Shown piece by piece: positions 1 to 64,000 of a stretch of DNA of 64,000 nt. The translations under genes were made by a program, and so were the position numbers. A model generated the notes under the pieces. That model made no database searches and was not told where the DNA came from. It worked only from the letters and a program-made list of their open reading frames with translations. Origin of the DNA: Eubacteriales bacterium (GTDB lineage: Bacteria > Bacillota > Clostridia > Peptostreptococcales > Anaerovoracaceae); assembly GCA_037144355.1 (NCBI GenBank), contig JBAWWY010000007.1, positions 1,083 through 65,082 on the forward strand. The letters run 5' to 3'. The first letter of the stretch is position 1, and each line of letters starts with the position of its first letter.

Positions 1-243
1 TCTTCTTGGAATGTTGACAAGAAGTTCTGCAAATGACTGCATTACTCCATAAACTGTAAGACCGGCTATTGCGTAAGCTATAACTACTGCTCCAGGACCC
101 ATTTCCGAGAATGTTAAACCTAGTCCCAAGAAGTAGCAGGAACCAATGATTCCTCCCAAAGCGATTAAAGATACGTGCCATGGCCTTATGCCACGTGAGA
201 GTGTTCTCTCACTCTTTTCTAGATACCTGTCTTGATCTGCCAT
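1..243 (-). CDS. Amino-acid permease (APC/AAT family), N-terminal fragment; the gene continues past the window start
   Basis: Own translation from ATG at 243-241: MADQDRYLEKSERTLSRGIRPWHVSLIALGGIIGSCYFLGLG... This is a typical permease N-terminus with a first TM of the form IALGGxIGxxxFLG. An RBS (gggagg) lies just upstream. Confidence 0.6.
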   Translation of the reverse strand, partial: MADQDRYLEKSERTLSRGIRPWHVSLIALGGIIGSCYFLGLGLTFSEMGPGAVVIAYAIAGLTVYGVMQSFAELLVNIPRR

Positions 244-601
244 TTTTTGCCTCCCTTTTTTTGATGTAACTCCAAATAAAATAGTTAATAATTAGAAAAA
301 TACCTCTTTTCGGTTATTCATGACGAATTTCGGAAATAATCTTTTAAGAGTACCATTCGATGTACCGCCTTTCCGTTATTTGACAATTTATATTAACTTA
401 CGTTCGAGAAAACAATTTTTATAAATCTAATCTTTATTTAGTTGATAGTTTTGGGAGGCTTAAAAAAATATATTGATTTCATTTATAGTCAATAAATGAA
501 GGAATTTTTCACATTTCCTACATATTAACACTCATAGAATAAGATTGCCATATTTTTCTGACAATTTTTTGATTAATTAATTTACTTTTCAGAATATTGA
601 T

Positions 602-1618
602 TTAATAGACACTTCTTCCAACCGCATTTGCAACTTTTTCCATCTTTGGCATAAGTTCTTCGAACTGTTTAGGTGTAATGGATTGAGCTCCATCTGAAAG
701 AGCATTTTTGGGATCCTGATGGACTTCTATCAATAAACCGTCAGCTCCACATGCAATTGCGGCAAGTGCCAATGGTTCAACCAAATAAGACATTCCTGCT
801 GCATGTGACGGATCTACTATTACTGGGAGGTGGCTATGTCTTTTCAAAATCGGAATTGCGCTTACATCCAATGTATTCCTTGTGTATGTTTCGAAAGTTC
901 TGATACCCCTTTCACACAAAATGACATTTTCGTTCCCACCATTCATAATGTATTCAGCCGACATTAAAAGTTCTTCAATTGTATTTGAAAATCCTCTCTT
1001 CAATAATATTGGCTTCCTCATCTGTCCCAATTGCTTTAGTAATTCGAAATTCTGCATATTCCGTGAACCAACCTGGATAATATCAACATACTCATTGAAA
1101 AGCTCAATATGTGATGTGTTGGTAATTTCTGAAACAACAGGTAATCCAGTTTCCGATCTAGCCTTATCCAGAAGGTCAAGACCTTCCGATTCCAGGCCCT
1201 GGAATGAATATGGGGATGATCTTGGCTTGAAAGCCCCACCTCTTAGAAGTGTTGCTCCATACTCCTTCACTTTTCTCGCAATTTCTATTATCTGAGCTTC
1301 AGATTCCACCGAACATGGACCAGCAATGATTGGAATCCTATTTTCCCCAAATTTTACACCTCTCGCTTCAACAATTGTCCTTTCAGGATGAAATTTGATA
1401 TTTGCTCTTTTATATGGTTCTTGAACCATTATGACTTTTTCTACACAATTAATCATGCCAAGGGCATCCTTGTCTATTTCAAAAGTATCCCCTACCAAAC
1501 CTAATACAGTCGTTTCTGAGCCATAAATGGGATTTGCGTAAACCCCGAAGCTTTTCACCCATTCTGTAAGTTCTGCTATTTCATCAATGGAAGCTCCCTT
1601 TTTCAATACTACTATCAT
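602..1618 (-). CDS. aroF: 3-deoxy-7-phosphoheptulonate (DAHP) synthase, type I-beta with an N-terminal ferredoxin-like regulatory domain
   Basis: 338 aa ORF. The N-terminal MIVVLKKGAS...ANPIYGSETTVLGLVGD domain is followed by a KDO8P/DAHP-synthase TIM barrel with IIAGPCSVES, LRGGAFKPRSSPYSFQG, QVGSRNMQNF and VDPSH motifs. Confidence 0.9.
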   Translation of the reverse strand: MIVVLKKGASIDEIAELTEWVKSFGVYANPIYGSETTVLGLVGDTFEIDKDALGMINCVEKVIMVQEPYKRANIKFHPERTIVEARGVKFGENRIPIIAGPCSVESEAQIIEIARKVKEYGATLLRGGAFKPRSSPYSFQGLESEGLDLLDKARSETGLPVVSEITNTSHIELFNEYVDIIQVGSRNMQNFELLKQLGQMRKPILLKRGFSNTIEELLMSAEYIMNGGNENVILCERGIRTFETYTRNTLDVSAIPILKRHSHLPVIVDPSHAAGMSYLVEPLALAAIACGADGLLIEVHQDPKNALSDGAQSITPKQFEELMPKMEKVANAVGRSVY

Positions 1619-1689
1619 TCTCTACACATCCTTTTCAATTTTATTATTAGCATGCAATACCTTATTGTAGAGCACCTTTGAGGAAAACA

Positions 1690-1975
1690 CAAAAAAAGCT
1701 TCTCCCCAGTGTTGGGGCGAAGCTTTGTTAAACTCGCGGTACCACCCAATTTTACAGCATTTTCCACTGCCTCTTTTTAGCGTACAATCATACACCTACC
1801 ATGATAACGGTTGGAACCCGGCATAACCTACTGTTAATTCAGCCATGCAACTCACAAGGGAACTTCAATCCACGTCTTTTCGCTATGGTAATTCCAGCAC
1901 CTACCACTCTCTAAAAGGCTAACGCCCCAGCATTTCTGCTTAACTTAAACGCCAATCTACTTCCTTGATCTTAGT
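1690..1975 (-). promoter_or_regulatory. T-box leader (tRNA-sensing transcription attenuator) upstream of aroF
   Basis: On the minus strand, the T-box sequence AATTGGGTGGTACCGCG (plus coords 1735-1751) is followed by a terminator: AAAGCTTCGCCCCA-ACAC-TGGGGAGAAGCTTTTTTT. Upstream lie an AGAGAG bulge and a TGGTA/TACCA distal hairpin typical of Stem I. The specifier codon could not be read with confidence; UGG followed by A is one candidate. Confidence 0.8.
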
Positions 1976-2137
1976 TTTGTTTATATTAGCATTTGCTAAA
2001 TATATTGTCAATGCATATCTTCATTTATGTTTCACATATTCTTCATATAGTTTTCACAAATCAATTGCATAATCATCTTGAAAGTTGAATTAAATTTTGT
2101 TTAATTCATAATTTAGAAATGAAAGGTGGTTTTCGTG

Positions 2138-2425
2138 ATGATGAGAATAGGTTTCGAAGGTGGATACAACCATATGATGTTATTTGGGGGAGTATTTATG
2201 TTTTTAATAGGAATAGTAGTAATAGGTTTATTGATTTATCTAGTTATGGCTGCTGCGAAGTCACATAAGATGATGGGGCATGGATATAGTCAGGCAACTA
2301 AGATTTCCAATAGTTCTGAAAGTCTAAATGAAAAGGCAATATTAATTTTGAATGAAAGATTCGCAAAGGGTGAAATAGATGAGGAAGAATACACAAGCAG
2401 AAAAGCTGCTATTTTGAAAAACTAG
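2138..2425 (+). CDS. Small membrane protein with a C-terminal SHOCT domain
   Basis: One hydrophobic helix (FMFLIGIVVIGLLIYLVMAA). The C-terminus LNERFAKGEIDEEEYTSRKAAIL matches the SHOCT short oligomerisation motif. Start moved to ATG 2138, which follows RBS aaaggtgg; the start is uncertain. Confidence 0.6.
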   Translation: MMRIGFEGGYNHMMLFGGVFMFLIGIVVIGLLIYLVMAAAKSHKMMGHGYSQATKISNSSESLNEKAILILNERFAKGEIDEEEYTSRKAAILKN

Positions 2426-2495
2426 ACGGGCATTTGAACTGATGCTTATTTGATTTCAAGTCCTCCACGGCTCTTCGAGCATTCAAATATAGATT

Positions 2496-2541
2496 AAAAA
2501 AACAGGCACCGCAAGATATATATTGTCGGGCTTGTTTTTTT
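2496..2541. terminator. Bidirectional rho-independent terminator between the convergent genes 2138-2425 (+) and 2593-4317 (-)
   Basis: aaaaaaACAGGCACCGCAAG-atatatat-TGTCGGGCTTGTttttttt: an imperfect GC-containing stem flanked by an A-run and a T-run. Confidence 0.55.
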
Positions 2542-2592
2542 GTTATCATATTATTTTATTTTAAATTTATTTGCATAATCATTATCTTGAAA

Positions 2593-4317
2593 CTAAATCT
2601 CAATAATATGTATACCACAATATTCATGTTTTATTAGCACAGCTTCTTCAAGTGGAATATTTTCCATGCTGCTTCTTATGACTGCCACTACACCGTTATG
2701 CGTAATAAGGATTATATCCTTGTCCTTATCTTGTTCCAACAATTGATTTAGTTTCTTCATGACGCGATATCGCAGATCAAAATAATTTTCTGCATTCTGG
2801 TCAATTTTGAAGCTGAGTAGATTCTGCCCCCGATTCTCATATTCGGATGGAAACTTTTCTTTAATCTTGCTAATAAATTTCCCATCCCAGCTACCTAGGC
2901 TGATTTCTCTAAAATCAGGTAGCGCTTCCAATTTCTGTTCCTGATTGGTAAATATTTTTTTGCTTATAATTTCTGCTGTCTGCATTGCTCGTTTAAGATC
3001 ACTACAATAGACTTTCGAAACTTTTGGATTGTAAAGAAGAAGTTTAAGTGCAGCTTCCTCAGCTTGCTCAATTCCTTGCGTACTTAAATCCAAATCAGTC
3101 TGCCCAAGAAATATTTTTTCTTTGTGCCTCTTGGTTTCGCCGTGACGAATAAGATAAAGCTTTCTATCATTATCGGGTTTCAATATTTTAGTTTTTTGTT
3201 CCCATATTTCTTGAATTTTTTTCCCAGTAACTTGATTAATGTGAATTTCAAGTTCTCTGGCTTTTTTATATCTTTCATTAACCTTTTCAAGAGCTTCAGA
3301 ATTGTCTTTAAATTTATGTAAAACTGGGGTTGCTCTATCCTTTAACGTAACTAGCTTATCCCCCCGCATCATCTTATCAGACAAGCATAAAACATCCTGC
3401 TCTGAAATTGTCTCTAGGTCGTCTTCCTTATCATAAGACATATGTTTTTCAACCAATTTTGCAACTTTATCGAAACCATATAGTCTGCAAATTAAAGCAC
3501 CTGCCTCTCCATGCCTGGGTCTATTACGGACTATGTCATGGAGAAGCGCGGCACTTCTAATGAGTGCTATGTTAAGATTGGCTCCGCTTTTGTTTAGCTC
3601 TTCTCCAATTTTGACTGCCAGGCTACCAACACAAATGCAATGTGCTTTAGCTTCAGCAGGCGTTTTGAATTTTTGCAGCATATATAAGCAATATTTTTCA
3701 TCCGGCGTCTGAGTTTTTTCCAAATGTCGTAAAAGTTCCTCGTAGTCGGATATTGTATCCATGTCCATGACGACTTCTTCAAATTCCAATTCCAACTTCA
3801 ATATTCTAGACTCATGCTTTATTGTAATATCTTTTAACCCATTTTTACCAGCATGATCAAGAATTTCTGGGATAAGATTCCTGGGTAATAGAGGAGGATG
3901 CCCTTTTTTTCCCATATAACATGGAACAATTATAGAATTTGGATTTTCTTCATATTTCTCAATCATCTCAAGAAATACTTGAGCTGGCACAAGTGGATAA
4001 TCAACTGGAAGAATGAAGAAGGCATCGATTTCTTCTCCAATTTCTGCTAACCCAGCCTTAATCGAGGTGAACATTCCCTCTTCATATAAATTATTATGGA
4101 CACTTCTAACTTTTTGCTCATGGATTATGGGTTCAAGAAGCTGGTTTTGATGGCCCGTTACCACAATAATATCATCAAGCTTGGAAAGTTTTGCGCTTCT
4201 AATAAGCCTTTTTAAAGCTGTCTCATCCCCGAACTTAAGTAAAGGTTTAAACTCACCCATTCGGGACGAGAATCCAGCAGCTAGAATAATTATCGCATAT
4301 TTTTTATTATTTCCCAT
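2593..4317 (-). CDS. Three-domain fusion: MobA/MocA-like NTP transferase + HD phosphohydrolase domain + histidine phosphatase (PGM/CobC-like)
   Basis: The N-terminus IIILAAGFSSRMGEFKPLL is the MobA-like nucleotidyltransferase signature. The middle region has ALLHDIVRNRPRHGEAGA (HD motif). The C-terminus has LYLIRHGET (RHG phosphohistidine motif) and LITHNGV. Ends in TAG. Confidence 0.75.
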   Translation of the reverse strand: MGNNKKYAIIILAAGFSSRMGEFKPLLKFGDETALKRLIRSAKLSKLDDIIVVTGHQNQLLEPIIHEQKVRSVHNNLYEEGMFTSIKAGLAEIGEEIDAFFILPVDYPLVPAQVFLEMIEKYEENPNSIIVPCYMGKKGHPPLLPRNLIPEILDHAGKNGLKDITIKHESRILKLELEFEEVVMDMDTISDYEELLRHLEKTQTPDEKYCLYMLQKFKTPAEAKAHCICVGSLAVKIGEELNKSGANLNIALIRSAALLHDIVRNRPRHGEAGALICRLYGFDKVAKLVEKHMSYDKEDDLETISEQDVLCLSDKMMRGDKLVTLKDRATPVLHKFKDNSEALEKVNERYKKARELEIHINQVTGKKIQEIWEQKTKILKPDNDRKLYLIRHGETKRHKEKIFLGQTDLDLSTQGIEQAEEAALKLLLYNPKVSKVYCSDLKRAMQTAEIISKKIFTNQEQKLEALPDFREISLGSWDGKFISKIKEKFPSEYENRGQNLLSFKIDQNAENYFDLRYRVMKKLNQLLEQDKDKDIILITHNGVVAVIRSSMENIPLEEAVLIKHEYCGIHIIEI

Positions 4318-4385
4318 TAAAGTCTTAGTCTCCCAAGCATCCGGTGGCCGGCATCAAATCCAAAGTTGAATAATTATATTTAAAG

Positions 4386-5204
4386 CTATTTAGAAAGTTC
4401 TGCTCTTATCATAATCATTTCAGCCACCACGCTAATAGCAATTTCCTCAGGTGTTTCTGCTAAGATATCCAATCCAATTGGTGCGTGCACTTTTACTAAA
4501 TCATTTTCTGTAAAACCATCAATTTTTAATTGGTCATATACAACCCCAATTTTTTTCCGGCTTCCAATCATTCCTATATACGAGGGTTGTTGTGCAAGCG
4601 CTTGTTTTAAAACATCATAATCTCCGCTGTGACCCCTGGTAACAATAATAATGTAGTTGTTTTCACCCGCTTGATAATTTTGGAAAGCATTCTGGAAATT
4701 ATCCAAGACTTCTATTTTATACGCCTCTGGAAATCTAACTGAATTTGCAAACTCAGGTCTATCATCAAGAATAACTGTTTTAAATCCCACATATTGGGCA
4801 ATTTTTGCTATTTCTTTTCCAACATGGCCCGCTCCATAAATATAGGCAACTGATTCCATGTCTAAATCCTCTTCGAAATTCTCTGGATTTAAATGGTCAA
4901 CATACTCTACGCTGACTTTTGCGTCACCGCCGCATCTCATGTCAATACCCTTTTGATCAGCAGGTGTTAGGCTGAATTCATGGGTTTTAGATTCTTTAGT
5001 CTTAAATGTGTCTTTGCAAATAGATTCTACTAGAGCTTCAAGTTTTCCTCCGCCGACAGTCCCAAAAGCTTTCCCTTCTTTGGTCATCAAGAGCCATGCT
5101 CCCTTTTTCCTTGGTGTTGAGCCAACGGTTTGTATAACTTTAGCTATTACGAAATCCTGTCCATTTTCAATTAAATCTCTGCCTATCTTAATAATTTCTC
5201 TCAT
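4386..5204 (-). CDS. XdhC/CoxI-family molybdenum-hydroxylase accessory protein
   Basis: 272 aa. An N-terminal XdhC_CoxI-like region (VIAKVIQTVGSTPRKKGA) is followed by a Rossmann region (IYGAGHVGKEIAKIAQYVGFKTVILDDRPEF), then IGSRKK and PIGLDI. Confidence 0.8.
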   Translation of the reverse strand: MREIIKIGRDLIENGQDFVIAKVIQTVGSTPRKKGAWLLMTKEGKAFGTVGGGKLEALVESICKDTFKTKESKTHEFSLTPADQKGIDMRCGGDAKVSVEYVDHLNPENFEEDLDMESVAYIYGAGHVGKEIAKIAQYVGFKTVILDDRPEFANSVRFPEAYKIEVLDNFQNAFQNYQAGENNYIIIVTRGHSGDYDVLKQALAQQPSYIGMIGSRKKIGVVYDQLKIDGFTENDLVKVHAPIGLDILAETPEEIAISVVAEMIMIRAELSK

Positions 5205-5259
5205 TTAAAATCTCCTTCTCTATATACGCTTAATTATTCTAACGACAAAACCGCATCTT

Positions 5260-6618
5260 CTAAATATTCTTATTCAATCTTTCCCTATGAAGGATATTAT
5301 AAGCACAAAATGGGATTAAACTACCACCTTTTATTGCAACATGCACCCGGCATTTTTGAAGTCTTTCCAGGTCAAGGTTCCATGCATCCTGAAATGCCAT
5401 AGCGGTAATGCTGAATCCATGGGTGTGCATTCTATTTAGAAATAAATCCCAGGAAGAAAAGTCGTATTCGCTGCTAGCCGCTTCAGATACTTCATTGTCT
5501 TCATAAGTCCACTTCCTAGCAATATAGTTTCTAGCTTTTTCTATGGATTCCTTTTGGCAACAACATGTTTTGTCACCCAAATTAGCCGATAACGAATTTA
5601 TGCTCCCATCTTCCATTAAAATGAAATTACCATGGAATGAACACATGGCATGTCCGGTGGCAAGAGGTATAAACTGGTTTGCGTTTAATTTACCATCTGA
5701 TTGTTCCACAAGTTTGGAAATCAACTTAGGTATAGTTATTCTGTCCTTGTCTTCAGGTTGTTTCGGATATCTACCAAAATAGCTCACAGGCTGGAAATGA
5801 ATGCCTCGAATATATGGCAGGCCATCTGTTGCGAATTTAAGTATATCCCCCAAATTATCGTCATTGATTTCTGGAACCACTGTCACAACTAGAACAACTC
5901 CAAGTTCTACATTGGAGCAATTTTCAATAGCTGTTTTCTTGATTTCAAGTAATTCCTTGCCTCTTATCTTTTCATAAATCGAATCTTCAGTCCCATCAAA
6001 CTGTAGAAATATCGAGGATAATCCTGCATCCTTTAGTTCTTTTGCATAAGATGGATCTTCTGAAATGCGGCGTCCATTTGTGTTTAATTGAATATATGGA
6101 AATCCCAAATCTTTGCCCATCATAATGATTTCTGGCAGGTCGTCACGCAAAGTAGGCTCGCCTCCTGACAACTGTATATTGAAAGGCCTTCCATCTGTCT
6201 TCTTAAGCAATTCTTCATAAATCGCTTTTATTTCTATTAAGGAAATGTCGCCTGTCTTCCCTTTAGAAGAGTGTGCGGATGCAAAGCAATACTTGCAATT
6301 TTGATCGCAATTCTGAGTAATTTCAATTAAGACACAGCATGCTTGTTGCAAGTGGTTTTCGCAAATTCCACAGTCATGAGGGCAGCGGCTTTTAGCTTCT
6401 GTATTTATAATAGAAGCTGTATCATTTTGCTCTTCACCTGACCAATTATCATAAGATAGTTTACTAATTGCTGCGCTTTCTTCTTCCCAAATAAGTGATT
6501 CAAAGCCTCCATGTTCCATGCAAACTTTTTCCAAATATATTTTATTCCTCTTTTGTTCACGTTTGGCAGGAATTGTTTTATAACATATTGGACAAATACT
6601 TCCTGTTATATTTTTCAT
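5260..6618 (-). CDS. Radical SAM enzyme with an N-terminal Cys-rich (zinc-ribbon-like) extension
   Basis: CxxxCxxC motif: ITQNCDQNCKYCFA. A SAM-binding region follows: IQLSGGEPTL. The N-terminus carries CPICYK...CMEHGG plus CPHDCGIC. Overlaps the upstream methyltransferase stop by 1 nt, consistent with translational coupling. Confidence 0.8.
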   Translation of the reverse strand: MKNITGSICPICYKTIPAKREQKRNKIYLEKVCMEHGGFESLIWEEESAAISKLSYDNWSGEEQNDTASIINTEAKSRCPHDCGICENHLQQACCVLIEITQNCDQNCKYCFASAHSSKGKTGDISLIEIKAIYEELLKKTDGRPFNIQLSGGEPTLRDDLPEIIMMGKDLGFPYIQLNTNGRRISEDPSYAKELKDAGLSSIFLQFDGTEDSIYEKIRGKELLEIKKTAIENCSNVELGVVLVVTVVPEINDDNLGDILKFATDGLPYIRGIHFQPVSYFGRYPKQPEDKDRITIPKLISKLVEQSDGKLNANQFIPLATGHAMCSFHGNFILMEDGSINSLSANLGDKTCCCQKESIEKARNYIARKWTYEDNEVSEAASSEYDFSSWDLFLNRMHTHGFSITAMAFQDAWNLDLERLQKCRVHVAIKGGSLIPFCAYNILHRERLNKNI

Positions 6619-7361
6619 TAATATCCCTCTATTTTTTTTTTAGCCGCTAAAAGAAAATAACCCAATTTGGCTTTGGACATATCATATGTATATTTTGATG
6701 AATCAATCCCATCAGGTAAAATGCTCTTCCAGAAATTCTCCATTGATCCACAATTCATTATGATTTCTGCTGTAAATTCTTTAAGTTCCTTTGTTCTATC
6801 TTCCCATTCGATAATATAATATCCTATATCTTCTATAACCTTTATCAGTTCTTCTTTTTCAAATGCTCCATTGATGCAACTTCCAATTGGAACAAAGCCC
6901 TCGCTCGATGTGCAATCTTGCGATTTGGTATCCCTTAAATAAAAATCGCTTATTACAAGTTTCCCGCCAACTTTGAGAACACGATAAGCTTCTAGTAATG
7001 CGTTGGATTGGTTGGGAAAAAGTGAAAGAGTACATTCCATCAATACGGCATCAAATGTAGTTGACGGGAAATCCAGCTGTCCACCCTCTCCTTTACGTAA
7101 GTCCAGTTCTGGATTGACTTTTCTACCATTTTCCAATATGGAATCGGAAAAATCAACGCCTATTCCATCTATACCAAAGTCTTTATTCAAATATTGAAGA
7201 GTTGAACCAATTCCACATCCAACGTCAAGTACTTTCATTCCTAGATTCAATTTAGCAAGCCTGACACCATCTTCTGTAATCTTAAATCCTCCAGGCCTCA
7301 TTATCCCCTTAGATAGTTCTTGGAAACCTTCATTCTCAAAAAGGTTGCATGTCTTTTCCAT
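6618..7361 (-). CDS. Class I SAM-dependent methyltransferase
   Basis: Motif I VLDVGCGIGST, then FDAVLMECTL and VLKVGGKLVISD. Confidence 0.8.
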   Translation of the reverse strand: MEKTCNLFENEGFQELSKGIMRPGGFKITEDGVRLAKLNLGMKVLDVGCGIGSTLQYLNKDFGIDGIGVDFSDSILENGRKVNPELDLRKGEGGQLDFPSTTFDAVLMECTLSLFPNQSNALLEAYRVLKVGGKLVISDFYLRDTKSQDCTSSEGFVPIGSCINGAFEKEELIKVIEDIGYYIIEWEDRTKELKEFTAEIIMNCGSMENFWKSILPDGIDSSKYTYDMSKAKLGYFLLAAKKKIEGY

Positions 7362-7388
7362 TAGTATTCCTCACAAAGCATATTTAGT

Positions 7389-8714
7389 TTACATATTTCT
7401 TTTATCTATTAAATTTCGTTTTCTAATTGCTTTAATATCCGGTTCCGCACATCCTTGCATGAATGTTTCAATATTCAAAGCGCCAGATCTTATATGATTT
7501 CCTATTATTGATTTTTTAATTGCCTCATAAATATTCCCACGAATAATTTCCTTATCTCCTATGGCATATACGCCTATTTTCAATGTTTCCCTGCCACAGT
7601 CCATAACAATTTCTGCCGTAAAATCTAAAATGCCTTTGATTGAGAAAATAATGTCCTCGAGCATGGGCATGGATATAGTTTGGCCATTTTTAAGCTTCAT
7701 CAAGGAGACAATTCTACTTTGTATCCTATCCATGGTTTTTAGAACAGTTCCACATCTGCATGGATCTAAAAGAAATCTGCTGATATCACCAGTCTTGTAC
7801 CTAATTAGGGGCATCCCTTTCCTTGTCAATGTTGTAAAAACAACTTCCCCATATTCGCCATCTTTGGCTGGTTGTCCAGTTTGTATGTCAATAATCTCAA
7901 ATAACATATCTGCATCTCTCATGTGGTATCCATTCAATGCTTCGCAGAAAACTCCTCCGCCCAAACCCATTTCAGTCATCCCGTAATGCTCATAAACCCT
8001 ACATCCCCAGCCTTTTATGATTATAGAAGTTATGGATGGTGAGACATAATCCGTACTTAGCAATACGCTTTTCAACTTTCCTGATTTCCTGATAGCATCC
8101 GATTTCTCTGATTTGGTTAAAGTGAATATTTGCTGTGGAATACCAACTATGCCTGTAATTTCCTGATTTATAATAATGTCCATGACTTTATCTACGTCGT
8201 CGACAATGCCATATATAACACCTTCAACATCCATTCTTGCAAGTCCTATTTTCAATAAATCGCCAATGCTTCCTGGTGTTTGCCCAGGCAAAAGAATGAG
8301 CACCTTGTCTCCAGGATATGTAAATGTGGACATTCCATGTCGGAAAAAATCTATTGTCAACTCCTGATCTTCTTTTGTAAAGTAAATCCTCTTGGGTTCA
8401 CCAGTCGTCCCTGAAGTATCCAAAGTGACAATACGATGAATATTTCCCTGCGCCACGCATACCATTCGACTTCCTTGCAACCTTATATCTTCAGAAGTTG
8501 TAAAAGGTATTTTGTATAAATCATCTCGGCTCTCAATTTTTGTTGAATCAAAATCATTAAGTAGATCCTTATAGAACGGGCTTCTTTCCTTAGCATAAGA
8601 TAAGATTCCTCGAAACGCCTCTATTTGATATTTTTCCAATTTTTCTTCGGTAAGCCGACATCCCCCATTTTGGATTTTAGTATTTATCCATTTTTCCATT
8701 GGTGTTATTATCAT
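7389..8714 (-). CDS. Adenylate-forming enzyme of the phenylacetate-CoA ligase (PaaK) / F390-synthetase type
   Basis: AMP-binding motif DTSGTTGEPKRIYFT, then YGMTEMG and the hinge YKTGDISR. Size (441 aa) and N-terminus are typical of the PaaK-like subgroup. Confidence 0.75.
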   Translation of the reverse strand: MIITPMEKWINTKIQNGGCRLTEEKLEKYQIEAFRGILSYAKERSPFYKDLLNDFDSTKIESRDDLYKIPFTTSEDIRLQGSRMVCVAQGNIHRIVTLDTSGTTGEPKRIYFTKEDQELTIDFFRHGMSTFTYPGDKVLILLPGQTPGSIGDLLKIGLARMDVEGVIYGIVDDVDKVMDIIINQEITGIVGIPQQIFTLTKSEKSDAIRKSGKLKSVLLSTDYVSPSITSIIIKGWGCRVYEHYGMTEMGLGGGVFCEALNGYHMRDADMLFEIIDIQTGQPAKDGEYGEVVFTTLTRKGMPLIRYKTGDISRFLLDPCRCGTVLKTMDRIQSRIVSLMKLKNGQTISMPMLEDIIFSIKGILDFTAEIVMDCGRETLKIGVYAIGDKEIIRGNIYEAIKKSIIGNHIRSGALNIETFMQGCAEPDIKAIRKRNLIDKRNM

Positions 8715-8716
8715 AT

Positions 8717-8926
8717 TTATTTATCTTCCAATGTCTTTTCAACTTCAGCCATTTTGCCAAGCGCCAAATCTTCTGGCACATAGACAAGTCCGCAGATGGG
8801 ACATTTCAAAAGTTCTGCAGGAAAAGTACTGGCTAGATAAGTTATATGAACTTTTCCTGGTTCCAGTAACACGTTGCATTTTGAACATATTAGTCCGTCT
8901 TCATTTTTTATTTCAGGCTGTTGCAT
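8717..8926 (-). CDS. Small zinc-ribbon protein (2 x CxxC)
   Basis: 69 aa with CSKC...CPIC. It sits 2 nt upstream of the ligase start and is co-oriented inside the operon. Confidence 0.55.
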   Translation of the reverse strand: MQQPEIKNEDGLICSKCNVLLEPGKVHITYLASTFPAELLKCPICGLVYVPEDLALGKMAEVEKTLEDK

Positions 8927-8939
8927 TTTTCCACATCCT

Positions 8940-9212
8940 TTATTCTAAATCTAATCTATGACTATAGACATTGAAGATCTCAAATGTTAGATCTTTTTTA
9001 CCGTATTGAACCCAAAAGGTTGTATTACCTTCCTTAAAATGGGAAGTGAATCTATTGTTGGTTGGGTTGAATATTTTAAAATTAGTGCATTCTGCGAAAT
9101 GGATAACCTTTTGAATATCCGTTTCCAATATGCGCCTTTCTTCCATTGTTTTTTTAAGTTCTTCTGATATTGACAATACTATTTTCTGATAAACTTCTAT
9201 CTCTTCAACCAT
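8940..9212 (-). CDS. Small conserved protein homologous to the C-terminal domain of the 770-aa oxidoreductase at 11325-13637
   Basis: 90 aa. MEERRILETDIQKVIHFAE...FNPTNNRFTSHF...FWVQY...FEIFNVYSHRLDLE aligns with MEERLILDEDIQRVIEKAE...FNPKSGHFMASD...YWVEY...YEVFNAYSHRLKLIEE. Confidence 0.6.
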   Translation of the reverse strand: MVEEIEVYQKIVLSISEELKKTMEERRILETDIQKVIHFAECTNFKIFNPTNNRFTSHFKEGNTTFWVQYGKKDLTFEIFNVYSHRLDLE

Positions 9213-9230
9213 CTTGTTCTTTTCCTCTAT

Positions 9231-10382
9231 TCAAATACTAGCCTTTTGTCTGCTTAAGGTTTTAATTGCTTCAATCGTTTTTAAAATTTCATCCTCTGTA
9301 TTAAAATAACCAGGACTTAATCTAACTGTTCCAGATTCCAAAGTTCCAATGGTTTTGTGGGCCAATGGTGCGCAATGCAGTCCAGAACGCACATAAATAT
9401 CATATTCATCATCAAGCAAATAAGCCGTTTCAGAGGAATCCCTATCTTCTATGTTAAACGACAACACAGCCACTTGCTTGCGGCTATCGCAAGGTCCATA
9501 TAGAGTAACTCCTCTCACTTGCTTCAACTCATCAATCAAATATTGTGTTAGTCTCTTTTCATGCGCTCTAATCTTTTCCGAGGTTTCCGAAAAAATAAAT
9601 TCTATCCCAGCCCCTAGACCTACGATGCCCGGAGTGTTCAATGTCCCGCTTTCATATCGGTCCGGCAATATGAGCGGTTGGGTAATTTCTTCTGACTTGC
9701 TTCCTGTGCCGCCTTCTTTCAGAGTTCGTAATTCCAATCCTTCTTTAATATATAATATACCAGTCCCCTGAGGGCCTAAGAGTGACTTATGCCCTGGCGC
9801 AGCTAAGAAATCGCATGCCATTTCATTAACGTCGATATGGCAAATCCCTGCTGTTTGTGATGCATCAATCAAAAACAGCAAATTGTTTTTTCTACAAAGT
9901 TCTCCAATTTCCTTTAGTGGAAGAATTGTGCCAAGCACATTGGATGCATGAGTCATGGCAATCATTCGAGTGTTTGGGTTTATAGCCTTTTGAATGTCAT
10001 CCAAATTGATGGAACCTTCTGGGTTGCACTTGACTACGGATAATGAAATAGATTTTTCTGAAAGTCCTTTGAGTGGTCTAATGAGTGAATTATGCTCCAA
10101 GCTGGATACAATTACATGATCGCTAGGGTTTAATATCCCCTTTAAAGCCAGGTTCAATGAATCTGTCGCATTGCTGGTAAAAATAAGTTGCATTGGGTTT
10201 GAAATATTAAATAGTTTTGCAACAAGTTCTCTAGTTTTATAAATTTCTCTTCCAGCTTTTAATGAAAGCTTATGCCCCGATCTTCCAGGATTTGCAGCAT
10301 ACTCACGCATACATTCGTCAACTGCCTGATAGACCCTTTCGGGCTTTGGGAAGGTCGTTGCAGCATTATCTAGATAAATCAT
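9231..10382 (-). CDS. Class V aminotransferase-fold cysteine desulfurase / selenocysteine lyase family protein
   Basis: 383 aa. IYLDNAATTFP N-terminus, FLAAPGHKSLLGPQGTG (PLP lysine region), and RSGLHCAPLAH (active-site Cys loop). Confidence 0.85.
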   Translation of the reverse strand: MIYLDNAATTFPKPERVYQAVDECMREYAANPGRSGHKLSLKAGREIYKTRELVAKLFNISNPMQLIFTSNATDSLNLALKGILNPSDHVIVSSLEHNSLIRPLKGLSEKSISLSVVKCNPEGSINLDDIQKAINPNTRMIAMTHASNVLGTILPLKEIGELCRKNNLLFLIDASQTAGICHIDVNEMACDFLAAPGHKSLLGPQGTGILYIKEGLELRTLKEGGTGSKSEEITQPLILPDRYESGTLNTPGIVGLGAGIEFIFSETSEKIRAHEKRLTQYLIDELKQVRGVTLYGPCDSRKQVAVLSFNIEDRDSSETAYLLDDEYDIYVRSGLHCAPLAHKTIGTLESGTVRLSPGYFNTEDEILKTIEAIKTLSRQKASI

Positions 10383-10397
10383 TTATTTGCTCCTCTT

Positions 10398-10679
10398 TTA
10401 TTCGTTTTCTATTCCCAAATCAATTTTCTCAATTTCTCTTTTTCCATCCACTTTCTGATTGCTTAATCGATAAAATCCATAAGGCACCTTCATTGATTGA
10501 AGGAATTCCTTTATCGCTTTAAAATCCAACGAAAATATTTTAATAGACAAGCCACAGCTATTGGTAATCTCTCTAGGTGTTGGAATTGTGGCAATCCTAA
10601 AGTAATCCTTTATTCGTATCTCAGTTTGTATCGCATGGCTGGTTGAATCAAAGGATAGAACATAAAAAAAATCGTCCAT
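10398..10679 (-). CDS. DUF3343-type small protein (putative S/Se carrier partner)
   Basis: 93 aa: FDSTSHAIQTEIRIKD...ATIPTPREITNSCGLSIKI. This is the pattern typical of DUF3343, and the gene is positioned between the desulfurase and YedF. Confidence 0.6.
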   Translation of the reverse strand: MDDFFYVLSFDSTSHAIQTEIRIKDYFRIATIPTPREITNSCGLSIKIFSLDFKAIKEFLQSMKVPYGFYRLSNQKVDGKREIEKIDLGIENE

Positions 10680-10697
10680 TGTATTTCACCTTTTCTG

Positions 10698-11276
10698 TTA
10701 TATTTTAATTGAATTACTTGCATTGTTTAGTTTTTCCACTATAGAGTACATATTAGATACTGAACCAATAATCAATTTATCGGTCAAACCGTAAAAATTC
10801 AAGCAGGCTCCACAAGTTAATATTTCTATACCATCGGCTTCCAATGTTCTTAGACTTTCTTCCACGACAGAACCCTCAACTGTGAAAAATACGCCACTAT
10901 TGATAAAAATCAATGTCTTAGGTCTAGGTGTCACTTCTGTAATTGCATACAGGTAACTTTTCATGAGGCTTTCTCCCAGCTCTTTTGCGCCTTGCCCAAA
11001 CGTATCTGTGCTGACAAGAATTACTAAACTGCCTTCTTTCTCAAAAGCTTCAATATCTTTCTCCTTTTGAATTGTAACTTTGTATAAATTCTTATCCTGG
11101 ATATTACTAACAGTATATCCAAGGCTTTCGGCAAAATTGGTCAGATTTTTAAGAGCAATATCATTGTCTACAATAGTTGTAACTGTACCTTCCGTCATTG
11201 TGTCCAATAATCTCTTTGTTTCTATAATTGGTTTTGGGCATTCCCATCCTTGCGCATTGATAATTTGTTCCATCAT
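10698..11276 (-). CDS. yedF: YedF-type protein: TusA/SirA-like N-domain fused to a DsrE-like C-domain (selenium/sulfur metabolism protein YedF family)
   Basis: 192 aa. The N-terminus GWECPKPIIETKRLL carries the CPxP motif of TusA-like proteins. The C-terminal half resembles DsrE (ILTCGACLNFYGL). Confidence 0.75.
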   Translation of the reverse strand: MMEQIINAQGWECPKPIIETKRLLDTMTEGTVTTIVDNDIALKNLTNFAESLGYTVSNIQDKNLYKVTIQKEKDIEAFEKEGSLVILVSTDTFGQGAKELGESLMKSYLYAITEVTPRPKTLIFINSGVFFTVEGSVVEESLRTLEADGIEILTCGACLNFYGLTDKLIIGSVSNMYSIVEKLNNASNSIKI

Positions 11277-11324
11277 TTTACCTCCTGATTAAGAAATAAC
11301 CATTTAAAGCTTACGAATAAGCAA

Positions 11325-13637
11325 CTACTCTTCAATCAACTTTAACCGATGAGAGTAAGCATTAAAAACCTCATACCTATCATCTGTTATTATATATTCT
11401 ACCCAGTAAGTTATCAAATCATGTTTGTCGCTAGCCATAAAATGTCCACTTTTGGGATTGAAAGTTTTATTCCCTGTTCTCTCAGCTTTTTCAATGACCC
11501 TTTGAATATCTTCATCTAAAATCAAACGCTCTTCCATGTCATCAATGACCTGTTTATTTAAGTTAATTTTAATATTATAATAATTATTGTCCAACTCAAT
11601 ATATTTTTCATCCCAAAGAGTGGAAAGCAATTCCTTTTTCAACCTTATTCTATTTATTCTTTTTTGAGAAATTGGTTCAGGTATTTTTGTTGAAAATACC
11701 TCTGTGTCGTTTCCATAAATTATATCTAAGATATGGTGGGTCGGCTTGTTTTTTAATGTGAAATAATTCTTGCACATAATACAATATGCTACATAATCCC
11801 TTTTGCTTTCGCTTATTCTTCCCTTTACTATGGTCTCTGTCAATTTCTTGTTTCCATAAAATATTAATCCACCATAACCGCAACATTTGGTCTTATCTTT
11901 GCTATATTTCAACTCTTCAATGGAATACCCAGTTTTCTCCAAAATACTTCTTACGCTTTTCTGCATTTTGGGCTCATGTCTAGCGGTGCATGAATCATGA
12001 ATAGAAATGATTTTCCCTTTATTACGCTCAACATCCGGTAAACCAAATTTGTCATACAACTCCCAGATTGAAATCAGATTCATTTCCGGGATTTCTTCTT
12101 TAAATTCCTTATGGCAGGTCGAGCAGGCGGTAATAATCGTAGGCTTTCCCATTGCATCCCATTCTTTCCTGAATTGAGCCATTACCCCCTTGTATGTATC
12201 TTTTCGGCCAGCCCAATCGGCGGGTGCTCCGCAACATCCCAACTTTATTCCAACGCCACCTTCAAGATTAGCTATTAGATATTCATACATAGGTTGAATG
12301 TAAAATGGAGTAGTTGCTCCCAGCTGACAACCTGGGAAAAACAGATAACTACTTTCAGTTTTACCTGGTTGATGCTTGCAAAGCGAAGCTGCTTCGCTAT
12401 TGCTAAAATCCATATCCTTGATTGGGAAATCATGTATGGTTAATGGCATGCTGTTGTCTTTGATCATATTTTGTCTTGCAGCCTTATTGATCTCTCCCAT
12501 ATTCAAGCCATTTGGGCAAAGTTCTTTGCAAAGTCCACATAAAGAACACGAGTTTATTAAATCTTTTGCAGTACGCAATCCAATTCCCCTAGTAGATAAA
12601 TTATTAAATATTTCTCGAATATATTTTCTTGGAAATTTTTCAAAAGATTCTAAATAAATGCATTCTTTGACGCATTCCATACACCTGCAGATAATACATC
12701 TTCCTGCTTCTTCCAAGGCTTCTTCCTTGGTATATCCTTCTATCTCATTTGATGGAAAGATTGGATTCTTCTTTTGGATTCCCTCAATGCTGGTAAATAA
12801 CTTTGTATCTAAATTGCCTTCGGCAACTCTGCTTGCAGTTAAAGAAACGCTTTTAAGGAAACGGTCTATAGACGTAGCTGCCTTTTTGCCTTCAACCATT
12901 TTAAAAACGATTGGATTCTCTAATTGAGCGGCAATATCGATTCGACTCACAAATACCTTTTCATTGGATGTTTGGAGAGTTTCTTCTATTACCTTGATGT
13001 GATTTTTTTTATCCTGCTCAAGATCAGATCCATTGATAAATTTATTTGCACTAATATATATGGCATCATATTCACTATAAAGTTCTATAAAGGAAATGTC
13101 TTTTCCCACTTCTTTGCCAAGTTTGATCTCTATTTCCAAATCGGATAAAAACCTGAAATCATTTTCCAAATCGCCTTTTGTTAATACTTTTGAATGATAT
13201 AGGCCTCCACCGAGATTGTTTTCTCTTTCATAAATTGTAACTTTAAAACCTTTTTCATATAAGCTGACCGCTGCGGAAAGTCCATCCACTCCAGCTCCAA
13301 TTATTGCAACTTTCTTATTGAGTTTCATAAAAGGTTCAATTTTATGAACAATATGTCCATAAGTTGCAACAGCATTTTCAATTTGAGGTATCATTAACGA
13401 TTGATCTACTTCTATGCGCTTGCAGAAATTCATACATGGAGCCGTGCACGTTTTAGAAACGATAATAGGAAAATATATGTTTTTGTATAAAACATCTGCG
13501 GCTTCTTCATAATTATTTTTTTGCACCCATCCCATCATACTTCGCACATCTAATCTCAGCGGACAAGCCGCAGTACAAAATGGAGCATGTTCTTCTATGC
13601 AATCTTTTTCTTTTGCTAATATTTCTCTTGTGTCCAT
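11325..13637 (-). CDS. Chimeric Fe-S flavoprotein: GltD-like N-terminus + FAD/NAD(P) Rossmann + 2x[4Fe-4S] ferredoxin + HdrD/GlpC-like CCG domains + C-terminal small domain
   Basis: 770 aa. Motifs in order: FCTAACPLRLD..CTAPCMNFC; VAIIGAGVDGLSAA..YERENNLGGG; CIICRCMECVKEC and CSLCGLCKELCPNG; cysteine-rich CCG-type repeats (FPGCQLG..CCGAP; HDSCTARH..KCCGYGG). The last ~85 aa are homologous to ORF 8940-9212. Confidence 0.7.
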   Translation of the reverse strand: MDTREILAKEKDCIEEHAPFCTAACPLRLDVRSMMGWVQKNNYEEAADVLYKNIYFPIIVSKTCTAPCMNFCKRIEVDQSLMIPQIENAVATYGHIVHKIEPFMKLNKKVAIIGAGVDGLSAAVSLYEKGFKVTIYERENNLGGGLYHSKVLTKGDLENDFRFLSDLEIEIKLGKEVGKDISFIELYSEYDAIYISANKFINGSDLEQDKKNHIKVIEETLQTSNEKVFVSRIDIAAQLENPIVFKMVEGKKAATSIDRFLKSVSLTASRVAEGNLDTKLFTSIEGIQKKNPIFPSNEIEGYTKEEALEEAGRCIICRCMECVKECIYLESFEKFPRKYIREIFNNLSTRGIGLRTAKDLINSCSLCGLCKELCPNGLNMGEINKAARQNMIKDNSMPLTIHDFPIKDMDFSNSEAASLCKHQPGKTESSYLFFPGCQLGATTPFYIQPMYEYLIANLEGGVGIKLGCCGAPADWAGRKDTYKGVMAQFRKEWDAMGKPTIITACSTCHKEFKEEIPEMNLISIWELYDKFGLPDVERNKGKIISIHDSCTARHEPKMQKSVRSILEKTGYSIEELKYSKDKTKCCGYGGLIFYGNKKLTETIVKGRISESKRDYVAYCIMCKNYFTLKNKPTHHILDIIYGNDTEVFSTKIPEPISQKRINRIRLKKELLSTLWDEKYIELDNNYYNIKINLNKQVIDDMEERLILDEDIQRVIEKAERTGNKTFNPKSGHFMASDKHDLITYWVEYIITDDRYEVFNAYSHRLKLIEE

Positions 13638-13671
13638 TGGAAGTCATTCCCCTCTGCATACCTATATGGGG

Positions 13672-13700
13672 AAAAAGAGGGCAATCTCAGCCCTCTTTTT
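13672..13700 (-). terminator. Hairpin with flanking A/T runs between the oxidoreductase structural gene and the accessory operon
   Basis: AAAAAGAGGGC-7 nt-GCCCTCTTTTT. It lies 29 nt downstream of the stop at 13729 and 35 nt upstream of the start at 13637. Confidence 0.6.
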
Positions 13701-13728
13701 CCCAGTATTTATAGGTAATATAATGATC

Positions 13729-16485
13729 TTATTTAGGCATTGCTGCCAATACTTTTTCTGGAAGAATCGGTAAATCTCTAACTCTTGCACCGCAAGCATC
13801 TGCGATTGCATTGGCAATTGCTGCATGAGGGCTGCAATGAACAACCTCGCCAATACCGGATGAACCGAATTTGCTATGTGGTCTTGGTGTTTCAAGATAG
13901 ATTAATTCGATGTCATCAGGAACATCAGCGATAAAAGGTATTCCGCATTTCATAAGCGTATTATGTTTTGTTAGATCCTCAAAATCCTCGCTTAACGCTA
14001 AGCCGATTGATTGCGCTAATCCGCCATAAGCCTGTCCATCAACAACAGTTTTGTTCCCTATCTTGCCTACATCGTAAACTCCAGTTGCTTTAACAACTTT
14101 AACTTTACCTGTTTTAACATCCACTTCAGCTTCAGTTACGAACGCGCCATACATGAATGCCACATAAGGATTGAATTGACCTGTCTTTTCATCAATTGTA
14201 GTACAAAGCGGCGTACTGGAATAATTGCCAGTGTAATAAGTATCAATATTTTCCGCTTTCATTTCTTCTAATGTTCTAAATGATCCATCTGCTTTTTTCA
14301 TAGCCTTGATTAAGTTTTCGCAAGCATCTCCTATTGCATTTCCTACAAACAATTGGCTTCTACTTCCAGCTGCAGGACCACTGTCAGGGCATTTTGCCAT
14401 ATCATTCAGTACAAGTTTGATGTCTTCTGGCTTGATTTTCAACTCTCTTAATGCTTCATGAGAAGTTGATAATGCTCCCATATCTCCACCCTGGCCATGA
14501 TCTTCCCAAGTTGTATATATTGCTACTTTGCCGTCGCCGATTAATTCACATGCCGCTGTTGATTCATCAACTGTATCATTTCCAACACAGTAAATCCCAA
14601 GAGCGACACCAACGCCTCGTCTTTTTTCAGGTGTGTCAAACTTTGCTTTTCTTTCTAATGCTTCCTTATATTTAGGCCTTAAGATGTCGAAAATCTGTTT
14701 TAGAACATAAACATCTGGAGCGCTTCCTGTAGGTGTAGTGGACCCTTTTTCAGGATCATACAAGTTGTTATATCTGAACTCAAAAGGATCTTGACCGAAT
14801 TTTCTAGCCAATTCATCTATGGCGCTTTCACCTGCGAGAAAACTTTGAGGTGAACCATAAGCTCTCATTGGTGCTCCATAGCAATGATTTGTAAATGTCA
14901 TTTTTCCTAATGCTCTGATATTGTCAAGATGGTACCCTGCTCCAATGAACTGATTTCCCTTAGTTAGGAGCAAATCAGAAAATTCAGAGTAAGCGCCATG
15001 ATCTGCAAGGAAATTTGATTCCATTCCAAGCAATTTTCCATCTTTGTCACATCCCATTTTAAGCTTCATAAAGAATGGTGAACGTTTTCCAGTATAAGTA
15101 ATAGACTGAGCCATATCCATTTCCAAATAACAAGGTTTGCCAGTTGCCATTACAGCAATCCCGATATATTGTTCGATTGTATTGCAAAGCTTATATCCGA
15201 ATGTTCCGCCAGCGTTATTTTGGATGTATCTGAACTTCTCTGGGTCTATTCCAAGAGCGTCTACAATCATAACTGAATTCAAGTAAATTCCAACTGACTT
15301 TGAACAAATAGTTAAACGTTCTTCTTCGTCCCAATATCCATATGCTACATCTGGCTCTAAGAAAAGATGTGGCTGTCTTTGCACATAATATTCTTCTTCA
15401 ATAACGGCTGCTGCCTTGTCAAATAAAGTTTTTGGATCTACTCCCTTTATTGTTGCCTGTTCAAAGTGAATATTAGGTGTGCCAGGGTGAATTTCTAATG
15501 CATCAGGTGCCGCTGCAGCTTTTGCATTCATGTAGGCTGGCAATTCTTCAACTTTAACTACAACTTTGTCTGCTGCCGCTCTTGCATGTTCCTCAGTGTC
15601 AGCACAGACAATCGCCATTACATCCCCAAATTGAAATATTTTTTCGTCACAAAGAAGTGGTCTATCAAAACCATCTCCCTTATTCCATGGATAAGTTACA
15701 AATCCATTTACACGATTTGTCCCCTTAACATCTTTTGCAGTTAACACAGCTTCCACGCCAGGCATTTTTTCTGCTTCAGCGAAATCAATTGAAAGAATAT
15801 TCGCATGTGAAACTTTGGCTTGAACTAGTGCTAGTTTTAGGACTCCTTCAGGTAATTTTGTTCCTGTATCCGCGCCGTAGTCAAAAGTACCTGTTACTTT
15901 TGCTATTCCGGATGGACGTGGATAATCAGTTCCATAAATTCTGCCATCAGCAGGCATTTTGAACTGTAATTCCTCAATTTTCATTTCGCCGCGCATTACT
16001 TTTGCAGCTGCCATTACTGCATCAACGATTGGTTTATAACCAGTACATCGACAAACATTTCTGTTTTTTTGGAACCAGTCTCTAACTTGTTCTCTTGTTG
16101 GATTACTATTTTGATCTAATAGGTTTTTTGCTGCCACAATAAATCCTGGCGTACATATACCACATTGTGCTGCTCCATGTTTTACCCAGGCAGCTTGCAA
16201 TGGATGAAGATTGTCAGGATTTCCAACACCTTCAATAGTAGTAATTGTAGCTCCATCAGCAACCTTGTTCATTTTAACCAGGCATGCTCTTACAACCTTG
16301 CCATCTAAAATAACTGAGCAAATACCACATTGATTGACACGACATCCAACTTTTGTTCCAGTCATTCCCAATTGTTTTCTAATAACATCAACCAGGATTT
16401 CCTCTCCAGTAACTAGCACGGTTCTTATACTGCCATTTACCATCAAGTCTTTTCTCTTGTAGATTTTCTTTGCATTTTCAGACAT
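13729..16485 (-). CDS. Molybdopterin-dependent aldehyde oxidoreductase / molybdenum hydroxylase, single-polypeptide Mop type (2x[2Fe-2S] + Mo-pterin domains, no FAD domain)
   Basis: 918 aa. The N-terminus has GCRVNQCGICSV and CGICTPGFIV (two 2Fe-2S sites). A long a/b-hammerhead and Mo-binding region follows. The C-terminal SSGIGEVV contains the conserved catalytic Glu context. Size and architecture match the D. gigas aldehyde oxidoreductase type. Confidence 0.85.
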   Translation of the reverse strand: MSENAKKIYKRKDLMVNGSIRTVLVTGEEILVDVIRKQLGMTGTKVGCRVNQCGICSVILDGKVVRACLVKMNKVADGATITTIEGVGNPDNLHPLQAAWVKHGAAQCGICTPGFIVAAKNLLDQNSNPTREQVRDWFQKNRNVCRCTGYKPIVDAVMAAAKVMRGEMKIEELQFKMPADGRIYGTDYPRPSGIAKVTGTFDYGADTGTKLPEGVLKLALVQAKVSHANILSIDFAEAEKMPGVEAVLTAKDVKGTNRVNGFVTYPWNKGDGFDRPLLCDEKIFQFGDVMAIVCADTEEHARAAADKVVVKVEELPAYMNAKAAAAPDALEIHPGTPNIHFEQATIKGVDPKTLFDKAAAVIEEEYYVQRQPHLFLEPDVAYGYWDEEERLTICSKSVGIYLNSVMIVDALGIDPEKFRYIQNNAGGTFGYKLCNTIEQYIGIAVMATGKPCYLEMDMAQSITYTGKRSPFFMKLKMGCDKDGKLLGMESNFLADHGAYSEFSDLLLTKGNQFIGAGYHLDNIRALGKMTFTNHCYGAPMRAYGSPQSFLAGESAIDELARKFGQDPFEFRYNNLYDPEKGSTTPTGSAPDVYVLKQIFDILRPKYKEALERKAKFDTPEKRRGVGVALGIYCVGNDTVDESTAACELIGDGKVAIYTTWEDHGQGGDMGALSTSHEALRELKIKPEDIKLVLNDMAKCPDSGPAAGSRSQLFVGNAIGDACENLIKAMKKADGSFRTLEEMKAENIDTYYTGNYSSTPLCTTIDEKTGQFNPYVAFMYGAFVTEAEVDVKTGKVKVVKATGVYDVGKIGNKTVVDGQAYGGLAQSIGLALSEDFEDLTKHNTLMKCGIPFIADVPDDIELIYLETPRPHSKFGSSGIGEVVHCSPHAAIANAIADACGARVRDLPILPEKVLAAMPK

Positions 16486-16598
16486 AAATAAACCTCCTTC
16501 AGAAACAATATAATGTAAAGCATTGAATAATATTTCTTGTTCAATTATTTAAATAGCTTCTACCCATTGGGTAGGTGCTAAAAAAAACTTTTTATTTG

Positions 16599-17639
16599 TT
16601 AATAGCCAAAGCTGCAATCCGGATATGTGCAGTTTTCGCACGCAAGACACATTCCACCGTAGGCAAGTTTAGTGATATCTTCCCTTGTAATCTTTTCACC
16701 TGAAAGTATTCTTGGTATAACCAAATCAAATACACTCGCTTTATGATACATGACACATCCAGGTAATCCAACTACAGGAATATCTCCGATTTCAGCAAGC
16801 ATAAACATGGCGCCAGGCAATACTGGAGCACCATAGGTGATTACCTTTCCACCAGCGGCTCTGATTCCAGAAGGCGAGAGATCGTCTGGGTCTACTGACA
16901 TCCCACCAGTTACAGCTATCATATCCGCACCTTTGCCAAGCAAATCATGAACCGCTTTTACAATTTCCTCAATTGAATCAGGCACAAATATTTGCTGCAT
17001 TATATGGCTTCCAAGTGCTTCAAATTTTGTTTTCAATATAGGCCCAAATTGATCCTTTATTCTTCCGTGATATATTTCACTGCCAGTTGTAATGACTCCA
17101 ACCTGGAAACTTTTAAAAGGTTTGACCTCAATTATTGGATCATTACCACCGCACAACTCTTCAATCTGTCTTAAAAAATGGTCTTCAATAACTAATGGTA
17201 CAATTCGTGCTCCAGCGACTTGTTTCCCCTTTTGCACAAACCTATTTCCCTTAATTGTTGACAAAACAATCTGATCTATTGCATTGACTTCGAATAATCT
17301 TTCTACATTGATTTTAAGCAATCCTTCTATGGCCGCTGTTATTACTACCTTGCCCTCGTTTGGTTCAGTAAATTCAACACCACTTCCTGATGCAGCCATT
17401 GCAATTTGCATGGCAGCTTCATTTTCATGAGTATAACCATTCTGCAAATCCCAAACATAAATATTTTCTTTCCCAATATCAAGCAGCTTGGCAATATCCT
17501 CGCTCTTAATAATATGTCCTTTTTTAAAAAGTCTTCCCTTGAATTCTCCAGGAACAATTTTCGTTATATCGTGGCAGAGGGTCATTCCAACTGCATCTCT
17601 AACATTTACACATTCCAATTTTTCACCTTCATCATTCAA
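16599..17639 (-). CDS. Molybdopterin-binding protein (MoeA-like N/linker region + MoCF-biosynthesis domain) with a Cys-rich C-terminus
   Basis: 346 aa. VGVITTGSEI..., AVTGGMSVDPDDLSP (MoaB/MogA/MoeA-type domain), and C-terminal CLACENCTYPDC. Confidence 0.7.
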   Translation of the reverse strand: MNDEGEKLECVNVRDAVGMTLCHDITKIVPGEFKGRLFKKGHIIKSEDIAKLLDIGKENIYVWDLQNGYTHENEAAMQIAMAASGSGVEFTEPNEGKVVITAAIEGLLKINVERLFEVNAIDQIVLSTIKGNRFVQKGKQVAGARIVPLVIEDHFLRQIEELCGGNDPIIEVKPFKSFQVGVITTGSEIYHGRIKDQFGPILKTKFEALGSHIMQQIFVPDSIEEIVKAVHDLLGKGADMIAVTGGMSVDPDDLSPSGIRAAGGKVITYGAPVLPGAMFMLAEIGDIPVVGLPGCVMYHKASVFDLVIPRILSGEKITREDITKLAYGGMCLACENCTYPDCSFGY

Positions 17640-17674
17640 TATATAATCAATTAATTTGCATATTATTACTATTT

Positions 17675-18451
17675 TTAAGATGTTTTATTCATGTTTTCAT
17701 TGTTATTTTTCGCAATGAGTGCGGCGCCAATTGCTCCAGCGAATTCTGAGTGACGATGTATTTCAAGCTCCATTCCCATTTGCATTTCCAATGCGGTTTT
17801 TAGAGCATTGCAATTTGCCCCGCCACCTACCAGCACTCCTTTTCCTTCTTTGAATTTTATTGCCATGGAATAAATCCTTTTGGCAATTGACTGATAGATT
17901 CCTCCAATTATGTTATCAATATTCTCTCCGGAAGCGATTAAACCAATAATCTCACTTTCAGCAAAGACCGTACACATACTGCTTATTTGTGATGGTTGCT
18001 TGAAATTTGCCTGTTCAGCAAATACCTTCATATCCATTCCAAGCCTCTCTGCCATTACTTGCAAAAACTTTCCAGTTCCAGCGGCACATTTGTCATTCAT
18101 GATAAAATCAAGAACTTTACCTGAATGATTGACTTTTATCACCTTGCAGTCTTGACCGCCAACATCGATAATAAAATCAATATCATGGAATAAATATGCG
18201 CTTCCCTTTGCATGGCACGTAATCTCAGTAATCTGCTCATTGGAAGGATAAAGGCCTCTTCCGTACCCAGTTGTTACAGAATAAGAGACATCTCCTTTTG
18301 TCTTTTGACATTGTTCCAACAATTCTGCGACCATATGCTCGGCCCCAACTCTGGGGTTCCAACCGGTCTCTGTTTTTTCGAAATATATTTCACCTTGATC
18401 AATCGCAACTGCTTTGATAAAAGTTGAACCTACATCAATTCCTAAATACAA
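17675..18451 (-). CDS. BcrAD/BadFG/HgdC-family ATPase (activase of 2-hydroxyacyl-CoA dehydratase / benzoyl-CoA reductase type)
   Basis: 258 aa. YLGIDVGSTFIKAV (ASKHA phosphate-1), DVGGQD, NDKCAAGTGKF and CTVFAESE (cluster-bridging Cys motifs). Apparent TTG start after RBS agaagga. Confidence 0.8.
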   Translation of the reverse strand: MYLGIDVGSTFIKAVAIDQGEIYFEKTETGWNPRVGAEHMVAELLEQCQKTKGDVSYSVTTGYGRGLYPSNEQITEITCHAKGSAYLFHDIDFIIDVGGQDCKVIKVNHSGKVLDFIMNDKCAAGTGKFLQVMAERLGMDMKVFAEQANFKQPSQISSMCTVFAESEIIGLIASGENIDNIIGGIYQSIAKRIYSMAIKFKEGKGVLVGGGANCNALKTALEMQMGMELEIHRHSEFAGAIGAALIAKNNNENMNKTS

Positions 18452-18814
18452 AACATCCTTCTTTCATGTCCATAGTCTATCTGTCAGATCCCAGTCCCAC
18501 AATAAAATAGACTATTCTTATAAAAAGACCAGCCTTCATGACTAACAATTAATTACTCAAAATACTAATCATCCAATTTGACAATTAGTTATTGTAATTT
18601 TGTCAGTAGGCCTTCTCCTTTTCACAATGGAGTAGAATCTATTATTTAATTTATTGGTTTTAGGCTAACATATTCGCAATTTTTTGTCAATGATTAAAGT
18701 AACATTATAAGTGTGTCCGCCTATGCGTGAATTGCCTTTTTCCAACGTTAATTCCAAATTAGCATTAAATATTGTGCCAGGTTTGAAACTAATATTATAA
18801 AATGCTTCAGACAA

Positions 18815-19372
18815 TTATTGTGCCATTTTCTTGCCTAGTTCAAATGCCTTGCTTAATGTTTCATCATTAGTCGCAATTTCCCCAGATTCTCCTGCTGTAG
18901 CATGAACAATTCCAGCAATTTCTCCCCCACAATGGTTAAATATATCCTGAAATGTTCTAAAAGCATTGACTGCTCCGGAAGAAAATGCATCTTCATCTGC
19001 ATAAGTCATAATTATGCCTGCTTGCTTATTTTCCAAAAATAGTTCGTTTTTCATGTAAACTGAAAACCATCGGTCAATAAACAGTTTCATTTGCCCCGAC
19101 ATATTGAACCAATATACTGGGCTCGCCAATATTATCCCATCCGCTTCTTCAATTGATTTATAAAATTTTTTCATGTCATCTTCTATTATGCAATCAATAT
19201 TCTCATCGGAACAACTTTCGCATGCAATACAAGGTTTGATTGATTCATTTCTTAGAAGAATTTCAATTACCAATCCCCCTTTAGATAGAACTCCTTCTAT
19301 TGCCTTGTCAGCAAGTAGGTCTGTGTTTCCGCCAGCTCTTGGACTTCCTTTTACTACAAGTATTCTTTTCAT
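18815..19372 (-). CDS. Flavodoxin-like fold NAD(P)H-dependent FMN reductase / iron-sulfur flavoprotein-like protein
   Basis: MKRILVVKGSPRAGGNTDLL N-terminus, CIACESC motif, and ASPVYWFNMSGQMK. Start set at the second ATG, which has better RBS spacing. Confidence 0.7.
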   Translation of the reverse strand: MKRILVVKGSPRAGGNTDLLADKAIEGVLSKGGLVIEILLRNESIKPCIACESCSDENIDCIIEDDMKKFYKSIEEADGIILASPVYWFNMSGQMKLFIDRWFSVYMKNELFLENKQAGIIMTYADEDAFSSGAVNAFRTFQDIFNHCGGEIAGIVHATAGESGEIATNDETLSKAFELGKKMAQ

Positions 19373-19414
19373 TTTTCCCATCCTTTTAACAAGTTTCCTT
19401 GTTCAATATTATAT

Positions 19415-19807
19415 CTAGTGCTTATGCCCTTCACAACTTCCTTGATGGATATGGATATCATCTTCCTCATTTTCCGGATTTTTAAAATATCCCAAATTTT
19501 GCGAATTCATTCTATTGATTGCTTCTTTTGCCGTGAGACCTCTTCCATCAAAGCGGGTAACCCCTTCATTAGCCAATATATTAAAGGCTTCATAGTTTAA
19601 GATTCCTGAGATAAGGGCTTCGCAGTTTTCTTCTATTACAACAACCGCCAAGGCTGTTTCCGGCATATCGAATGGATAACTTGATTTTGAACTCATTCTC
19701 AACGTATCATCATCGATCTCCATGATTAATAGGAATTTCGACATGGAAAATCTTTCATCAATAATTCCATCCACGTTGTCTATATTTGTTGAAATCGCTA
19801 TTTTCAT
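19415..19807 (-). CDS. NifB/NifX-family (dinitrogenase FeMo-cofactor-binding fold) small protein with a His/Cys-rich tail
   Basis: 130 aa. MKIAIST...DERFSMSKFLLIMEID pattern, and C-terminal HIHQGSCEGHKH. Confidence 0.5.
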   Translation of the reverse strand: MKIAISTNIDNVDGIIDERFSMSKFLLIMEIDDDTLRMSSKSSYPFDMPETALAVVVIEENCEALISGILNYEAFNILANEGVTRFDGRGLTAKEAINRMNSQNLGYFKNPENEEDDIHIHQGSCEGHKH

Positions 19808-20037
19808 ATTTCCCCCTTAGTAAAATCTTCTTGTTTTGTAGTATGTAAATCTCACTTCATTATAGTAAATGTCCTATTGATTATATTTTACCTGGTTTTC
19901 ATTTGTCAAATACTAAAACATTATTATAGAAGCAAAATTCATGTAAATGGTTTTTACAACCATTATGAAATCCTTATGGTTTGATGGTATAATATGCAAA
20001 ACAATTGTATTATTTTTTACTAATAGGAGAGTGGGCT

Positions 20038-20997
20038 ATGATAAAGTTGATAATCTTTGGAACGGGTGTTGGTTTAAATAAATTATTGAAGGCAATTGCA
20101 TATGAGCATATTAAGATAGTGGCTATCGTCGACAATGATCATAAGAAATGGGGAAATTCCATATGTTTGCTGCAAGTTCAATCCCCTGATGTGATTAAGA
20201 ATCTTGAGTTTGATTTCATCGTAATTGCAAGTCAATCTTATAACCAAATATTACAGCAGTTATTAATGATGGGTATCGATAGGAAAAATCTAATAAATTT
20301 CTTTTCTGCAAATTTATGGGATTTCACTGGAGTTCCAACTTTAAGTATATATGATACTAGTAAACTTTCTGAAGATAGGTTGATTATTAACACCATGGAG
20401 AAGCTAGGTCGGAAAAGATTGTTAGATACCAGTGATGGCGATTATGTAAGGCGTTCGACTTTAGAATTGATGGCCAGCGAAATATACTCAAAGAATCTTT
20501 CTGGGAATGTGGCTGAACTGGGTGTTTATCAAGGTGGTTTTGCAAGAATTTTGAATGAAGTATTTTCCGATCGCTTGCTTTACCTATTTGATACGTTTGA
20601 AGGTTTTGACCAAAAGGATATTGAGGAGGAACTCCTCCATGATTATTCGAAATCAAGTACGAGGACTTTTTCGAACACAAGTGCCGATGCTGTACTGCAG
20701 TCTATGCCTCATCCTGAAAATTGCATAATTAAAAAAGGATACTTTCCCCATACAACTCAAGATATTGATGATGCTTTTTCTTTTGTGAGCATTGATGCGG
20801 ATTTGTTCAATCCAACCTATGAGGGTCTGAAATATTTCTATCCGCGTCTTGTCAAAGGTGGATATATATTAATTCATGACTATAATAATATAGACTATTT
20901 AGGTGTTAAGGATGCTGTGAAGCAGTTCTGTAATGAGTTTGGAATTCCTTATTTTCCACTCAGTGATATTTGTGGAAGTGTTTGCATATCAAAATAA
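20038..20997 (+). CDS. TylF/MycF-type (macrocin-O-methyltransferase family) methyltransferase with an N-terminal Rossmann-like extension
   Basis: NVAELGVYQGGFARIL, FDTFEGF, SIDADLF and ILIHDY motifs. Start moved to ATG 20038, which follows aggaga. Confidence 0.65.
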   Translation: MIKLIIFGTGVGLNKLLKAIAYEHIKIVAIVDNDHKKWGNSICLLQVQSPDVIKNLEFDFIVIASQSYNQILQQLLMMGIDRKNLINFFSANLWDFTGVPTLSIYDTSKLSEDRLIINTMEKLGRKRLLDTSDGDYVRRSTLELMASEIYSKNLSGNVAELGVYQGGFARILNEVFSDRLLYLFDTFEGFDQKDIEEELLHDYSKSSTRTFSNTSADAVLQSMPHPENCIIKKGYFPHTTQDIDDAFSFVSIDADLFNPTYEGLKYFYPRLVKGGYILIHDYNNIDYLGVKDAVKQFCNEFGIPYFPLSDICGSVCISK

Positions 20998-21031
20998 TCG
21001 AATCCATAAAGCCTCATTCAATTACTATTAA

Positions 21032-21409
21032 CTAGATTTTTATTTTATTGGAGGTATTATTTAGTTTCGCGACTATATTATACATATTTGATACAGTACC
21101 AATTATCAATTTCTCAGTCAGTTTATAATAGTTTAAACATGTACCGCATGATAGTATTTCAACCCCTTCTGCCTCCAATGTTCTTAAGCTCTCCACAACA
21201 GTTGAGTCTTCAGTTGTAAGGAAAACACCTCTGTTTAGAAATATTAGAGTATCTGGCCTTGGATTGACTTCTGTAAGGCTGTATATAAAACTTTTCATGA
21301 GATTCTCACTAAGTTCTTTTTCTCCTTGTCCAAATTGGTCTGAAGTGATAACAATCACCATTTTATCATCCAAGCAAGGTTTTGATTTAATGTCCATTGA
21401 TCCATTCAC
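21032..21409 (-). CDS. DsrE-like protein, paralogue of the C-terminal half of YedF (no TusA domain)
   Basis: 125 aa, collinear with YedF residues ~85-192: QFGQGEKELSENLMKSFIYSLTEVNPRPDTLIFLNRGVF...ESLRTLEAEGVEILSCGTCLNYY...VSNMYNIVAKLNNTSNKIKI. Confidence 0.7.
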   Translation of the reverse strand: MNGSMDIKSKPCLDDKMVIVITSDQFGQGEKELSENLMKSFIYSLTEVNPRPDTLIFLNRGVFLTTEDSTVVESLRTLEAEGVEILSCGTCLNYYKLTEKLIIGTVSNMYNIVAKLNNTSNKIKI

Positions 21410-21483
21410 TAGCTTTCCTCCTCGTTTGCTCTTTTAGTTTTTTATATCCTCTAAATTATAATACTCCTCATTGAATTGTCAAA

Positions 21484-21520
21484 TAAAAAGCCAACCCCGA
21501 CGTTATTCGAGGTTGGCTTA
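21484..21520 (-). terminator. Rho-independent terminator downstream of 21560-22708
   Basis: Minus strand: AGCCAACC-loop-GGTTGGCTTTTTATTT. Confidence 0.7.
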
Positions 21521-21559
21521 TATACAATGCTTAATTCATATTCTTATTGTCTCTTTTTA

Positions 21560-22708
21560 CTATATCATCTCAATTAGAGCACTAACTCTAACTTTAAGCT
21601 GTTCCAAATCTGAAGATGAATAATCCGTTTCAATATGCAAATATGGAAGACCTAGCTTTTCTTTGACAAGTTTTTCTATTGCTACGGCTTCAATATTGTA
21701 AGTATGGCATGCCTGCCAAGTCAAATCAATGACTGCATCTACTTTGAATTCACGTGCAAGCATTTCCAGCTTTTCTTCCCTCATGTTATTTGGTGACATT
21801 ATCGAGCAAGGTATTTGAATATATCTTTGCGCAAGTGCTAAATAAGGATCCTCTACCGCAAGTTTTTCATCAACCAGCAAGTCCACAGTTTTATACCCTG
21901 TACAGTTTTCAAAGACAACAATATTGCCGCCGCATTCTTCAACAATGGAAAATATTTTATCACTGCCTACTCCTGTGGGAACTCCAGTAAGTAAAATCCT
22001 TGGTGTGCTCATAGAGTCATTGTATATTTGGCTCGCAATATTCTTTTCCAATTCAGAAATTAGGTTCTCAATCATATGAATCCGCTCAATCCTATTTAGA
22101 TGGAATCCGCTTTGCCATGAAACTTTTAGCATTTCCTTTCCGGAAATGACTGCAGGTTTGTTTTTATTCAAGTCAAAAAGTTTTTTGACAGTTCTTCTTT
22201 CTTTATTAAGTAGTTTTATCGACCCGATTATTTCATCTTGAGAAACCACTTTCCCTGTAACTTCTTGAATATGTTCCTTAAGTCTTATTATTTCATCTTT
22301 CATTACCGCAAGGGCTTGTTCGCTTTGATTTGGAAGCATTTGCATAATATGAACATTTTTAAATCCAGACATAAGTTCATACATTTTTTTCTTCCCATCA
22401 CAAGTTGTCTCTCCAACAATCATATCTGAAAAAAAGAAGTAGGGGCATTTATCTGATACAGCAAAGCCATATGAGGATTTAATCAATGGGCATAGGTTCC
22501 TTGGCAGGTCCTTTTCCGCATCGATTATGGGTTCTTCCTTCGTGCCACATAAAGTAACAGCATAAGCTCCGGCAGCATCTGCAATTTCCTGTGGTGCATA
22601 TGTGCAGTAAAAGCCAAATGTTTTTTTGCCAGTGTCCTTTGATTCTTTTAAAATCATCATATTCTGGTCTCTTAGATTGTCAAATTGTTTTGTTGCTTCG
22701 ATTGTCAT
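21560..22708 (-). CDS. 2-hydroxyacyl-CoA dehydratase (HgdB/BcrBC) superfamily protein, possibly double-cubane-cluster-protein-like
   Basis: 382 aa single-subunit member. FGFYCTYAPQEI, LCGT, NLCPLIKSS, ETTCDGKKKM, NCTGYK and WQACHTY give scattered conserved Cys. Stop is TAG, immediately followed by TAA. Confidence 0.6.
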   Translation of the reverse strand: MTIEATKQFDNLRDQNMMILKESKDTGKKTFGFYCTYAPQEIADAAGAYAVTLCGTKEEPIIDAEKDLPRNLCPLIKSSYGFAVSDKCPYFFFSDMIVGETTCDGKKKMYELMSGFKNVHIMQMLPNQSEQALAVMKDEIIRLKEHIQEVTGKVVSQDEIIGSIKLLNKERRTVKKLFDLNKNKPAVISGKEMLKVSWQSGFHLNRIERIHMIENLISELEKNIASQIYNDSMSTPRILLTGVPTGVGSDKIFSIVEECGGNIVVFENCTGYKTVDLLVDEKLAVEDPYLALAQRYIQIPCSIMSPNNMREEKLEMLAREFKVDAVIDLTWQACHTYNIEAVAIEKLVKEKLGLPYLHIETDYSSSDLEQLKVRVSALIEMI

Positions 22709-22720
22709 AGTTATTCCTTC

Positions 22721-23311
22721 CTATTCTTTCACTTTAATACTTTTACCATTATAAAATGGATTGTTGCCCTTTGAAAGCATGTCTTTTGGAAGCCTTGTGA
22801 ATAAAAAAGCTACCAATAAGGCCGTGAATATCTTATCTATGAAATTACCTGTAATTCTTGGAATAAAGGCGGCAGTAAAGATATCCTGACCGCTTTTTAC
22901 CAGCCATAAGAATATGAAGTCATTTCCTCCGCCAGTTATTCCTCCATAGATCCAAACAGCGATTGGTGATCCAATCAATGGCGCAACAACGGAAATAATC
23001 AATCCCGTAATAAGCGCGGTTACGTAATTAAACTTGAACTTCCTAGCAATAAAGCCTACTATAATTCCAATTGCAATATTAACCAAGGCAAATGGGATAT
23101 CTTTAGGATTTGTGATAACCCCTTGGATAACATTCGTAAGCAGCCCAATTAATGCTCCATACCAGGGTCCAAGAAGAACTGCCCCGAAGAAAGTGCCAAC
23201 CGTGTCAAGAAAAATCAACGGTATTTTAAATAGCTGAACGACAGTCCCAAGTATTAAATTGATAGCTATGCAAATTGCACTGAAAGTGATAAAAAAATTC
23301 TTTGATTGCAT
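22721..23311 (-). CDS. ECF-transporter substrate-capture (S) component-like membrane protein
   Basis: 196 aa, about 6 TM. LILGTVVQLFKIPLIFLDTVGTFFGAVLLGPWYGALIGLLTN resembles S-component signatures. No EcfAAT genes are present in the window. Confidence 0.55.
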   Translation of the reverse strand: MQSKNFFITFSAICIAINLILGTVVQLFKIPLIFLDTVGTFFGAVLLGPWYGALIGLLTNVIQGVITNPKDIPFALVNIAIGIIVGFIARKFKFNYVTALITGLIISVVAPLIGSPIAVWIYGGITGGGNDFIFLWLVKSGQDIFTAAFIPRITGNFIDKIFTALLVAFLFTRLPKDMLSKGNNPFYNGKSIKVKE

Positions 23312-23328
23312 TTTGTTGCCTCCTTCTA

Positions 23329-23883
23329 TTAAATAAATATTTCATTTATTGCAAAAATTCCCAATTCAGGATTCTCTTCATCCAAAGCTATAAATTTCAT
23401 TTTGATTTGATTTTCTAAAAGGCATTTTTCTATTTCCTCAATGAAAATACCTTTGCCTTCAACCATTTTTAAATCTTTTATTTTGCTTTCGATTTCATTC
23501 CCATTACCAATTTCTCCACCCCAAACCCTTGAAGAGCATGTCTTGTGAACACCGCAACTTGGGCTACCGTCAATTCCTATTATCGCTCTAATGGTATAGC
23601 CATTATTATGATAATCTACTATTTGATCCAGAAATGGCATGAATAATTCTTTGCAATGTTTTCTAAAGTATGGTGTGTCATATTGTTCCTTAACTTGTCC
23701 CCATCTTCTTATTCCAGCGAATGTTGTTTCTGGACAAGGTAGTTGGATTATTCCTAACTTCTTGTCAATCAGATATGAAATTATGCTTTCCTCCAAACCA
23801 TCACCTTTGGATGAACCATCAACTTTTGAATGTCGATTTAATAGGCAGTGGCATGTCAGTACAATATCTTTTTTTCTTTCCAT
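23329..23883 (-). CDS. DUF523/TudS-related Cys-rich protein (putative [4Fe-4S] desulfidase-like)
   Basis: 184 aa with CHCLLN...VDG, LPCPE and DGSPSCGV. This is the three-Cys pattern I associate with DUF523/TudS proteins. Confidence 0.45.
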   Translation of the reverse strand: MERKKDIVLTCHCLLNRHSKVDGSSKGDGLEESIISYLIDKKLGIIQLPCPETTFAGIRRWGQVKEQYDTPYFRKHCKELFMPFLDQIVDYHNNGYTIRAIIGIDGSPSCGVHKTCSSRVWGGEIGNGNEIESKIKDLKMVEGKGIFIEEIEKCLLENQIKMKFIALDEENPELGIFAINEIFI

Positions 23884-23940
23884 AACAACCCCTTTTTCCT
23901 TTTCTCATAGCAAACTATGATATATATCACTTAATTATGA

Positions 23941-23958
23941 TTTGCAAAATTTATGCCA
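23941..23958 (-). promoter_or_regulatory. Sigma-54 (-24/-12) promoter for the operon 23883->21560
   Basis: Minus strand reads TGGCATAAATTTTGCA. GG and GC have the exact consensus spacing (TGGCAC-N5-TTGCW). It lies ~55 nt upstream of the ATG at 23883, adjacent to a sigma-54 activator gene. Confidence 0.75.
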
Positions 23959-24132
23959 TTACTCTAGTTTGTTGCAAATCAATGCTTTTGCAATTTACTA
24001 TTTCAAAATTGGCAAAAAAATGTACCAATTTGAATCAGCCTGTAAGGTGATGAACCAAATTGATACAATACCGTATTTTTACTTCATATCTCATTAATTT
24101 TCGGTAATTTATGTATTATTATGAAACAGTAT

Positions 24133-25521
24133 CTATTGATTATTATTTTTTAATAGCTTTCCCGCATGCAAGTTGTCGGTAAATTTTCCTTGATTAACCA
24201 CCATTTGACCATTTATTATCACATGGCTAATTCCCCTTGGTGGTGCGTCCGGTTGGCCTTTACCAATATATTCAGCGCAATCAATAATATTGTTATAATC
24301 AAAGATTACAATATCAGCATCCATATTTTCGCTAATCCTGCCCTTACCAGTCAACCCAAATCTTTCAGCAGGGAGAATAGTAATTTTTCTAATTGCTTCC
24401 ATCAAGTTTATTTCTTTTTTATCCCTTACATATCGTCCTATCAACCTTGGGAATGTACCTGATACCTCAGGAGATCCCATCCCAGGATAGTGAGGACCTT
24501 CAGCAGCACTTGTTGAGACAAAAATATACGGTTTCTTTAGAGCCATGGAAATCGCAGTTTCGTCACATACGAAGGCAGTAACCAATGTCCCCGGAAATTC
24601 TCTTCGAAGATATTCAAAAAGGTCTTCATCGCAATATGTCCCCATATATATTCCCGAAGTTATCAATAAATCTTTAGCGGAAAATTTTCCATATGCCTTC
24701 TCCCAGCCTGGATCAAAAATACTAGTTCCGATTCCCACTGAATAAGCATCATAAACCCCGCTGTCAGCTGTTATATCAAGCCCCTCAACTCTCCCTGCTT
24801 CTATGATTTCCAAGGCTTTTCCCATTGTACCCCCGATTCCCACCATATATACAAGTTCCAACAAGTGAATACTTGCTCCAGTAAACTCAGCAGCCTGTAT
24901 AACTTCGTCGAAATATTGAATTGCATCTTTTCCATCCTTTCTCAATTGGATGGTTACTGGCCTGTTATATCTTTTAGCTAATTTAGACAATTCAATGATT
25001 TCCCTAAAAGATGTCCCAGGTACAAATTCCAATCCAAAACAAATTCCATATGCACCATGGTCCATAAAACTTTCAGCCAAGTCTACCATGGTGTTTATTT
25101 CTTTCTTGGTTGCCGATACCCTTGGGTTCAATGCCCCTGCAGCAGCCCTCAATGTAAAGGAATGTGATATGAAAAATCCTTGGTTGACTACAAAACCATC
25201 TTCGGCAATTTTTCTTATGGTCCTGCCGTTCAGGTTTCTCTCTCCACCTAAAGTTGTTGTACCACCTTGTCTAACCAGGCACTTTGCCGAAAATTCATTT
25301 CCATCCACATGGGAATGAAAATCAATGAAACCTGGAGAAACAAATTTGCCTTTGGCATCAATCGTAACCTTGCCAAAGATTTTAATTCTTGTTATGATTT
25401 TAATTTTCCCATTGCTGATCCCTATATTGAATTCCTCAACTATTTCATTGACCACGTCAATAACCTGGCCATTCAAAATAACCAAATCATACTTTATTTC
25501 TTCTTCCAGATCTTTGTCCAT
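24133..25521 (-). CDS. Metal-dependent amidohydrolase (D-aminoacylase / cyclic amidase-like), paralogue 1
   Basis: 462 aa. SPGFIDFHSHVDG (HxH metal site), TTTLGGER, and C-terminal DADIVIFD. Confidence 0.75.
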   Translation of the reverse strand: MDKDLEEEIKYDLVILNGQVIDVVNEIVEEFNIGISNGKIKIITRIKIFGKVTIDAKGKFVSPGFIDFHSHVDGNEFSAKCLVRQGGTTTLGGERNLNGRTIRKIAEDGFVVNQGFFISHSFTLRAAAGALNPRVSATKKEINTMVDLAESFMDHGAYGICFGLEFVPGTSFREIIELSKLAKRYNRPVTIQLRKDGKDAIQYFDEVIQAAEFTGASIHLLELVYMVGIGGTMGKALEIIEAGRVEGLDITADSGVYDAYSVGIGTSIFDPGWEKAYGKFSAKDLLITSGIYMGTYCDEDLFEYLRREFPGTLVTAFVCDETAISMALKKPYIFVSTSAAEGPHYPGMGSPEVSGTFPRLIGRYVRDKKEINLMEAIRKITILPAERFGLTGKGRISENMDADIVIFDYNNIIDCAEYIGKGQPDAPPRGISHVIINGQMVVNQGKFTDNLHAGKLLKNNNQ

Positions 25522-25538
25522 TCAAACTCCCAACATTT

Positions 25539-27521
25539 TTAAATCAAGCCGTTTTTTCCCAATATTCTATAGATTGTCGATCTGCTAACTTGGAGAACAT
25601 CAGCAGCTTTTCTAATATTTCCATTATTGCTGTCTAGAATATTTTTAATATATCTTGCGGTGGCTTTTTCTAATGATTCAATTTCAATCATAGCAGTTGA
25701 TTTTTCCTGGCTATTGTCCATAATATCCTTCGGGATTACATTTATGTTTATTGTTTCTTGCTGGGACATAATAAGCATTCTCTCAATTACGTTGTAAAGT
25801 TGTCTAACATTGCCTGGCCAATTGTATTTCATTAGAATTTCCTGAACATCTTTGCCAATTCTTTTATTCTTATTTTGTATATTGTTGCTATTCAGAAGAT
25901 AATGGTTTATTAAAGTAGGTATATCGCTTTTTCTTTCCCGCAAAGCTGGCAATTTAATATGAATAACATTCAATCTGTACAATAAATCTTCTCTGAAGTT
26001 GCCATGCTCCACTTCTTGCTTCAAATCAGAATTGGATGCAGAAATGATTTGAACATCGATTGGTATCGGAACATAACCCCCAATCCTAACAATCCTATTT
26101 TCCTGCAGTACTCTAAGAAGCTTGACCTGCATCTCAAATGGCATATTCCCGATTTCATCCAAGAAAAGAGTCCCTCCATTTGCTAATTCAAATTTGCCGC
26201 GATGGCCACCTTTTCTAGCGCCTGTATAAGCACCTTCTTCGTAACCAAAGAGTTCGCTTTCCAGCAATTCTCTTGGAATTGCACCACAGTCGACTGCTAT
26301 GAAAGGTCCGTTCCTTCTTTTACTGCTATTGTGGATTGCCTGGGCAAACATTTCCTTCCCAGTCCCACTTTCTCCTTCAATTATTATTCTGGTTCCATGT
26401 GAAGCGGCCTTTCTTCCAAGATCAATAGCTTCTTCCAACAAATTCGACTTGCCGACAATATCTCCGAAAGTGAAGTACGCCCTATTTTCAGCATTAAGCT
26501 GAGTAGCCATTTCCTGGATTTCAGCCATTTTGGTGAAGACTAGTATCCGATTTAAATCCTCTTTATCGTCGGTTGTTAAAAACCTGAGATTTAGAAAACA
26601 ATTATAACTATTAAGCTTTCCGACAATACGTATTTCCTTGATTTTCGAAGCACCTTCAATTGTATTGATATTCCCAATTATTTTGGGTGAGGTCTGAAGC
26701 ATACTAACGCTGTTGCCAATTAAATCTTCTTTCCTTACCCCAGCCATCTGTGCAATAACATTATTGGCCTGTGTAATTATATTTTTACTATTTATATATA
26801 TTATTCCTTCAGCAACCGTATTTATTATGTCATCTTGTTGTATATTCTGATTTAATATTTGAGAATGTATCTCCTTTAATTGAAGTTCATTTTCAATTGC
26901 TTTTGCAGCTGCGACTATCATACCAAGTGTATATTTGCTAAGAGAGTTTATTTGGCCTATCATGCTTAAAATTGCAATTGGCCTTTCGTCCCTATCAAAT
27001 ATAGGCGCCGCATAGCTTGCATTCTTTTGAAAAATCTGGCAGTAATGCTCCGCTCCAACCACGTCGATAGGCTTTCCACTGATAAGTGATAGTCCGCAAG
27101 CGGTTGTGCCGATAATATTTTCATTAATGCTGCTTCCGATTGGGAAAACCAATTCGTTATCGCTAATAAAATTTGAATTGTTCAAATTCCTAAGCAAATA
27201 ACCTTCATTATCAATGATTTGAATGCTTATCCCAATCTCATCGACAATTTCTATCAACGTTTCCATAAATGGAAGCGCTGTATTTATCAGCTCTGAATTT
27301 AATTTTATCCGCTTTGAAAGATCATCCTGAGCTATGGTTGCTTGTGGAAGTTCTCTCATCATGTAATCAATATTGTACTTCTTAGATCTTTTCCATGAAT
27401 CCAAAATCTCCTGACGCATAGCTTCATCAATAATCTTCCCTGTACGAACAAAATTAACCCAGGCATATTCATACCTAAGTATTTCAGGGTTTTCCGCATT
27501 TAGAAATGGGTCGTAATTCAT
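25539..27521 (-). CDS. Sigma-54-dependent transcriptional activator (N-terminal AcoR-like/GAF + PAS + AAA+ + Fis-type HTH), paralogue 1
   Basis: 660 aa. GESGTGKEMFAQAIH (Walker A), the GAYTGA loop (GAFTGA variant), FLDEIGNMP, and C-terminal AADVLQVSRSTIYR. Confidence 0.9.
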   Translation of the reverse strand: MNYDPFLNAENPEILRYEYAWVNFVRTGKIIDEAMRQEILDSWKRSKKYNIDYMMRELPQATIAQDDLSKRIKLNSELINTALPFMETLIEIVDEIGISIQIIDNEGYLLRNLNNSNFISDNELVFPIGSSINENIIGTTACGLSLISGKPIDVVGAEHYCQIFQKNASYAAPIFDRDERPIAILSMIGQINSLSKYTLGMIVAAAKAIENELQLKEIHSQILNQNIQQDDIINTVAEGIIYINSKNIITQANNVIAQMAGVRKEDLIGNSVSMLQTSPKIIGNINTIEGASKIKEIRIVGKLNSYNCFLNLRFLTTDDKEDLNRILVFTKMAEIQEMATQLNAENRAYFTFGDIVGKSNLLEEAIDLGRKAASHGTRIIIEGESGTGKEMFAQAIHNSSKRRNGPFIAVDCGAIPRELLESELFGYEEGAYTGARKGGHRGKFELANGGTLFLDEIGNMPFEMQVKLLRVLQENRIVRIGGYVPIPIDVQIISASNSDLKQEVEHGNFREDLLYRLNVIHIKLPALRERKSDIPTLINHYLLNSNNIQNKNKRIGKDVQEILMKYNWPGNVRQLYNVIERMLIMSQQETININVIPKDIMDNSQEKSTAMIEIESLEKATARYIKNILDSNNGNIRKAADVLQVSRSTIYRILGKNGLI

Positions 27522-27683
27522 TATTTACCTCGTTTGCTGTAAATGTCTCATTTTAAAACATTTTTCAAATAAAAAATAATCCTATGCATATGCTCATAGA
27601 TTACTTGCTAATTTTATCACTAATTGTATTAAAATCAAACAAATATGAACAATATTATAGAATTATTTATCATGTATATTTAT

Positions 27684-28004
27684 TTAGAAATTGACAACCT
27701 TGTCAGCCCATTCAACCATATCGACGCAATCAATCATAGTTGAAAGCGGACATATTTCCGTTCCCTCCATGTCTCTTGCTATAAGGCATGTTCCGCAAGC
27801 TAGGATTTCACCACCAGCCTGGTTGAATAAATTTAACTGTCCAGATACATCATACTTGAGATTTGATAGTGTTTCGATCTCAACAGCCTCTCCCATTAAA
27901 AATACTTTGACGTCGTGCCCTTTTTTCTTTGAAGCAACAGCAAAACGCAATGCATTCCAAGCCTTTTCATATTCTTTCGTTTCCAATATAATACCTATTT
28001 TCAT
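27684..28004 (-). CDS. DsrE/DsrF-like family protein
   Basis: MKIGIIL...AWNALRFAV...KVFLMGEAV...ACGTCL. Start set at MKIGI, which follows RBS ggaggg. Confidence 0.6.
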   Translation of the reverse strand: MKIGIILETKEYEKAWNALRFAVASKKKGHDVKVFLMGEAVEIETLSNLKYDVSGQLNLFNQAGGEILACGTCLIARDMEGTEICPLSTMIDCVDMVEWADKVVNF

Positions 28005-28063
28005 TGTTTTCCCTCCGATCACTTGTATTTGCTTAAATTACTCTACAAATACTATACCTCATT

Positions 28064-29158
28064 TTAGTCAATAATGTATCTTTGTGCTTCTTTCTTTTCA
28101 ACAAATATTACAAATGATGGATCAATATATATCATTGTTGGCTGTGGAAGTTTTTTAATTTCTTCCCTAAGTTCCTGACTAATTTCCCATTGTATATGAA
28201 AATCCGTTGCTTTTTCTGGTTTCGATCCAATCTTTAAATATAAGGTCGTTCGAAATGGTGTCTCATTTTCATCAGCAATCCAAACTTGAAAGCAATTTTC
28301 TATTTTTAAATTATCCGCCAGTTTTATATGATTAGCTCTAATCCCCGCAAAACCGGAGTCGATTTGTATTTTCTTGGTGGTTTTAAGTTGAATACCCCAG
28401 TCTGGTATTTCTATTTCATTATCAGATTTTCTGATTGCTTCTGATAAGTTTTTGCATCCTGTTATCTTGGCGACTTCAAGAGTTATTGGATTATGAAACA
28501 ATTCCCGCTTTTCTTCAAACTCCTCAACCCTGCCAGCGTTTAGTACGGCAATCCTATCGCATAATCTGTATGCTTCCTCCATATTATGAGTAACTTGTAT
28601 AGTAGTTCCTTTGAATTCCTTCAACGTCTCTAGCATTTCCTTGATCATATGGGTCCTAAGATGATTGTCGAGGGCAGAAAAAGGTTCATCTAAAAGTAAA
28701 ATTTCCGGATCCACTATTAAAGCCCTTGCAAGTGCTACCCGCTGCTGCTGTCCACCGGATATCTGAGCTGGATATTTCATCTCCATATCCTTCAAGCGGA
28801 ATTTTTTCATCAGGCCGTCAACTTTGTCATTTTTCTCTTTTGCATCTAGCCCATCCAAACCAAAAGCAATGTTCTGCCTAATAGTCAAATGTGGGAAGAG
28901 GGCATAATTTTGAAATAAAAAACCAACTTTTCTTTCTCTCGGCGGTAGATTGATTTTTTTTTGCGAATCAAACAGAGTCTTCCCATTAATAACAACCATT
29001 CCCTCGTCAGGTTTAACAAGTCCAGCTATGCAATTTAACAGCATGCTCTTACCCGAACCTGATGCCCCAAGTATACCAATAATTTCTTTACCAGATGAAA
29101 TTTCAACATCTAAATTGAATCCGGGAAGATTTTTTTTAATATTTATATAAAGCTCCAT
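28064..29158 (-). CDS. modC: Molybdate ABC transporter ATP-binding protein with a C-terminal regulatory domain
   Basis: GASGSGKS (Walker A), ISGGQQQRVALARAL (signature), LLLDEPFSALD. Genomic context with modB/modA. Confidence 0.8.
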   Translation of the reverse strand: MELYINIKKNLPGFNLDVEISSGKEIIGILGASGSGKSMLLNCIAGLVKPDEGMVVINGKTLFDSQKKINLPPRERKVGFLFQNYALFPHLTIRQNIAFGLDGLDAKEKNDKVDGLMKKFRLKDMEMKYPAQISGGQQQRVALARALIVDPEILLLDEPFSALDNHLRTHMIKEMLETLKEFKGTTIQVTHNMEEAYRLCDRIAVLNAGRVEEFEEKRELFHNPITLEVAKITGCKNLSEAIRKSDNEIEIPDWGIQLKTTKKIQIDSGFAGIRANHIKLADNLKIENCFQVWIADENETPFRTTLYLKIGSKPEKATDFHIQWEISQELREEIKKLPQPTMIYIDPSFVIFVEKKEAQRYIID

Positions 29159-29159
29159 C

Positions 29160-29846
29160 CTACTTCCTCCCAACGCCATACATCATCTTGCTTTGATAGC
29201 TGTTCCAATAATTCATAAGAACAATGACGGTTAGTGAAATTGCAAATATAATTGAAACCCAAATCACTGCAATTCTCATATCTCCGCTTTGAGTGGCAAA
29301 GTAAATGGCAATTGGTATAGTCTGTGTTTTACCTGGAATACTTCCAGCAACCATTAAAGTGGCACCAAATTCCCCTAGTGACCTGGCAAAGGCAAGGGCA
29401 GTTGCAGCAGCGATACCTGGCCATGCCATAGGTACTGTTACTTTCCAGAATATTTTCCATTCTGACACTCCAAGTGTTCTTGCTGCATTTAGTATATTTG
29501 GATCAATTTGCTCGAAGGCTCCCCTCGATGTTTTATACATTAGTGGGAAAGCTACAACCGTTGCAGCAATAACTGCAGCGTACCAAGAAAATACAATATT
29601 CACTCCAAAAAGGTTTAGAAAATTACCGATTGGCCCGTTTTTTCCTATCAGCAATAGAATCCCAAAGCCAGCCACTGTAGGGGGCAATACAAGAGGCAGC
29701 GTCAAGATACCATCGAGTAAACCTTGCCATCTGCCTCTATAATTTGTCATCAACCACGCAGTAAATAAACCAAGAAAAAATATTATTAATGTTGCTGTAA
29801 ATGTAATCTTGATTGAAATCCATGCTGGTGATAGGTCAAAATTCAT
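29160..29846 (-). CDS. modB: Molybdate ABC transporter permease
   Basis: 228 aa with 5-6 TM and the EAA-type loop NAARTLGVSEWKIFWKVTVP. Ends in TAG. Confidence 0.8.
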   Translation of the reverse strand: MNFDLSPAWISIKITFTATLIIFFLGLFTAWLMTNYRGRWQGLLDGILTLPLVLPPTVAGFGILLLIGKNGPIGNFLNLFGVNIVFSWYAAVIAATVVAFPLMYKTSRGAFEQIDPNILNAARTLGVSEWKIFWKVTVPMAWPGIAAATALAFARSLGEFGATLMVAGSIPGKTQTIPIAIYFATQSGDMRIAVIWVSIIFAISLTVIVLMNYWNSYQSKMMYGVGRK

Positions 29847-29902
29847 TTTTTGCTCCGATTCTTGTTTTCTATAATCTATGATTTCTATTTTTAGTCTCTA
29901 TT

Positions 29903-31036
29903 TTATAAAACGCTAAATCCATATTTCAAAAATATAGCCTTTACAGAATCACTGCTTAAAAAATTCATGAAATCTTTTGCTGCTTCAGAATTTTTTGTCG
30001 ACTTAATAACTGCTGCAGGGTAAATGATTGCCTTATGCGAAGCATCTGAAGCTGTTGCAATAACAGCTACCTTTGTTGAGACTTTTGCATCTGTTGAGTA
30101 TACTACACCTGCGTCCACATTTCCAGTTTCTACCCAGGTTAATACTTCTTTAACATCTTTTCCATAAACTGCTTTTGCCTTAACTTGATTCAATATCTTC
30201 AAATAGGTGAAAACTTGCTCTGCATATTGTCCAGCAGGAACTGTTGTTGGTTCTCCCAAAGCAATTTTCTTGATAGATGCGTCTAAAACATCTGAAAAAC
30301 TTGTTATTGCTACCTTTGAATCCTTAGGAACAATGAGAACAACTTTATTACCTAGCATATTTTTCAATGTTGTATTATCTAATAGGTTTTTATCCTTTAA
30401 TAACGTCATGCTGCTTGAAGACGCTGAAAAAAACAAATCGACTGGTGCTCCCTGCTCAATTTGTTGCTCAAGTGCTCCTGAAGCACCAAGATTAATTGTT
30501 AATGCAGTATTCGGTTTTTCTTTTAAGTATAGTGCCTTGACTTCATTCATGGCATCCTTTAGGCTTGATGCTGCAGAAATCGTCAATTCCGCTTTTGTAA
30601 CAACATTAGCTGTAACAATTCCATTTTTGGAGGTTGCATCAATCTTGTAGCCTAATGCATTTCCAATATATCTAATTGGAACGTAAACTCTATTTCCGAT
30701 TATTACAGCAGTTGTATCCATAGTAATAGTGCCATATGCTGTACTGATTTTATTTGAACCAACTTTAATCTGGATATCTCCATCTATTGTCGCAGTTTTC
30801 GTATTCTGATTCCATGTAATTGTTGCTCCCAGATTTTCAGAAACAAATCTTATTGGTGCTTGAATTCGATTTGCAGAGTCGATATAGACCATTCCATATG
30901 TAGCTGGGATTGAAATACTTGATCCATCGATGGCAATACCTGCTTGCTTGGAAAGGGCCGTTGATGGCACTAATGATACTATGAAAAATAGGGACATTAT
31001 TGTGAAAAGTGCGATTCCTCTTTTGATTTTTTCCAT
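29903..31036 (-). CDS. modA: Molybdate-binding protein ModA fused to an N-terminal copper-amine-oxidase-N-like (cell-envelope 'stalk') domain
   Basis: Signal peptide, then an IAIDGSSISIPA...RIQAPIRFVSENLGATITWNQ...NRVYVPIRYIGNALGYKI domain. The ModA core follows: LTISAASSLKDAM...GASGALEQQIEQGAPVDLFFSAS...TVPAGQYA. Confidence 0.75.
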   Translation of the reverse strand: MEKIKRGIALFTIMSLFFIVSLVPSTALSKQAGIAIDGSSISIPATYGMVYIDSANRIQAPIRFVSENLGATITWNQNTKTATIDGDIQIKVGSNKISTAYGTITMDTTAVIIGNRVYVPIRYIGNALGYKIDATSKNGIVTANVVTKAELTISAASSLKDAMNEVKALYLKEKPNTALTINLGASGALEQQIEQGAPVDLFFSASSSSMTLLKDKNLLDNTTLKNMLGNKVVLIVPKDSKVAITSFSDVLDASIKKIALGEPTTVPAGQYAEQVFTYLKILNQVKAKAVYGKDVKEVLTWVETGNVDAGVVYSTDAKVSTKVAVIATASDASHKAIIYPAAVIKSTKNSEAAKDFMNFLSSDSVKAIFLKYGFSVL

Positions 31037-31169
31037 TGTTTTCTCCTTATTATCTTTTTTAGTTTATTATTGTTATGTTTCGTTATTTTTTAATCGTTTT
31101 TATTATAATTTGCAATCTTATAAAAAGCAATATAGAATATATATAATATTTTAAAAAGTAGGTGTTTAA

Positions 31170-31691
31170 ATGAGAAACGATATATTATTCACTCCAGAGG
31201 AAATTGCAAACAGGCTGAAGATAACAAAAAATACTGTTTATGAAATGATTAAACGAGGGGATATTCATGCACATCGCATAGGCAAGCATCTTCGCATTTC
31301 CGAGTCACAGTATGAAATATTTATTTTGGAATCCAAAGGAGCAGAAAATATTTATGAGGCATCCATAGTTGAAGAAAACAATAACATCCTCGCGACTGTT
31401 GGATTAGTAAGTTTTCATGTCAATACTGAATTAAGAGGCGCATGTAAGGTTTCCATACGCCCGGAAGATATCATATTAAGTAAAGGTGAGTTTGTCAGCA
31501 GCGCAAGAAATATGCACAAAGGAAATGTCACTAATATAATTGTTGATGGTCAAAGTTCCAAAGTGGTTTTAGATATTGGTATCCCTATTGTCGCCCTTAT
31601 TACCAAGAGGTCGTTGGACGAAATGAAGATTGAGATTGGATCTGAGCTATATGTTGTTTTCAAGACCATGTCCATTACAGTTTATCGATAG
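31170..31691 (+). CDS. Excisionase/MerR-type HTH + TOBE (molybdate-binding) domain regulator, divergent from modABC
   Basis: FTPEEIANRLKITKNTVYEMIKRGDIHAHRIGKHLRI (HTH_17-like). The C-terminal ~70 aa is a TOBE-like beta domain (VTNIIVDGQSSKVVLDIG...). Confidence 0.65.
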   Translation: MRNDILFTPEEIANRLKITKNTVYEMIKRGDIHAHRIGKHLRISESQYEIFILESKGAENIYEASIVEENNNILATVGLVSFHVNTELRGACKVSIRPEDIILSKGEFVSSARNMHKGNVTNIIVDGQSSKVVLDIGIPIVALITKRSLDEMKIEIGSELYVVFKTMSITVYR

Positions 31692-31773
31692 TAAAATAAT
31701 ATTTGGTTGCTAATTATTGCAACAATTCAGTGTTTAAATATTTCGAGATTGCCACATCTCAGCATTCCAAGAT

Positions 31774-32433
31774 TTATTCAACCAATGTGTAAATATCATC
31801 GAAAGTCTTCTTGCCTGGGCTTTTCGGATTATCTTCGGGAACCCCAAGGCTGAGCATCGCCCCCATGAAATAACCCTCTTTTTCAAAATCAATCTCCTTC
31901 TTAAGGAGTTGCTCGATTTCTTCAGCAGCATAGTTGGCGCTGGTGATCCAGCATGTCCCATAGCCCGATTCGATTGCTGACAAGGTCAGGTTCTCCACCG
32001 CAGCTCCAAGACTTTGCATACCTGGATTTCTATGTAGAACTATATCATCCAATATTTCCTTTGAAGCATCAATAAATACCAACTCGTGGTATCCAGAAGG
32101 ATAATAAGTAGTTGTATAAATCACAATTAAAACTGGAGCTTTCAAGAAAAATAAAGTGAAGTTCTTCGCGAATTTTCTAAATTTATCTCCTTTTTCCGGA
32201 TCAATTTTATCAGTAATCAATGAAATCTCTTCATTTTTTTCTATCAAGGCATCTCCGATCTTATTTATCAGAGATTTGTTTTTTATTACAACAAAATGCC
32301 AGTTTTGAATATTTTTACCTGATGGAGCCGTACCTGCGTTCCTGATGATTTTCTCCAAGTCTTCCCTGGGAACATCTACATCTTTAAAGTGTCTTATACT
32401 TTGCCTTTTCTTAAGTATTTCTTGAAGTTCCAT
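31774..32433 (-). CDS. Nitroreductase-family FMN oxidoreductase
   Basis: KKRQSIRHFKD...APSGKNIQNWHFVVI is a typical nitroreductase N-terminus. Confidence 0.8.
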   Translation of the reverse strand: MELQEILKKRQSIRHFKDVDVPREDLEKIIRNAGTAPSGKNIQNWHFVVIKNKSLINKIGDALIEKNEEISLITDKIDPEKGDKFRKFAKNFTLFFLKAPVLIVIYTTTYYPSGYHELVFIDASKEILDDIVLHRNPGMQSLGAAVENLTLSAIESGYGTCWITSANYAAEEIEQLLKKEIDFEKEGYFMGAMLSLGVPEDNPKSPGKKTFDDIYTLVE

Positions 32434-32494
32434 TATTTCTCCTTATTCAATTAAATGGCTAAATCTCCATTCCTATTACAATATCCTAATTGAA

Positions 32495-33253
32495 TTAGAC
32501 AATTTCTTCCAACTTTTGCTTTGCTAGTTCCCTAAATTGGTTATCACTTGGTGCTTTTTCCAGTAAATATTCAAGGTCTTTTTTCGCATCGTCTAATCTT
32601 CCAAGTTTGGCGAGAAGAAGACTTCTATAATAAAGAGAGTCCGCATCTTTTGGGCTAATTGCCAGTGCGGAATTATAGTCTTCCAAAGCCCCTTCTATAT
32701 TGTCAAGTTGTTCTTGAACTTTTCCCCTATGGGTATAGGAACAGGCAAAGCCTTTTCTTACCTCAACTGCCTTCGTAAAATCAGCAAGGGCAGCTTCATA
32801 GTCGTGCAACTTATAATGCGCAAGTCCAATATTGTTGTATGCTCCTCCAAAAGATGGGTTCAATTTGATTGCTTTTGAAAAATCGTAAGTTGCCTTTAAT
32901 AACTCCCCAATTGCAGCATATGCAAGTCCCCTATTGTAAAAAGCGATTTCATTTTCGGAATTTATAAGGAGTGCCGCTGAGAAATCAGATATGGCATCCT
33001 GATAATTACCAAGTGATGAAAGAATCTCGCCTCTTAGATTCAGCGCCTCGCTATTGCCAGGTTCCAAATATATAGCTGAATTGCAGTCATTAAGGGCCTC
33101 ATCAAATTGAGCCATCTCGTCAAGAAGCATAGCTCTTAAAATATATGGCTTCGCACTCATCGGTTCCTCGGTATAAGCTTTTTTATATTCTTCAATAGCT
33201 TCCTTATATTTTTCTTCTTTTTCATAATGCATTGCTTGTATAAGGTGTGACAT
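32495..33253 (-). CDS. Tetratricopeptide (TPR) repeat protein
   Basis: Repeated A..Y/F..A...P 34-mer pattern throughout (e.g. ALNLRGEILSSLGNYQDAISDFSAAL; AYNNIGLAHYKLHDYEAALADFTKAVE). Confidence 0.85.
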   Translation of the reverse strand: MSHLIQAMHYEKEEKYKEAIEEYKKAYTEEPMSAKPYILRAMLLDEMAQFDEALNDCNSAIYLEPGNSEALNLRGEILSSLGNYQDAISDFSAALLINSENEIAFYNRGLAYAAIGELLKATYDFSKAIKLNPSFGGAYNNIGLAHYKLHDYEAALADFTKAVEVRKGFACSYTHRGKVQEQLDNIEGALEDYNSALAISPKDADSLYYRSLLLAKLGRLDDAKKDLEYLLEKAPSDNQFRELAKQKLEEIV

Positions 33254-33418
33254 CTCTCAACCTCCGATCCTATTGGCAAATATGCTTTAATTAAATTGCC
33301 TTACTAGGACATTTTAGTTTAAAACTGCTTTATTTTCAATCAATAATGAAAAATCCGGATGAATAATGATCATCCGGATTTATAATTCATATTTTCTCCA
33401 ACACCAAACCTCAATAAT

Positions 33419-33523
33419 TTAGTTTGTTTCTTCAGGTTTTTTAACCGATGAAATTATTATTGGAACTATCTTGTCTTTCTTTGGCTTTTTCTTTGTTTCT
33501 TTTTTTATGCTTTTGTCTCCCAT
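33419..33523 (-). CDS. Possible 34-aa lysine-rich small protein
   Basis: Not in the ORF track (shorter than 60 aa). A strong RBS (aagaggaggtg) precedes the ATG. Translation: MGDKSIKKETKKKPKKDKIVPIIISSVKKPEETN. Followed by the hairpin terminator ATCCGGATGA-ATAATGA-TCATCCGGAT + T-run (33346-33381). Confidence 0.35.
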   Translation of the reverse strand: MGDKSIKKETKKKPKKDKIVPIIISSVKKPEETN

Positions 33524-33663
33524 GTGAAACACCTCCTCTTTTAAAATGAACCTAATTATGGAACATTTTGTTGCCTTAAGCTTTTCGATATTACTAGAAT
33601 ACCTAAAATCAAGCTAAAAAGCAAGTAAAAGCAGATTAAATAGAGGAATTCCCCTGGGTGATG

Positions 33664-33834
33664 CTATAAATTTTTATTGCTTTTTTTCCTCTTGTTTACA
33701 CTTTCACTTAGGAGATACTCGATTTGGCCGTTTATTGATCTAAAGTCATCTTCGGCCCATGCCGCCAATTCTTTCCAAAGGGTTGGAGATAACCTTAGAA
33801 GCAACTGCTTTTTATCTTTTTCCTTGCCTTCCAC
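33664..33834 (-). CDS. Ribbon-helix-helix (Arc/CopG-type) DNA-binding protein, 56 aa
   Basis: Not in the ORF track. GTG start after RBS aaagggga. Translation: VEGKEKDKKQLLLRLSPTLWKELAAWAEDDFRSINGQIEYLLSESVNKRKK... matches the RHH pattern L-R-L-P-x-x-L...RS(L/I)N-x-(E/Q)I. Confidence 0.5.
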   Translation of the reverse strand: MEGKEKDKKQLLLRLSPTLWKELAAWAEDDFRSINGQIEYLLSESVNKRKKSNKNL

Positions 33835-33905
33835 TAAATTTATCCCCTTTCTTTGAAACTTATTTGCTAATTTACCCTATTTCTATTTAAAGGATATATC
33901 TAACT

Positions 33906-34940
33906 TTAATAGATAGATCCGCTGTTTATAATAGGTTGTGCGCCTTTGTCCCCGCATAATACTACAAGAAGATTGCTCACCATGGCAGCTTTTCGTTCCT
34001 CATCCAGTTGTACTATATCTTTTTCGCTCAATTTTGTAAGTGCCATTTCAACCATGCCTACAGCACCTTCCACAATAAGTTTCCTTGCATCAATTATCGC
34101 CGATGCCTGTTGTCTCTGCAGCATTGCTGCGGCTATTTCCGGAGCATAAGCCAAATGAGTTATCCTAGCCTCGCTAATTTCTAAGCCAGCAAGATTTACC
34201 CTTGATTGTAGTTCGACTTTGATTTTCTCTGCGACTTCCTGGCTGCTTCCCCTCAATGACTTCTCATTATCTGTGTTCGCTGAATCATAAGGATAAAGCC
34301 TCACAATATTACGAAGTGATGAATCGCACTGTATTGAAAGGAATTCTTTGTAGTTGTCCACATTGAAGGCTGCCATTGCGGTGTTCACAACTTTCCATAT
34401 TACTACAACACCAATAATAATTGGATTTCCCAATTCGTCATTGATCTTTTGTTTGTCATTATTTAGAGTCATGGTCTTTAAAGACATTATTCTGCTTTCT
34501 TTCCTGATGTTTATGGAAGGACTAGTCTTGCTAGTTCCAGTTGTCCCTTGTTCCATTGATATCCCGGCAAATATCCCTGCTGATGCGGCTGGATTAAAGG
34601 CTGATACAAAAGGATTCACAAAGAAAAACCCTTGGCCTTTCAATGTTCCATAATATTTCCCAAACAAAGTTAAAACCAAAGCTTCATTTGGCTTGAGTAT
34701 CTTTAATCCTGCAAATAGTATTGGCCCAATCAGGCAAAGATATAACGCGCTGATTATTATCAAGGAAAGTCTTGCAGCAAATCCAAAAGGTGTATCTATT
34801 AATGTAAGCTGGTAAATTAGAACAAAACAAGATGCCAACATTAGAAATATGTTTAAAATCAAAGCCAGCATTCCATTCTTTGCCTTTGGATCGATTTCTG
34901 CAAGTTGTTGCTCCTTATTGATTGAAACTATATCTGTCAT
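33906..34940 (-). CDS. SPFH/Band-7 domain membrane protein
   Basis: Two N-terminal TM helices, then an SPFH-like core and [16 protein letters not shown]. Start moved to MTDIV, which follows RBS aaaggggga. Confidence 0.65.
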
Positions 34941-35164
34941 TTCAATTCCCCCTTTAAAGAATAATAAATTATTATTTATGTGATATTGTTTTGATATCAT
35001 ATAAATATTAATATGACGAATGTATCTTGTCAAGAATATTTTTTTTTACATACTTTTAATTCTTATCAAGCAATAAAATCGAGAAGATGTGTTCTTCCAA
35101 ATTATCCAAATCTTTGATATAATTAGAACTAGTAAATCTTAAGTTTTATTAAAGGGAGATCGAT

Positions 35165-35905
35165 ATGAGTGATCGAAAAACAACAATAATTTTAGCTGCT
35201 TTTACAGTGGTTTTTCCCGTTGTAATCTATTGTCTACAACTATGGATATTCGAAGACCCACGAACAACTTTTTTTTACCTGTTGCAGGACCTGGCATTTG
35301 TTCCAATTTCCGTTGCTCTTGTAACTTTGGTATTCAATAAATTGCTCAGCAACCGAGAAAATGCTCAGAAAATCAAACGTAACAATGTGATGATTACAAC
35401 TTTCTTTGTTGAAAGTGGAACCGATATGATCGTGGAAATGGCTAAGTTCAATAAGAATTTTGAAGAATTTAGGAAGATACTGGCATCAAACAATCTAACT
35501 GGTACGGAAATAATAGAAACTAAAGCGAATGCTTCGAACTATAATTTTATCGTTGACTCAAGAACTGGAGATTTGGAGGAATTCGCCAAATTCTTTACTT
35601 CAAAACGAAATTTCATGTTGAGCATGCTGGATAATAGAACCTTGCTTGAGCACGATACTTTTACCGATATGCTTTGGGCGATATTCCATTTAGCTGATGA
35701 ACTGCAAAGCAGGGCAAATCTTAAAGAATTGCCTGCTCCGGATATGGACCACTTATCTATTGACATTCTAAGGGCTTATAAGCTCATTATTTTGGAATGG
35801 ATTGATTATATAAAATATCTTGGTGGAGATTATCCTTATCTTTTTTCTCTAGCCGTTAGAAAGAATCCTTTCAGTGATAATATCGACGTCAGGATATTGA
35901 AGTAG
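35165..35905 (+). CDS. Hypothetical membrane protein (2 N-terminal TM helices)
   Basis: ORF with a good RBS (aaagggaga). No family recognised. Confidence 0.4.
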   Translation: MSDRKTTIILAAFTVVFPVVIYCLQLWIFEDPRTTFFYLLQDLAFVPISVALVTLVFNKLLSNRENAQKIKRNNVMITTFFVESGTDMIVEMAKFNKNFEEFRKILASNNLTGTEIIETKANASNYNFIVDSRTGDLEEFAKFFTSKRNFMLSMLDNRTLLEHDTFTDMLWAIFHLADELQSRANLKELPAPDMDHLSIDILRAYKLIILEWIDYIKYLGGDYPYLFSLAVRKNPFSDNIDVRILK

Positions 35906-35919
35906 GTATTGCGTGATTG

Positions 35920-36201
35920 CTATTGCCCAGTCTTGTCCAATTTTGCTTCAAGCCTTTTGATTTCATCTTCAAGCTGTTTAACTTTCGACTTGCTTGATAG
36001 CGATGGGTCTTCTTTCCACCAATCAATACCTATTTCTTGAGCCTTGTCGACTGAAGCGATAATAAGCCTTATCTTAATTTGAAGCAATTCTACTTCACCA
36101 ACAGATATCTTAATATCTCCGGCAATTACTATGCCTTTATCTAGTATTCTTTCGAGAAGATCCGCTAAAGTATCCCCGGATGTTGATCTTTGAACAGTCA
36201 T
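35920..36201 (-). CDS. gvpJ: Gas vesicle protein, GvpA/J/M family (GvpJ-like)
   Basis: [43 protein letters not shown] is the GvpA-family core, with a longer C-terminal tail. Confidence 0.8.
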   Translation of the reverse strand: MTVQRSTSGDTLADLLERILDKGIVIAGDIKISVGEVELLQIKIRLIIASVDKAQEIGIDWWKEDPSLSSKSKVKQLEDEIKRLEAKLDKTGQ

Positions 36202-36245
36202 AATAATCCTCTTTTCTTACGAGCAAAACCTTTTTTTAATCTTAT

Positions 36246-36581
36246 TTAAAGCAACTTTCCAAGCGGACCGAGATCTATATTCAAATCCGATTCCTTGAGG
36301 TTGAATATTGCCCTCAACTCGGTCATTTTTTCTTCAAGCTTGATAAATGTCTCTCCCATTCTCTCTGTTTCTTCATCTGAAACAGTTCCATTTTCAATTC
36401 TTCTCATTGCTTGATTTTCCATAAGTTTTCTTAATAACTCAATAACAGTCAAAACTAGTTTTGCCAATCCTTGCTCAACGTTTTCTGGATCAAGTCCAAG
36501 ATTATTGCATTTTTCTGGTTTGTTGTCGCTCATTTCCCTGCCAAATAATTCTATATTATTGTCTCCATCCAAATATTCCAT
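36246..36581 (-). CDS. gvpK: Gas vesicle protein K
   Basis: GLAKLVLTVIELLRKLMENQAMRR is the GvpK hallmark. Confidence 0.8.
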   Translation of the reverse strand: MEYLDGDNNIELFGREMSDNKPEKCNNLGLDPENVEQGLAKLVLTVIELLRKLMENQAMRRIENGTVSDEETERMGETFIKLEEKMTELRAIFNLKESDLNIDLGPLGKLL

Positions 36582-36601
36582 TTGTAATCACCCCTTCAAT
36601 A

Positions 36602-37309
36602 TCAGATAGTCAAATTGCAAAAGTTGTAAGGCGGCCAAGGACCAGTAAGAATGAACTTATAAATGCTATTTTCATCCGCTGCCTTCTTATATGCCAAATT
36701 AAAATCAGAAAGGTCTTCCCTTTTAACAAGATAAACTCCATTAAAAAACATATTATCTGTTTTCAGCAAGGTTAATTTACCGGCCGAAGCACAAGCTAAA
36801 AGTTGTTTATGTATTACTTCTGATTCTTTTTCTGCTAAACTCTTGATACCTTCTTCAATTTTATATTCTTTCATTTTCTGATTCAGATAGCTTGCCACTT
36901 TTTCACTTTTGCTTTCCAATTCCTGGATAGTCATGCTGCTTATTAAATTTCCCCTAATTGTTTCATAATCCCACATTACCCTGACTCCGACTTCAACTTT
37001 GCCCGTTAGGTTGCCAATAACTCTTTTCAGTAATTTATACTTTTCTCCCAACATGGTTTTTGCAGTTTTTAAGTCCATGCAAGTTCCAAATCTAAATGGC
37101 AGTATCGTAGCATTATCTTCCAGCAAATTGTCAAGCACGGCCTCATGCGTCATGAAATTATTTTCTGAATATTTAAGTTCTTTGTCAATAACGCTGTATA
37201 TCATGTTCAAATCTTTGAATTTAAACACTAGCACCTTTGCCTTATCCATTCCTAAAACATCTTCGTCAATTGGCTTATCTGAAATGCAATACATATAAAG
37301 TTTTTCCAT
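36602..37309 (-). CDS. Gas vesicle protein GvpF/GvpL family (copy 3)
   Basis: LYMYCIS...VLPFRFGT...GPWPPYNF are the family hallmarks. Start is ATG 37309 or GTG 37318. Confidence 0.8.
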   Translation of the reverse strand: MEKLYMYCISDKPIDEDVLGMDKAKVLVFKFKDLNMIYSVIDKELKYSENNFMTHEAVLDNLLEDNATILPFRFGTCMDLKTAKTMLGEKYKLLKRVIGNLTGKVEVGVRVMWDYETIRGNLISSMTIQELESKSEKVASYLNQKMKEYKIEEGIKSLAEKESEVIHKQLLACASAGKLTLLKTDNMFFNGVYLVKREDLSDFNLAYKKAADENSIYKFILTGPWPPYNFCNLTI

Positions 37310-37331
37310 AATTATCACCCTGCTGAATTAT

Positions 37332-37547
37332 TTATAGAAGCAACCCTGAAACATCCTTCTTTTCTGGCTCTACTCTTAATAGTCTGTCAACCGATGTTAT
37401 TATAACCTGCAGTCCAACATATATAAGGTTCACATCTGCAATGGAGATAATCAAATCTCCTTTTATTACAATGCCTTTATCGAGGATCCTGTCAAGGACT
37501 TCAAATAATGTTACTTCCTTTGATCTTAAAGCGAAATTGTCATCCAT
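37332..37547 (-). CDS. Gas vesicle protein, small GvpA/J/S-family member
   Basis: [41 protein letters not shown]. Confidence 0.8.
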   Translation of the reverse strand: MDDNFALRSKEVTLFEVLDRILDKGIVIKGDLIISIADVNLIYVGLQVIITSVDRLLRVEPEKKDVSGLLL

Positions 37548-37622
37548 GAAAATCCTCCTACAGACTCCCTTGGTTTATACCCAAGCATTATTTTGATCCA
37601 GTCCTTTTTTTCTTTTCTATTT

Positions 37623-38411
37623 TTATATTAATTCAATAAAATTGTATATCGGCCATGGTCTGCTTTCTTGGAGGAAGTACCCGCTTTCTCCATATTTGTC
37701 GTTGATTTTTTCAATTTCGTCTTTCAAATCCTGAAATTTTATTTTATTCGCTAAAACAACCGCGTTCACGATAAGTTCCACTGAATCAACATCCTCTTCA
37801 TTTATTTCCTTTGTAATAATATTTTCGGACAAGGCTTCAATTCTTTCAAATATCTTCTTCGCATCGCGATTCACGCTATCTTGTATTTGTGATTCGATAG
37901 TGTCTTCCAGCTTTTTTGACAACAAATACGCAATCCCTTTTGGTTTTGCAGTAATTTCCTCAATCTTCTTTTTAACATCCGAAGATTCCAATATTGAACT
38001 TTTCATTTTGTCTTTGTCCAGAAATACTTTGATACTGAACTCGAAATTATTGTCGGCAACTTCCAAGTTTTTAACAATTTTCCCATAATGAGTTTTGAGA
38101 AATTCAGCAACGTTTCTTTCATTTTCGTATATGGTTAGGAACCTCATCGGTAAAACTGAATAATTCTCCATTATCTCTTCAATAATATTTTCATGAGCCA
38201 TTGCCCTTTCTTCAACCCATTCCAAATTATCCAAATGCTTGTTCACTGCATCGCTTTGGAACTCTTGTGAATCGACAAGACTTGATACGGCTTGTATATC
38301 CTTGTAATGAAGTATTTCAACTCGATTTATTCCAGATATAGCCGTTGTTACTGTAATCAATTCATTGTCTGTGATCCCTTTAGTAATGCAGTAAATATAT
38401 ATCAAAGACAT
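37623..38411 (-). CDS. Gas vesicle protein GvpF/GvpL family (copy 2)
   Basis: MSLIYIYCIT...VLPMRF...RPWPIYNF. Start set after RBS gaggggga. Confidence 0.8.
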   Translation of the reverse strand: MSLIYIYCITKGITDNELITVTTAISGINRVEILHYKDIQAVSSLVDSQEFQSDAVNKHLDNLEWVEERAMAHENIIEEIMENYSVLPMRFLTIYENERNVAEFLKTHYGKIVKNLEVADNNFEFSIKVFLDKDKMKSSILESSDVKKKIEEITAKPKGIAYLLSKKLEDTIESQIQDSVNRDAKKIFERIEALSENIITKEINEEDVDSVELIVNAVVLANKIKFQDLKDEIEKINDKYGESGYFLQESRPWPIYNFIELI

Positions 38412-38415
38412 AGTA

Positions 38416-38613
38416 TCAATCCCCCTCTCCCTGATTTTCGGCAAGCAAGTCTAGTAACTCGCCTTCTCTTTCCTCATATTCTTCCTCTGTAATCTCCCCA
38501 AGGTTCAACCTTTGCTCAAGTTCAGCTAATTGTTTTTTTATTGAGGCTGGCCCATATAATTCCTTATCAACTTCATCTTTTATTATCTCTGCCAATTTTA
38601 TTAAAAGCGACAT
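38416..38613 (-). CDS. gvpG: Gas vesicle protein G
   Basis: 65 aa: LIKLAEIIKDEVDKELYGP..LAELEQRLNLGEITEEEYEEREGELL is the typical GvpG pattern. Confidence 0.75.
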   Translation of the reverse strand: MSLLIKLAEIIKDEVDKELYGPASIKKQLAELEQRLNLGEITEEEYEEREGELLDLLAENQGEGD

Positions 38614-38640
38614 TCTTGATCTCCTTATTTATCCTGATAT

Positions 38641-39378
38641 TTATTGAATATTAACAAAACTATATGGAGGAAAAGGTCCTGTACATTTGAAATTCAATTT
38701 ATTTTCATACTTGGCGTCGAGTTCGATTATTAATTTGTCGAAAGCCTCTTCCATATCCTTTCCAATCAGAAATGAGGCGTTTAACACCATTTCATTAGAT
38801 AAATTCTCATTGGCGATGGATTCGTCGGCGAATGCCGAAAGCCTATCAAATATATCATCTTTGTAATTAAGGGAAATCGCGTTCAATTCTCTTTCGATCA
38901 TTTTTCCCACTTCAATAATCAAATTAAGATTCCCGGTTACAATTGTTTTTTCTCTTTTTAATTGTTCAATCACTTGGTTGGAATCTGCGATGGAACTCAA
39001 TACTTCTTCCACATTTGCATGGGATACCTTAACTCCCATTTCAAATTTATTGCTTACCTTGTCAAGCAGGTTCTTAAAACTCATGTACTTTGACTCGAGC
39101 ATTTTAACAACACCTTTTTCATTATCAGCCACAATCCCGAATCTGAATGGCAGAACTGGATATTTTTCCATAACCTTTTCAATTGTCCCTTGGTGGACAA
39201 GATTGTTTTTTCGAGTTGGCCTATATTGCTTAATTTCAGCATTGGAAACCACCGCGGAAATATCCTTGTATTTTATTGTGAAGATTTCCTCATCCTCATT
39301 TTCAATTCCGCCCCTTCCAAATGATGAAACTTCAGGTGCGTTTGTTATGCAATATAGATATAATCCCATTTGCGCCAT
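38641..39378 (-). CDS. Gas vesicle protein GvpF/GvpL family (copy 1)
   Basis: LYLYCIT...VLPFRFG...GPFPPYSF. Confidence 0.8.
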   Translation of the reverse strand: MAQMGLYLYCITNAPEVSSFGRGGIENEDEEIFTIKYKDISAVVSNAEIKQYRPTRKNNLVHQGTIEKVMEKYPVLPFRFGIVADNEKGVVKMLESKYMSFKNLLDKVSNKFEMGVKVSHANVEEVLSSIADSNQVIEQLKREKTIVTGNLNLIIEVGKMIERELNAISLNYKDDIFDRLSAFADESIANENLSNEMVLNASFLIGKDMEEAFDKLIIELDAKYENKLNFKCTGPFPPYSFVNIQ

Positions 39379-39416
39379 TTTGCATCCTTTCTATTGTTAA
39401 ATTCCATGCTGTTCTT

Positions 39417-41540
39417 TTACTTAATCATATAACCTAAATCTTCAATTGCGGTAAAAAAATCTTCCTCCCTGACAATGAAATCCGATATGTCTTCATATTG
39501 AATCTCCTTATGTTCTGCTATATATCTTTTTATAGCCGACATTGCGGCTTTCTTGCAAATATTTTCAATATTGGCCCCTGTAATATTATTTATCTGCTTT
39601 AATATCAATTCAAAATGCATACCGACCTCAACCGGCATCTTGCCTGCGTGAATTCGGAAAATTTCAAGCGCATCTTCAAAACATGGTTCTAATATATTAT
39701 AAATTATATCAAATCTTCCTGATCTCAATAACGCCGGATCTAATATGTCCACCCTATTGGTAGCAGCTAGAATCATAATTCCATCTCTTTTTTCAATGCC
39801 ATCAATTTCCACAAGAAGCTGGCTTAAAACCCTTTCCGAAACCCCTGAATCTCCACCTCCTGAGCCTCTTTTTGGTGCAAGCGAGTCAATCTCGTCAAAG
39901 AATATTATGCAAGGCGACGCAAGTCTTGCCTTTTTAAATACTTCCCTTACTCCTTTCTCACTCTCACCAATCCACTTTGATAATAATTCTGGTCCTTTTA
40001 TATAAATGAAATTTATGCCAGTTTCATTTGCAAGTGCTTTAGCAATCAATGTTTTCCCAGTTCCTGGAGGACCAGACAAAAGGACACCCCTTCCTGGTCT
40101 TACCCCTGTGGCTTCAAATAATTTTGGGTAAAGCAGTGGTAGTCTAATTTCGTTTTCCAGATCGCTTTTAATTTTCTTAAATCCTCCAACATCTTTCCAT
40201 GTAACTTTAGGAACATCCATGAACACCTCTCTCAGTGCTGAAGGTTCGATTTGGTTTACAGCATACATGAAGTTGGCCATATTGACCTTGAGCTGCATAA
40301 TAACGTCGTAAGGAATAGCCCTCAAATTGAAATCAATATCCGGCAGTACTTTCGCCAAAGCATTCATAGCTGCCTCCCTGCATAGATTAGCAATGTCCGC
40401 GCCCACAAAACCATGGGTAATCTCTGCAATCTTCTCAAGGTCCACATCATCATCAAGAGGTATCGACCTTGAATGAACATTTAGTATTTCCAATCTTCCG
40501 TTCTTGTCTGGAACACCAATATAGATTTCCCTGTCAAAACGACCTGGCCTTCTAAGCGCGGTATCTAAAAGCTCCGGCATATTCGTTGCACCAATTACAA
40601 CAATCTGCCCTCGCTTCTCCAACCCATCCATCAGTGTCAGAAGTTGTGTAACAACCCTTTTTTCCACATCTCCCTGAACATCGCCTCGTTTTGGTGCTAT
40701 GGCATCAATTTCATCAATAAAAACAATCGAAGGCGCATTTTTCTTAGCTTCGTCAAAAACCTTTCTTAGGTTTGCCTCGCTTTCCCCATAGAATTTTTGT
40801 ATTATTTCCGGCCCATTTATGCTAACAAAATGTGTTGATGCTTCATTTGCAATTGCTCTTGCAATTAATGTCTTTCCCGATCCTGGAGGTCCATATAGCA
40901 AAACTCCCCTCGGTGGTTCTATCCCTAATTTAACAAACAAGTCAGGATACTTGAGTGGAAGTTCAATCATTTCACGAATTTTTCCAATTTGCTTTTTTAA
41001 TCCGCCGATATCTTCATAAGTTATTTTTCTTTCTGATATCCTTGCATTGCCAGCTTTTAAAAAGAATGCAGTATCCTTGCCAACAACCACAATATCTGAA
41101 GGTTCGGTTTTTTTGACTAGGAAGTCTTCATTGATAAAACCAAACACATTGACTTTAATTACATCTCCTTCGCTTATTGGTTGGCCTTCCATTGCTTTTG
41201 CAAGATATTTTGTGAAATTGCTGTTTTCGTCAATACTTCTTGATGGTTCAATTACAATTTGTTTTGCTTGTATCGCAATTAGTTTCTCAACCTGGACTTT
41301 ATCGTTAATGGCGACACCGGCATTACCCCTTGTGGTGCCATCGATTTCTATGATATTTTTGCCCCTCTCATCAATAAAAGAAGGCATAGCTTTAACAGCC
41401 GTGCGCTTCTTTCCAATAATCTTTATTAGGCTGCCCGTCTCAATCCCAAGTTCGCTGAAAAACAGCGGGTCAATTCTTGCGATTCCTCTTCCTGCATCCT
41501 TGCTTGAACATTCAGATACGCTGAGAAAAATATCGTCCAT
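39417..41540 (-). CDS. CDC48/VAT-type AAA+ ATPase (N-domain + D1 + D2) embedded in the gas-vesicle cluster
   Basis: 707 aa. CDC48-N-like GRGIARIDP...GSLIKIIGKKRTAV, two Walker A motifs (GPPGSGKT, GPPGTGKT), two Walker B motifs (IVFIDEID, IIFFDEID), and SRH regions (ALRRPGRFD, ALLRSGRFD). Confidence 0.85.
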   Translation of the reverse strand: MDDIFLSVSECSSKDAGRGIARIDPLFFSELGIETGSLIKIIGKKRTAVKAMPSFIDERGKNIIEIDGTTRGNAGVAINDKVQVEKLIAIQAKQIVIEPSRSIDENSNFTKYLAKAMEGQPISEGDVIKVNVFGFINEDFLVKKTEPSDIVVVGKDTAFFLKAGNARISERKITYEDIGGLKKQIGKIREMIELPLKYPDLFVKLGIEPPRGVLLYGPPGSGKTLIARAIANEASTHFVSINGPEIIQKFYGESEANLRKVFDEAKKNAPSIVFIDEIDAIAPKRGDVQGDVEKRVVTQLLTLMDGLEKRGQIVVIGATNMPELLDTALRRPGRFDREIYIGVPDKNGRLEILNVHSRSIPLDDDVDLEKIAEITHGFVGADIANLCREAAMNALAKVLPDIDFNLRAIPYDVIMQLKVNMANFMYAVNQIEPSALREVFMDVPKVTWKDVGGFKKIKSDLENEIRLPLLYPKLFEATGVRPGRGVLLSGPPGTGKTLIAKALANETGINFIYIKGPELLSKWIGESEKGVREVFKKARLASPCIIFFDEIDSLAPKRGSGGGDSGVSERVLSQLLVEIDGIEKRDGIMILAATNRVDILDPALLRSGRFDIIYNILEPCFEDALEIFRIHAGKMPVEVGMHFELILKQINNITGANIENICKKAAMSAIKRYIAEHKEIQYEDISDFIVREEDFFTAIEDLGYMIK

Positions 41541-41552
41541 TTGAAATACTCC

Positions 41553-42092
41553 CTATTTAATTAGTTTCTTTAAACTCAATTCAAGCATTCCATTTACATA
41601 ACTTTTTTTGATTGGCTCCTGTTCTACTTCGCTCTTGAACAACAGTTCCTTTTCATATTCCCTAGTAGTCGATTTTGCTGAAATCTGAACAATATCTCCA
41701 TTGATAATGACTTTTATATCATCTTCCGAAACCCCTGGGATTTCTGCTATTACAGTGTAAGTTGCCCCTTCATCCATAATATCCACAATTGGCTCCCGAG
41801 TAGAATCAATAAAAACCTCCCCGTCCTTTTCATCTTTTTTAATCTTGTTTCCAAATTCTTCTATGGATGTGCTGCCATCCAGTGTCCTGACAGTAAATCC
41901 ATAGATACCTTTAACTTTTCCTCCCGTTTCGCTCAAAGTCCCTTCTCTTTTTATTTCGCCTCCGCTCAAATCAGAAACAGTGTTCATGATATCCTTCAAA
42001 CCACCAAACAATTTTCCCAAACCAAAATCAATGTTTATATTTATATCACCCTTCTCATCAATTTTTATATTTCCTTTTTTTTTATCATCCAT
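41553..42092 (-). CDS. Hsp20/alpha-crystallin-family small heat-shock protein (gas-vesicle-cluster associated)
   Basis: C-terminal ACD: YTVIAEIPGVSEDDIKVIINGDIVQISAKS...YVNGMLELSLKK. Confidence 0.7.
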   Translation of the reverse strand: MDDKKKGNIKIDEKGDININIDFGLGKLFGGLKDIMNTVSDLSGGEIKREGTLSETGGKVKGIYGFTVRTLDGSTSIEEFGNKIKKDEKDGEVFIDSTREPIVDIMDEGATYTVIAEIPGVSEDDIKVIINGDIVQISAKSTTREYEKELLFKSEVEQEPIKKSYVNGMLELSLKKLIK

Positions 42093-42118
42093 AACTATTA
42101 TTCACCTGCCAATATGCT

Positions 42119-42451
42119 TTAATATTCTACTTCAATAATTTTAATTTTATTGTATGGGTTGTTCTCATTCAGTTTTCCAGGTTGATAATACCCAGTGCCA
42201 ACCTGTACATCTCTTCGCCTTTGAGATATATATGCTTCCATGTCATCGATTTCACTTTCAACTCTGTTTAATTCGTATTTAGCTGCATTAGCCTTAGTTT
42301 CACAAGTCGTTATAATATTTTGCAGCATGTTTTTTCTTGAATGAAGTACCTGCAAGTCGAAATAGATAGACCCTTCTTTCTTTGGAATGCTGCTGAGTGG
42401 CCTACTGGATACTTGGGTCTTACAGAAACTGCCTCTATTTTTAATTATCAT
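42119..42451 (-). CDS. Hypothetical protein within the gas-vesicle cluster
   Basis: 110 aa with a good RBS (aagaaggga). Predicted helical middle section. No family recognised. Confidence 0.4.
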   Translation of the reverse strand: MIIKNRGSFCKTQVSSRPLSSIPKKEGSIYFDLQVLHSRKNMLQNIITTCETKANAAKYELNRVESEIDDMEAYISQRRRDVQVGTGYYQPGKLNENNPYNKIKIIEVEY

Positions 42452-42531
42452 GTTTAAATCCCTTCTTTACAAAATCTAAAATTTTCGTCATTCAACCTGA
42501 CAATTTACTAATGATGCAATTATATTCATGC

Positions 42532-43494
42532 TCAACAATGCTTGTTGATGAGTTCATCAACTACCTGTTTGCTAATATTCTTAGAATCGTTTTCCATTGC
42601 CAAATTGTTAATCTTGGAGCATAACATGTCATAAGCCACTTTACGGAAAAATGCATCCTTCTTTGATGCGTGACAATTGTTTTCCTTCAATATCTTCCCC
42701 ATCATAACTCCAACCCTTAGGGATGGAATCGATGAATATGATCCATTATTCCTAAAATCCCTTATCAAGTTTACAATTTTGTCTGCATCCTCATAAGCGA
42801 TATTTGCTCTTCCCCTTACAATTTCCCTTTCTGTCTCGGCATCCATATATCCCATATTGATTGTTATCATCCTGTCAAGAAGGGCATCCTGGATTTTATG
42901 AACTCCAGCATATTCTTCCGAATTGCTGGTGAAAATAGCCTTAAAATTCGGATGAACTTTTACATATCTTTCGGAGCTCATCGAATCGCTTGTTTCCAAC
43001 ATTCTTTCTTCGAATATATTTAGTAGAATATTATTCGTTTCTGGCCTTGAACGATTAAATTCATCATATATAAGAGTAAAACCGTTTCTGCATGCAATAG
43101 TAAGCTGGTTGTCAACCCACTTCTTTTGATAGTCATCAACGGTTTTCAATACGGAGTGTATGTAATTGTCAACAAGTTTCTCTCTTCTATATCCGGCCTC
43201 CGAACCAACGAGGTCAGAAGGAAGATATTCATCATTGCCATGAATGATTGTTACCGGGACATTGAAGCAAGAGGCTACGTGCATGGCAAGGGTTGTCTTG
43301 CCTGTACCGGCAGGTCCCCTTAGATGAACAGGATATCCGGCATTCAGATATCTGGTGACTCTCATGGTCAGCTCTTTTATATATGGTGTAATAACATACG
43401 AATCTTGCTTCTTCAGCCTTATCGCAACCGGTTCGTATGGATTTTCCGACCTTTCAATAATATCGATTTGCTCAATTTGACGGATTTGCTCCAT
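42532..43494 (-). CDS. gvpN: Gas vesicle protein N (MoxR/CbbQ-like AAA+ ATPase)
   Basis: YPVHLRGPAGTGKTTLAMHVA (Walker A) and LIYDEFNR (Walker B). The size and position after the gvpO-like gene fit gvpN. Confidence 0.8.
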   Translation of the reverse strand: MEQIRQIEQIDIIERSENPYEPVAIRLKKQDSYVITPYIKELTMRVTRYLNAGYPVHLRGPAGTGKTTLAMHVASCFNVPVTIIHGNDEYLPSDLVGSEAGYRREKLVDNYIHSVLKTVDDYQKKWVDNQLTIACRNGFTLIYDEFNRSRPETNNILLNIFEERMLETSDSMSSERYVKVHPNFKAIFTSNSEEYAGVHKIQDALLDRMITINMGYMDAETEREIVRGRANIAYEDADKIVNLIRDFRNNGSYSSIPSLRVGVMMGKILKENNCHASKKDAFFRKVAYDMLCSKINNLAMENDSKNISKQVVDELINKHC

Positions 43495-43520
43495 TCTCAA
43501 CACCTCCCCGCTTTTTACTC

Positions 43521-43793
43521 CTACGCTGAAGGTTCAATTGGTCCAATGTCGGTCCTCTCTCGCAAATGCATTCGCTTGAAGCCCATAACCATTCCATTGT
43601 CGTCCAATTCCACTTCATAAAGACCAACTAGGTCGGTCTTTGCAAATTTCCTAACATACTCGGATTCCTCAATAATTTCAAAATGGGAAACCCACTTATT
43701 TTCTTTCTTTACAAGTTCAATTATCTTACCGGTTTGGCTGAAATTACCGGAAATAAATTCGAGCACCTTATCCCTGATCTGGATAAATTCCAT
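43521..43793 (-). CDS. gvpO: GvpO-like gas vesicle protein
   Basis: 90 aa: ...WVSHFEIIEESEYVRKFAKTDLVGLYEVELDDNGMVMGFKRMHLRER. This resembles the GvpO/GvpR C-terminal pattern (Y-x-V-x-L-D..G-x-V-x-G-(F/Y)-x-R). Start set at MEFIQ, which follows gaggggg. Confidence 0.55.
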   Translation of the reverse strand: MEFIQIRDKVLEFISGNFSQTGKIIELVKKENKWVSHFEIIEESEYVRKFAKTDLVGLYEVELDDNGMVMGFKRMHLRERTDIGPIEPSA

Positions 43794-43820
43794 AAAAAAA
43801 CCCCCTCGCTCCAATTACTG

Positions 43821-44123
43821 TCAATCTGTCTTTTTTTCCGGCATATAACTTCTGATAACCTGGTAAAACATGCCGATTTCATTTAATATGTTCGATCTGG
43901 CTGATGGGTTTGTTGTTTCTGATAATGAGTTGAATCTTTTCAACACTTCATCAATGTAATCCCCCAAGGCTTGAAGCTGCTTATTTGCTTCAATGTCCTG
44001 GCTATTGGATATCATAATGTCAATTTTTTCTTTCAAATTGGGAAGAGCCTGGATTATCTCTTCATAGACTCTTTCCATTTCATCATTTCTTCTATCGATA
44101 TCATCATTCATATCCTGCGACAT
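43821..44123 (-). CDS. Hypothetical acidic helical protein within the gas-vesicle cluster
   Basis: 100 aa. No family recognised. Confidence 0.4.
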   Translation of the reverse strand: MSQDMNDDIDRRNDEMERVYEEIIQALPNLKEKIDIMISNSQDIEANKQLQALGDYIDEVLKRFNSLSETTNPSARSNILNEIGMFYQVIRSYMPEKKTD

Positions 44124-44163
44124 CGTAATCTTCCTCTCTTAGTTACAAACGGTTAACTTATAA

Positions 44164-44643
44164 TTAGCTCGGCTTGGTTTTTCTTTTAACAGTGTTCCAT
44201 TCTTTTCTCGCACCAGACATATCCTTGTGAAAACCACCTAACATTCCGCCGACATTATCTCTCAAATCATTTGCAAAAGCATTAAGTGATGTTCTTGTAT
44301 CATCGCCCATGTTTTTTCTTGCTTCATTGAAATCTGCAATCATTCCACTTACATCGGTTTTCAACTTGTTCAGTTCTAAAACTCTAATTCTTGTATCTTC
44401 TATACTGTTTCTTATTCTTTGCTTTCGATAATCATTAATCATATTGCTGACCTCTGACTTTAGTTTTTTAAGTTCGGCCATTCTATGCTTGGTATCATCC
44501 AAATTCATCTTTGTTCTATGTTTGCGAAAATTATTCATCATATTTACATTAGTCTTTTTTAAAGAACGAATGTATCCCTGCCTTTTATCATAATTGCTAT
44601 CTATATCCATTCTCAATGATCTCATCGCACTGGTTAAACTCAT
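44164..44643 (-). CDS. Repeat protein made of 33-residue units, directly downstream of gvpA (candidate GvpC-like gas-vesicle shell-stiffening protein)
   Basis: 159 aa from MSLTS, after RBS ggaaggaggt. Consecutive 33-aa units: NMMNNFRKHRTKMNLDDTKHRMAELKKLKSEVS / NMINDYRKQRIRNSIEDTRIRVLELNKLKTDVS / GMIADFNEARKNMGDDTRTSLNAFANDLRDNVG, then a partial unit GMLGGFHKDM... Units 2 and 3 match at 16 of 33 positions. Confidence 0.6.
   Translation of the reverse strand: MSLTSAMRSLRMDIDSNYDKRQGYIRSLKKTNVNMMNNFRKHRTKMNLDDTKHRMAELKKLKSEVSNMINDYRKQRIRNSIEDTRIRVLELNKLKTDVSGMIADFNEARKNMGDDTRTSLNAFANDLRDNVGGMLGGFHKDMSGARKEWNTVKRKTKPS
44248..44643 (-). repeat. Four tandem 99-nt (33-codon) coding repeats
   Basis: Period seen in the translation: aa 1-33, 34-66, 67-99, 100-132. 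The repeats are degenerate at the DNA level. Confidence 0.6.
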
Positions 44644-44677
44644 GATGTCTACCTCCTTCCAATATTCATTTAACATT

Positions 44678-44701
44678 GTGGGAGAGACTAGTCTCTCCCA
44701 C
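44678..44701 (-). other. Perfect 24-nt palindrome (RNA hairpin) in the gvpA-downstream intergenic region
   Basis: GTGGGAGAGACTAGTCTCTCCCAC. No U-run follows on the coding (minus) strand. Confidence 0.7.
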
Positions 44702-44819
44702 TTTGGCTAGCACAATCGTACTTGGAAAATCTATAAAATCTGCTTTAAAGCATTTTCTTTATCCTTAATGCCTACTATTGAATACCCAAGTATTAATAGT
44801 TTTGCTATATCTTGGGAAA

Positions 44820-45041
44820 TTAAGCGGCATGTGGTTGTGCAGCTGTTGCGGTAAGTCCAACTGCCTCTGCATATTTCAAATATGTTTCAACAGATGCGAT
44901 TACCAACCTTAATTCAATTGCTATTAGCTCGATCCCTACCAACGAAACCCTGGCCCACAAATCAACAACAATACCTTTGTCCAAAATTCTGTCGATAACT
45001 TCAGCGAGACTAGATGATGAGTTTGTTTTTTCTACTGCCAT
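44820..45041 (-). CDS. gvpA: Major gas vesicle structural protein GvpA
   Basis: 73 aa: [63 protein letters not shown]. This is near-canonical GvpA. RBS is gggaggtg. Confidence 0.95.
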
Positions 45042-45077
45042 TTCTGACACCTCCCTTCTCAAATATTTGCCCTAATT

Positions 45078-45107
45078 ATTATATACTCTCTTTAAAATAT
45101 AATGTCA
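45078..45107 (-). promoter_or_regulatory. Consensus sigma-A-type promoter for gvpA
   Basis: Minus strand: TTGACA (45107-45102), 18 nt spacer, TATAAT (45083-45078). It lies ~37 nt upstream of the gvpA ATG. Confidence 0.65.
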
Positions 45108-45116
45108 ATATGCCTA

Positions 45117-45145
45117 TTGACATTTACCATTATTTATTTTATAAT
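45117..45145 (+). promoter_or_regulatory. Consensus sigma-A-type promoter for the divergent gene 45205-46410
   Basis: Plus strand: TTGACA (45117-45122), 17 nt spacer, TATAAT (45140-45145). Confidence 0.65.
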
Positions 45146-45204
45146 TCATTGTGTATTATTTATCTAAATGTCACCCCTTATATATTTAGGGCCAATAAGG
45201 AAAG

Positions 45205-46410
45205 GTGGTGCTGGGTTTGTCCAAAAATCAACAATTAAGATCTGACATTATACGCCAAGCCAATTCAGGATTACTAACCGTTCCAAAAGCTGCCTTTGCC
45301 CTTGGTATATCAGAAAGACAAGTTCAACGTCTGAAGAAAATTATGAGAATTTCGGATTCTGGTGATTCCTCTGGTTTGAATTCTATTAGGAAAGCATACA
45401 ACTCCATACCCGAAGATATTAAAAATAGTATTCTTGAGATAAAAAATCAGGAAGAATATATTAATTGTAATTTTTATAATTTCAATGAAATACTAAGTAA
45501 TTTCTATGATATAAAAATTAGCTACTCAACTTTATATAAAATCTTATCATACAATGGATACAAATCTCCGAAAACCAGGAGACGTTTCAAAAGGCATACT
45601 AGAATTAAAAAAATAACTAATAGCCGGGTGCTTTTTCAATTAGTCTCCCCATCATTTGCATGGTTTGGGAATAAGGAAGAATATATTCTACATATTGATA
45701 TAGCGAATACCCCTTCACAGATTTCTGCTATTTATTTGAAAAGTAGTGAAGATTCTATTAATGTCACTAGTATGAAAGAGTCTCCTAAAAAGTTTTCAAA
45801 GTTTATTGGTGAGGAAGATAGCAATGACAAAAGTCTTTCCATAGTAAGGTTGCCGGATTCCGATTGGATTTCCATAACGCCCCATGGTAATACAGTTTAT
45901 CAAAATAACAGTAATCATTTTGGCAAACCTCCAAAAAAAAATATTGGGACCAAGCTAATAGCCCCTAGATCCCCACACAGCAAGCTTCGTATCGATAGAC
46001 TTTGGGAAATTCTACAGGGTTGGCTTTCAATAGAGTTTGCTCAAAGGGAAATTAAAAGCATAGATCAAGCAAATAAATATCTTCGCGTTTTTGTTCAAGC
46101 AAATACACCTCTCGGCAGTTATATTTCAAATTTAAACGACCGATTTATTCTGCCTATGGATAGTCTTGAGGGCGATATAATTAAAGCACTTGCAAAGTTT
46201 AATTTTGATGAGGATTTCATGCGCAAGAAGAAGCTATCCATGAAAAGAGCCGGACTTGTTTCAATAAAAAACGCCAGCTTCAAAATGGATAAGCAGTTGT
46301 TTGAAAAAAAGAATTTTGAAGAATATATGAAAAGAAGAGTTGTTTATAAAAATCGTGATACTGAAATTTTAGATATGATTTCAGAAATATTCCAAAAGAG
46401 CTATAAATAG
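45205..46410 (+). CDS. ISNCY-like transposase-derived HTH protein with a degenerate catalytic core (possibly domesticated)
   Basis: N-terminal HTH (AAFALGISERQVQRLKK). Collinear with the ISNCY-type transposase pattern: Y..FN..F.E.L...Y.I.ISYSTLYKIL; L-Q-x-[D]-xSP..WF here reads LFQLVSPSFAWF (Asp replaced); IDDAT here reads IDIAN; SPQAKGRIER here reads SPHSKLRIDR. GTG start. Confidence 0.55.
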   Translation: MVLGLSKNQQLRSDIIRQANSGLLTVPKAAFALGISERQVQRLKKIMRISDSGDSSGLNSIRKAYNSIPEDIKNSILEIKNQEEYINCNFYNFNEILSNFYDIKISYSTLYKILSYNGYKSPKTRRRFKRHTRIKKITNSRVLFQLVSPSFAWFGNKEEYILHIDIANTPSQISAIYLKSSEDSINVTSMKESPKKFSKFIGEEDSNDKSLSIVRLPDSDWISITPHGNTVYQNNSNHFGKPPKKNIGTKLIAPRSPHSKLRIDRLWEILQGWLSIEFAQREIKSIDQANKYLRVFVQANTPLGSYISNLNDRFILPMDSLEGDIIKALAKFNFDEDFMRKKKLSMKRAGLVSIKNASFKMDKQLFEKKNFEEYMKRRVVYKNRDTEILDMISEIFQKSYK

Positions 46411-46433
46411 AATCTGCAATTTCATGTTGTTTT

Positions 46434-46465
46434 AAAAAGGAGATGGTTTTATCCATCTCCTTTTC
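46434..46465. terminator. Bidirectional terminator between the convergent genes 45205-46410 and 46476-47126
   Basis: AAAAAGGAGATGG-ttttat-CCATCTCCTTTTC. Confidence 0.8.
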
Positions 46466-46475
46466 TGTATTCAAA

Positions 46476-47126
46476 TTAATTATTCATAAGCTCATTTGCC
46501 AGGGTAACTGCCTCTGCCGCGTTTTCGCTAAAACCATCGGCTCCAATCTTTTGGCACCATCTGGAAGTTACAGGTGCTCCACCTACCATTGTTTTAAATC
46601 TGCCTTTGAGTCCACGTTCTTTCAACAGAGACTCCAGCTTTTGTTGCTGTATCATGGTAGTGGTGAGCAATGTGCTTGTGCCAATAATATCCGCATTATG
46701 TTTAACGGCTTCTTCAATGATATTCTCATTGGAGACATCCCTTCCAAGATCAATGACTTCAAAGCCGTTGGCAACTAAAAGCGAAGCAACAATGCACTTG
46801 CCTATGTCATGTAAATCGCTCTCAACGGTTGCAAGTATTATTCTGCCCTTTTGCTTCCTCTTTTCTCCCCGGTCCTCCATTGCCTTGTTGAGAATTTCCA
46901 CAGCTTCCTTTATTGCATCTGCCGCCATCATGACTTCAGGTAAAAACACTTCGCCATCTTCAAACAAATCCCCTATTTCCATAATCCCTGGTACAAATCC
47001 CTTTTCTATAAATTCTTCAGGCTCAACTCCATCGTCAAGACCCTTTTGTGCGAGAGATAGGGCGAGAATTTTATCGCCATCAATGATGGATTGCTTTGCT
47101 GCTTCTAATAATTTAGAATCAATCAT
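46476..47126 (-). CDS. Methyltransferase-cognate corrinoid (B12-binding) protein, MtbC/MttC-like
   Basis: 216 aa. The B12-binding-2 cap is followed by ESDLHDIGKCIV (DxHxxG), then GTSTLLTTT and GGAP. Its ATG overlaps the stop of mtbB by 1 nt. Confidence 0.85.
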   Translation of the reverse strand: MIDSKLLEAAKQSIIDGDKILALSLAQKGLDDGVEPEEFIEKGFVPGIMEIGDLFEDGEVFLPEVMMAADAIKEAVEILNKAMEDRGEKRKQKGRIILATVESDLHDIGKCIVASLLVANGFEVIDLGRDVSNENIIEEAVKHNADIIGTSTLLTTTMIQQQKLESLLKERGLKGRFKTMVGGAPVTSRWCQKIGADGFSENAAEAVTLANELMNN

Positions 47127-48544
47127 TATTTTTGTCCCCTCTCATGCATATATTTTGGGAGATACATTCCAGTCTTCTTTGAGAATTTCTCAACACAGTT
47201 GATTTCAATATCCAGCAATTTTGAGATATTTGCCTTAGCTTCAATTCCCCGACTTACAGCTCCATAACCCATAAATATAGTTCCAATATCCAACTCTTCC
47301 CTTCGCTCCCGCATGACAACCTCATCGGTTAGATCAAGCAGGCTTACTCCGAGTTTTTCTGCAACATATCTTTTTGCTTCATCGAGTTTCATGCTCTTTG
47401 CAAGCTGCATTCTTGACACCAGATCTCCGGCTGTCCTTATGCCGCCCATTCCAGATGCTTGACTGTGAACAATTGCCATTCCAGAGGGATCGCCATAGCC
47501 TACCTACAACCCATCCAACTTTCCGATTTCCGCCATTGCCGTAGATGCTCTAGAGACGCAGTCAATTGGTGGAGTAATTTGCATTGGAACTCCTCCGACT
47601 CCCATGCCCACATTTGCGTGCACTGGTATTGGAGAAACCTCTGCGGCATATTTGCACATTGTCAGTGCTCTTGCAAGGTTCCATGGGAAACTTTTTCTAG
47701 TATTGGTATTCACTACTGCTCCAAATACGTTTCCACCAGCTTCGGCTACAATCTTCGCTTGGTCGTGTGGGTACATTCCTGCTAGCCTTTTACCCTTGTA
47801 CTCAAGCTCGCTATGGAATCCCAGCACAAATTCTCCCGACATTCCAACTTCAATATTAATATCAGGATACTTAGCTCTCAGCCTCTCAACTCCGTGAAGA
47901 ACAGCATAAAATTCAGCATCTCCCCCTGCTGCAGTAGTATCGAAATCAATTCCGTCGGCACCAGCTTCATACATTGCCGATCCAACAACGTTTATATCTT
48001 TTATCAGCATTTCTGCTGCCATGACCTGTGCCTCTTGAGCTTCTTTTATAAACCCTTTCGGCATCAGCTCAGCTGAATTCTCGCATGGGCCGTCAGGTTT
48101 TGTATACATTGGCATATTTGGCATTGCGCCATAAAGCAAAGGTGGCGTGGTTACCAGAAGTGCTTCGGCAACAGCATACTGCTCTTCAGGCAAGATGGAT
48201 TTCACGGATTTGAAACTATAATGAACGTAAGCCATCTCCAGGGTATCTGCCATCATCGCCCTTTCATATAATTGAAGTATCTGAGGCATAGCTATAGGAA
48301 TTCCCAGTCTGGTAATCTTCAGGGGCTGAGAATCGTAGCTTAAAACAAGTTCATTCCCGCGTTCCACGCTTACGAATTTTCTCGGCTCACAGATTATGCC
48401 CATCAATCTTTCAATATCGTCATCTGTAAGTGGTGGGCATTTTGCTTTCTTAGCTGCTGTCATTACTCCGTCTTCGATATCTTTTCTGATTTCTGAAGTT
48501 GACATTTCAATAAAATAACCGTCTCCCATTCTCGTTAAAACCAT
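47126..48544 (-). CDS. mtbB: Dimethylamine methyltransferase MtbB with an in-frame UAG (predicted pyrrolysine) at codon 347
   Basis: Track ORFs 47504-48580 and 47126-47479 are in the same frame and are separated only by TAG (47506-47504) plus 8 sense codons. Read-through gives ...AEIGKLDGL-[UAG][29 protein letters not shown]... The full 472-aa product is collinear with archaeal MtbB as I recall it (~467 aa, Pyl ~356), e.g. [39 protein letters not shown]. Start is [10 protein letters not shown], after RBS aaggaga. Confidence 0.85.
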
Positions 48545-48611
48545 AAGTTTTCTCCTTATAATAACAAGTGCTATAAGCAACTAAAAATATATATGGTAGG
48601 TTAATATAATA

Positions 48612-51600
48612 CTATTTATTATCAAATGTTTCAAAATTTTTATTAATGACATTCTCTGCGAATACCTTGACAATTTCCGGATCAAATTGCACCCCGGAAT
48701 ATTTTAAGATTTCATCAATTGCTTCCTGCTGGGTCAAAGCACTACTGTAGGCTCTTTGGCTTGTCATTGCATCATATGCGTCTGCGATTGATATTATCCT
48801 GGCTTGAATGGAGATCTCTTTTCCTTTTAATCCTCTTGGATAGCCAGAGCCATCCCATTTTTCCTGATGTTCCAATACATAATTTGCTACCTCGGAAAAT
48901 TCATTTACTGAGCTGAGAATTCTATAACCTATTTCAGAATGTTTCTTGATTTCGTTCCATTCTTCATCAGTAAGTTTTTCTGGCTTGTTTAGAATTTTTT
49001 CGTCGATACCGATTTTCCCAATATCATGCATCAATCCTGCAATTTTAATTTGTTTGATTGTATCTTTTTCCAAATTCAATTTTCTGGCCAATGATTCACA
49101 AATTTCACTTACTCTCTTCGAATGGAGCATTTCCCTATGGTTCTTCTCGTATAGGGTATTCATGATTAAATCAATTGTCTTGCTTCTCATACTTGAGCTT
49201 TCATAGAGTTTATGTCGATACATATTGTCCTCAGTATCTTTAAAGACATCTTGAATTTTTTCATCTTTTTCATGCTTGGTCTGAAAACCAAAAGAAACAG
49301 ATAGATTGATAGATCCCACTTTTTCATTTGACAGAAATGTATTTATACGCTGAATTATTTTTTCGGTTTCTATCGAGTCCGTATTTGGTAGAATAATTAC
49401 AAACTCGTCACCTCCCAGCCTAGCGACGATGTCATCCTCCCTACACCCACATTTAATTGCGTCTGCAGTTTTCTTAAGTAGTTCATCTCCCACATTGTGG
49501 CCAAATGAGTCATTAATAAGTTTCAAGCCATTTACATCACCCATGACAATGGTCATAGGAAGATTTCTTGGCGTATCCAATCTTGTTAGCTCTTCTTCGT
49601 AAAATCTACGATTGTAGAGATTAGTCAAGTGGTCGTGGAAGCTTAGATATCTAATTTCTTCTTCTGTCCTTTTTCTTTCATCAATATTTCTACTCGTTCC
49701 GACTATCTCGATTTCTCCATTGGCATTGTATCTGTATCTAGTTACAATTTCCACCCAGATTATATCCCCATTTTTGCAAGGTTGCTGGATTTCGGTTGCT
49801 TGTGAGTTTTCTTCATTTGGATTTTCAATAAAATATTTAATATCCTTTATCATAGTTTCTTTTACTAGCGACAACGATTCAGAAGTTAAGGCATCTTCCA
49901 GTTTTTCATTGATTCCCTCTTGGACGGTAATTCCTCGCAATTTGTATATGGATGGGCTTAGATAAGCGAATTTTTCTTTTGACACATTATATATCCAAAT
50001 TACATCAGATATATTCTCTGTAATTAACCTGTATTTTTCCTCGCTAGCCCTTATCAATTCTTCAGATTCTTTTTTTTCTGTAATATCTCTTATGCTCTCT
50101 ATCACACCGATTATTTTCCCTGCTGAATCATGAAGTGGAGATGCCTTGGTATAAATCCATGCACCTTTATTGTTATGGAGCGCTGGGCAGAAGACTTCAG
50201 CCACCAATGCTTCATCTTCACGTTTCATGTTCTTATATCTGCCTGCGACTTCTTCATTGTAATCAAGAACCAAGTCCATCAATTGTGGTCTCGCATCCCC
50301 GTAGAATGGTATAGTATAAGCATATTCTCCCTTTCCAATCATTTCGGGAGCAGCTATGCCGGTCATCTTCTCAATAGCTTTGTTCCAAATTATTACACGC
50401 TTTTCCATGTCTATGCCAAGAGTCGCATCCGGCAAAAATTCAATTATATCCATTAATTCCTTTTGTTTCGACTGTAGCTTTTCAGCCGAATTTACCCTAT
50501 CGGTAATATCCCTTATGGAAATTAAAATAACATTTCGGTTATCCATTTTGAAAATGCTTGCTGTAATCTCCACGGGGAACTTAGATCCATTCTTTCTCTT
50601 ATGGTATCTAATGGGGATTAATGTATATGTTCCCTGTATCTCTTCAATCGTCTTAAGTGTTTCTTCTGGTTCTGCAGAAATGTCAGTAATCTTCATTTTC
50701 AAAAATTCTTCGATGGAATATCCATAAACAAAAGAAGCTGCATTATTTGCCTCGAGTATTGAAGTTGTTTCATGATCGATTATAAAAAGGGAATCGCTTT
50801 CTAAAGCAAATATATTGCGATATCTATCCTCACTTTCCTTCAATGCCTCTTCCGCATTTTTACGTTCGGAAATATCTCTTGTTATCCCCTGAAATCCAAT
50901 GATGCTTCCATCATCTTCTCTTATAAATGAAATATGCATTGATACCCAGAAAGTTGAGCCATCGGCTCTATACATTTTTGTTTCAATTTGTCTTGTTCTA
51001 TCTTTATGGATCTGAGGATTATTTTCATTCCCAATTTCTTCCGTTATGATAGACCTTATTTCATTTAAAAATTCTGGGGGGAATTTCTCTTCCATGTTCC
51101 TACCCATATATTTATCGCTTGGCTCACCTATTAGTTTTTCAGCGGAAGGGCTGATATATAGCAATTTGAGGTTGTTGTCAACCACCCAGATGACGTCGGA
51201 GATGTTTTCGGCAATTCTACGATATTTTTTTTCATTCTCTTTCAATTTGAGTTGTAACTCACTTTTTGAGAACTGATTTGCTAAAAGAATGCAAAGAAGG
51301 TAAGTTCCAATTGGATAAAGAACTAATACCGGAATGGCGATGCTCTTTAAAACGCTTTCAATTTGCTCTTTCGGGAAAGCAAACATGCAAAGGAGCATTA
51401 CAATATGAGTTATAACGCCAAAAAAATAAAACTCAAACTTGAATGAGCTTTTTTTATTTAATATTTTATTCAAACGATAATGGTGCCACAAAACTCCCAG
51501 CAAGCCAGTTGTGGAAATGACTAAAATACCTGCGTAAATCCCAGAACCACCTATTATAATTCTATAGGCTACCATCATGGATCCTGCAACAAGCGTCGGC

Positions 51601-51845
51601 AATAATCCGAAGAACATTCCTGTAGCGCCGATTAATATGGATCTTGTATCAAAAATTCCTCCACCACTAAGTTTCACGGCGGTAGTCATAATCAGGAAAC
51701 CGGCAAAACCAATGACAATACCCAAAGCCAATTGCAGCAGCCATTTTGGACCGCGCATTTCTCTTTGGAAAAGTGTAAATATCAATGCCAAGGTTAAAAG
51801 AAGAGTTACATTATAAATAAGCCCAATAATAGAATTGTTATCCAT
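48612..51845 (-). CDS. Membrane-anchored multi-PAS signalling protein with GGDEF (diguanylate cyclase) and HD-GYP (c-di-GMP phosphodiesterase) output domains
   Basis: 1077 aa. N-terminal ~6 TM (5TM-LytS-like), several PAS units (repeated ITERK/ITEKK boundaries), RLGGDEFVIIL (GGDEF), and HDIGKIGI...HQEKWDGSGYPRGL (HD-GYP). Confidence 0.85.
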   Translation of the reverse strand: MDNNSIIGLIYNVTLLLTLALIFTLFQREMRGPKWLLQLALGIVIGFAGFLIMTTAVKLSGGGIFDTRSILIGATGMFFGLLPTLVAGSMMVAYRIIIGGSGIYAGILVISTTGLLGVLWHHYRLNKILNKKSSFKFEFYFFGVITHIVMLLCMFAFPKEQIESVLKSIAIPVLVLYPIGTYLLCILLANQFSKSELQLKLKENEKKYRRIAENISDVIWVVDNNLKLLYISPSAEKLIGEPSDKYMGRNMEEKFPPEFLNEIRSIITEEIGNENNPQIHKDRTRQIETKMYRADGSTFWVSMHISFIREDDGSIIGFQGITRDISERKNAEEALKESEDRYRNIFALESDSLFIIDHETTSILEANNAASFVYGYSIEEFLKMKITDISAEPEETLKTIEEIQGTYTLIPIRYHKRKNGSKFPVEITASIFKMDNRNVILISIRDITDRVNSAEKLQSKQKELMDIIEFLPDATLGIDMEKRVIIWNKAIEKMTGIAAPEMIGKGEYAYTIPFYGDARPQLMDLVLDYNEEVAGRYKNMKREDEALVAEVFCPALHNNKGAWIYTKASPLHDSAGKIIGVIESIRDITEKKESEELIRASEEKYRLITENISDVIWIYNVSKEKFAYLSPSIYKLRGITVQEGINEKLEDALTSESLSLVKETMIKDIKYFIENPNEENSQATEIQQPCKNGDIIWVEIVTRYRYNANGEIEIVGTSRNIDERKRTEEEIRYLSFHDHLTNLYNRRFYEEELTRLDTPRNLPMTIVMGDVNGLKLINDSFGHNVGDELLKKTADAIKCGCREDDIVARLGGDEFVIILPNTDSIETEKIIQRINTFLSNEKVGSINLSVSFGFQTKHEKDEKIQDVFKDTEDNMYRHKLYESSSMRSKTIDLIMNTLYEKNHREMLHSKRVSEICESLARKLNLEKDTIKQIKIAGLMHDIGKIGIDEKILNKPEKLTDEEWNEIKKHSEIGYRILSSVNEFSEVANYVLEHQEKWDGSGYPRGLKGKEISIQARIISIADAYDAMTSQRAYSSALTQQEAIDEILKYSGVQFDPEIVKVFAENVINKNFETFDNK

Positions 51846-52084
51846 TTCCCCTCGCTTATAAAATGATAATTCTTAAAATGTAAAAGGGTTCATTAAGCTG
51901 CGAATTTTCTCTATACGAAGATTCTACCACTTTTGAAATATTTTAGGTAGTGATATTTTCCTTGAATACTAGTCATTATTTTATATTTGAAAACTCCGAG
52001 GATATTCTATATAATCAAGTTTGCAATAAAATAAAATCCAGAATTATCTTAGTGAATATAAAATATATTTCAAGGGGGAAAATC

Positions 52085-52321
52085 ATGAAAAACAAGGATA
52101 GGATAAAGCTTTCGAAAGAAAAGAAAGATGATATGATAATATCAATCAAGAACTATTTTCTACATGAGAGGGATGAGGAATTGGGAGATTTAGCTTCCAA
52201 TTTAATGTTGAATTTCATAATAGAAGAATTGGCCCCGGAATTTTACAATCAGGGTGTTTATGATTCAAGCAAATTCATAAATGAAAGAAGCGAAGACCTT
52301 TTGTCGCTACAGATTTACTAA
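52085..52321 (+). CDS. DUF2164-like small protein
   Basis: 78 aa: MKNKDRIKLSKEKKDDMIISIKNYFLHERDEELGDLASNLMLNFIIEELAPEFYNQGVYD. Start set after RBS aaggggga. Confidence 0.5.
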   Translation: MKNKDRIKLSKEKKDDMIISIKNYFLHERDEELGDLASNLMLNFIIEELAPEFYNQGVYDSSKFINERSEDLLSLQIY

Positions 52322-52359
52322 GCAAATAATTGGTAACTTAATAAATGGTCATGCTTTGC

Positions 52360-53715
52360 TTAAATATGCTTAAGTAGCTTACCCAAATTACGTGCTTTAA
52401 TCTCATTATTTTCAACCGCTATCTGTCCATTGACAATTATATAATCTATACCATCAGGTGGAGCGTTTGGGTCCCCTCTGCCAATATAGTCAGATTTATC
52501 TTTAATTTTCTTTAAATCTAAGATAAGCAGGTCAGCGTCTGCTCCCTTGTCAATAAAACCCTTGCCAATTATTCCAAATCGTTTGGCAGGTAATATGGTA
52601 ATTTTCTTGATGGCCTCAACCAAATCAATTATTTTTTCCTCCACTACATACCTTTTGATAAGTTTTGCAAATGTGCCTGATGTTTCAGGGTGGCCGATTT
52701 TCGTATAATGCGGTCCATCGGCAGCATTTGTGGAAATATATACATAGGGTTTCACAATTGACTTTTCAATTTGCTTTTCATCGCAGGCAAATACAGTTAC
52801 AAGGGTGTTTGGGAACTCTTCTCTGAGATATCTAAATAACTTTTCATCGCAATAGTTACCTGCATAGATTCCTGATGATATTAGCAAATTCTTGACCCCT
52901 ATATTATTGCCATATCCCTTCTCCCATCCTTTATCCAGTATTGAAGAACCGATGCAAGATGGAAATGCTGAATAAATTCCTGTATCTGCTGTGATATCTA
53001 TACCTTCGCTTCTAGCTGAATCAATTATTTCAAGTGCCTGGTCCATGACTCCCTGAAATCCAACCATATACATCAAGTGCAATATATGCACAGCTGCCCC
53101 CGTAATTCTGCAAATTTCGATAATCTCCTTAAATGTGTCAATTGCCTCCTGCCCATCTTTCCGTAAATGGATTAGTAATACTCTTTCATATTTTTTTGCC
53201 GTTTCTGCGATTCGAAGGATTTCTTCAAATGATGTTCCTGGAACAAACTCTAAGCCTAAATGAATACAATACGCCCCGTTTTCAAAAAATTGTTCTGCAA
53301 GGTATGACATCGCATCAATTTCCTTTTGTGTCGCAGGCTTATATCTTTCCTTTATACCTACAGCCGGTCTAAGTGTAAATGAGTGAGAGAAATTGAACCC
53401 ATGATTAAGAAGGAACCCCTTCCTTTCAATATCAAAAATAGCCCGTCCATCAAAACTTCTTTCTCCGCCAAGTGTTGTTGTCGCACCCTGCCTTAGAACA
53501 CATTCAGCTGAAAATTCTTTTCCATCAACGTGAGAATGAAAATCAATAAAACCTGGAGATATGATTTTCCCCACACCATCGATCTTTATCTCTGCATCAA
53601 CAATGTCATCAGTAATCTCAACGATTTTACCAGATTTAATCCCAATGTTTTTCTTGATAATGCTATCATTGACCACATCGATAAATTTCGCACCATTTAT
53701 TGCAATATTGTTCAT
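52360..53715 (-). CDS. Metal-dependent amidohydrolase (D-aminoacylase / cyclic amidase-like), paralogue 2
   Basis: 451 aa, collinear with 24133-25521: SPGFIDFHSHVDGKEFSAECVLRQGATTTLGGER..., ITILPAKRFG, DADLLILD. Confidence 0.75.
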   Translation of the reverse strand: MNNIAINGAKFIDVVNDSIIKKNIGIKSGKIVEITDDIVDAEIKIDGVGKIISPGFIDFHSHVDGKEFSAECVLRQGATTTLGGERSFDGRAIFDIERKGFLLNHGFNFSHSFTLRPAVGIKERYKPATQKEIDAMSYLAEQFFENGAYCIHLGLEFVPGTSFEEILRIAETAKKYERVLLIHLRKDGQEAIDTFKEIIEICRITGAAVHILHLMYMVGFQGVMDQALEIIDSARSEGIDITADTGIYSAFPSCIGSSILDKGWEKGYGNNIGVKNLLISSGIYAGNYCDEKLFRYLREEFPNTLVTVFACDEKQIEKSIVKPYVYISTNAADGPHYTKIGHPETSGTFAKLIKRYVVEEKIIDLVEAIKKITILPAKRFGIIGKGFIDKGADADLLILDLKKIKDKSDYIGRGDPNAPPDGIDYIIVNGQIAVENNEIKARNLGKLLKHI

Positions 53716-53748
53716 ACTAACTTCCTTGCTGTTTAAGATTTTTAGAAC

Positions 53749-55713
53749 TTATTCTTTTGATTTTTGCTTTGCCAGATTATAGATAGTTGTCCTGTTTATT
53801 TTTAAAATTCTTGCTGCTTCACTAACGTTTCCATCAGTTTGTCGCAAGACTTTATTTATATGAGACTTGACAGTTTCATCAAGGGATAATTCTGTATTCC
53901 CTTCTCCCAGCTTACCGTTAACATTATTCATCTGAACTATATCTGATGGAAAATCTTCTCTCTTGATCTTATTATCTTCTGACATCATAATAGCTCTTTC
54001 TACAGCATTATGAAGCTGTCTTATATTCCCAGGCCAATCATAATATTCAAGTAAAGCCATAACTTTCTTGTCTATACTCTTTTTCGTATTGAATTCCTTT
54101 ATGAAATGTTCAACAAGCAAAGGTATGTCTTCTCTTCGTTCTCTTAATGCCGGTAATTTAATGTAGATGACATTTAACCGATAATAAAGATCTTCTCTGA
54201 AATTCCCTCTCTTGACTTCGTCTTCAAGATTGCAGTTTGTTGCAGTTAGAACCCTTACATCAATTGGTATAGGTGTCGTTCCCCCTATACGTGTGATTTT
54301 TTCCTCTTGAAGAACCCTTAGCATTTTAGCTTGCATTTCCATGGGCATATTGCCAATTTCATCAAGGAAAATAGTTCCACCATTTGCCAGCTCAAATTTT
54401 CCAAGTTTGCCATCGCGACGTGCGCCGGTAAAAGCTCCTTCCTCGTATCCAAACATTTCGCTTTCAATAAGCGCATGGGGAATGGCTCCACAGTCTACAG
54501 CTATAAAAGGCTTGTTTTTCCTCAAGCTTTCATTATGTATTGCCTGAGCAAACATTTCCTTGCCAGTTCCACTTTCCCCCTCAATCAAAACCTTGAAATT
54601 GTAATTTGATGCCTTTTGTGCAAGGGAAATCGCTTCTTTGATTTTATTTGAATTTCCGATTATTTGATTGAAAGTAAAAAAAGCCGTATATTTGTTTATC
54701 TTTCTAGCAAGCATTCGAATTTCTTCGGTCCTTGTAAATATAAGCACATAACTAGATTGGCTTTCATCAATATATTCCAAGCTAAGTAGGCAGTGCTGGA
54801 TTTTATTTTTTTGCTTTACGCTTACTTCCACATACTTGTCAACTTTTATACGGTTTAAGGCTTCCTCAATGCCAGGTGTTGTTTTTATTGCATCCCATAA
54901 AATTTTGCCGATGACTTCGTTGTCCTTCTCCCCAAGAATTTCAGCCATGGCTTTGTTTATCTGAGCTATTATTCCATTTTTAACGTAAACAACTCCATCA
55001 GTTACTGCGCTTAACGTTGCTGCAAGATGACTGTTATTTTCAATAAGAACGTTGTTTATTCTCTGAATTCTGATTTCGTTTTCAATAGCTTTTGCAGTGG
55101 CTGCTATCATGCCTAAAGTATGTTCGTGGGTCAATTCATATCTACCTGAAATATTTATTATTCCTAGTAAATTATTATTTGAATCCAAAATTGGCGCTGC
55201 TGAACATGTCCATCTATGCAGTATCTGCCTATAATGTTCCGCACCAGCTATTTGGATGGGATGCTTGTTTATTTTTGCCATTCCAGTGGCAGTTGTTCCC
55301 ATTACTTCTTCCGACTGGTTTGATCCAGGTAGCGAATTGGTCTTTTGAGACAATTCAAGTGTTTCAGCATCCCCCATTGTTATCAAAACATTACAGTGTC
55401 TATCGCATAAATCTACCCTGAATCCAGAATTTTCAACTAGTTTGAAAAGCATCTTCATGAAGGGAAGTGCAACATTGATAAAACTTTTATTGTCGCTTTT
55501 TAGACTCTCCAATTTGCTTTCCGAAATTAGTTCCTGCTTTTTAATATCCAATGGATCAAGGCCAAAATTTCTACAACGTTTCCATGATTCCGCTACTTCC
55601 ATTTCTATTATGTCACTGTTAACTTGTCCTGACTTGATAAAATCCACCCATGCATTTTCAAAGGCAAGCAGTTCAGGGCTATAATGATAATAAAACGGGT
55701 TGAAATTGCTCAT
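53749..55713 (-). CDS. Sigma-54-dependent transcriptional activator, paralogue 2
   Basis: 654 aa, collinear with 25539-27521: GESGTGKEMFAQAIHN, FIAVDCGAIP, GAFTGA, FLDEIGNMPMEMQAKMLRVLQE, and a C-terminal HTH. Confidence 0.9.
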   Translation of the reverse strand: MSNFNPFYYHYSPELLAFENAWVDFIKSGQVNSDIIEMEVAESWKRCRNFGLDPLDIKKQELISESKLESLKSDNKSFINVALPFMKMLFKLVENSGFRVDLCDRHCNVLITMGDAETLELSQKTNSLPGSNQSEEVMGTTATGMAKINKHPIQIAGAEHYRQILHRWTCSAAPILDSNNNLLGIINISGRYELTHEHTLGMIAATAKAIENEIRIQRINNVLIENNSHLAATLSAVTDGVVYVKNGIIAQINKAMAEILGEKDNEVIGKILWDAIKTTPGIEEALNRIKVDKYVEVSVKQKNKIQHCLLSLEYIDESQSSYVLIFTRTEEIRMLARKINKYTAFFTFNQIIGNSNKIKEAISLAQKASNYNFKVLIEGESGTGKEMFAQAIHNESLRKNKPFIAVDCGAIPHALIESEMFGYEEGAFTGARRDGKLGKFELANGGTIFLDEIGNMPMEMQAKMLRVLQEEKITRIGGTTPIPIDVRVLTATNCNLEDEVKRGNFREDLYYRLNVIYIKLPALRERREDIPLLVEHFIKEFNTKKSIDKKVMALLEYYDWPGNIRQLHNAVERAIMMSEDNKIKREDFPSDIVQMNNVNGKLGEGNTELSLDETVKSHINKVLRQTDGNVSEAARILKINRTTIYNLAKQKSKE

Positions 55714-56297
55714 TATTTTTCTCCATCACGTTGGAATTGTTTTGTGAAATCATATATTAAATTAATAAGTTTCGATATAGATTCAATTTCCTTATCCCAA
55801 ATTTTAACCTGATATGCTATTGGGGGAATAATCATCCACACCATGCTGCCGGCATAGGGAGTTATCTTGACGGTGAGTTTTTCTTCATCGCTTGAATAAT
55901 TTACAGTAATTGTTTCAATCTGAACTTCCCTCAACAATATATTGAATTTGCTTAGAGTTTTATATTGATTGAATAAATTAACGTATTCCTTGTCGCCTCT
56001 TATATTGACAAGACTTCCCTTAGTGCCTATCATTCCCTTAAGCTGGAGTTTGCAGTCAAAATCATCAAATCCCTTTACATCATATATTTTAACAATGCAT
56101 TCTGCTCTATAAATCTTCGAGAAAAAACTATCTTTTATATTTTGTCTTAGAAGAAAAGTATCTTCTCCTTCCAAATCAAATAAAAAAGCTTCCCCATTTA
56201 TATCGTAATCTCCAAATTGCTTTGAAAATACATTTGCTTGCTGCAAGAATGATTTTTTAGTCTTAGCTATCGCAATACTATTTTGAAATCTTGTCAT
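55713..56297 (-). CDS. Hypothetical protein, translationally coupled (ATGA overlap) to the sigma-54 activator gene
   Basis: 194 aa. No family recognised with confidence. Its stop overlaps the regulator ATG by 1 nt. Confidence 0.45.
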   Translation of the reverse strand: MTRFQNSIAIAKTKKSFLQQANVFSKQFGDYDINGEAFLFDLEGEDTFLLRQNIKDSFFSKIYRAECIVKIYDVKGFDDFDCKLQLKGMIGTKGSLVNIRGDKEYVNLFNQYKTLSKFNILLREVQIETITVNYSSDEEKLTVKITPYAGSMVWMIIPPIAYQVKIWDKEIESISKLINLIYDFTKQFQRDGEK

Positions 56298-56320
56298 TGG
56301 ATTACTCCTTTAATAAAACC

Positions 56321-56355
56321 GGGGCTGCCAATTCAACTTTCCATTTAACAGCCCC
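56321..56355 (-). terminator. Possible terminator/attenuator hairpin after the alcohol dehydrogenase gene
   Basis: Minus strand: GGGGCTG-21 nt-CAGCCCC followed by GGTTTTATT. The loop is long, so support is weak. Confidence 0.35.
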
Positions 56356-56408
56356 TTGGATTAAAATATCGTATGACTTAGGTGCCGGTTTTTTAGCAGG
56401 TCAATAGT

Positions 56409-57572
56409 TTAACTCCCACTATATGCCTTGATAAATATATCAAGATAATCAGATTTTGTTATAACCCTGCAATTGCTTCCAGAGGAAACATTTACTGAAG
56501 ATCTTTGAGCAAGCTCTTCAAGGTCTCCAATCAAAACTCCTACGTCAACAAGAGTAGGCATATTAAGGTCTTTGTTTAGTTTCCTTACAGCCTCCACAGC
56601 CTTATACGCAGCTTCGATTTGAGTAAGTCCTTGAATATTCTCTCCCATAGCTAGGGCTATTCTAGCGTGTTTTTTTGGGTCTGCAAGATAATTATACTCC
56701 ATCACATACGGAAGCAAAATTGCATTTGCGACTCCATGAGGGGTATCGTACAATCCCCCAACAGCTTCTGCCATGCTATGTACTGCCGCTATATCGGAGT
56801 TTCCGAATGCTATCCCGGCAATGAGACTTGCGAGAAGCATATTCGCCTTGTTATCCTGGCATTCTGTGAACACCGCGCCTCTAATATTTTCAGAAATCTG
56901 TTCAATTGCATAAAGTGCCACAGCATCTGTAATAGGCTCGGACAAAAGGCATGTGTATCCTTCTATTGCATGTGTAAGCGCATCAATTCCTGTTGATGCT
57001 GTAATCTTAGGTGGAAGTTTGCTTACCATAAGCGGATCAACTAAAGCTACTCTTGGAGCGATTAGCGGACTTCCAACACTCATTTTAAATTTTCTCTTGG
57101 TATCTGTAATTACTGACCAAAAGGTAACTTCACTTCCTGTGCCAACTGTTGTAGGTATTGCGATTATTGGTGTAATTGGTCTAAGAACACTATCAAGCCC
57201 TTCATAATCATTAATAACACCACCATGTGTTACGACAACGCCGATACCTTTTGCAACATCCATGGAGCTACCGCCACCAACTGCAACCAATACGTCAATA
57301 CCATTAGCCAATGCTTTTTCCGCCCCGTGTTGCACTGTTGTATCTCTAGGATTTGGTTCAACATCGTCAAAAATAATTGTTTCAATATTTAATTCCTCAA
57401 GAGACTTTAAGATTCCATTCAGTAGCCCCGCCGCAATGATACCCTTGTCAGTTACAATCATTGCCTTCTTACATCCAAGCGCCGCGACTTCTTTACCTGT
57501 CTCAAGAGCTCTTCCGGATCCAAATTTTATTATTGTGGGTAGGATAAAGTCAAAATTTTCCAAGTTAGCCAT
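56409..57572 (-). CDS. Iron-containing (group III) alcohol dehydrogenase
   Basis: 387 aa. GGGSSMDVAKG, and the His-rich metal site region DALTHAIE...AAVHSMAE...HGVANA. Confidence 0.85.
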   Translation of the reverse strand: MANLENFDFILPTIIKFGSGRALETGKEVAALGCKKAMIVTDKGIIAAGLLNGILKSLEELNIETIIFDDVEPNPRDTTVQHGAEKALANGIDVLVAVGGGSSMDVAKGIGVVVTHGGVINDYEGLDSVLRPITPIIAIPTTVGTGSEVTFWSVITDTKRKFKMSVGSPLIAPRVALVDPLMVSKLPPKITASTGIDALTHAIEGYTCLLSEPITDAVALYAIEQISENIRGAVFTECQDNKANMLLASLIAGIAFGNSDIAAVHSMAEAVGGLYDTPHGVANAILLPYVMEYNYLADPKKHARIALAMGENIQGLTQIEAAYKAVEAVRKLNKDLNMPTLVDVGVLIGDLEELAQRSSVNVSSGSNCRVITKSDYLDIFIKAYSGS

Positions 57573-57590
57573 TCCTAGTAATCCCCCTTT

Positions 57591-58985
57591 CTACTTTACA
57601 TCCTCAATCTCATGATGCCAGCTCTTTTCAACTTCTTCAAGTGCAACTGGTTCAAAACAATTCTTTTTCATTACAAATTTAACCCAGATTAGAGAGTATG
57701 CCATGAAAACTGTGCAGAAAGCTCCAGCAATCATAAATACTGATCTTTTAATAACTGGGTCTGGATGAATCGTCAAAATCATGTAGATACAGGCTAATAT
57801 TCCTAACACCTGTGGGATAGGAAAGAAAGGCGATCTAAATGGTCTTGGAAGATCAGGATATGTTTTTCTAAGAATAATAACATCTATCTGGGCAATTATG
57901 TATGAAATCAACCATGTTACGCATGCAACTGAAATCATTGTCATAATCCCATTGATATCTCTTGAGAATAACAATGGAGAAGCAAGACATGCCGCAACAG
58001 CAAAAATAGCTACCCATGGTGTTCTGAATTTCGGATGTAGATAAGAAAATACCCTTGGAAGCATACCATCTCTAGCAAGTCCATATAACATTCTTGGAAC
58101 TGCCGCAACATGGGAGTTGATTGAACTGCCACCAGCTAGTATAGTTGCGATAGCTAGGAATATAACACCATTTTGTCCCATCATCGCTCTAGCGCCTTCA
58201 AGTTGAGGAACGCTTGATGTAGTTAAAATCGCTGGATCAACATATCGTAAAATTGCTTCACCAAAAAGCATGTCGCAAACAAAGATAGTCAATAATCCAA
58301 TAATCATTGCTTTCGGTATATTTTTTTCTGGCTGAACAATTTCTTCGGCCATTGGGCATACATATTCTATCCCGATATAGAGCCAGATACCGCCCGCTAT
58401 ACTTTGCGCTACAACATTCCAACCACCTGGATTAAAGACAACACTTTCCAGCATTGGGTTTACAGTACCAACACCAAGAAGACCCATTGTTCCAAGAATT
58501 AACAATGCTGCCATCATGGCTATTGTCATAATCAACTGCAACATGCCATAAATTTCTACACCAAGTAAGTTGACAATTAAAAATAGTAGAAGAAGAAGTC
58601 CGGCAAAAAGTTTATAATTAATTCCCCATACAGTTTCAGCGCATAAACCTGAAACTATGGACTCCATTGCTCCCCCAGCAGATACAAGTACAATGTATCC
58701 AGACAGAACTCCAAAGATTGCCATTGAACGACCCATTGCTGGGAGCGTATACTCTGCTATCATGCCAGCGCCAGGTATTGCACTAGCTAGTTCAGCATAA
58801 GATAAAGTTACTATTAAGCTTACGATCAATGCAATAAATGCCGGGATAAAAAAAACTGGTCCTACAAGCCCAAAGTAGTATGCTAAAGATACCATGGTTG
58901 TTCCAGCAACCACTAGTCCAACTGCTACTCCATAAGCCTGCCAAAAGCCTAGTACCCTGTTTAGGGTGACTTCTTGTTTTGACAT
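57591..58985 (-). CDS. APC-superfamily amino-acid/amine permease
   Basis: 464 aa with about 12 TM. SYAELASAIPGAGM motif. Confidence 0.8.
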   Translation of the reverse strand: MSKQEVTLNRVLGFWQAYGVAVGLVVAGTTMVSLAYYFGLVGPVFFIPAFIALIVSLIVTLSYAELASAIPGAGMIAEYTLPAMGRSMAIFGVLSGYIVLVSAGGAMESIVSGLCAETVWGINYKLFAGLLLLLFLIVNLLGVEIYGMLQLIMTIAMMAALLILGTMGLLGVGTVNPMLESVVFNPGGWNVVAQSIAGGIWLYIGIEYVCPMAEEIVQPEKNIPKAMIIGLLTIFVCDMLFGEAILRYVDPAILTTSSVPQLEGARAMMGQNGVIFLAIATILAGGSSINSHVAAVPRMLYGLARDGMLPRVFSYLHPKFRTPWVAIFAVAACLASPLLFSRDINGIMTMISVACVTWLISYIIAQIDVIILRKTYPDLPRPFRSPFFPIPQVLGILACIYMILTIHPDPVIKRSVFMIAGAFCTVFMAYSLIWVKFVMKKNCFEPVALEEVEKSWHHEIEDVK

Positions 58986-59060
58986 ATTTTTCTCCTTTCG
59001 TAATCAGAAATAAATTAATACCATATTTCTCAATTGAAATAACTTATCAAATTACTAATT

Positions 59061-59076
59061 CGCAAGAAGCGTGCCA
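59061..59076 (-). promoter_or_regulatory. Sigma-54 (-24/-12) promoter for the permease/alcohol-dehydrogenase operon
   Basis: Minus strand reads TGGCACGCTTCTTGCG, a full match to TGGCACG-N4-TTGC. It lies ~75 nt upstream of the ATG at 58985. Confidence 0.8.
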
Positions 59077-59093
59077 TTGACTAAAAGGTTACT

Positions 59094-59258
59094 TTTTCAA
59101 CACTATATATAAAAAACTGGTTTCAATTTTAGAATATTTGTGAGAAATTCATAATTATGTTTATATATTCTACACTATATCATTTTATTATAATCTTTGG
59201 TGTTTATATTTTCAACACATACTAATTATTTTCGCTTATATGATGATATTTTCAACAC
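59094..59258. promoter_or_regulatory. Three copies of TTTTCAACAC upstream of the sigma-54 promoter (candidate activator binding sites)
   Basis: Copies at 59095-59104, 59209-59218 and 59249-59258, in the same orientation. The last two are 40 nt apart and lie ~135-175 nt upstream of the -24 element. Confidence 0.45.
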
Positions 59259-59378
59259 TAATTGATATCGGATCAATAACTATCTCAACTCTGATGTGTC
59301 ACTATTTATAGTGTTATCGAAAGATCAGAAATCTAAAATCAAATTTGGTTATCCTCGTAAAAAGTAAACCAAAATGAA

Positions 59379-59406
59379 AGAAGTCTCTCAAGTTTGAGAG
59401 ACTTCT
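59379..59406 (-). terminator. Rho-independent terminator after the SLH/FN3 gene
   Basis: Minus strand: AGAAGTCTCTCAA-ac-TTGAGAGACTTCT followed by TTCATTTT. Confidence 0.75.
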
Positions 59407-59443
59407 CGGCATTTGGAGTCAAATTTAGTTCATGATATGCTGC

Positions 59444-60720
59444 TTAGTTTATCTTATACTCGGCAGTAAGGCCAGTGCTTCCATTTCCTTCAGCATCAAA
59501 AGCCCTAACTTTGAAAATGTAAGTTAAATCTGTGTCCAAACCATTTACCTTTAAACTATTTACCTTGGAATCTAAAGTTTTGATTTTGATGTCGTTTTTA
59601 TAAACTACATATTCTGTAACTGCGATGTTATCAATTGCATCAGGCCATTCCAAAGTGATGCTGCTTGGAGTAACTGTAGATGGGTCAATTGTCAATTCAG
59701 CATCATTTGGCCATGTTGGGATTTCAACGTCAGAAGATTCAAGTGTAGTTGCCTGGATGGAAGGTCCGTCATTTGACCAGTTTCCGGCGGCATCCCTTGC
59801 TTCAATGGCGAAATTGTATTCTTCGTCGGGGAGCAAACCTGTTACTTTTGTTGTCTTGTCAAAGGAGACAAATTTTGTCTTTTGAATATCCGATTCGCCA
59901 ACCAAGTCATATATAACCTTGTATCCTATTACCTGCTCATTATCCGATGCACCTGACCATTTTAATACTATGCTTGTGGAAGCAATGTTTGAAGCAGTTA
60001 ATGTGCTGTCATCCGCCCAAGTTGGGAGTGTTTTATCGTTAGACTCATTGTTTAATATATTGTCTAGGATTTTGGCCATTTCAGCTCTTCTCAATAAATT
60101 GTTTGGATTGAAGTTCCCATCAGGATAACCTTTTACATAACCTGCTTCATAAAGTGCTACCAGATATCCGTAGTCCTCATCGTTGATTTTCAATCTATCC
60201 TAAAAGGATTTACACTAAAATCAGTAACTGGATCAAACTTTAATGCTTTTGCAAGAGCTATTGCTGCAGTCAAACGGTCACACTGTACTTGAGAATGAAA
60301 TCTTTTCAAGTTCAGATAATTATTTTTAGCGCCATCTGCTACAGCTTTTTTTGCCCACCCTGGAACATTTTTCAAGTATGCATCATTTGTATCTTCATCT
60401 GAGTTATTGTTATTCAAGTCGGAATTGTCATCATTTTCCAAATCTACATCTTCAGTATTATCTGAATTCTGCCTCATTTGTACTAGTCTTTCGATGATAA
60501 CCGCAAGTTCATCCTGGGTTAGTGTATTGTCCGGTTTGAAAGTGCCATCCTCATAACCGTTTAACAGGTTTAATTCCTGCAATTTAAGGATTGACTGGGA
60601 GCCCCAATGCCCCTTGATGTCTTTGAAACTGTTACCATTGCCCTGCTTGGCAAAAGCAGTACCGGCAGTCATTGTCATTAGAAAAGCCAATATAAGAATA
60701 GTTGATATGGTTTTTCTCAT
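59444..60720 (-). pseudogene. S-layer-homology (SLH) + 2x fibronectin-III surface protein, apparently split by a +1/-1 frameshift near 60190
   Basis: ORF 60190-60720 has a signal peptide and two SLH units (FKDIKGHWGSQSILKLQELNLLNGYEDGTFKP...). It ends in TGA in the middle of a third SLH unit. That unit continues in another frame in ORF 59444-60193 (...YLVALYEAGYVKGYPDGNFNPNNLLRRAEMAKIL), followed by two FN3 units. Confidence 0.5.
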
Positions 60721-60956
60721 TATAAATACCTCCTTTTATTTAAAAGCCAACCCACTAGCTGGAAAATTAATCAGTAGGAATTTGTGACCGGACAATTGAC
60801 TTGTAAATAGCAGTTTAAGTTCGTTCCTATGATTTTGTACTATAGTTCTTCCTTCATTTATATTCAATAGTTTAAATATTAATAGAATGTTAACATTTAT
60901 ACTTGAAATGCGCTTTATCAAGTAGTATTGTGAAATTGAAATTAGGATGCGACGAC

Positions 60957-61028
60957 AATCTGATCCTATGTGGACGCTCTGATCAGATTAGAGCAAACAG
61001 CGTAACCGGCCATGTTGGCTGGTTTTTT
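60957..61028 (+). promoter_or_regulatory. Structured 5' leader with a pseudoknot-capable fold and an intrinsic terminator upstream of the surface-protein gene (riboswitch/attenuator candidate, class unassigned)
   Basis: Helix AATCTGATC (60957-65) / GATCAGATT (60981-89). The loop segment ACGCT (60974-78) can pair with AGCGT (60999-61003). The terminator AACCGGCC-atgt-TGGCTGGTTTTTT (61004-61028) ends 67 nt before the ATG at 61095. Confidence 0.5.
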
Positions 61029-61094
61029 GTTTTCTACCCCATATTTTACATGATATTTTTTATTGTAAATCGATACGATTTAGGAGGTGTAAAG

Positions 61095-63242
61095 ATGAAA
61101 AAGTGCAAGAAAGCAATGGTCTTTTTCGCAATGCTATGCATGCTCTTCAGCCTGATGCCAAGCATGGCTTTTGCAGAAGACCCTCCTCAGGTTGCTAGTC
61201 CCCAGGACTGGCCGATTTATGACCCAACGCAGGAAGTCTTCCCTGGTGAAGATACCTTATATCAGGAAATGATCTTGAATCCAAAGTTGATTGATAATTG
61301 GGTTACGATATTCAACATGCATCCTCTGGTTTTTGGATCAACCACAATTCCTCTCGACCCAGTAGCCTGCAAGACCAACCTGCGTTATGCTTCAAAACCC
61401 CAAGATGCTCTCGCATACTTCGGTTCAACAGATGAAAATATTTTTCCCTTAGATAAAACCGGCACTACTTACTACACATTTACCGGAACTGAGGATTTAA
61501 GTGCAAATACGGCTTATAGAAACATACTTGTTTTTTATGACTTTAAGGTTGAAATGCTTCCTGATGACTTTAAAACGTCCACTGAAGGCATCAAAATAGG
61601 AGACCCAATCCCAGAAGGTGTAATCGTAGCGTACAATGCCGGTGATACATCAAGGTCAACATTCACAAATCCAAATCTTGATCCGGTAACTATTTCAAAA
61701 GCATACAGTTACGAGAAAAGCCAAGAGGTCAAGCACGAGACCAGCACAAAATTCTCGGATAGTTTCTCTATATCCACAGCATTGACAATTAACTTCCCAT
61801 TAGGTGCCGGTTCCGTACAAACAACATTTGGCTGGAACTGGGGCAGGGAAAATTCCTGGACAGATTCAACCTCAAATGTAAGCAGGCAAAATGTCACAGA
61901 CACCATCAGCGTTCCTCTACCTGCCAATACCTCTGTAATAATTGAACAGCAGGCTTCAGATGTTAGTGTAGCTGTACCTTATGAGGGAAAAGCAAGGATT
62001 ACCTACAAGGTAAAAAACATACACCAGATAAAATGGATTTTCGTTCCTACTCCATATACTGAAATTGCTTCATTTGGAGACTCAATCCAAGCCATTTCAG
62101 ATTTGAAACATCGTGTGGAAGAAAGGAACATTGATGGACATGACCCTGACAACATTGATTGGAATACTGTTTTGGGAGTAACATCCCAGCCGGCAATCGG
62201 CACACTAGTTCCTATCGATAATCCATCTGAAGATCAAACCGCAAGACTTGAAGCTTTCAATTCCTTGACCCAATCACAGCCCTATACTCCTCTAGGTGGT
62301 ACATTTACATATAAGATTACAGGAAATAACATCACACCATTTCCAGTTGAGCCACTTTATAACCTTGACCGTATAGTACCCAGCATTTCCAATATAGCCA
62401 TGAAGAGCAGCGATTCTTACTATTTGAAGGATATCAGCTTGCAGGCGTTGAACCGCTACAACGTGCCCTATTATGGGTTCAATTCAAGAACTGAGGGTGC
62501 TTGGGAAGTTGTAAAGGTTGAATCTGCTCAGGATGGTTCTTACACGACCAGCCCTGACAACACAATCGCTACATTGAAGGATAGTATTAACGGCAAAATG
62601 CTCGTTCCAGTAAAAGCTGGTACCACTTACATTCAATACATCACCAAAGCCATGAGTAATGTTGAAACCACCCTAAACGATACAGATAATATCGGGTATA
62701 TAAAAAGCCAGCCCGTCAAAGTAGTAATTTCAGAATCAGGTACTCCAAATAATGGAGGCGGCGGCGGCGGAGGTGGCGGCGGCTCTTCAATAGTAATTCC
62801 TGAGGTTCAAGTACCTGCTGCCACGGCAATAATCCCAAGAGAACTTCGATTCAATATTGGTCAAATAAATTCTTATTTCGTTCCTGAATCCGGAGTTGAG
62901 GAAATGATGTTGATGGATGCAGCTCCCATGCTTTATATGGGCAGGACCTTGTTGCCCATTAAGTTTCTTGTTGAACCTTTAGGTGGAACTGTTGCCTGGG
63001 ATCAACCATCAAAAAAGATTACAATTACTCAAGGTACCAATACAATTGAAATCTGGATTGGCAACAATATTGCAAAAGTAAATGGCGCATCCGTTTTGAT
63101 CGATTCAGATAATTTAAAAATCTCTCCAATTATTGTATCACCAGGTAGGGCAATGTTGCCCTTACGCTTCATTGCAGAAACCTTGGGATATAATGTAACT
63201 TGGAATCAAGAATTAAAACAGGTTGTTGTATCTCCTAAATAA
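61095..63242 (+). CDS. Secreted/cell-surface protein: signal peptide, central domain with an aerolysin/ETX-MTX2-like amphipathic beta-hairpin, poly-Gly linker, C-terminal copper-amine-oxidase-N-like domain
   Basis: Start MKKCKKAMVFFAMLCMLFSLMPSMAFA follows RBS aggagg. SFSISTALTINFPLGAGSVQTTFGWNW shows alternating polarity flanked by Ser/Thr-rich stretches. A G10 linker follows. The C-terminus has GRTLLPIKFLVEPLGGTVAWDQ...GRAMLPLRFIAETLGYNVTWNQ. Confidence 0.6.
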   Translation: MKKCKKAMVFFAMLCMLFSLMPSMAFAEDPPQVASPQDWPIYDPTQEVFPGEDTLYQEMILNPKLIDNWVTIFNMHPLVFGSTTIPLDPVACKTNLRYASKPQDALAYFGSTDENIFPLDKTGTTYYTFTGTEDLSANTAYRNILVFYDFKVEMLPDDFKTSTEGIKIGDPIPEGVIVAYNAGDTSRSTFTNPNLDPVTISKAYSYEKSQEVKHETSTKFSDSFSISTALTINFPLGAGSVQTTFGWNWGRENSWTDSTSNVSRQNVTDTISVPLPANTSVIIEQQASDVSVAVPYEGKARITYKVKNIHQIKWIFVPTPYTEIASFGDSIQAISDLKHRVEERNIDGHDPDNIDWNTVLGVTSQPAIGTLVPIDNPSEDQTARLEAFNSLTQSQPYTPLGGTFTYKITGNNITPFPVEPLYNLDRIVPSISNIAMKSSDSYYLKDISLQALNRYNVPYYGFNSRTEGAWEVVKVESAQDGSYTTSPDNTIATLKDSINGKMLVPVKAGTTYIQYITKAMSNVETTLNDTDNIGYIKSQPVKVVISESGTPNNGGGGGGGGGGSSIVIPEVQVPAATAIIPRELRFNIGQINSYFVPESGVEEMMLMDAAPMLYMGRTLLPIKFLVEPLGGTVAWDQPSKKITITQGTNTIEIWIGNNIAKVNGASVLIDSDNLKISPIIVSPGRAMLPLRFIAETLGYNVTWNQELKQVVVSPK

Positions 63243-63335
63243 TAACTAATGTTCATTCAATGATGAAATGCGATACCTTTTCCAACGATTTGTATTTTAA
63301 CTGGAATAGATAACCATGAGTCTTGCAAGGTAAAA

Positions 63336-63376
63336 GAAAAAGGGGCTTTCTCAACTTGAAAAAGTCCCCTTTTTTG
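63336..63376. terminator. Bidirectional terminator between the convergent genes 61095-63242 and 63418-63987
   Basis: AAAAAGGGGCTTT-loop-AAAGTCCCCTTTTTT. Confidence 0.7.
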
Positions 63377-63417
63377 TTAGTGGATTTGAAGCTTTTATAT
63401 TAGCTTCCAACAGATGT

Positions 63418-63987
63418 TTAAATTTTAGTTTTCTTTTTAATTTTTCTTATAAAAACATATATTATTGAAAGTGCAATCGTTATAAACATAATACATGCTA
63501 GCCATGCCAGAAATATCAGCCCACCTAGTTTATCGATAAGTTTTTCAGTTTCGCTTAAAGATTTGGCGGCTACAACATATCCATTTTCATATTTAATTGC
63601 AACCGATGCAAATCTAAGGCCGTCTTGAGGCTGCCATGTTACTCTGGACTCATTATTTTTATCAACATACTCCAAAACTCCTTTGGGATATGATGGTTTA
63701 ACGTTATCAAGGATTCCTGATGATTCAACAATGTTTTTATTTCTATCAAATATCATCACAAAAGTATTCAATCCTTTTGACACATCCATTTTTTCCTTTG
63801 GAATTATCAAGTCTATACTTTTACCATTTTGAAGTTCAGTTGATGCTTCAATTGCGAATTGAGCTGGTAGTTCATTGGCTCCAAGCCTTAATGTTTGCTG
63901 GGCAACAATATAAACAAGTATGCAATTAAATGTCACAATAAAAATCATCATTACCCAAATGGCAATTATCTTTTTTCTATTATTCAA
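63418..63987 (-). CDS. Hypothetical bitopic membrane protein (N- and C-terminal TM helices)
   Basis: 189 aa with an apparent TTG start after ggaggt. No family recognised. Confidence 0.4.
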   Translation of the reverse strand: MNNRKKIIAIWVMMIFIVTFNCILVYIVAQQTLRLGANELPAQFAIEASTELQNGKSIDLIIPKEKMDVSKGLNTFVMIFDRNKNIVESSGILDNVKPSYPKGVLEYVDKNNESRVTWQPQDGLRFASVAIKYENGYVVAAKSLSETEKLIDKLGGLIFLAWLACIMFITIALSIIYVFIRKIKKKTKI

Positions 63988-64000
63988 AAGACATACCTCC

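Follow-up and report, generated by a model that had tools for sequence, protein, structure and literature searches.

What would a CDC48/VAT-type double-ring AAA+ ATPase do inside the gas-vesicle (gvp) gene cluster of a bacterium? The question is raised by a 64,000-nucleotide stretch of an Eubacteriales genome (contig JBAWWY010000007.1, positions 1,083 to 65,082, hereafter the window), for which a first-pass annotation, made from the sequence alone, proposed that such an ATPase and an adjacent Hsp20 keep GvpA-family proteins assembly-competent or recycle collapsed vesicles. In reviews, GvpN is the AAA+ protein ascribed to gvp clusters (PMC10903477, PMC9501494), as that annotation had stated. 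Recent reviews also ask what keeps the extremely hydrophobic GvpA in solution and brings it to the growing wall, and whether any dedicated route exists for dismantling these organelles (PMC10903477).

Gene content and order of the cluster

ORF and profile searches delimit a 15-gene gvp cluster at positions 35920-45062, with all genes on the minus strand (Table 1). The profile matches behind these assignments are strong and well outside the range of chance. The CDC48-type gene lies in its interior, between gvpN and gvpF, and not at an edge. The spacing given in the first-pass annotation was confirmed: the gene follows hsp20 after 12 nt, in a gap containing a GGAG Shine-Dalgarno-like sequence, and its stop codon is separated by 38 nt, again with a Shine-Dalgarno-like sequence, from the start of gvpF (39378). 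Judged by strand and short gaps, it appears to be co-transcribed with the gvp assembly genes. A promoter and terminator scan of positions 35500-45500 returned 35 promoter-like sites where 35.1 were expected, and is thus uninformative on operon boundaries; no notable intergenic terminator was found in the same region. The separate gvpN gene is also present as annotated, except that the end assigned to it (43494) is the first ATG, and the ORF may reach an alternative GTG start at 43503.

Table 1 Genes of the gas-vesicle cluster in the window, listed from the highest coordinate downwards
Feature	Coordinates	Strand	Evidence
GvpA, major shell protein	44820..45062	-	PF00741, E 9.6e-15
GvpC-like protein, 170 aa, four ~33-residue repeats	44164..44676	-	Internal repeat
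100-aa ORF	43821..44123	-	No significant family; present in close clade
GvpO	43521..43814	-	PF05800, E 4e-7, 30.4 bits (cut-off 25)
GvpN, single-ring AAA+	42532..43503	-	TIGR02640, 342.5 bits (cut-off 266.8); PF07728
110-aa ORF between gvpN and hsp20	42119..42451	-	No family at significant E
Hsp20/alpha-crystallin-domain protein, 179 aa	41553..42092	-	PF00011, E 1e-6; GvpH-like family
CDC48/VAT-type double-ring AAA+ ATPase, 707 aa	39417..41540	-	Pfam; TIGR01243 above cut-off; structure match; motifs
GvpF, 245 aa, directly downstream of CDC48	38641..39378	-	PF06386, E 1.3e-56
GvpG	38416..38613	-	PF05120, E 1.1e-17
GvpL/F paralogue	37623..38444	-	PF06386, E 4.3e-45
GvpA-family protein (GvpJ/S-like)	37332..37547	-	PF00741, E 1.9e-16
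GvpF/L paralogue	36602..37318	-	PF06386, E 8.7e-47
GvpK	36246..36581	-	PF05121, E 4.1e-34
GvpA-family protein (GvpJ/M-like), last gene	35920..36201	-	PF00741, E 2.2e-17

The repeats of the GvpC-like protein give a self-identity of 23% at an offset of 33 residues, compared with a background of about 10%, and relatives of this protein come after gvpA in other loci. The 110-aa ORF is kept in the close clade only, and its similarity to a 104-aa ORF at the same position in another locus (L166) is not significant (E 0.047).

Architecture of the CDC48-type ATPase

The N domain and two AAA modules attributed to this protein were recovered by Pfam, by NCBIfam and in the translation. Pfam finds CDC48_N (PF02359, E 5e-23, 81.5 bits against a cut-off of 35.1), CDC48_2 (PF02933, E 1.8e-9, 37.5 bits against 22.4), two AAA modules (PF00004, E 1.6e-95) and two AAA lids, and the NCBIfam model TIGR01243 (CDC48 family AAA ATPase) is passed with 867.4 bits (cut-off 802.65). 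The best PDB match is VAT (5g4f, E 2e-212). The N, D1 and D2 domains span approximately residues 1-170, 171-440 and 441-707, respectively. The ring motifs quoted in the annotation are located at residues 217 (GPPGSGKT) and 272 (IVFIDEID) in D1, and at 490 (GPPGTGKT) and 545 (IIFFDEID) in D2, with K223 and K496 as the Walker A lysines and E277 and E550 as the Walker B glutamates. Sensor 1 and arginine-finger motifs (GATN and RPGRFD in D1, AATN and RSGRFD in D2) are present, as are the aromatic pore loops K249-F-Y (KFYGESE) and K522-W-I (KWIGESE). Across the gvp-linked homologues, the Walker A and B, sensor 1 and arginine-finger motifs of both rings are kept in all 61 sequences examined, and so are the pore loops (K[FY]YG[EQ]SE and K[WYF][VI]GESE). 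The protein is probably hexameric. In its N-D1-D2 layout, with aromatic pore loops in both rings, it resembles VAT of Thermoplasma acidophilum and archaeal Cdc48, being about 50% identical to archaeal Cdc48; it differs from them in that its gene belongs to a bacterial gvp operon and its C-terminus (...GYMIK) carries no HbYX motif.

HbYX is the motif by which archaeal CDC48 can attach to the 20S proteasome. It occurs in none of 64 gvp-linked proteins, compared with 7 of 21 unlinked ones, all seven of which are archaeal. Having no C-terminus for proteasome docking, the ATPase would work on its own, unfolding or disaggregating proteins, and would not cap a protease. A role in which it unfolds a regulator, or supplies Gvp proteins to a protease, has a precedent of sorts in the haloarchaeal NTP-binding GvpD, whose action results in the activator GvpE being degraded (PMC9501494). 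Besides the absence of HbYX from every gvp-linked member, it is opposed by the profile searches, which found no protease gene and no gvpE/gvpD-like gene in the window cluster, and by the Pfam search, which gave no match tying the ATPase to a protease; we regard it as the least probable of the explanations considered.

GvpN is likewise a gvp-encoded AAA+ ATPase, and is thought to power shell growth (PMC10903477), but it is a single-module protein of the MoxR/AAA_5 type, about 320 aa long and without an N domain.

Conservation of the linkage to gas-vesicle genes

Gene order is identical in four relatives from other samples, at 69-88% identity (88, 75 and 69% being the values given); that four independent contigs share this arrangement counts against an assembly artefact. 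A locus was taken as gvp-linked when the CDC48 gene lies within 10 kb of at least two Gvp families. The survey samples lean towards relatives of the query, and among them 59 of the 80 closest CDC48 homologues in GTDB species-representative genomes are gvp-linked (55 of 61 bacterial and 4 of 19 archaeal loci), while CDC48 is found in 18 of the 26 gvpN-anchored metagenome clusters with at least 6 kb of downstream sequence. The bacterial gvp-linked loci span more than 10 phyla, with rearranged gene orders. An Hsp20 match accompanies CDC48 in 18/18 of these metagenome clusters, compared with 2/8 of those without CDC48. A cultured organism, Desulfomonile tiedjei DSM 6799, also carries the CDC48-Hsp20 module in its gvp cluster, at CP003360.1:5,697,160-5,719,283. 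The 23 kb gvp cluster of Desulfobacterium vacuolatum DSM 3385, at FWXY01000008:1268-24724, has reportedly been expressed by Hurt et al., giving vesicles in E. coli at 30 C; a Desulfobacteraceae-type profile search aimed at this species returned MAG or unnamed proteins only.

At least two well-flanked related gvp clusters (L135 and L145) have no CDC48 gene, and the classical clusters of Halobacterium, cyanobacteria, B. megaterium and Serratia make vesicles without a CDC48-type gene, according to published gene lists (PMC9501494), so that CDC48 is not universally required. The genomic linkage of the CDC48 gene to gvp clusters is nevertheless strongly supported, and the refuting case named in the first-pass annotation, a lack of conservation in related clusters, does not hold, as the gene is conserved in gvp clusters across many phyla.

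Of 65 sequences that group together, 59 are gvp-linked, and 98 of 100 Neighbor-Joining bootstraps separate this group from the archaeal housekeeping CDC48 proteins; the window protein is placed by this tree, and not by maximum likelihood, in the mostly bacterial, gvp-linked group, which sets it apart from archaeal housekeeping CDC48. The identities of its N, D1 and D2 domains are 35, 66 and 50% to the gvp-linked group and 36, 64 and 48% to archaeal CDC48, which makes it about equally distant from both. By per-domain identity, the N domain of the gvp-linked group is not specially diverged.

These data can be set against the idea that an archaeal-type Hsp20-CDC48 heat-shock operon, acting on the whole proteome, is only incidentally located among gvp genes. 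Small heat-shock proteins and AAA+ ATPases do form a unit in the archaeal heat-shock regulons of Phr (Pyrococcus/Thermococcus) and HSR1 (Archaeoglobus) (PMC10653856), and the pair occurs without gvp genes in four archaeal loci (L035, L075, L078 and L085). Two fully flanked bacterial loci (L036 and L040), members of the clade, likewise have the gene beside Hsp20 with no gvp genes within 10 kb. The window pair differs from the Phr/HSR1 one in lying within a bacterial gvp operon, in the gvpN-gvpF interval, and the linkage in 55 of 61 bacterial loci has survived reshuffled gene orders; bacteria moreover already have disaggregases of their own. We consider an incidental neighbourhood very improbable, and comparative genomics gives good support to the idea of a module that serves gas vesicles specifically.

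The Hsp20 partner and other chaperone genes

Residues 104-176 of the window Hsp20 match the alpha-crystallin domain PF00011 (29.2 bits, cut-off 20.8), and its best NCBIfam match is the archaeal Hsp20 NF041800 (E 4.8e-34), at 117.3 bits, below the cut-off of 140. In 37 of the 59 gvp-linked genome loci an hsp20 gene lies directly upstream of CDC48, and another 7 have one no more than 4 kb away. Of the Hsp20-like family found upstream of gvp-linked CDC48, 44/44 proteins match HSP20 and 31/44 match GvpH (PF05455; best E 4.1e-9). For the window protein itself, a search that admitted E values as high as 10 gave no match to PF05455, and the copy of D. tiedjei matches weakly. GvpH is a haloarchaeal accessory protein that prevents aggregation of GvpM (PMC6107691); its partner is GvpI and no cluster-encoded CDC48 (PMC9501494), in which it differs from the window Hsp20. 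Since the Hsp20 family overlaps GvpH, the Hsp20 half of the pair was already known, and Hsp20 in gvp clusters was noted in 2010 (PMC2963123). In that study, Castillo and Saier described an ArsA homologue together with Hsp20, and proposed that they energise or chaperone biogenesis (PMC2963123); ArsA/Get3-type ATPases are unrelated to CDC48, and a CDC48-type protein is not mentioned there. The holdase-unfoldase pair of the first-pass annotation would be new in its CDC48 half only: a literature search, with subscription-only papers outside its scope, found no paper on CDC48 or on J-domain fusions in gvp clusters, and no published deletion of a CDC48-type gene tested for gas-vesicle formation.

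Related clusters are richer in chaperone genes. GvpF/L-J-domain fusions with an HPD motif occur in 38 related loci, directly after CDC48 in 26 of them, and the GvpF of the window occupies the slot that such a fusion holds in many related clusters. Of the related loci, 15 carry Hsp70 paralogues and 73 carry DnaJ-type zinc-finger proteins; the window cluster has no gene of any of these three kinds, J-domain fusions included. A second candidate chaperone link in the related clusters is the fusion of J-domains to GvpF, a factor that binds GvpA. In the IbpA/B-DnaK-ClpB system, the small heat-shock holdase keeps clients extractable and the AAA+ motor threads them out. The gvp module follows the same logic of holdase and motor, to which related clusters add Hsp70 and J-domain proteins, but its motor is of the CDC48 type and the window module appears to be dedicated to one organelle and not to the proteome.

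The conserved order of CDC48 followed by GvpF/L could also indicate that the GvpF/L/G/K nucleation complex, rather than the shell proteins, is the client; this complex would be stripped from growing vesicles and recycled in the manner of NSF or p97. The 38-nt spacing in the window and the J-domain fusions next to CDC48 would suit this, as would the finding that haloarchaeal GvpL and GvpF are hubs binding most other Gvp proteins (PMC9501494). The adjacency suits an adaptor as well as a client, however, and a constant Hsp20/GvpH partner speaks for clients that are prone to aggregate, so that we find remodelling of this machinery quite unlikely. A single 977-aa CDC48-GvpL/F fusion ORF (L021) was considered as Rosetta-stone evidence and rejected: a 95%-identical relative is unfused (708 aa), no such fusion is present among the best 120 database matches, and the ORF, which is not recurrent, was treated as a stop-codon loss or an assembly error.

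Proposed role in gas-vesicle proteostasis

The reading we favour, with slightly more confidence than doubt, is that the CDC48-like ATPase, as a hexameric threading unfoldase, and the Hsp20/GvpH-like holdase constitute a dedicated proteostasis module captured by gvp clusters. Hsp20 would bind exposed hydrophobic GvpA-family proteins (GvpA and the GvpJ/M-like ones) that are uninserted or misassembled. The N domain of the ATPase would engage these clients, perhaps with the neighbouring GvpF as adaptor, and they would be threaded past the aromatic pore loops in the two rings, to be released as unfolded monomers, which GvpF/L and GvpN could then return to assembly. In the absence of chaperones GvpA, GvpJ and GvpM go to inclusion bodies, and GvpF binds monomeric GvpA (PMC9501494). 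A holdase-unfoldase activity on GvpA-family proteins would be in keeping with ATPase sites and pore loops that are intact and with the many chaperone genes of related clusters. Such an activity could serve either to help assembly or to clear debris, and both these clients and an adaptor role of GvpF are inferred. A small heat-shock protein and an AAA+ ATPase are a known heat-shock pair of archaea under Phr/HSR1 (PMC10653856).

The unfoldase architecture and pore loops would fit equally well a regulated disassembly, in which a p97-like segregase extracts GvpA from intact or collapsed walls, leading to loss of buoyancy or clearance of shells, and Hsp20 holds the freed hydrophobic monomers until they are reused or other proteases degrade them. 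CDC48/p97 enzymes are known to extract subunits from stable assemblies (PMC10641518), and a 2024 review describes a specific mechanism of gas-vesicle degradation as still to be explored (PMC10903477). Sensor kinases and response regulators also adjoin the module in several clusters, for example those of D. tiedjei and L166. A position among assembly genes with which it is apparently co-transcribed would however be an odd one for an antagonist of assembly, and the window cluster has no protease gene and the ATPase no HbYX. This explanation appears unlikely, and the proteostasis module remains the preferred one.

A wider and more tentative proposal, which we would not expect to hold in full, is that many bacterial and some archaeal gvp clusters carry a chaperone layer so far undescribed, made of the archaeal-type, GvpH-like sHsp-CDC48 pair and often of GvpF-J-domain fusions, Hsp70 paralogues and DnaJ-type zinc-finger proteins, whose CDC48 motor actively pulls GvpA out of shells that are misassembled or have collapsed. 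If such extraction takes place, the motor would be the first dedicated ATP-driven machine for disassembly and recycling of a prokaryotic protein organelle.

Implications

The conservation of the module suggests a dedicated quality-control or recycling step for aggregation-prone shell proteins, so far undescribed, and a threading unfoldase that is conserved together with a GvpH-like holdase is a concrete candidate for the questions of GvpA solubility and vesicle dismantling. It may also have a bearing on expression in foreign hosts. Vesicles were obtained in E. coli from 5 of 15 cloned gvp clusters (PMC10344784), and gvp expression in this host provokes proteotoxic stress (PMC12848028). The chaperone set encoded in a cluster may decide which gvp clusters work in E. 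coli, and if the chaperone layer exists it could be the missing ingredient for those that are recalcitrant. For the family as a whole, the module would represent an archaeal-type stress module recruited to a single organelle and spread with that organelle across phyla.

Gene content of the gas-vesicle cluster

ORF calling gave 15 consecutive ORFs at 35920-45062, all on the minus strand; every named gene has a Pfam match above the gathering score. The first-pass annotation had placed a CDC48-type gene between an Hsp20-type gene and gvpF, all on one strand, and this arrangement is confirmed by the domain matches and by the short gaps flanking the gene (12 nt and 38 nt), each of which carries a Shine-Dalgarno-like sequence; the orientation is an added detail. 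The separate gvpN that it described is present as well, although its start is possibly a GTG lying nine bases 5' of the ATG chosen at the time.

Features of the window cluster, its flank and related loci
Feature	Position	Strand	Basis or remark
gvpA	44820-45062	-	Pfam; first in cluster order
170-aa repeat protein	44164-44676	-	directly after gvpA
100-aa ORF	43821-44123	-	no detectable family
gvpO	43521-43814	-	PF05800 above cut-off
gvpN	42532-43503	-	Pfam; NCBIfam equivalog passed
110-aa ORF	42119-42451	-	no detectable family
Hsp20-type gene	41553-42092	-	Pfam
CDC48-type gene	39417-41540	-	Pfam; TIGR01243
gvpF (plain, 245 aa)		-	Pfam; gene after CDC48
gvpG, gvpL/F, gvpA-family, gvpF/L, gvpK, second gvpA-family		-	Pfam; in this order 3' of gvpF
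Corrinoid protein gene	46476-47126	-	flank
Dimethylamine methyltransferase gene	47126-48580	-	flank; PF09505
GvpF/L-J-domain fusion	L166:12168-13187		also L007, L009, L010, L013, L014, L029, L046, L082, L112-L114, others
Hsp70 paralogues	L166:1-4049, 19333-21045		also L009, L011, L016, L025, L029, L049, L082, others
CDC48-GvpL/F ORF	L021:9703-12633		Thermoleophilia MAG
CDC48 module	L167 (CP003360.1:5697160-5719283)		Desulfomonile tiedjei DSM 6799

The 170-aa protein carries four repeats, each about 33 residues long (LKxxVxxM..., 23% self-identity at offset 33), and matches none of the Pfam families searched, while its relatives come after gvpA in several other loci. Repeats of this length are a hallmark of GvpC-type outer-layer proteins. 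Only the close clade conserves the 110-aa and 100-aa ORFs; L166 (Desulfobacterota, 8.2-Mb contig) and L167 likewise have an ORF of about 105 aa 3' of gvpN, with non-significant similarity to the 110-aa ORF (E 0.047). GvpO homologues occur in the bacterial cluster of the window and in L006, L061, L166 and others; GvpO was listed as haloarchaea-specific in a 2022 review. The flanks contain a PAS-GGDEF-HD protein gene and a dimethylamine methyltransferase gene broken by a single in-frame TAG; by appearance it is a pyrrolysine-type gene, here carried by a bacterial MAG. A corrinoid protein gene comes after it, and the same pair is found near the gvp cluster in L001/L002.

Conservation of the CDC48-type gene in gvp clusters

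Only five database clusters (90% identity) are more than 60% identical to the CDC48-type protein (88, 85, 75, 69 and 69%), the next being at about 50%. Contigs for three of these five relatives, from separate samples, have the gene order of the window: gvpA ... gvpO-gvpN-(110 aa)-(Hsp20-like, ~180 aa)-CDC48-gvpF-gvpG-gvpL-gvpJ-gvpF-gvpK-gvpM. The first-pass annotation had proposed looking for CDC48-like genes adjacent to other gvp clusters, and they were found from both directions. From a GTDB scan with one genome per species, the best 80 homologues (49-55% identity) were kept and their loci searched with the window Gvp proteins, gene calls being tblastn matches with simple ORF extension. At least two Gvp families were present within 10 kb (gvp-linked) in 59 of the 80. 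Linkage applies to 55 of the 61 bacterial loci, which come from Desulfobacterota, Chloroflexota, Acidobacteriota, Planctomycetota, Bacillota, Calditrichota, Actinomycetota, Lentisphaerota and Pseudomonadota, and to 4 of the 19 archaeal ones; of the six bacterial loci without linkage, four lie on short contigs. In 37 of the 59 gvp-linked loci, CDC48 is preceded by an Hsp20-like gene at a distance of at most 400 nt, and in 7 more such a gene is found within 4 kb. In a neighbour-joining tree, a group of 65 sequences (59 gvp-linked) takes in the window clade, every bacterial sequence and two related to methanogens; 98 of 100 bootstraps separate it from archaeal housekeeping CDC48 (Thermococcus, Thermoplasmata and others). 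As this is not a maximum likelihood tree, and the window protein is about equidistant in raw identity from both groups, its membership in the gvp-linked clade is likely, not proven. The Desulfarculales MAG UBA702 has a gvp-linked CDC48 gene on each of two contigs (L052, L064), which suggests two gas-vesicle clusters with an unfoldase in each.

The second scan was anchored on GvpN in metagenomes, and the count was restricted to the 26 loci in which the sequence extends 6 kb or more beyond gvpN on the downstream side. A full CDC48 gene (48-55% identity) is present in 18, all with an Hsp20 match, compared to two of the eight CDC48-negative loci. The latter are dispersed among the positives in the GvpN tree, suggesting occasional loss or relocation. 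Considering that this sample is skewed to loci whose GvpN resembles that of the window (44-53% identity), as the surveys overall are to query relatives, and that the published gene lists of the model clusters (Halobacterium, cyanobacteria, B. megaterium, Serratia) are without a CDC48-type gene (PMC9501494), the module is common in one large gvp branch and not universal. It is also present in the complete genome of the cultured D. tiedjei, in the order sigma-54 activator - Hsp20 - CDC48 - gvpL/F x2 - kinase/regulator - gvpA ... gvpN ... gvpF-G-J-K-M. Sigma-54 activator, PAS histidine kinase and response regulator genes are interspersed among the chaperone and gvp genes in L167 and L166:17988-19346, which hints at signal-controlled expression of such clusters. 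That the CDC48-type ATPase is functionally tied to gas vesicles is, in our view, highly probable.

Domains and motifs of the ATPase

Pfam matches to the protein comprise CDC48_N and CDC48_2, two copies of the AAA module and two of the lid. With 867 bits it exceeds the TIGR01243 cut-off of 802.65, and among solved structures it is closest to VAT, an archaeal unfoldase (5g4f, E 2e-212). It is identical to an NCBI entry named 'CDC48 family AAA ATPase', which together with 'transitional endoplasmic reticulum ATPase' accounts for all database names of these proteins. In both rings, Walker A/B, sensor 1 and the arginine fingers are intact in all 61 gvp-linked sequences examined, as are the aromatic pore loops (D1 K[FY]YG[EQ]SE, D2 K[WYF][VI]GESE); this conservation is consistent with an unfoldase that threads its substrate and has both rings active. 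The C-terminal hydrophobic-Tyr-X motif (HbYX) for docking to the 20S proteasome is found in none of 64 gvp-linked proteins versus 7 of 21 unlinked ones, all seven archaeal, which makes direct docking unlikely. A regulatory or protease-coupled role is the least probable of the explanations considered.

Two metagenome relatives on short contigs (3.7 and 7.2 kb), P0004 (1007 aa) and P0005 (993 aa), have three AAA modules (three PF00004 stretches, three lids), and may be either genuine triple-ring proteins or artefacts of duplication in the assembly. The single 977-aa ORF of L021, joining CDC48 to a GvpL/F domain (PF06386, E 7e-47), was discarded as a singleton: the two parts are separate in a 95%-identical relative, and the best 120 matches include no further fusion. 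It probably reflects stop-codon loss or an assembly error.

The Hsp20 partner and the proposed origin of the pair

The best NCBIfam match of the window partner is an archaeal Hsp20, below cut-off. HSP20 matches were obtained for all 44 proteins found upstream of gvp-linked CDC48 genes and Pfam GvpH matches for 31 (best E 4e-9), whereas the window copy does not reach the GvpH model. The family thus overlaps with haloarchaeal GvpH, an accessory protein that protects GvpM against aggregation (PMC6107691). Given this overlap and a 2010 report of Hsp20 in gvp clusters together with ArsA homologues (PMC2963123), this half of the pair was already known. For a CDC48-type ATPase in gvp clusters, a full-text search, with most subscription journals outside its coverage, found no paper on placement or role; two recent reviews, in agreement with the first-pass annotation, give GvpN as the AAA+ protein of these clusters and leave CDC48 unmentioned (PMC10903477, PMC9501494).

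In Euryarchaeota the Phr/HSR1 heat-shock regulons are centred on a small heat-shock protein and an AAA+ ATPase (PMC10653856), the same two protein types, whereas the window pair is inside a gvp cluster. Archaeal loci that lack gvp genes can also have Hsp20 next to CDC48. The most parsimonious scenario has gvp clusters acquiring a stress pair of archaeal type, which would then have spread along with the clusters; a general stress operon hitch-hiking with gvp genes we regard as very improbable.

J-domain fusions and the proposed function

A GvpF/L protein with a C-terminal J-domain (PF06386 and PF00226) is encoded in 38 fetched loci, with the HPD motif intact in 37, and its gene follows CDC48 within 400 nt in 26; Pfam confirmed three of the fusions (E 1e-13 to 1e-15), and our literature search found no paper describing them. 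In 15 loci the gvp cluster contains or is bordered by Hsp70 paralogues, one a 933-aa Hsp70 + DUF3731 protein, and a DnaJ-type CXXCXGXG zinc-finger protein occurs in 73. L166 has three Hsp70-family genes, the fusion and the zinc-finger protein around CDC48; all three types are absent from the window cluster. In haloarchaea GvpF binds monomeric GvpA, and GvpA/J/M end up in inclusion bodies without chaperones (PMC9501494).

The best-supported reading, which we favour by a modest degree of confidence, is that Hsp20 would serve as holdase and CDC48 as stand-alone unfoldase or disaggregase on GvpA-family proteins, the neighbouring GvpF possibly being an adaptor. Regulated disassembly or recycling of vesicle walls would involve the same chemistry, and the present data do not distinguish it from that reading; we consider it unlikely. 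Remodelling of a GvpF/L nucleation complex by the ATPase is more doubtful still, and ranks as less likely together with the stress operon and the regulatory or protease role. The chaperone-type genes of related clusters speak independently for a chaperone function, and the J-domain on GvpF/L is a candidate direct link between vesicle assembly factors and chaperone machines. The machine and its archaeal pairing are both known; what seems new is their apparent dedication to a specific organelle in bacteria.

Follow-up and report, generated by a model that had tools for sequence, protein, structure and literature searches.

A Basic 33-Residue-Repeat Protein Encoded Beside gvpA in a Clostridia Gas Vesicle Cluster, a Probable Divergent Relative of GvpC

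Introduction

To our knowledge, GvpC is the sole known handle on the stiffness of gas vesicles, and fusions are by standard made to it when acoustic reporters and antigen display are engineered. The residues conserved in the GvpC repeat are L4, F11, L12, R19, L30, and F33 (Huber et al., 2023, PMC9994262), and in Anabaena one 33-residue unit has been proposed to cover four GvpA subunits (PMC9994262). The gvpC gene of Serratia sp. ATCC 39006, which lies in the gvpA-gvpC-gvpN position, encodes a proven stiffener (Tashiro et al., 2016, PMC4982088), the collapse pressure being 0.43 MPa with the gene intact and 0.14 MPa in its mutant (PMC4982088). The haloarchaeal protein has less regular helical repeats of 32–39 residues and a C-terminal globular domain (PMC9501494). 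Bacillus megaterium, the Firmicute model, has been described without GvpC, and it is on this species that the view of Bacillus-type clusters as devoid of gvpC is based (PMC9994262).

Here we describe ORF159, a gene in a cluster from Clostridia (a Eubacteriales MAG) which lies directly downstream of gvpA, as a preliminary description of the window had it (the window being the whole stretch of 64,000 nucleotides that was analyzed). ORF159 reveals no new kind of system; it appears to be a previously unannotated GvpC relative, and our analysis suggests that a GvpC-type protein is encoded by at least some Clostridia clusters.

Gene and Repeat Structure

The features of the locus are collected in Table 1. 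A start giving 159 aa is favored over the alternative at 44676, which would give 170 aa, because a GGAGG Shine-Dalgarno sequence lies 8 nt before the ATG at 44643; loci L001 and L007 have kept this GGAGG in their homologous intergenic regions.

Table 1. Features of the locus, with positions in the window.
Feature	Position	Strand	Remarks
ORF159	44643..44164	minus	159 aa + stop; ORF calling and translation
Shine-Dalgarno GGAGG	44652..44656	minus	8 nt 5' of ATG at 44643
N-terminal cap MSLTSAMRSLRMDIDSNYDKRQGYIRSLKKTNV, residues 1–33	44545..44643	minus	family start M(S/G)xLTxxMxxL...R conserved
Repeat unit 2 NMMNNFRKHRTKMNLDDTKHRMAELKKLKSEVS, residues 34–66	44446..44544	minus	
Repeat unit 3 NMINDYRKQRIRNSIEDTRIRVLELNKLKTDVS, residues 67–99	44347..44445	minus	16/33 identities with unit 2
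Repeat unit 4 GMIADFNEARKNMGDDTRTSLNAFANDLRDNVG, residues 100–132	44248..44346	minus	of the ORF159 units, nearest the family consensus
Truncated fifth unit, C-terminal family motif GFHKDMSGARKEW, basic tail NTVKRKTKPS, stop	44164..44247	minus	
gvpA, major shell protein, presumed binding partner	45041..44820	minus	PF00741, E = 7.6e-15
ORF100, acidic helical protein	43821..44123	minus	between ORF159 and gvpO
gvpN	43503..42532	minus	separated from ORF159 by ORF100 and gvpO
Rest of gvp operon	35920..43814	minus	Pfam and NCBIfam matches, ORF list
Perfect 10-bp hairpin GUGGGAGAGA-CUAG-UCUCUCCCAC	44678..44701	minus	gvpA-ORF159 spacer; no U-tract

The preliminary description had the 159 residues dividing exactly into units of 33. 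This holds for units 2–4, but residues 1–33 are a conserved cap and a poor copy of the repeat, and the fifth unit is truncated. We therefore describe ORF159 as a cap, three full units, and a last, truncated unit that ends in a basic tail. The unit boundaries first proposed were reproduced, with units 2–4 starting (N/G)M(M/I)xx(F/Y) and the partial fifth unit starting GMLGGFHK, and a count by hand of residues 34–66 against 67–99 returned the same 16 identical positions. The unit consensus of the family is xMxAGFRxxHAEMAxETKxxLxAFVSDLKxxVx. In the 30-sequence family alignment, M1 and R21 of the cap are invariant and D141, A145, and W149 are nearly so. The cap aligns, via the homologue P0008, with the non-repeat N-terminus of Nostoc GvpC, and the C-terminal motif GFHKDMSGARKEW also aligns with P0008.

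The 33-residue period stood up to a formal repeat check. Comparison of ORF159 with itself gave 30 identities in 126 positions at a lag of 33 (BLOSUM z = 8.4), to be set against a maximum z of 5.2 over all lags in 5000 shuffles of the protein; a lag of 66 gave z = 3.4 and the remaining lags all gave z ≤ 2.5. The nearest homologue, P0001, is 62% identical and at 126 aa falls 33 residues short of ORF159, and in a MAFFT alignment this difference takes the form of two gaps inside one stretch that sum to 33 residues. The P0001 gene sits in a syntenic cluster.

AlphaFold2, run with the family alignment, returned a single continuous helix over residues 3–156 with a mean pLDDT of 96.4, as had been expected from the sequence, and ORF159 is thereby predicted to form an uninterrupted amphipathic alpha-helix approximately 23 nm long. 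The hydrophobic moment of the whole helix is maximal at 99 degrees per residue, which corresponds to 3.64 residues per turn, and reaches 0.709 vs. 0.506 ± 0.075 in shuffles; because it peaks at this angle, one straight hydrophobic stripe would run along the protein. The high charge noted earlier amounts to 34.6% charged residues and a net charge of +15.

Genomic Context

ORF159 begins 176 nt 3' of gvpA on the same strand. The GvpA of the window is identical to Nostoc GvpA at 61 of 71 residues, and the stretch V51–V61, the modeled GvpC site, is the same in both, including Glu52 and Glu59. Beyond ORF100, the operon comprises gvpO, gvpN, ORF110, genes for an Hsp20-like (GvpH-like) protein and a CDC48-family AAA ATPase, gvpF, gvpG, gvpL, a gvpA-like gene of 71 aa, gvpF/L, gvpK, and a gvpJ-like gene, gvpK being assigned on account of its ~82% tblastn match to an L001 gene bearing PF05121. 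ORF100 was found by tblastn in L001 and is missing from L007. It has no Pfam or NCBIfam family, and an NCBIfam search was equally without a meaningful family for ORF159 and ORF110.

The hairpin in the spacer between gvpA and ORF159 appears in the MFE and centroid folds alike, with the whole spacer folding at z = −2.9. Its stem is kept in L001 with a different loop, and L007 has a 12-bp stem of other sequence at the equivalent place. Terminator prediction on the spacer did not score the hairpin as an intrinsic terminator, and we regard it as a candidate 3' end, attenuator, or stabilizer of the gvpA transcript.

A search of 1.84 billion proteins at E < 1e-3 gave the family of ORF159 a total of 92 representatives. 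Its members are named "hypothetical protein" almost throughout in public sources, the exceptions being one JGI entry called "gas vesicle protein" and a few entries with unrelated names. In all 30 family contexts examined (the window, L001, L007, L008, L009, L010, L039, the P0008 contig, and GTDB loci), gvpA is immediately upstream on the same strand, and gvpN is downstream wherever the contig is long enough. The GTDB loci, from Desulfobacterota, Rokubacteria, Methylomonas, and others, have the gvpA adjacency in 23 of 23 cases. The family gene usually occupies the gvpA-gvpC-gvpN position, with ORF100 and/or gvpO placed ahead of gvpN in the ORF159 subgroup. A close-alignment genome scan of GTDB species representatives returned no ORF159-type relatives, so that all known members of this subgroup come from metagenomes and MAGs. 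An Octadecabacter gene upstream of gvpN was also considered as a family member and was ruled out as unrelated by sequence comparison.

These contexts bear on a further alternative, in which ORF159 would be one of the generic amphipathic-helix proteins (phasin-, apolipoprotein-, or LEA/YtxH-like), would coat a membrane or a hydrophobic inclusion of another kind, and would lie beside gvpA by chance. Apolipoproteins are eukaryotic lipid-binding proteins and phasins are proteins of PHA granules, with 22-residue periods. The exchangeable apolipoproteins (ApoA-I, ApoA-IV; PF01442) and the phasins have in common with ORF159 long amphipathic helices and repeats based on 11 residues, and weak matches were obtained to the Pfam models Apolipoprotein (13 of 30 family members), ApoLp-III, phasin PhaH, PhaP_Bmeg, and YtxH. 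All of these matches, however, fall under the gathering thresholds. ORF159 itself has no PF01442 match, the best family member reaching 44.1 bits vs. a cutoff of 90, and its comparison with the apolipoproteins of the PDB gave zero matches at E ≤ 1. Apolipoproteins and phasins also have no genomic link to gvp genes, unlike the ORF159 family, whose placement directly 3' of gvpA in gvp clusters at 30 of 30 loci from several phyla effectively refutes a chance neighborhood. We thus give this explanation very little credence, and on the sequence comparisons the resemblance to apolipoproteins and phasins is taken as analogy.

Relation to Cyanobacterial GvpC

The preliminary description saw no obvious similarity to cyanobacterial GvpC, and direct searches agree with it. 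The PF01304 model (Gas_vesicle_C) had no match to ORF159 at E ≤ 1 and none to five family members at E ≤ 10, while Anabaena GvpC was recovered in the same search with E = 1.1e-75. BLASTP of ORF159 against Anabaena GvpC produced zero alignments, the direct phmmer comparison with GvpC gave 2.1 bits, and hhalign against GvpC assigned a probability of 11% to the broad family and 2.4% to the ORF159 subgroup. This absence of direct similarity is what one would expect if the family were a convergent analogue, unrelated to GvpC by descent and still an external stiffener, since a rib-bound helix would have to align one face (9 turns) and at the same time match four GvpA subunits. The terminal motifs that the family has of its own point in the same direction.

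At the level of the repeat unit, more can be seen. The family unit HMM scores 33.4 bits on Anabaena GvpC, with control values of −2.0 for ApoA-I and −1.8 for alpha-synuclein; this score was attained by 0 of 1000 shuffles, by 0 of 1000 repeat-preserving column permutations, and by 11 of 1000 hendecad-preserving permutations. A single, unique circular shift places L4, F11, L12, R19, L30, and F33 of the GvpC repeat on L28, M2, L3, H/R10, L21, and F24 of the family unit, a correspondence which holds at the family level with p = 0.0002 under a random null and p = 0.01 under the hendecad-preserving null. That the latter null is exceeded only at p ~ 0.01 again leaves room for convergence. In ORF159 itself, units 2, 3, and 4 all retain four of the six positions equivalent to those of GvpC, and positions 21 and 24 match only in unit 4, with R at position 21 and E at position 24 in units 2 and 3. 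A C-terminal likeness between FRQNLS of GvpC and FHKDMS of ORF159 was dropped, since its register disagrees with that of the repeat alignment.

The two proteins appear to be joined by intermediates. Residues 1–138 of ORF159 align by BLASTP with residues 1–138 of P0008 (52 bits, E = 5e-13, ungapped from Met1; whole-library E-value 5.1e-9), and residues 7–164 of P0008 align with residues 1–158 of the annotated Nostoc sphaeroides GvpC (59.7 bits, E = 1e-15, ungapped). At the profile level, hhalign gave a probability of 98.9% for the ORF159 subgroup with the intermediate subgroup and of 96.0% for the intermediate subgroup with GvpC. The strongest direct ORF159-GvpC diagonals (−27, −60, 6, −93) are all in the register class that this chain predicts. 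It is also important to consider that amphipathic repeat proteins can match unrelated families, so that part of the chain could reflect convergence; the intermediate-subgroup profile matches human apolipoprotein A-IV at 50.8 bits, and such profiles evidently match non-homologous amphipathic repeats. Against this, both BLASTP links run ungapped from the N-terminus across a non-repeat cap and several units, P0008 reaches 54.5 bits with Nostoc GvpC and no more than 15.4 bits with any sequence in the PDB, the apolipoproteins among them, the GvpC profile does not match apolipoproteins, and the gene holds the same position beside gvpA and ahead of gvpN.

Of the two possibilities raised at the outset, homology at great divergence and convergence, the first is favored because the intermediates link ORF159 to P0008 and P0008 to Nostoc GvpC, and the second is kept as the lesser rival. 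We consider it probable that ORF159 belongs to the GvpC lineage and has diverged strongly within it, and convergence seems unlikely.

The comparison of ORF159 with cyanobacterial GvpC (PF01304; Anabaena flos-aquae P09413, Nostoc sphaeroides WP_118171794.1) can be extended to overall design. Both genes lie directly 3' of gvpA, both proteins are all-helical (ORF159 by prediction) with a short N-terminal cap followed by tandem 33-residue repeats, and the GvpA alpha-2 target is identical to that of Nostoc/Anabaena; in GvpC and the ORF159 family as a whole the unit number varies among relatives, and a conserved Leu/Phe(Met)/Arg stripe appears to run along one side of the helix in matching register. 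There are also differences. The repeats of ORF159 are far less uniform than the near-identical units of Anabaena GvpC (16 of 33 identities even in the best pair, units 2 and 3), the protein is strongly basic, unlike cyanobacterial GvpC, and the position equivalent to Phe11 is Met in ORF159. The family C-terminal motif GFxxDMxGA(R/K)xxW (D-x-x-G-A-R/K-x-x-W) has no counterpart in cyanobacterial GvpC, and ORF100 and gvpO interrupt the canonical A-C-N order of GvpC clusters.

Proposed Function

With this in mind, we infer that ORF159 is most likely an external rib-binding stiffener. The unchanged V51–V61 stretch of GvpA, the net charge of +15, and the proven Serratia stiffener in the equivalent gene position speak for this reading. 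GvpA would polymerize into ribs, and the ORF159 helix would then lie along the rib on its outer surface, where each unit may dock on the GvpA alpha-2 helices by way of its conserved stripe (positions 2, 3, 6, 10, 13, 21, 24/25, 28, 32). One 33-residue unit (49.5 Å) would cover four GvpA subunits, and the full protein roughly 18–19. By tying adjacent GvpA subunits together, ORF159 would raise the critical collapse pressure, and the number of units could tune both the strength and the width of the vesicle. ORF159 may be held sub-stoichiometric to GvpA by the hairpin conserved in the spacer between the two genes.

A different role in the same pathway would be that of an assembly factor, in which ORF159 acts as a chaperone, scaffold, or molecular ruler during vesicle growth, binding nascent ribs or single GvpA subunits, and mature vesicles either lack it or can do without it. 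Chaperone-like genes are indeed plentiful in the cluster (Hsp20-like, CDC48-family AAA, GvpN), and some relatives encode two paralogous helical proteins between gvpA and gvpN, which suggests a division of labor. Haloarchaeal GvpC, moreover, interacts with many Gvp proteins and shapes vesicles (PMC9501494). A conserved stripe that recurs periodically and a modularity of exactly 33 residues are nevertheless a better fit to a lattice-bound protein than to a monomer chaperone, and the counterparts of ORF159 in cyanobacteria and Serratia, related to it by gene position and through the chain by sequence, serve as structural stiffeners (PMC9994262, PMC4982088). We judge an assembly role improbable relative to external stiffening.

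The Serratia or proteobacterial GvpC position is shared by family members from Desulfobacterota, Methylomonas, and Methylosinus; Serratia GvpC is likened to the ORF159 family by gene position alone. Haloarchaeal GvpC (PF05465, Halo_GVPC) is likewise encoded after gvpA and before gvpN, and its similarity to the family is marginal, with 12.6 bits to the best family member and 1.3 bits for the unit HMM. It is very acidic where ORF159 is basic, and ORF159 has no C-terminal domain, unlike the haloarchaeal protein.

The ORF159 family offers a simple annotation fix, for many anaerobic lineages (Desulfobacterota, Nitrospirota, Rokubacteria, methanotrophs, and Atribacterota) have unannotated relatives that escape Pfam and NCBIfam. 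It also provides a wide natural library of putative stiffeners that differ in charge and in the length of their units, and comparative data from which to learn how a helix reads the GvpA lattice.

Repeat Lengths Across the Family

A period of 33 is the top one in 50 of the 92 family representatives, and the dominant repeat lengths among family members are 33, 40, 51, 58, 73, and 84 residues. These lengths correspond approximately to whole numbers of helical turns (9, 11, 14, 16, 20, and 23) and also to 4, 5, 6, 7, 9, and 10 GvpA subunits at roughly 12.1–12.7 Å, while lengths that fit the turn rule only, such as the apolipoprotein-type 22, are dominant in no family member. One tentative and rather doubtful reading is that the family consists of molecular rulers quantized by the GvpA lattice. 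If this were true, unit length and number would predict vesicle width and strength, and the period of ORF159 would be set by rib geometry, so that convergence would come about as easily as descent. In some family members units of 33 residues alternate with units of 40, and the C-terminus bears an HhH or winged-helix-like domain; the irregular repeats and C-terminal domain of haloarchaeal GvpC recall this arrangement.

Repeat structure and predicted fold of ORF159

The 33-residue periodicity suggested by the preliminary description was borne out by a formal repeat check. On self-comparison of ORF159, a shift of 33 gives 30 identities over 126 positions with a BLOSUM z of 8.4, while a shift of 66 gives z = 3.4 and all remaining shifts z ≤ 2.5; the top z across all shifts in 5000 shuffles was 5.2. 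The protein comprises an N-terminal cap (residues 1–33), three full units (34–66, 67–99 and 100–132) and a final unit that is cut short and ends in a basic tail; units 2 and 3 do agree at 16 of 33 positions, as reported. It is indeed highly charged (34.6% charged residues, net +15) and predicted to be helical: AlphaFold2, supplied with a family alignment of 30 sequences, gives a single unbroken helix over residues 3–156 at a mean pLDDT of 96.4. Computed over the full helix, the hydrophobic moment is greatest at 99 degrees per residue, or 3.64 residues per turn, as an 11/3-type helix with a straight hydrophobic stripe would give. The residues conserved in all three units (positions 2–3 Met/Ile, 6 Phe/Tyr, 10 Arg, 28 Leu and 32 Val) fall within a stripe of about 66 degrees. 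We prefer the 159-aa start to an in-frame ATG 33 nt further upstream because the chosen ATG is preceded at 8 nt by a Shine-Dalgarno sequence (GGAGG); this start lies 176 nt after the gvpA stop.

Features of the gvp region in the window
Feature	Coordinates	Strand	Remarks
CDC48-family double-AAA ATPase and Hsp20-like genes	39417-42092	minus	ATPase: TIGR01243, E=8e-261
ORF110	42119-42451	minus	no Pfam or NCBIfam family
ORF100	43821-44123	minus	no Pfam or NCBIfam family
ORF159	44643..44164	minus	159 codons
Hairpin	44678-44701	minus	perfect 10-bp stem, 4-nt loop, no U-tract
gvpA	45041..44820	minus	PF00741, E=7.6e-15; MEI8216513.1
Helix-turn-helix protein gene	45205-46410	plus	401 aa
Corrinoid protein gene	46476-47126
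Dimethylamine methyltransferase gene	47126-48580	minus	PF09505 (Dimeth_Pyl)
In-frame TAG	47506..47504	minus	splits the gene into 358-aa and 117-aa ORFs

A gvpA-linked family

A word-indexed search with ORF159 returned one relative, P0001, a protein of 126 aa from a syntenic gvp cluster that is 62% identical and 33 residues shorter, the gaps in the MAFFT alignment totalling 33 and all lying within one stretch. With phmmer, run exhaustively against 1.84 billion representatives, 92 proteins were recovered at E<1e-3; they have in common an N-terminal cap M(S/G)xLTxxMxxL...R, an internal unit consensus xMxAGFRxxHAEMAxETKxxLxAFVSDLKxxVx and a C-terminal motif D(M/I/L)xGA(R/K)xxW. The dominant period is 33 in 50 of the 92 and 40, 73 (33+40), 51, 18 or 11 in the rest, all of them near-integral numbers of helical turns. 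The public name of nearly all is "hypothetical protein"; a few bear unrelated names, and a single JGI entry is labelled "gas vesicle protein". None carries PF01304, the GvpC family, in public annotations, and current domain libraries miss this broad gvpA-linked family. Many relatives also have, after a linker, a small C-terminal domain of nucleic-acid-binding type that ORF159 lacks: HhH/DUF4332 in P0012, P0016, P0020 and others, winged-helix-like in P0006, P0007, P0008, P0021, P0038 and others. P0003 likewise has an extra C-terminal domain. Such domains may act in tethering, clustering or regulation.

All retrieved contexts of the family are gvp clusters in which a same-strand gvpA lies a short way upstream, a placement that equals the gvpA-gvpC-gvpN arrangement of cyanobacteria and haloarchaea. 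The ORF159 subgroup is found in the window and at loci L001 and L007; the deltaproteobacterial type is exemplified by P0012 in L009, exactly between gvpA and gvpN; and members of the intermediate "MGIADSMK" subgroup (P0005, P0006, P0008 and P0022) follow gvpA at a distance of one to two genes, with one helical protein preceding the family gene in the clusters of P0006, P0008 and P0022. At L039, the N-terminus of that preceding protein resembles the family cap. Among GTDB species representatives, 23 of 23 loci (Desulfobacterota, Rokubacteria, a Methylomonas MAG, Hatepunaea and others) are in gvp context, with the gvpA end about 90–370 nt upstream and gvpN next wherever the contig allows. A RefSeq case, the "hypothetical" WP_161915288.1 of Methylosinus sp. 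C49, sits between gvpA and gvpN and has the C-terminal motif. Five Desulfobacterota-type loci (L019, L021, L025, L028 and L031) have a second gvpA about 450 nt after the first, inside the region that the family query covers, which suggests tandem gvpA / short GvpC-like / gvpA / GvpC-like arrangements.

Relation to GvpC

The statement that ORF159 has no obvious direct similarity to GvpC holds: PF01304 was not matched in direct tests (Anabaena GvpC, as reference, gave E=1e-75), BLASTP gave no alignment, and direct hhalign comparisons reached only 11% and 2.4%. On sequence comparison, the "MGIADSMK" subgroup appears to bridge the two. ORF159 1–138 aligns ungapped with P0008 1–138 (52 bits, E=5e-13), and P0008 7–164 aligns ungapped with residues 1–158 of an annotated Nostoc sphaeroides GvpC (59.7 bits, E=1e-15), both alignments running from the N-terminal Met across the cap and on over several units. 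Profile-profile comparison gave 98.9% (E=3.5e-17) between the ORF159 and intermediate subgroups and 96.0% (E=4.9e-9) between the latter and GvpC.

The register evidence is consistent with this chain, which predicts that ORF159 residue i corresponds to GvpC residue i-6. The top direct ungapped diagonals (-27, -60, 6 and -93) all fall in the predicted class modulo 33, as does the short hhalign match between the ORF159 subgroup and GvpC. In a circular profile comparison of the family unit with GvpC, a single shift stands out (7.3 vs. -8.3 for the next best), at which the conserved GvpC residues of Huber et al. (PMC9994262), L4, F11, L12, R19, L30 and F33, map to family L28, M2, L3, H/R10, L21 and F24. 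Against an HMM built from the family unit (33 positions), Anabaena GvpC scores 33.4 bits with five in-register matches, a score reached by 0 of 1000 shuffles, 0 of 1000 repeat-preserving column permutations and 11 of 1000 hendecad-preserving permutations; the scores of apolipoprotein A-I and alpha-synuclein are negative.

Convergence of amphipathic repeats is a live rival explanation of this likeness, since such repeats can match one another's profiles spuriously: the intermediate-subgroup profile matches human apolipoprotein A-IV at 50.8 bits, and 13 of 30 family members have sub-threshold Pfam Apolipoprotein matches. However, P0008 alone has no PDB match above 15.4 bits and yet scores 54.5 bits against Nostoc GvpC, the GvpC profile does not match apolipoproteins, and the chain takes in the non-repeat N-terminus. 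For these reasons we favor distant homology, and ORF159 is probably a remote homologue of GvpC. That it works like GvpC is predicted with greater assurance and seems likely; the functional reading is the better supported because PF01304 was not matched and the termini are family-specific. The GvpC-analogue interpretation is supported, and we would class ORF159 with the GvpC-type proteins, as a divergent member from a Clostridia cluster that lacks annotation as such.

Proposed mode of action

The GvpA of the window is identical to Nostoc GvpA at 61 of 71 positions and throughout V51–V61 (including Glu52 and Glu59), the part of alpha-2 at which GvpC has been modelled to bind (PMC9994262). Most likely, the ORF159 helix would lie along the rib with its conserved stripe inserted between GvpA alpha-2 helices and its basic residues paired with GvpA glutamates, tying together about 18–19 GvpA subunits and so raising collapse pressure. 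In Serratia, mutation of a gene in the same cluster position, likened to ORF159 by that position and not by sequence, lowers collapse pressure from 0.43 to 0.14 MPa (PMC4982088).

An ideal helix of 33 residues spans 49.5 Å; at the outer surface, four GvpA subunits span 50.8 Å (PMC9994262). The dominant family unit lengths of 33, 40, 51, 58, 73 and 84 residues correspond to about 9, 11, 14, 16, 20 and 23 helical turns and, at 1.5 Å per residue and a subunit spacing of 12.1–12.7 Å, to about 4, 5, 6, 7, 9 and 10 GvpA subunits. The apolipoprotein-type length of 22 is dominant in none of the 92 representatives in the period analysis. We speculate that this double commensurability would explain the preservation of 33.

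The hairpin in the gvpA-ORF159 spacer is found some 20 nt 5' of the Shine-Dalgarno sequence of ORF159. L001 has the same stem with a changed loop and L007 a different 12-bp inverted repeat at the equivalent place, a pattern that looks like structural conservation. The hairpin may be the 3' end of the gvpA transcript or an attenuator setting the GvpA:GvpC-like ratio; speculatively, it could limit read-through and keep ORF159 sub-stoichiometric.

Other features of the gvp operon

The minus-strand operon reads gvpA, ORF159, ORF100, gvpO, gvpN, ORF110, Hsp20-like, CDC48-family AAA ATPase, gvpF, gvpG, gvpL, a small GvpA-like protein, gvpF/L, gvpK and a GvpJ-like protein. Proteins of the window match MEI8216494–MEI8216519 of the Eubacteriales bacterium MAG at NCBI exactly, and the designation "Firmicute-type cluster" is therefore correct. 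The Hsp20-like/CDC48-family pair also occurs in most retrieved Desulfobacterota and related clusters (L009, L011–L033 and L039), a recurrence that points to a conserved unfoldase/holdase module serving vesicle assembly in those lineages. ORF110 is kept beside gvpN in L001, L003 and L007, and unnamed genes of similar size (107–110 aa) adjoin gvpN in the P0008 contig and L039; ORF100 is present in L001 and absent from L007. Of the two, ORF110 at least seems to be a conserved gvp gene without a name.

The helix-turn-helix gene lies immediately upstream of and divergent from gvpA, and L001, L002 and L003 have a 378-aa HTH_23/28/29 protein at the equivalent divergent position; the window's gene may encode the operon's own regulator and not be a transposase remnant. 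The in-frame TAG that splits the dimethylamine methyltransferase gene (PF09505) of the window is the signature of a pyrrolysine codon, and a corrinoid protein gene adjoins it; this organism therefore probably decodes UAG as pyrrolysine.

Follow-up and report, generated by a model that had tools for sequence, protein, structure and literature searches.

The window, by which we mean the whole stretch of 64,000 nucleotides (64 kb) that was analysed, carries on its reverse strand a reading frame that runs from ATG 48544 to TAA 47126, comprises 472 codons and contains one internal stop (Table 1). Translation confirms what a preliminary description of this DNA had read from the letters: the two open reading frames at 47504..48580 and 47126..47479 (-) share one frame, the first of them ends in TAG (47506-47504), which is codon 347, the residues VGYGDPSG follow this TAG and lead directly to the ATG of the second, and the joined product of 47126-48544 (-) is 472 aa long. 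ATG 48544-48542 is the likely start. A sigma-70-like sequence is found about 60 nt upstream of it, and is only a candidate promoter since such sites are no more numerous in the region than in shuffled sequences.

Table 1. Features of the mtbB-mtbC region and its immediate surroundings, in window coordinates.
Feature	Coordinates	Strand	Basis
ISNCY-like transposase gene, directly downstream, outside the operon	45205..46410	+	NF033594, E = 3.4e-35
Intrinsic terminator hairpin, 3' of mtbC, 13-bp stem	46434..46465	-	minimum free energy -19 kcal/mol, z = -7.2
MtbC-like cognate corrinoid protein of 216 aa, DLHDIG (DxHxxG)	46476..47126	-	PF02607 + PF02310
mtbB codons 348-472 and TAA stop (47126-47128)	47126..47503	-	in frame, no further stop
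Rfam PYLIS_2 (RF02509) match	47407..47506	-	62.4 bits, gathering score 36, model positions 1-100
In-frame UAG, codon 347, predicted pyrrolysine codon	47504..47506	-	translation, homologue column
mtbB codons 1-346, 5' of the UAG	47507..48544	-	translation
Ribosome-binding site AAGGAG, 7 nt 5' of ATG 48544	48552..48557	-	direct sequence reading
Sigma-70-like promoter candidate, TTGAAA-17 nt-TATTAT	48606..48634	-	consensus scan, 10/12 matches

By family, the joined product is a full-length MtbB, the predicted dimethylamine--corrinoid protein Co-methyltransferase. The assignment, already proposed in the preliminary description, is borne out by profile searches: residues 4-456 match positions 5-462 of the 463 in Pfam PF09505 with 621.6 bits, and the score against the NCBIfam equivalog model TIGR02368 (483 bits) exceeds the cutoff of 369.1. 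The closest match in a scan of genome contigs was a MAG with 96% MtbB identity, and the closest relatives of the mtbB-mtbC locus are MAGs labelled Peptostreptococcales and Anaerovoracaceae. A sequence search of the PDB returned no MtbB structure.

The ATG of the next gene overlaps the TAA of mtbB as TAATG, and the two genes are translationally coupled. A coupled corrinoid protein gene with a DxHxxG motif had been proposed here, and the overlap, the DLHDIG motif and the match to TIGR02370 (pyl_corrinoid; 235.8 for a cutoff of 215.3) all agree with it; against the archaeal MtbC equivalog model the protein scores 212, below the cutoff of 350. None of 200 shuffles folds as well as the hairpin that follows mtbC, and this terminator may act in both directions, because an A-tract and a U-tract flank its stem. 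The transposase beyond it scores below the NF033594 family cutoff, and no convincing terminal inverted repeats were seen around the element. In two assemblies of this organism from short reads (ENA NODE_204 and NCBI CAZTSV010000004.1), the end of mtbC is also the end of the contig, and a Logan contig stops about 360 bp beyond that point. In assembly ERZ4224321 the coverage of the organism's contigs, NODE_204 and NODE_43 among them, is about 59-60x.

An internal TAG may be the trace of a nonsense mutation that truncated mtbB and left the 125 downstream codons to decay. Gene callers indeed split mtbB into separate products of 346/358 aa and 117 aa in every assembly of the same organism that contains it, and TAG is an ordinary, frequent stop in this genome. 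However, TAG, and never TAA or TGA, is present at the identical column in all 14 related loci, which span 47-96% protein identity and two phyla and stay in frame after it, and of the 120 best-matching homologues in the database, 118 stop at xDG[L/I], immediately 5' of the TAG column. A position shared in this way by loci and homologues is not due to chance. Moreover, neither a second stop nor a frameshift occurs in the 13 homologues readable to the end (locus L005, whose contig stops 16 codons after the TAG, was left out of this count). Among ten Clostridia homologues, pN is 0.09-0.15 after the UAG and 0.07-0.17 before it, for a pS of 0.72-0.98, so that synonymous sites are saturated and the 125 codons 3' of the UAG are as constrained as the 346 codons 5' of it. 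Such low pN next to saturated pS excludes a pseudogene, an outcome that the preliminary description had allowed for, and we give decay of the distal codons a negligible probability. The same pattern argues against a split gene.

In a split enzyme working without pyrrolysine, translation would stop at the UAG and restart at ATG 47479, and the 346-aa and 117-aa products would associate into an active or regulatory complex. The Met in question is conserved, its ATG lies 8 codons 3' of the UAG, and every assembly has the two pieces annotated as genes of their own. However, each of the 8 codons from the UAG to this ATG shows synonymous variation, and the 11 sequences compared contain a single non-synonymous change there: VGYGDPSG is conserved as protein while its codons vary, and must therefore be translated. 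Nor does a Shine-Dalgarno-like sequence precede ATG 47479. Finally, the same column is the pyrrolysine (Pyl) codon in homologues located inside pyl clusters, and catalysis by enzymes of this class is considered to require Pyl (PMC9842639). Taken with the constraint described above, this makes a split enzyme very improbable.

The UAG aligns with positions 1-3 (UAG) of Rfam RF02509. In a Desulfobacterales locus (L015), whose protein has 467 residues, this column falls at codon 356, which we take to be the pyrrolysine position of Methanosarcina barkeri MtbB; the Pyl codon is number 347 here and 356 in M. barkeri because the N-terminal part is shorter here. The placing of residue 347 at the pyrrolysine column, first proposed by comparison with the archaeal protein, is thus upheld by the Rfam alignment and by the TAG of all 14 loci, among them pyl-linked Desulfobacterales genes. 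Two full-length database homologues (P0099 and P0101, about 48-49% identical to the window MtbB) have Q or L at this column, and may be gene-calling artefacts. We consider it highly probable that the locus is a two-gene mtbB-mtbC operon of a low-GC Clostridia bacterium, in which UAG 347 of a dimethylamine:corrinoid methyltransferase is decoded as pyrrolysine.

Where, then, are the genes for this decoding? As had been noted, neither pylTSBCD nor a methyl-acceptor methyltransferase is present in the window: ARAGORN detected no tRNA gene in the 64 kb, nor was there an Rfam tRNA match, and tblastn with PylSc, PylSn, PylB, PylC, PylD, MttB and methyl-THF methyltransferase returned nothing. Pfam and NCBIfam annotation gives unrelated functions to the other open reading frames of the window, and no pyl genes were seen in the 10 kb past its left end or the roughly 5 kb past its right end. 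A PylSc profile search gave 5291 matches, the best 120 of which are all Desulfobacterales- or Desulfitobacterium-like; representatives at 50% identity form about 25 full-length PylS clusters, among which the AT-rich cluster P0243 is the Firmicutes clade sought. PylSc proteins labelled Anaerovoracaceae, Dethiosulfatibacter and Anoxybacterium are present in the database. All the PylS candidates followed to their contigs (P0444, P0470, P0562, P0594 and P0243, bacterial; P0260, archaeal) come from other organisms, as does a candidate MtbB paralogue (P0020). A literature search for Dethiosulfatibacter together with pyrrolysine gave no match; a Pyl-type mttB was reported in Anaerovoracaceae in 2023 (PMC10653893).

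Desulfobacterales loci hold pylT-pylSc-pylBCD-pylSn-mttB-mtbB-mtbC in a single cluster, and Firmicutes relatives have complete pylSc-pylD-pylT-pylB-pylC-pylSn clusters, in most cases adjacent to an mtbB that has this TAG too. Firmicutes contain two MtbB subfamilies, and only one is linked to the pyl cluster. That of the window (N-terminal part of 346 residues, identity of 75% or more) has no pyl genes within 10 kb of mtbB in any of the 11 genomes examined, so that linkage gives Pyl decoding no support. Since the searches did not locate pyl genes of this genome, we infer Pyl decoding from the gene itself and from its relatives, and expect the pyl genes to lie elsewhere in the genome.

The same observations may be read in another way, namely that the UAG is read through in a cell that makes no pyrrolysine of its own, pylBCD or all pyl genes being absent, either by a near-cognate or other suppressor tRNA inserting a standard residue or with pyrrolysine scavenged from outside the cell. 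The pyl genes not located in this genome, a subfamily never found beside pyl genes in the genomes examined, and the Q or L of P0099 and P0101, if not artefactual, would all fit. On the other hand, a strict TAG with no sense codon across the 14 loci is what dependence on Pyl predicts, and complete pyl clusters exist in relatives of the same order. Furthermore, we know of no natural read-through of a methylamine methyltransferase gene by anything other than Pyl. Read-through of this kind appears unlikely to us.

Depletion of TAG among stop codons was considered as a signature of Pyl decoding, and rejected: TAG ends 19 of the 57 window genes, about one third, and the distance to the next in-frame stop does not clearly differ after TAG and after TAA. 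The UAG is consequently ambiguous, and its decoding must compete with termination. With TAG undepleted, constitutive suppression would be costly, and Pyl decoding probably proceeds through competition with termination, through expression of the pyl genes induced by the substrate, or both. Induction by methylamines is reported for Acetohalobium.

A conserved PYLIS RNA structure was likewise rejected, folding energy and covariation being no better than in shuffles. The region matching PYLIS_2 has a minimum free energy of -25.1 kcal/mol, where shuffles average -26.8 (z = +0.49). Among 14 bacterial sequences, 66.7% of the consensus-pair cells are paired, compared with 65.8% in shuffles, and 66 of 500 shuffles score at least as high for covariation. 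Judged from these sequences, the PYLIS_2 match reflects conserved coding sequence, not structure. A match with no structural signal fits the view that Pyl can be inserted without a dedicated RNA element, and decoding at this locus is probably independent of one.

Under Pyl decoding, an amber-suppressor tRNA(Pyl) with anticodon CUA, onto which PylS loads pyrrolysine synthesized by PylB, PylC and PylD, would read UAG 347 and yield the full-length enzyme with pyrrolysine in its active site; where suppression failed, release factor 1 would terminate translation and leave a 346-residue fragment. If MtbB works as the solved MtmB and MttB enzymes do, the pyrrolysine would bind and activate dimethylamine, one methyl group of which would pass to the Co(I) corrinoid carried by MtbC, its co-translated partner. 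As expected for a bacterium, a pterin-binding methyltransferase would then transfer the methyl group from the corrinoid to tetrahydrofolate, and a RamA-type activase would presumably re-reduce inactive corrinoid. The genes for these two proteins, like the pyl genes, would have to lie outside the 64-kb window.

A close archaeal counterpart is the MtbB1-3 / MtbC system of M. barkeri, a dimethylamine:corrinoid methyltransferase containing UAG-encoded pyrrolysine, according to Paul, Ferguson & Krzycki (2000) as that work is cited in PMC7593587. The two systems are alike in family (TIGR02368), in having one in-frame UAG, placed at the homologous column, and in an adjacent cognate corrinoid-protein gene, and the proteins are of similar length (about 467 aa in M. 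barkeri, 472 aa here). They differ in that the present host is bacterial and uses TAG as a common stop codon, that the expected methyl acceptor is tetrahydrofolate here and coenzyme M there, and that the corrinoid protein falls below the archaeal MtbC cutoff.

Pyl-type mtbB has been known in bacteria since 2007, and the window gene is one more case. In the Olavius data set published that year (PMC1976440), Pyl-containing MtbB number 7 (6 from the delta1 symbiont), MttB 3 and MtmB 0; the earlier statement that, in bacteria, mtbB is reported less often than the other two genes is not borne out by this paper or by PMC10653893. NCBI already names such genes (homologue P0102). The deltaproteobacterial MtbB, from the Olavius algarvensis delta1 symbiont and Desulfobacterales MAGs (L015-L018), resemble that of the window in being bacterial and of Pyl type, with mtbC downstream and TAG at the same column, but are only 46-48% identical to it in protein sequence; in L015 and L016, mtbB sits inside a pylT-pylS-pylBCD-mttB cluster, whereas the window mtbB stands alone.

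Closer in taxonomy are the Firmicutes pyl-cluster loci (L029, L041, L049 and L058), in a clade that includes Dethiosulfatibacter aminovorans, Anoxybacterium hadale and Anaerovoracaceae MAGs. They belong to the same bacterial class and also have a TAG-bearing mtbB with a corrinoid gene. Their mtbB is nevertheless of the other subfamily, with an N-terminal part of 349-352 residues and 47-50% identity to the window protein, and lies beside pylSc-pylD-pylT-pylB-pylC-pylSn, often with a RamA-type activase. The bacterial Pyl-type MttB of Desulfitobacterium hafniense, Acetohalobium arabaticum, Bilophila wadsworthia and Anaerovoracaceae (PMC10653893) likewise use UAG as Pyl in a methylamine:corrinoid methyltransferase, but of a non-homologous family (PF06253 instead of PF09505) and with trimethylamine as substrate. 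Truncated calls in public annotation are described for Pyl-type MttB genes as well (PMC7593587).

The interest of the locus is one of annotation and ecology, and no new mechanism is involved: standard gene callers have again split a Pyl-type gene, and one more uncultured Clostridia lineage apparently uses the 22nd amino acid to demethylate dimethylamine, which bears on how methylamines are turned over in anoxic habitats. Bolder readings would be that the UAG is decoded without a complete pyl cassette of the organism's own, by way of scavenged pyrrolysine or some other suppressor, or else that induced Pyl decoding remodels proteins through read-through fusions; we hold it improbable that either applies. 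Three genes of the window that end in TAG continue in frame into the gene that follows (pairs 22721/22708, 41553/41540 and 57591/57572). Examples of the fusions that read-through would give are Hsp20-CDC48, in a gas-vesicle cluster, and permease-alcohol dehydrogenase.

On the minus strand, a single frame of 472 sense-or-TAG codons runs from 48544 to 47126 and closes with TAA. Its sole internal stop is a TAG at 47506-47504, codon 347, and AAGGAG precedes the ATG at 48544 with a spacing of 7 nt. The preliminary description had joined two ORFs (47504-48580 and 47126-47479) in this frame through eight codons, VGYGDPSG, that follow the TAG; direct reading and translation bear this out, as they do every other detail reported at mtbB. 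Masking the stop gives a joined protein that aligns to almost all of the Pfam profile PF09505 (Dimeth_Pyl; 621.6 bits) and clears the NCBIfam equivalog TIGR02368 (483 bits vs a cutoff of 369), confirming the proposed identification as MtbB. A sequence search found no solved MtbB structure. The corrinoid-protein gene described as coupled downstream (mtbC) indeed begins within the mtbB stop, its ATG overlapping the TAA as TAATG. Its product clears TIGR02370, 'methyltransferase cognate corrinoid protein' (235.8 vs 215.3), and lies below the cutoff of the narrower MtbC equivalog model. A strong hairpin follows mtbC (13-bp stem, -19 kcal/mol, z = -7.2).

Four independent results indicate that the UAG lies at the pyrrolysine position and is read through. 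First, RF02509, the Rfam model of the sequence that follows the mtbB Pyl codon, matches 47407-47506 with 62.4 bits (gathering score 36), and its positions 1-3 (UAG) coincide with the TAG, a placement that had been anticipated. Second, among the 120 best database homologues, 118 are fragments, some 328-391 residues long (exactly 346 in 76 of them), all ending in xDG[L/I] just before the UAG column; NCBI names such Clostridia MAG fragments '[dimethylamine--corrinoid protein] Co-methyltransferase'. Third, scanning the GTDB species genomes yielded 14 mtbB loci from Clostridia and Desulfobacterales MAGs (46-96% identity), all with TAG, never TAA or TGA, at the identical alignment column. The frame continues for 115-126 codons after the TAG in the 13 loci readable to the end; in the fourteenth, L005, the contig ends 16 codons past it. 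In L015, from a Desulfobacterales MAG, this column corresponds to codon 356 in a protein of 467 residues, the same figure as for Methanosarcina barkeri MtbB. Fourth, between the window mtbB and ten Clostridia homologues, synonymous sites are saturated (0.72-0.98), and the proportion of non-synonymous differences is 0.09-0.15 after the TAG vs 0.07-0.17 before it. Across the 11 sequences, all eight codons from the TAG to the next ATG vary synonymously, with one non-synonymous change in total.

A pseudogene, one of the outcomes named beforehand as refuting, is excluded by these four results, in particular by the conservation of the UAG column and the constraint on the downstream codons. The same results argue strongly against a split gene, in which translation would restart at ATG 47479 after the UAG. 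Pyrrolysine decoding of the mtbB UAG is supported, as first interpreted, and we consider it very likely.

Two full-length database homologues, P0099 (468 aa) and P0101 (466 aa), 48-49% identical, have Q and L, respectively, at residue 353, the pyrrolysine column. The gene caller could have applied an alternative code to TAG codons here, or the two could be genuine sense-codon variants of MtbB. As an RNA structure, the 'pyrrolysine insertion sequence' (PYLIS) was rejected: the segment is no more stably folded than its shuffles (z = +0.49), and across 14 bacterial sequences pairing at the Rfam consensus pairs is 66.7%, vs 65.8% for shuffled ones; covariation shows no excess either. The RF02509 match reflects conserved coding sequence (O-V/I-G-x-G-D-P ...), with no structural signal.

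By the mechanism we propose, PylS-charged tRNA(Pyl) would compete with release factor at UAG 347, and successful decoding would yield a 472-residue MtbB containing pyrrolysine. On the model of MtmB and MttB (PMC9842639), this residue would activate dimethylamine, and the methyl group would pass to the Co(I) corrinoid carried by the co-translated MtbC. To complete the pathway, the cell would need a THF-dependent methyltransferase and a reductive activase from genes located elsewhere.

This genome shows no avoidance of TAG: 19 of 57 window genes on a curated list use it as their stop, as do 20 of 61 ORFs in an initial mechanical count, and UAG is therefore ambiguous here. Prat et al. in 2012 are said to have found the pyl genes of Acetohalobium arabaticum induced by trimethylamine, with a similar UAG ambiguity. 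Three TAG-ended genes continue in frame into the next gene, across 4-6 sense codons without a stop (see the table), vs 1 of 33 TAA-ended genes; with such small numbers, the excess could be due to chance. If UAG were suppressed, the three linked pairs would give fusion proteins.

The window was said to lack pyl genes and a methyl-acceptor methyltransferase. Searches by tblastn with PylSc, PylSn, PylB, PylC, PylD and methyl-THF methyltransferase agree, finding no homologue in it, nor one of MttB; ARAGORN and Rfam found no tRNA gene there, and its other ORFs are of unrelated function. The same uncultured organism has been assembled repeatedly (NCBI MAG GCA_964616105.1; ENA ERZ4224321, ERZ4223250 and ERZ4201038; Logan SRR12676969 and SRR12676970), and no pyl gene lies within 10 kb left or about 5 kb right of the window. 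A PylS profile search of the protein collection returned 5291 PylS-like proteins, predominantly from Desulfobacterales, and a search of 50%-identity representatives about 25 full-length clusters. One AT-rich cluster, P0243, represents some 2000 sequences of a single Firmicutes clade, among them those of Dethiosulfatibacter aminovorans and Anoxybacterium hadale as well as three PylSc labelled Anaerovoracaceae. Five PylS of this clade and one candidate MtbB paralogue all traced to samples other than those of the window organism; P0260, from another cluster, was rejected as archaeal. Window, flanks and candidates yielded none of this organism's pyl genes; their presence elsewhere in its genome is inferred from the mtbB gene and from relatives, and absence is likewise not established.

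Relatives show several arrangements. In two Desulfobacterales loci (L015 and L016), pylT and pylSc/pylSn adjoin mttB, mtbB and mtbC, and L015 unites pylT-pylSc-pylB-pylC-pylD-pylSn with all three. This order differs from that of the Firmicutes loci, pylSc-pylD-pylT-pylB-pylC-pylSn; in L029, L037, L038, L058 and L059, the pylT gene is flanked by pylD and pylB, with a small pylSn after pylC. ARAGORN found no pylT in L041 and L049, the latter ending inside pylD. Upstream of the Firmicutes cluster there are usually a corrinoid gene and an mtbB that shares the TAG, often together with a RamA-type activase; one cluster has a pterin-binding methyltransferase downstream. These pyl-linked mtbB form a separate subfamily (N-terminal part of 349-352 residues, 47-50% identity to the window MtbB). 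Members of the window subfamily have a 346-residue N-terminal part and at least 75% identity, and in 11 of 11 genomes seen no pyl gene lies within 10 kb of them.

Work on Methanosarcina in 2000-2002 described pyrrolysine encoded by UAG in mtbB. For bacteria, Pyl-type MtbB was reported in 2007, with seven sequences in an Olavius symbiont data set, six of them from the delta1 symbiont (PMC1976440); by 2013 mtbB was catalogued in nine Pyl-decoding organisms (PMC3639795), and in 2023 Pyl-type mttB was reported in Anaerovoracaceae (PMC10653893). The window mtbB is a sound further case of an already known type.

Features of the window, in window coordinates
Feature	Position	Strand	Remark
DAHP synthase gene	602-1618		edge of aromatic amino acid biosynthesis cluster
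T-box leader	1710-1981	-	Rfam RF00230, 96.3 bits; upstream of DAHP synthase gene
Xanthine-dehydrogenase-family enzyme	13729-16485	-	molybdenum hydroxylase cluster
ECF S-component into HGD-D dehydratase	22721-23311 into 21560-22708	-	TAG run-on
ModABC/ModE-like molybdate uptake system	28064-31691		near molybdenum hydroxylase cluster
GvpA	35920-36201	-	
GvpK	36246-36581	-	
Three GvpL/F paralogues	36602-39378	-	
CDC48-type double AAA ATPase	39417-41540	-	gas-vesicle cluster
Hsp20	41553-42092	-	gas-vesicle cluster
Hsp20 into CDC48 ATPase	41553-42092 into 39417-41540	-	TAG run-on
GvpN-like AAA_5 ATPase	42532-43503	-	
GvpO	43521-43814	-	
Corrinoid-protein gene (mtbC)	46476-47126	-	216 aa, B12-binding, DLHDIG
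5TM-LytS/PAS/GGDEF/HD-GYP signalling protein	48612-51845	-	upstream of mtbB
Amidohydrolase	52360-53715	-	upstream of mtbB
Sigma-54 activator	53749-55713	-	upstream of mtbB
Amino-acid permease into Fe-alcohol dehydrogenase	57591-58985 into 56409-57572	-	TAG run-on

The genes upstream of mtbB (48612-58985, minus strand) are a candidate catabolic unit under sigma-54 control; they also include DUF3156 and the amino-acid permease, and the Fe-alcohol dehydrogenase resembles choline dehydrogenase GbsB, below cutoff. Elsewhere, a gas-vesicle gene cluster occupies 35920-44676 (minus strand) in this apparently anaerobic Clostridia genome. A large cluster at 2593-19807 (minus strand) is typical of a selenium-dependent molybdenum hydroxylase, with XdhC, MoCF biosynthesis, TusA/DsrE, Se/S carrier, class-V aminotransferase, AMP-binding enzyme, radical SAM protein and methyltransferase; a BcrAD/HGD-D activator-dehydratase pair lies nearby. 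Directly past the mtbBC terminator, on the opposite strand, is an ISNCY-like transposase gene (45205-46410, plus strand), at which no terminal inverted repeats were found. In two short-read assemblies, this organism's contig (ENA NODE_204 and NCBI CAZTSV010000004.1) ends at the end of mtbC, a Logan contig stops about 360 bp beyond it, and the neighbouring ENA contig NODE_43 begins about 55 bp inside mtbC, by coordinate arithmetic assuming no indels. This arrangement looks like a k-mer overlap where a repeat or a strain-variable junction lies.
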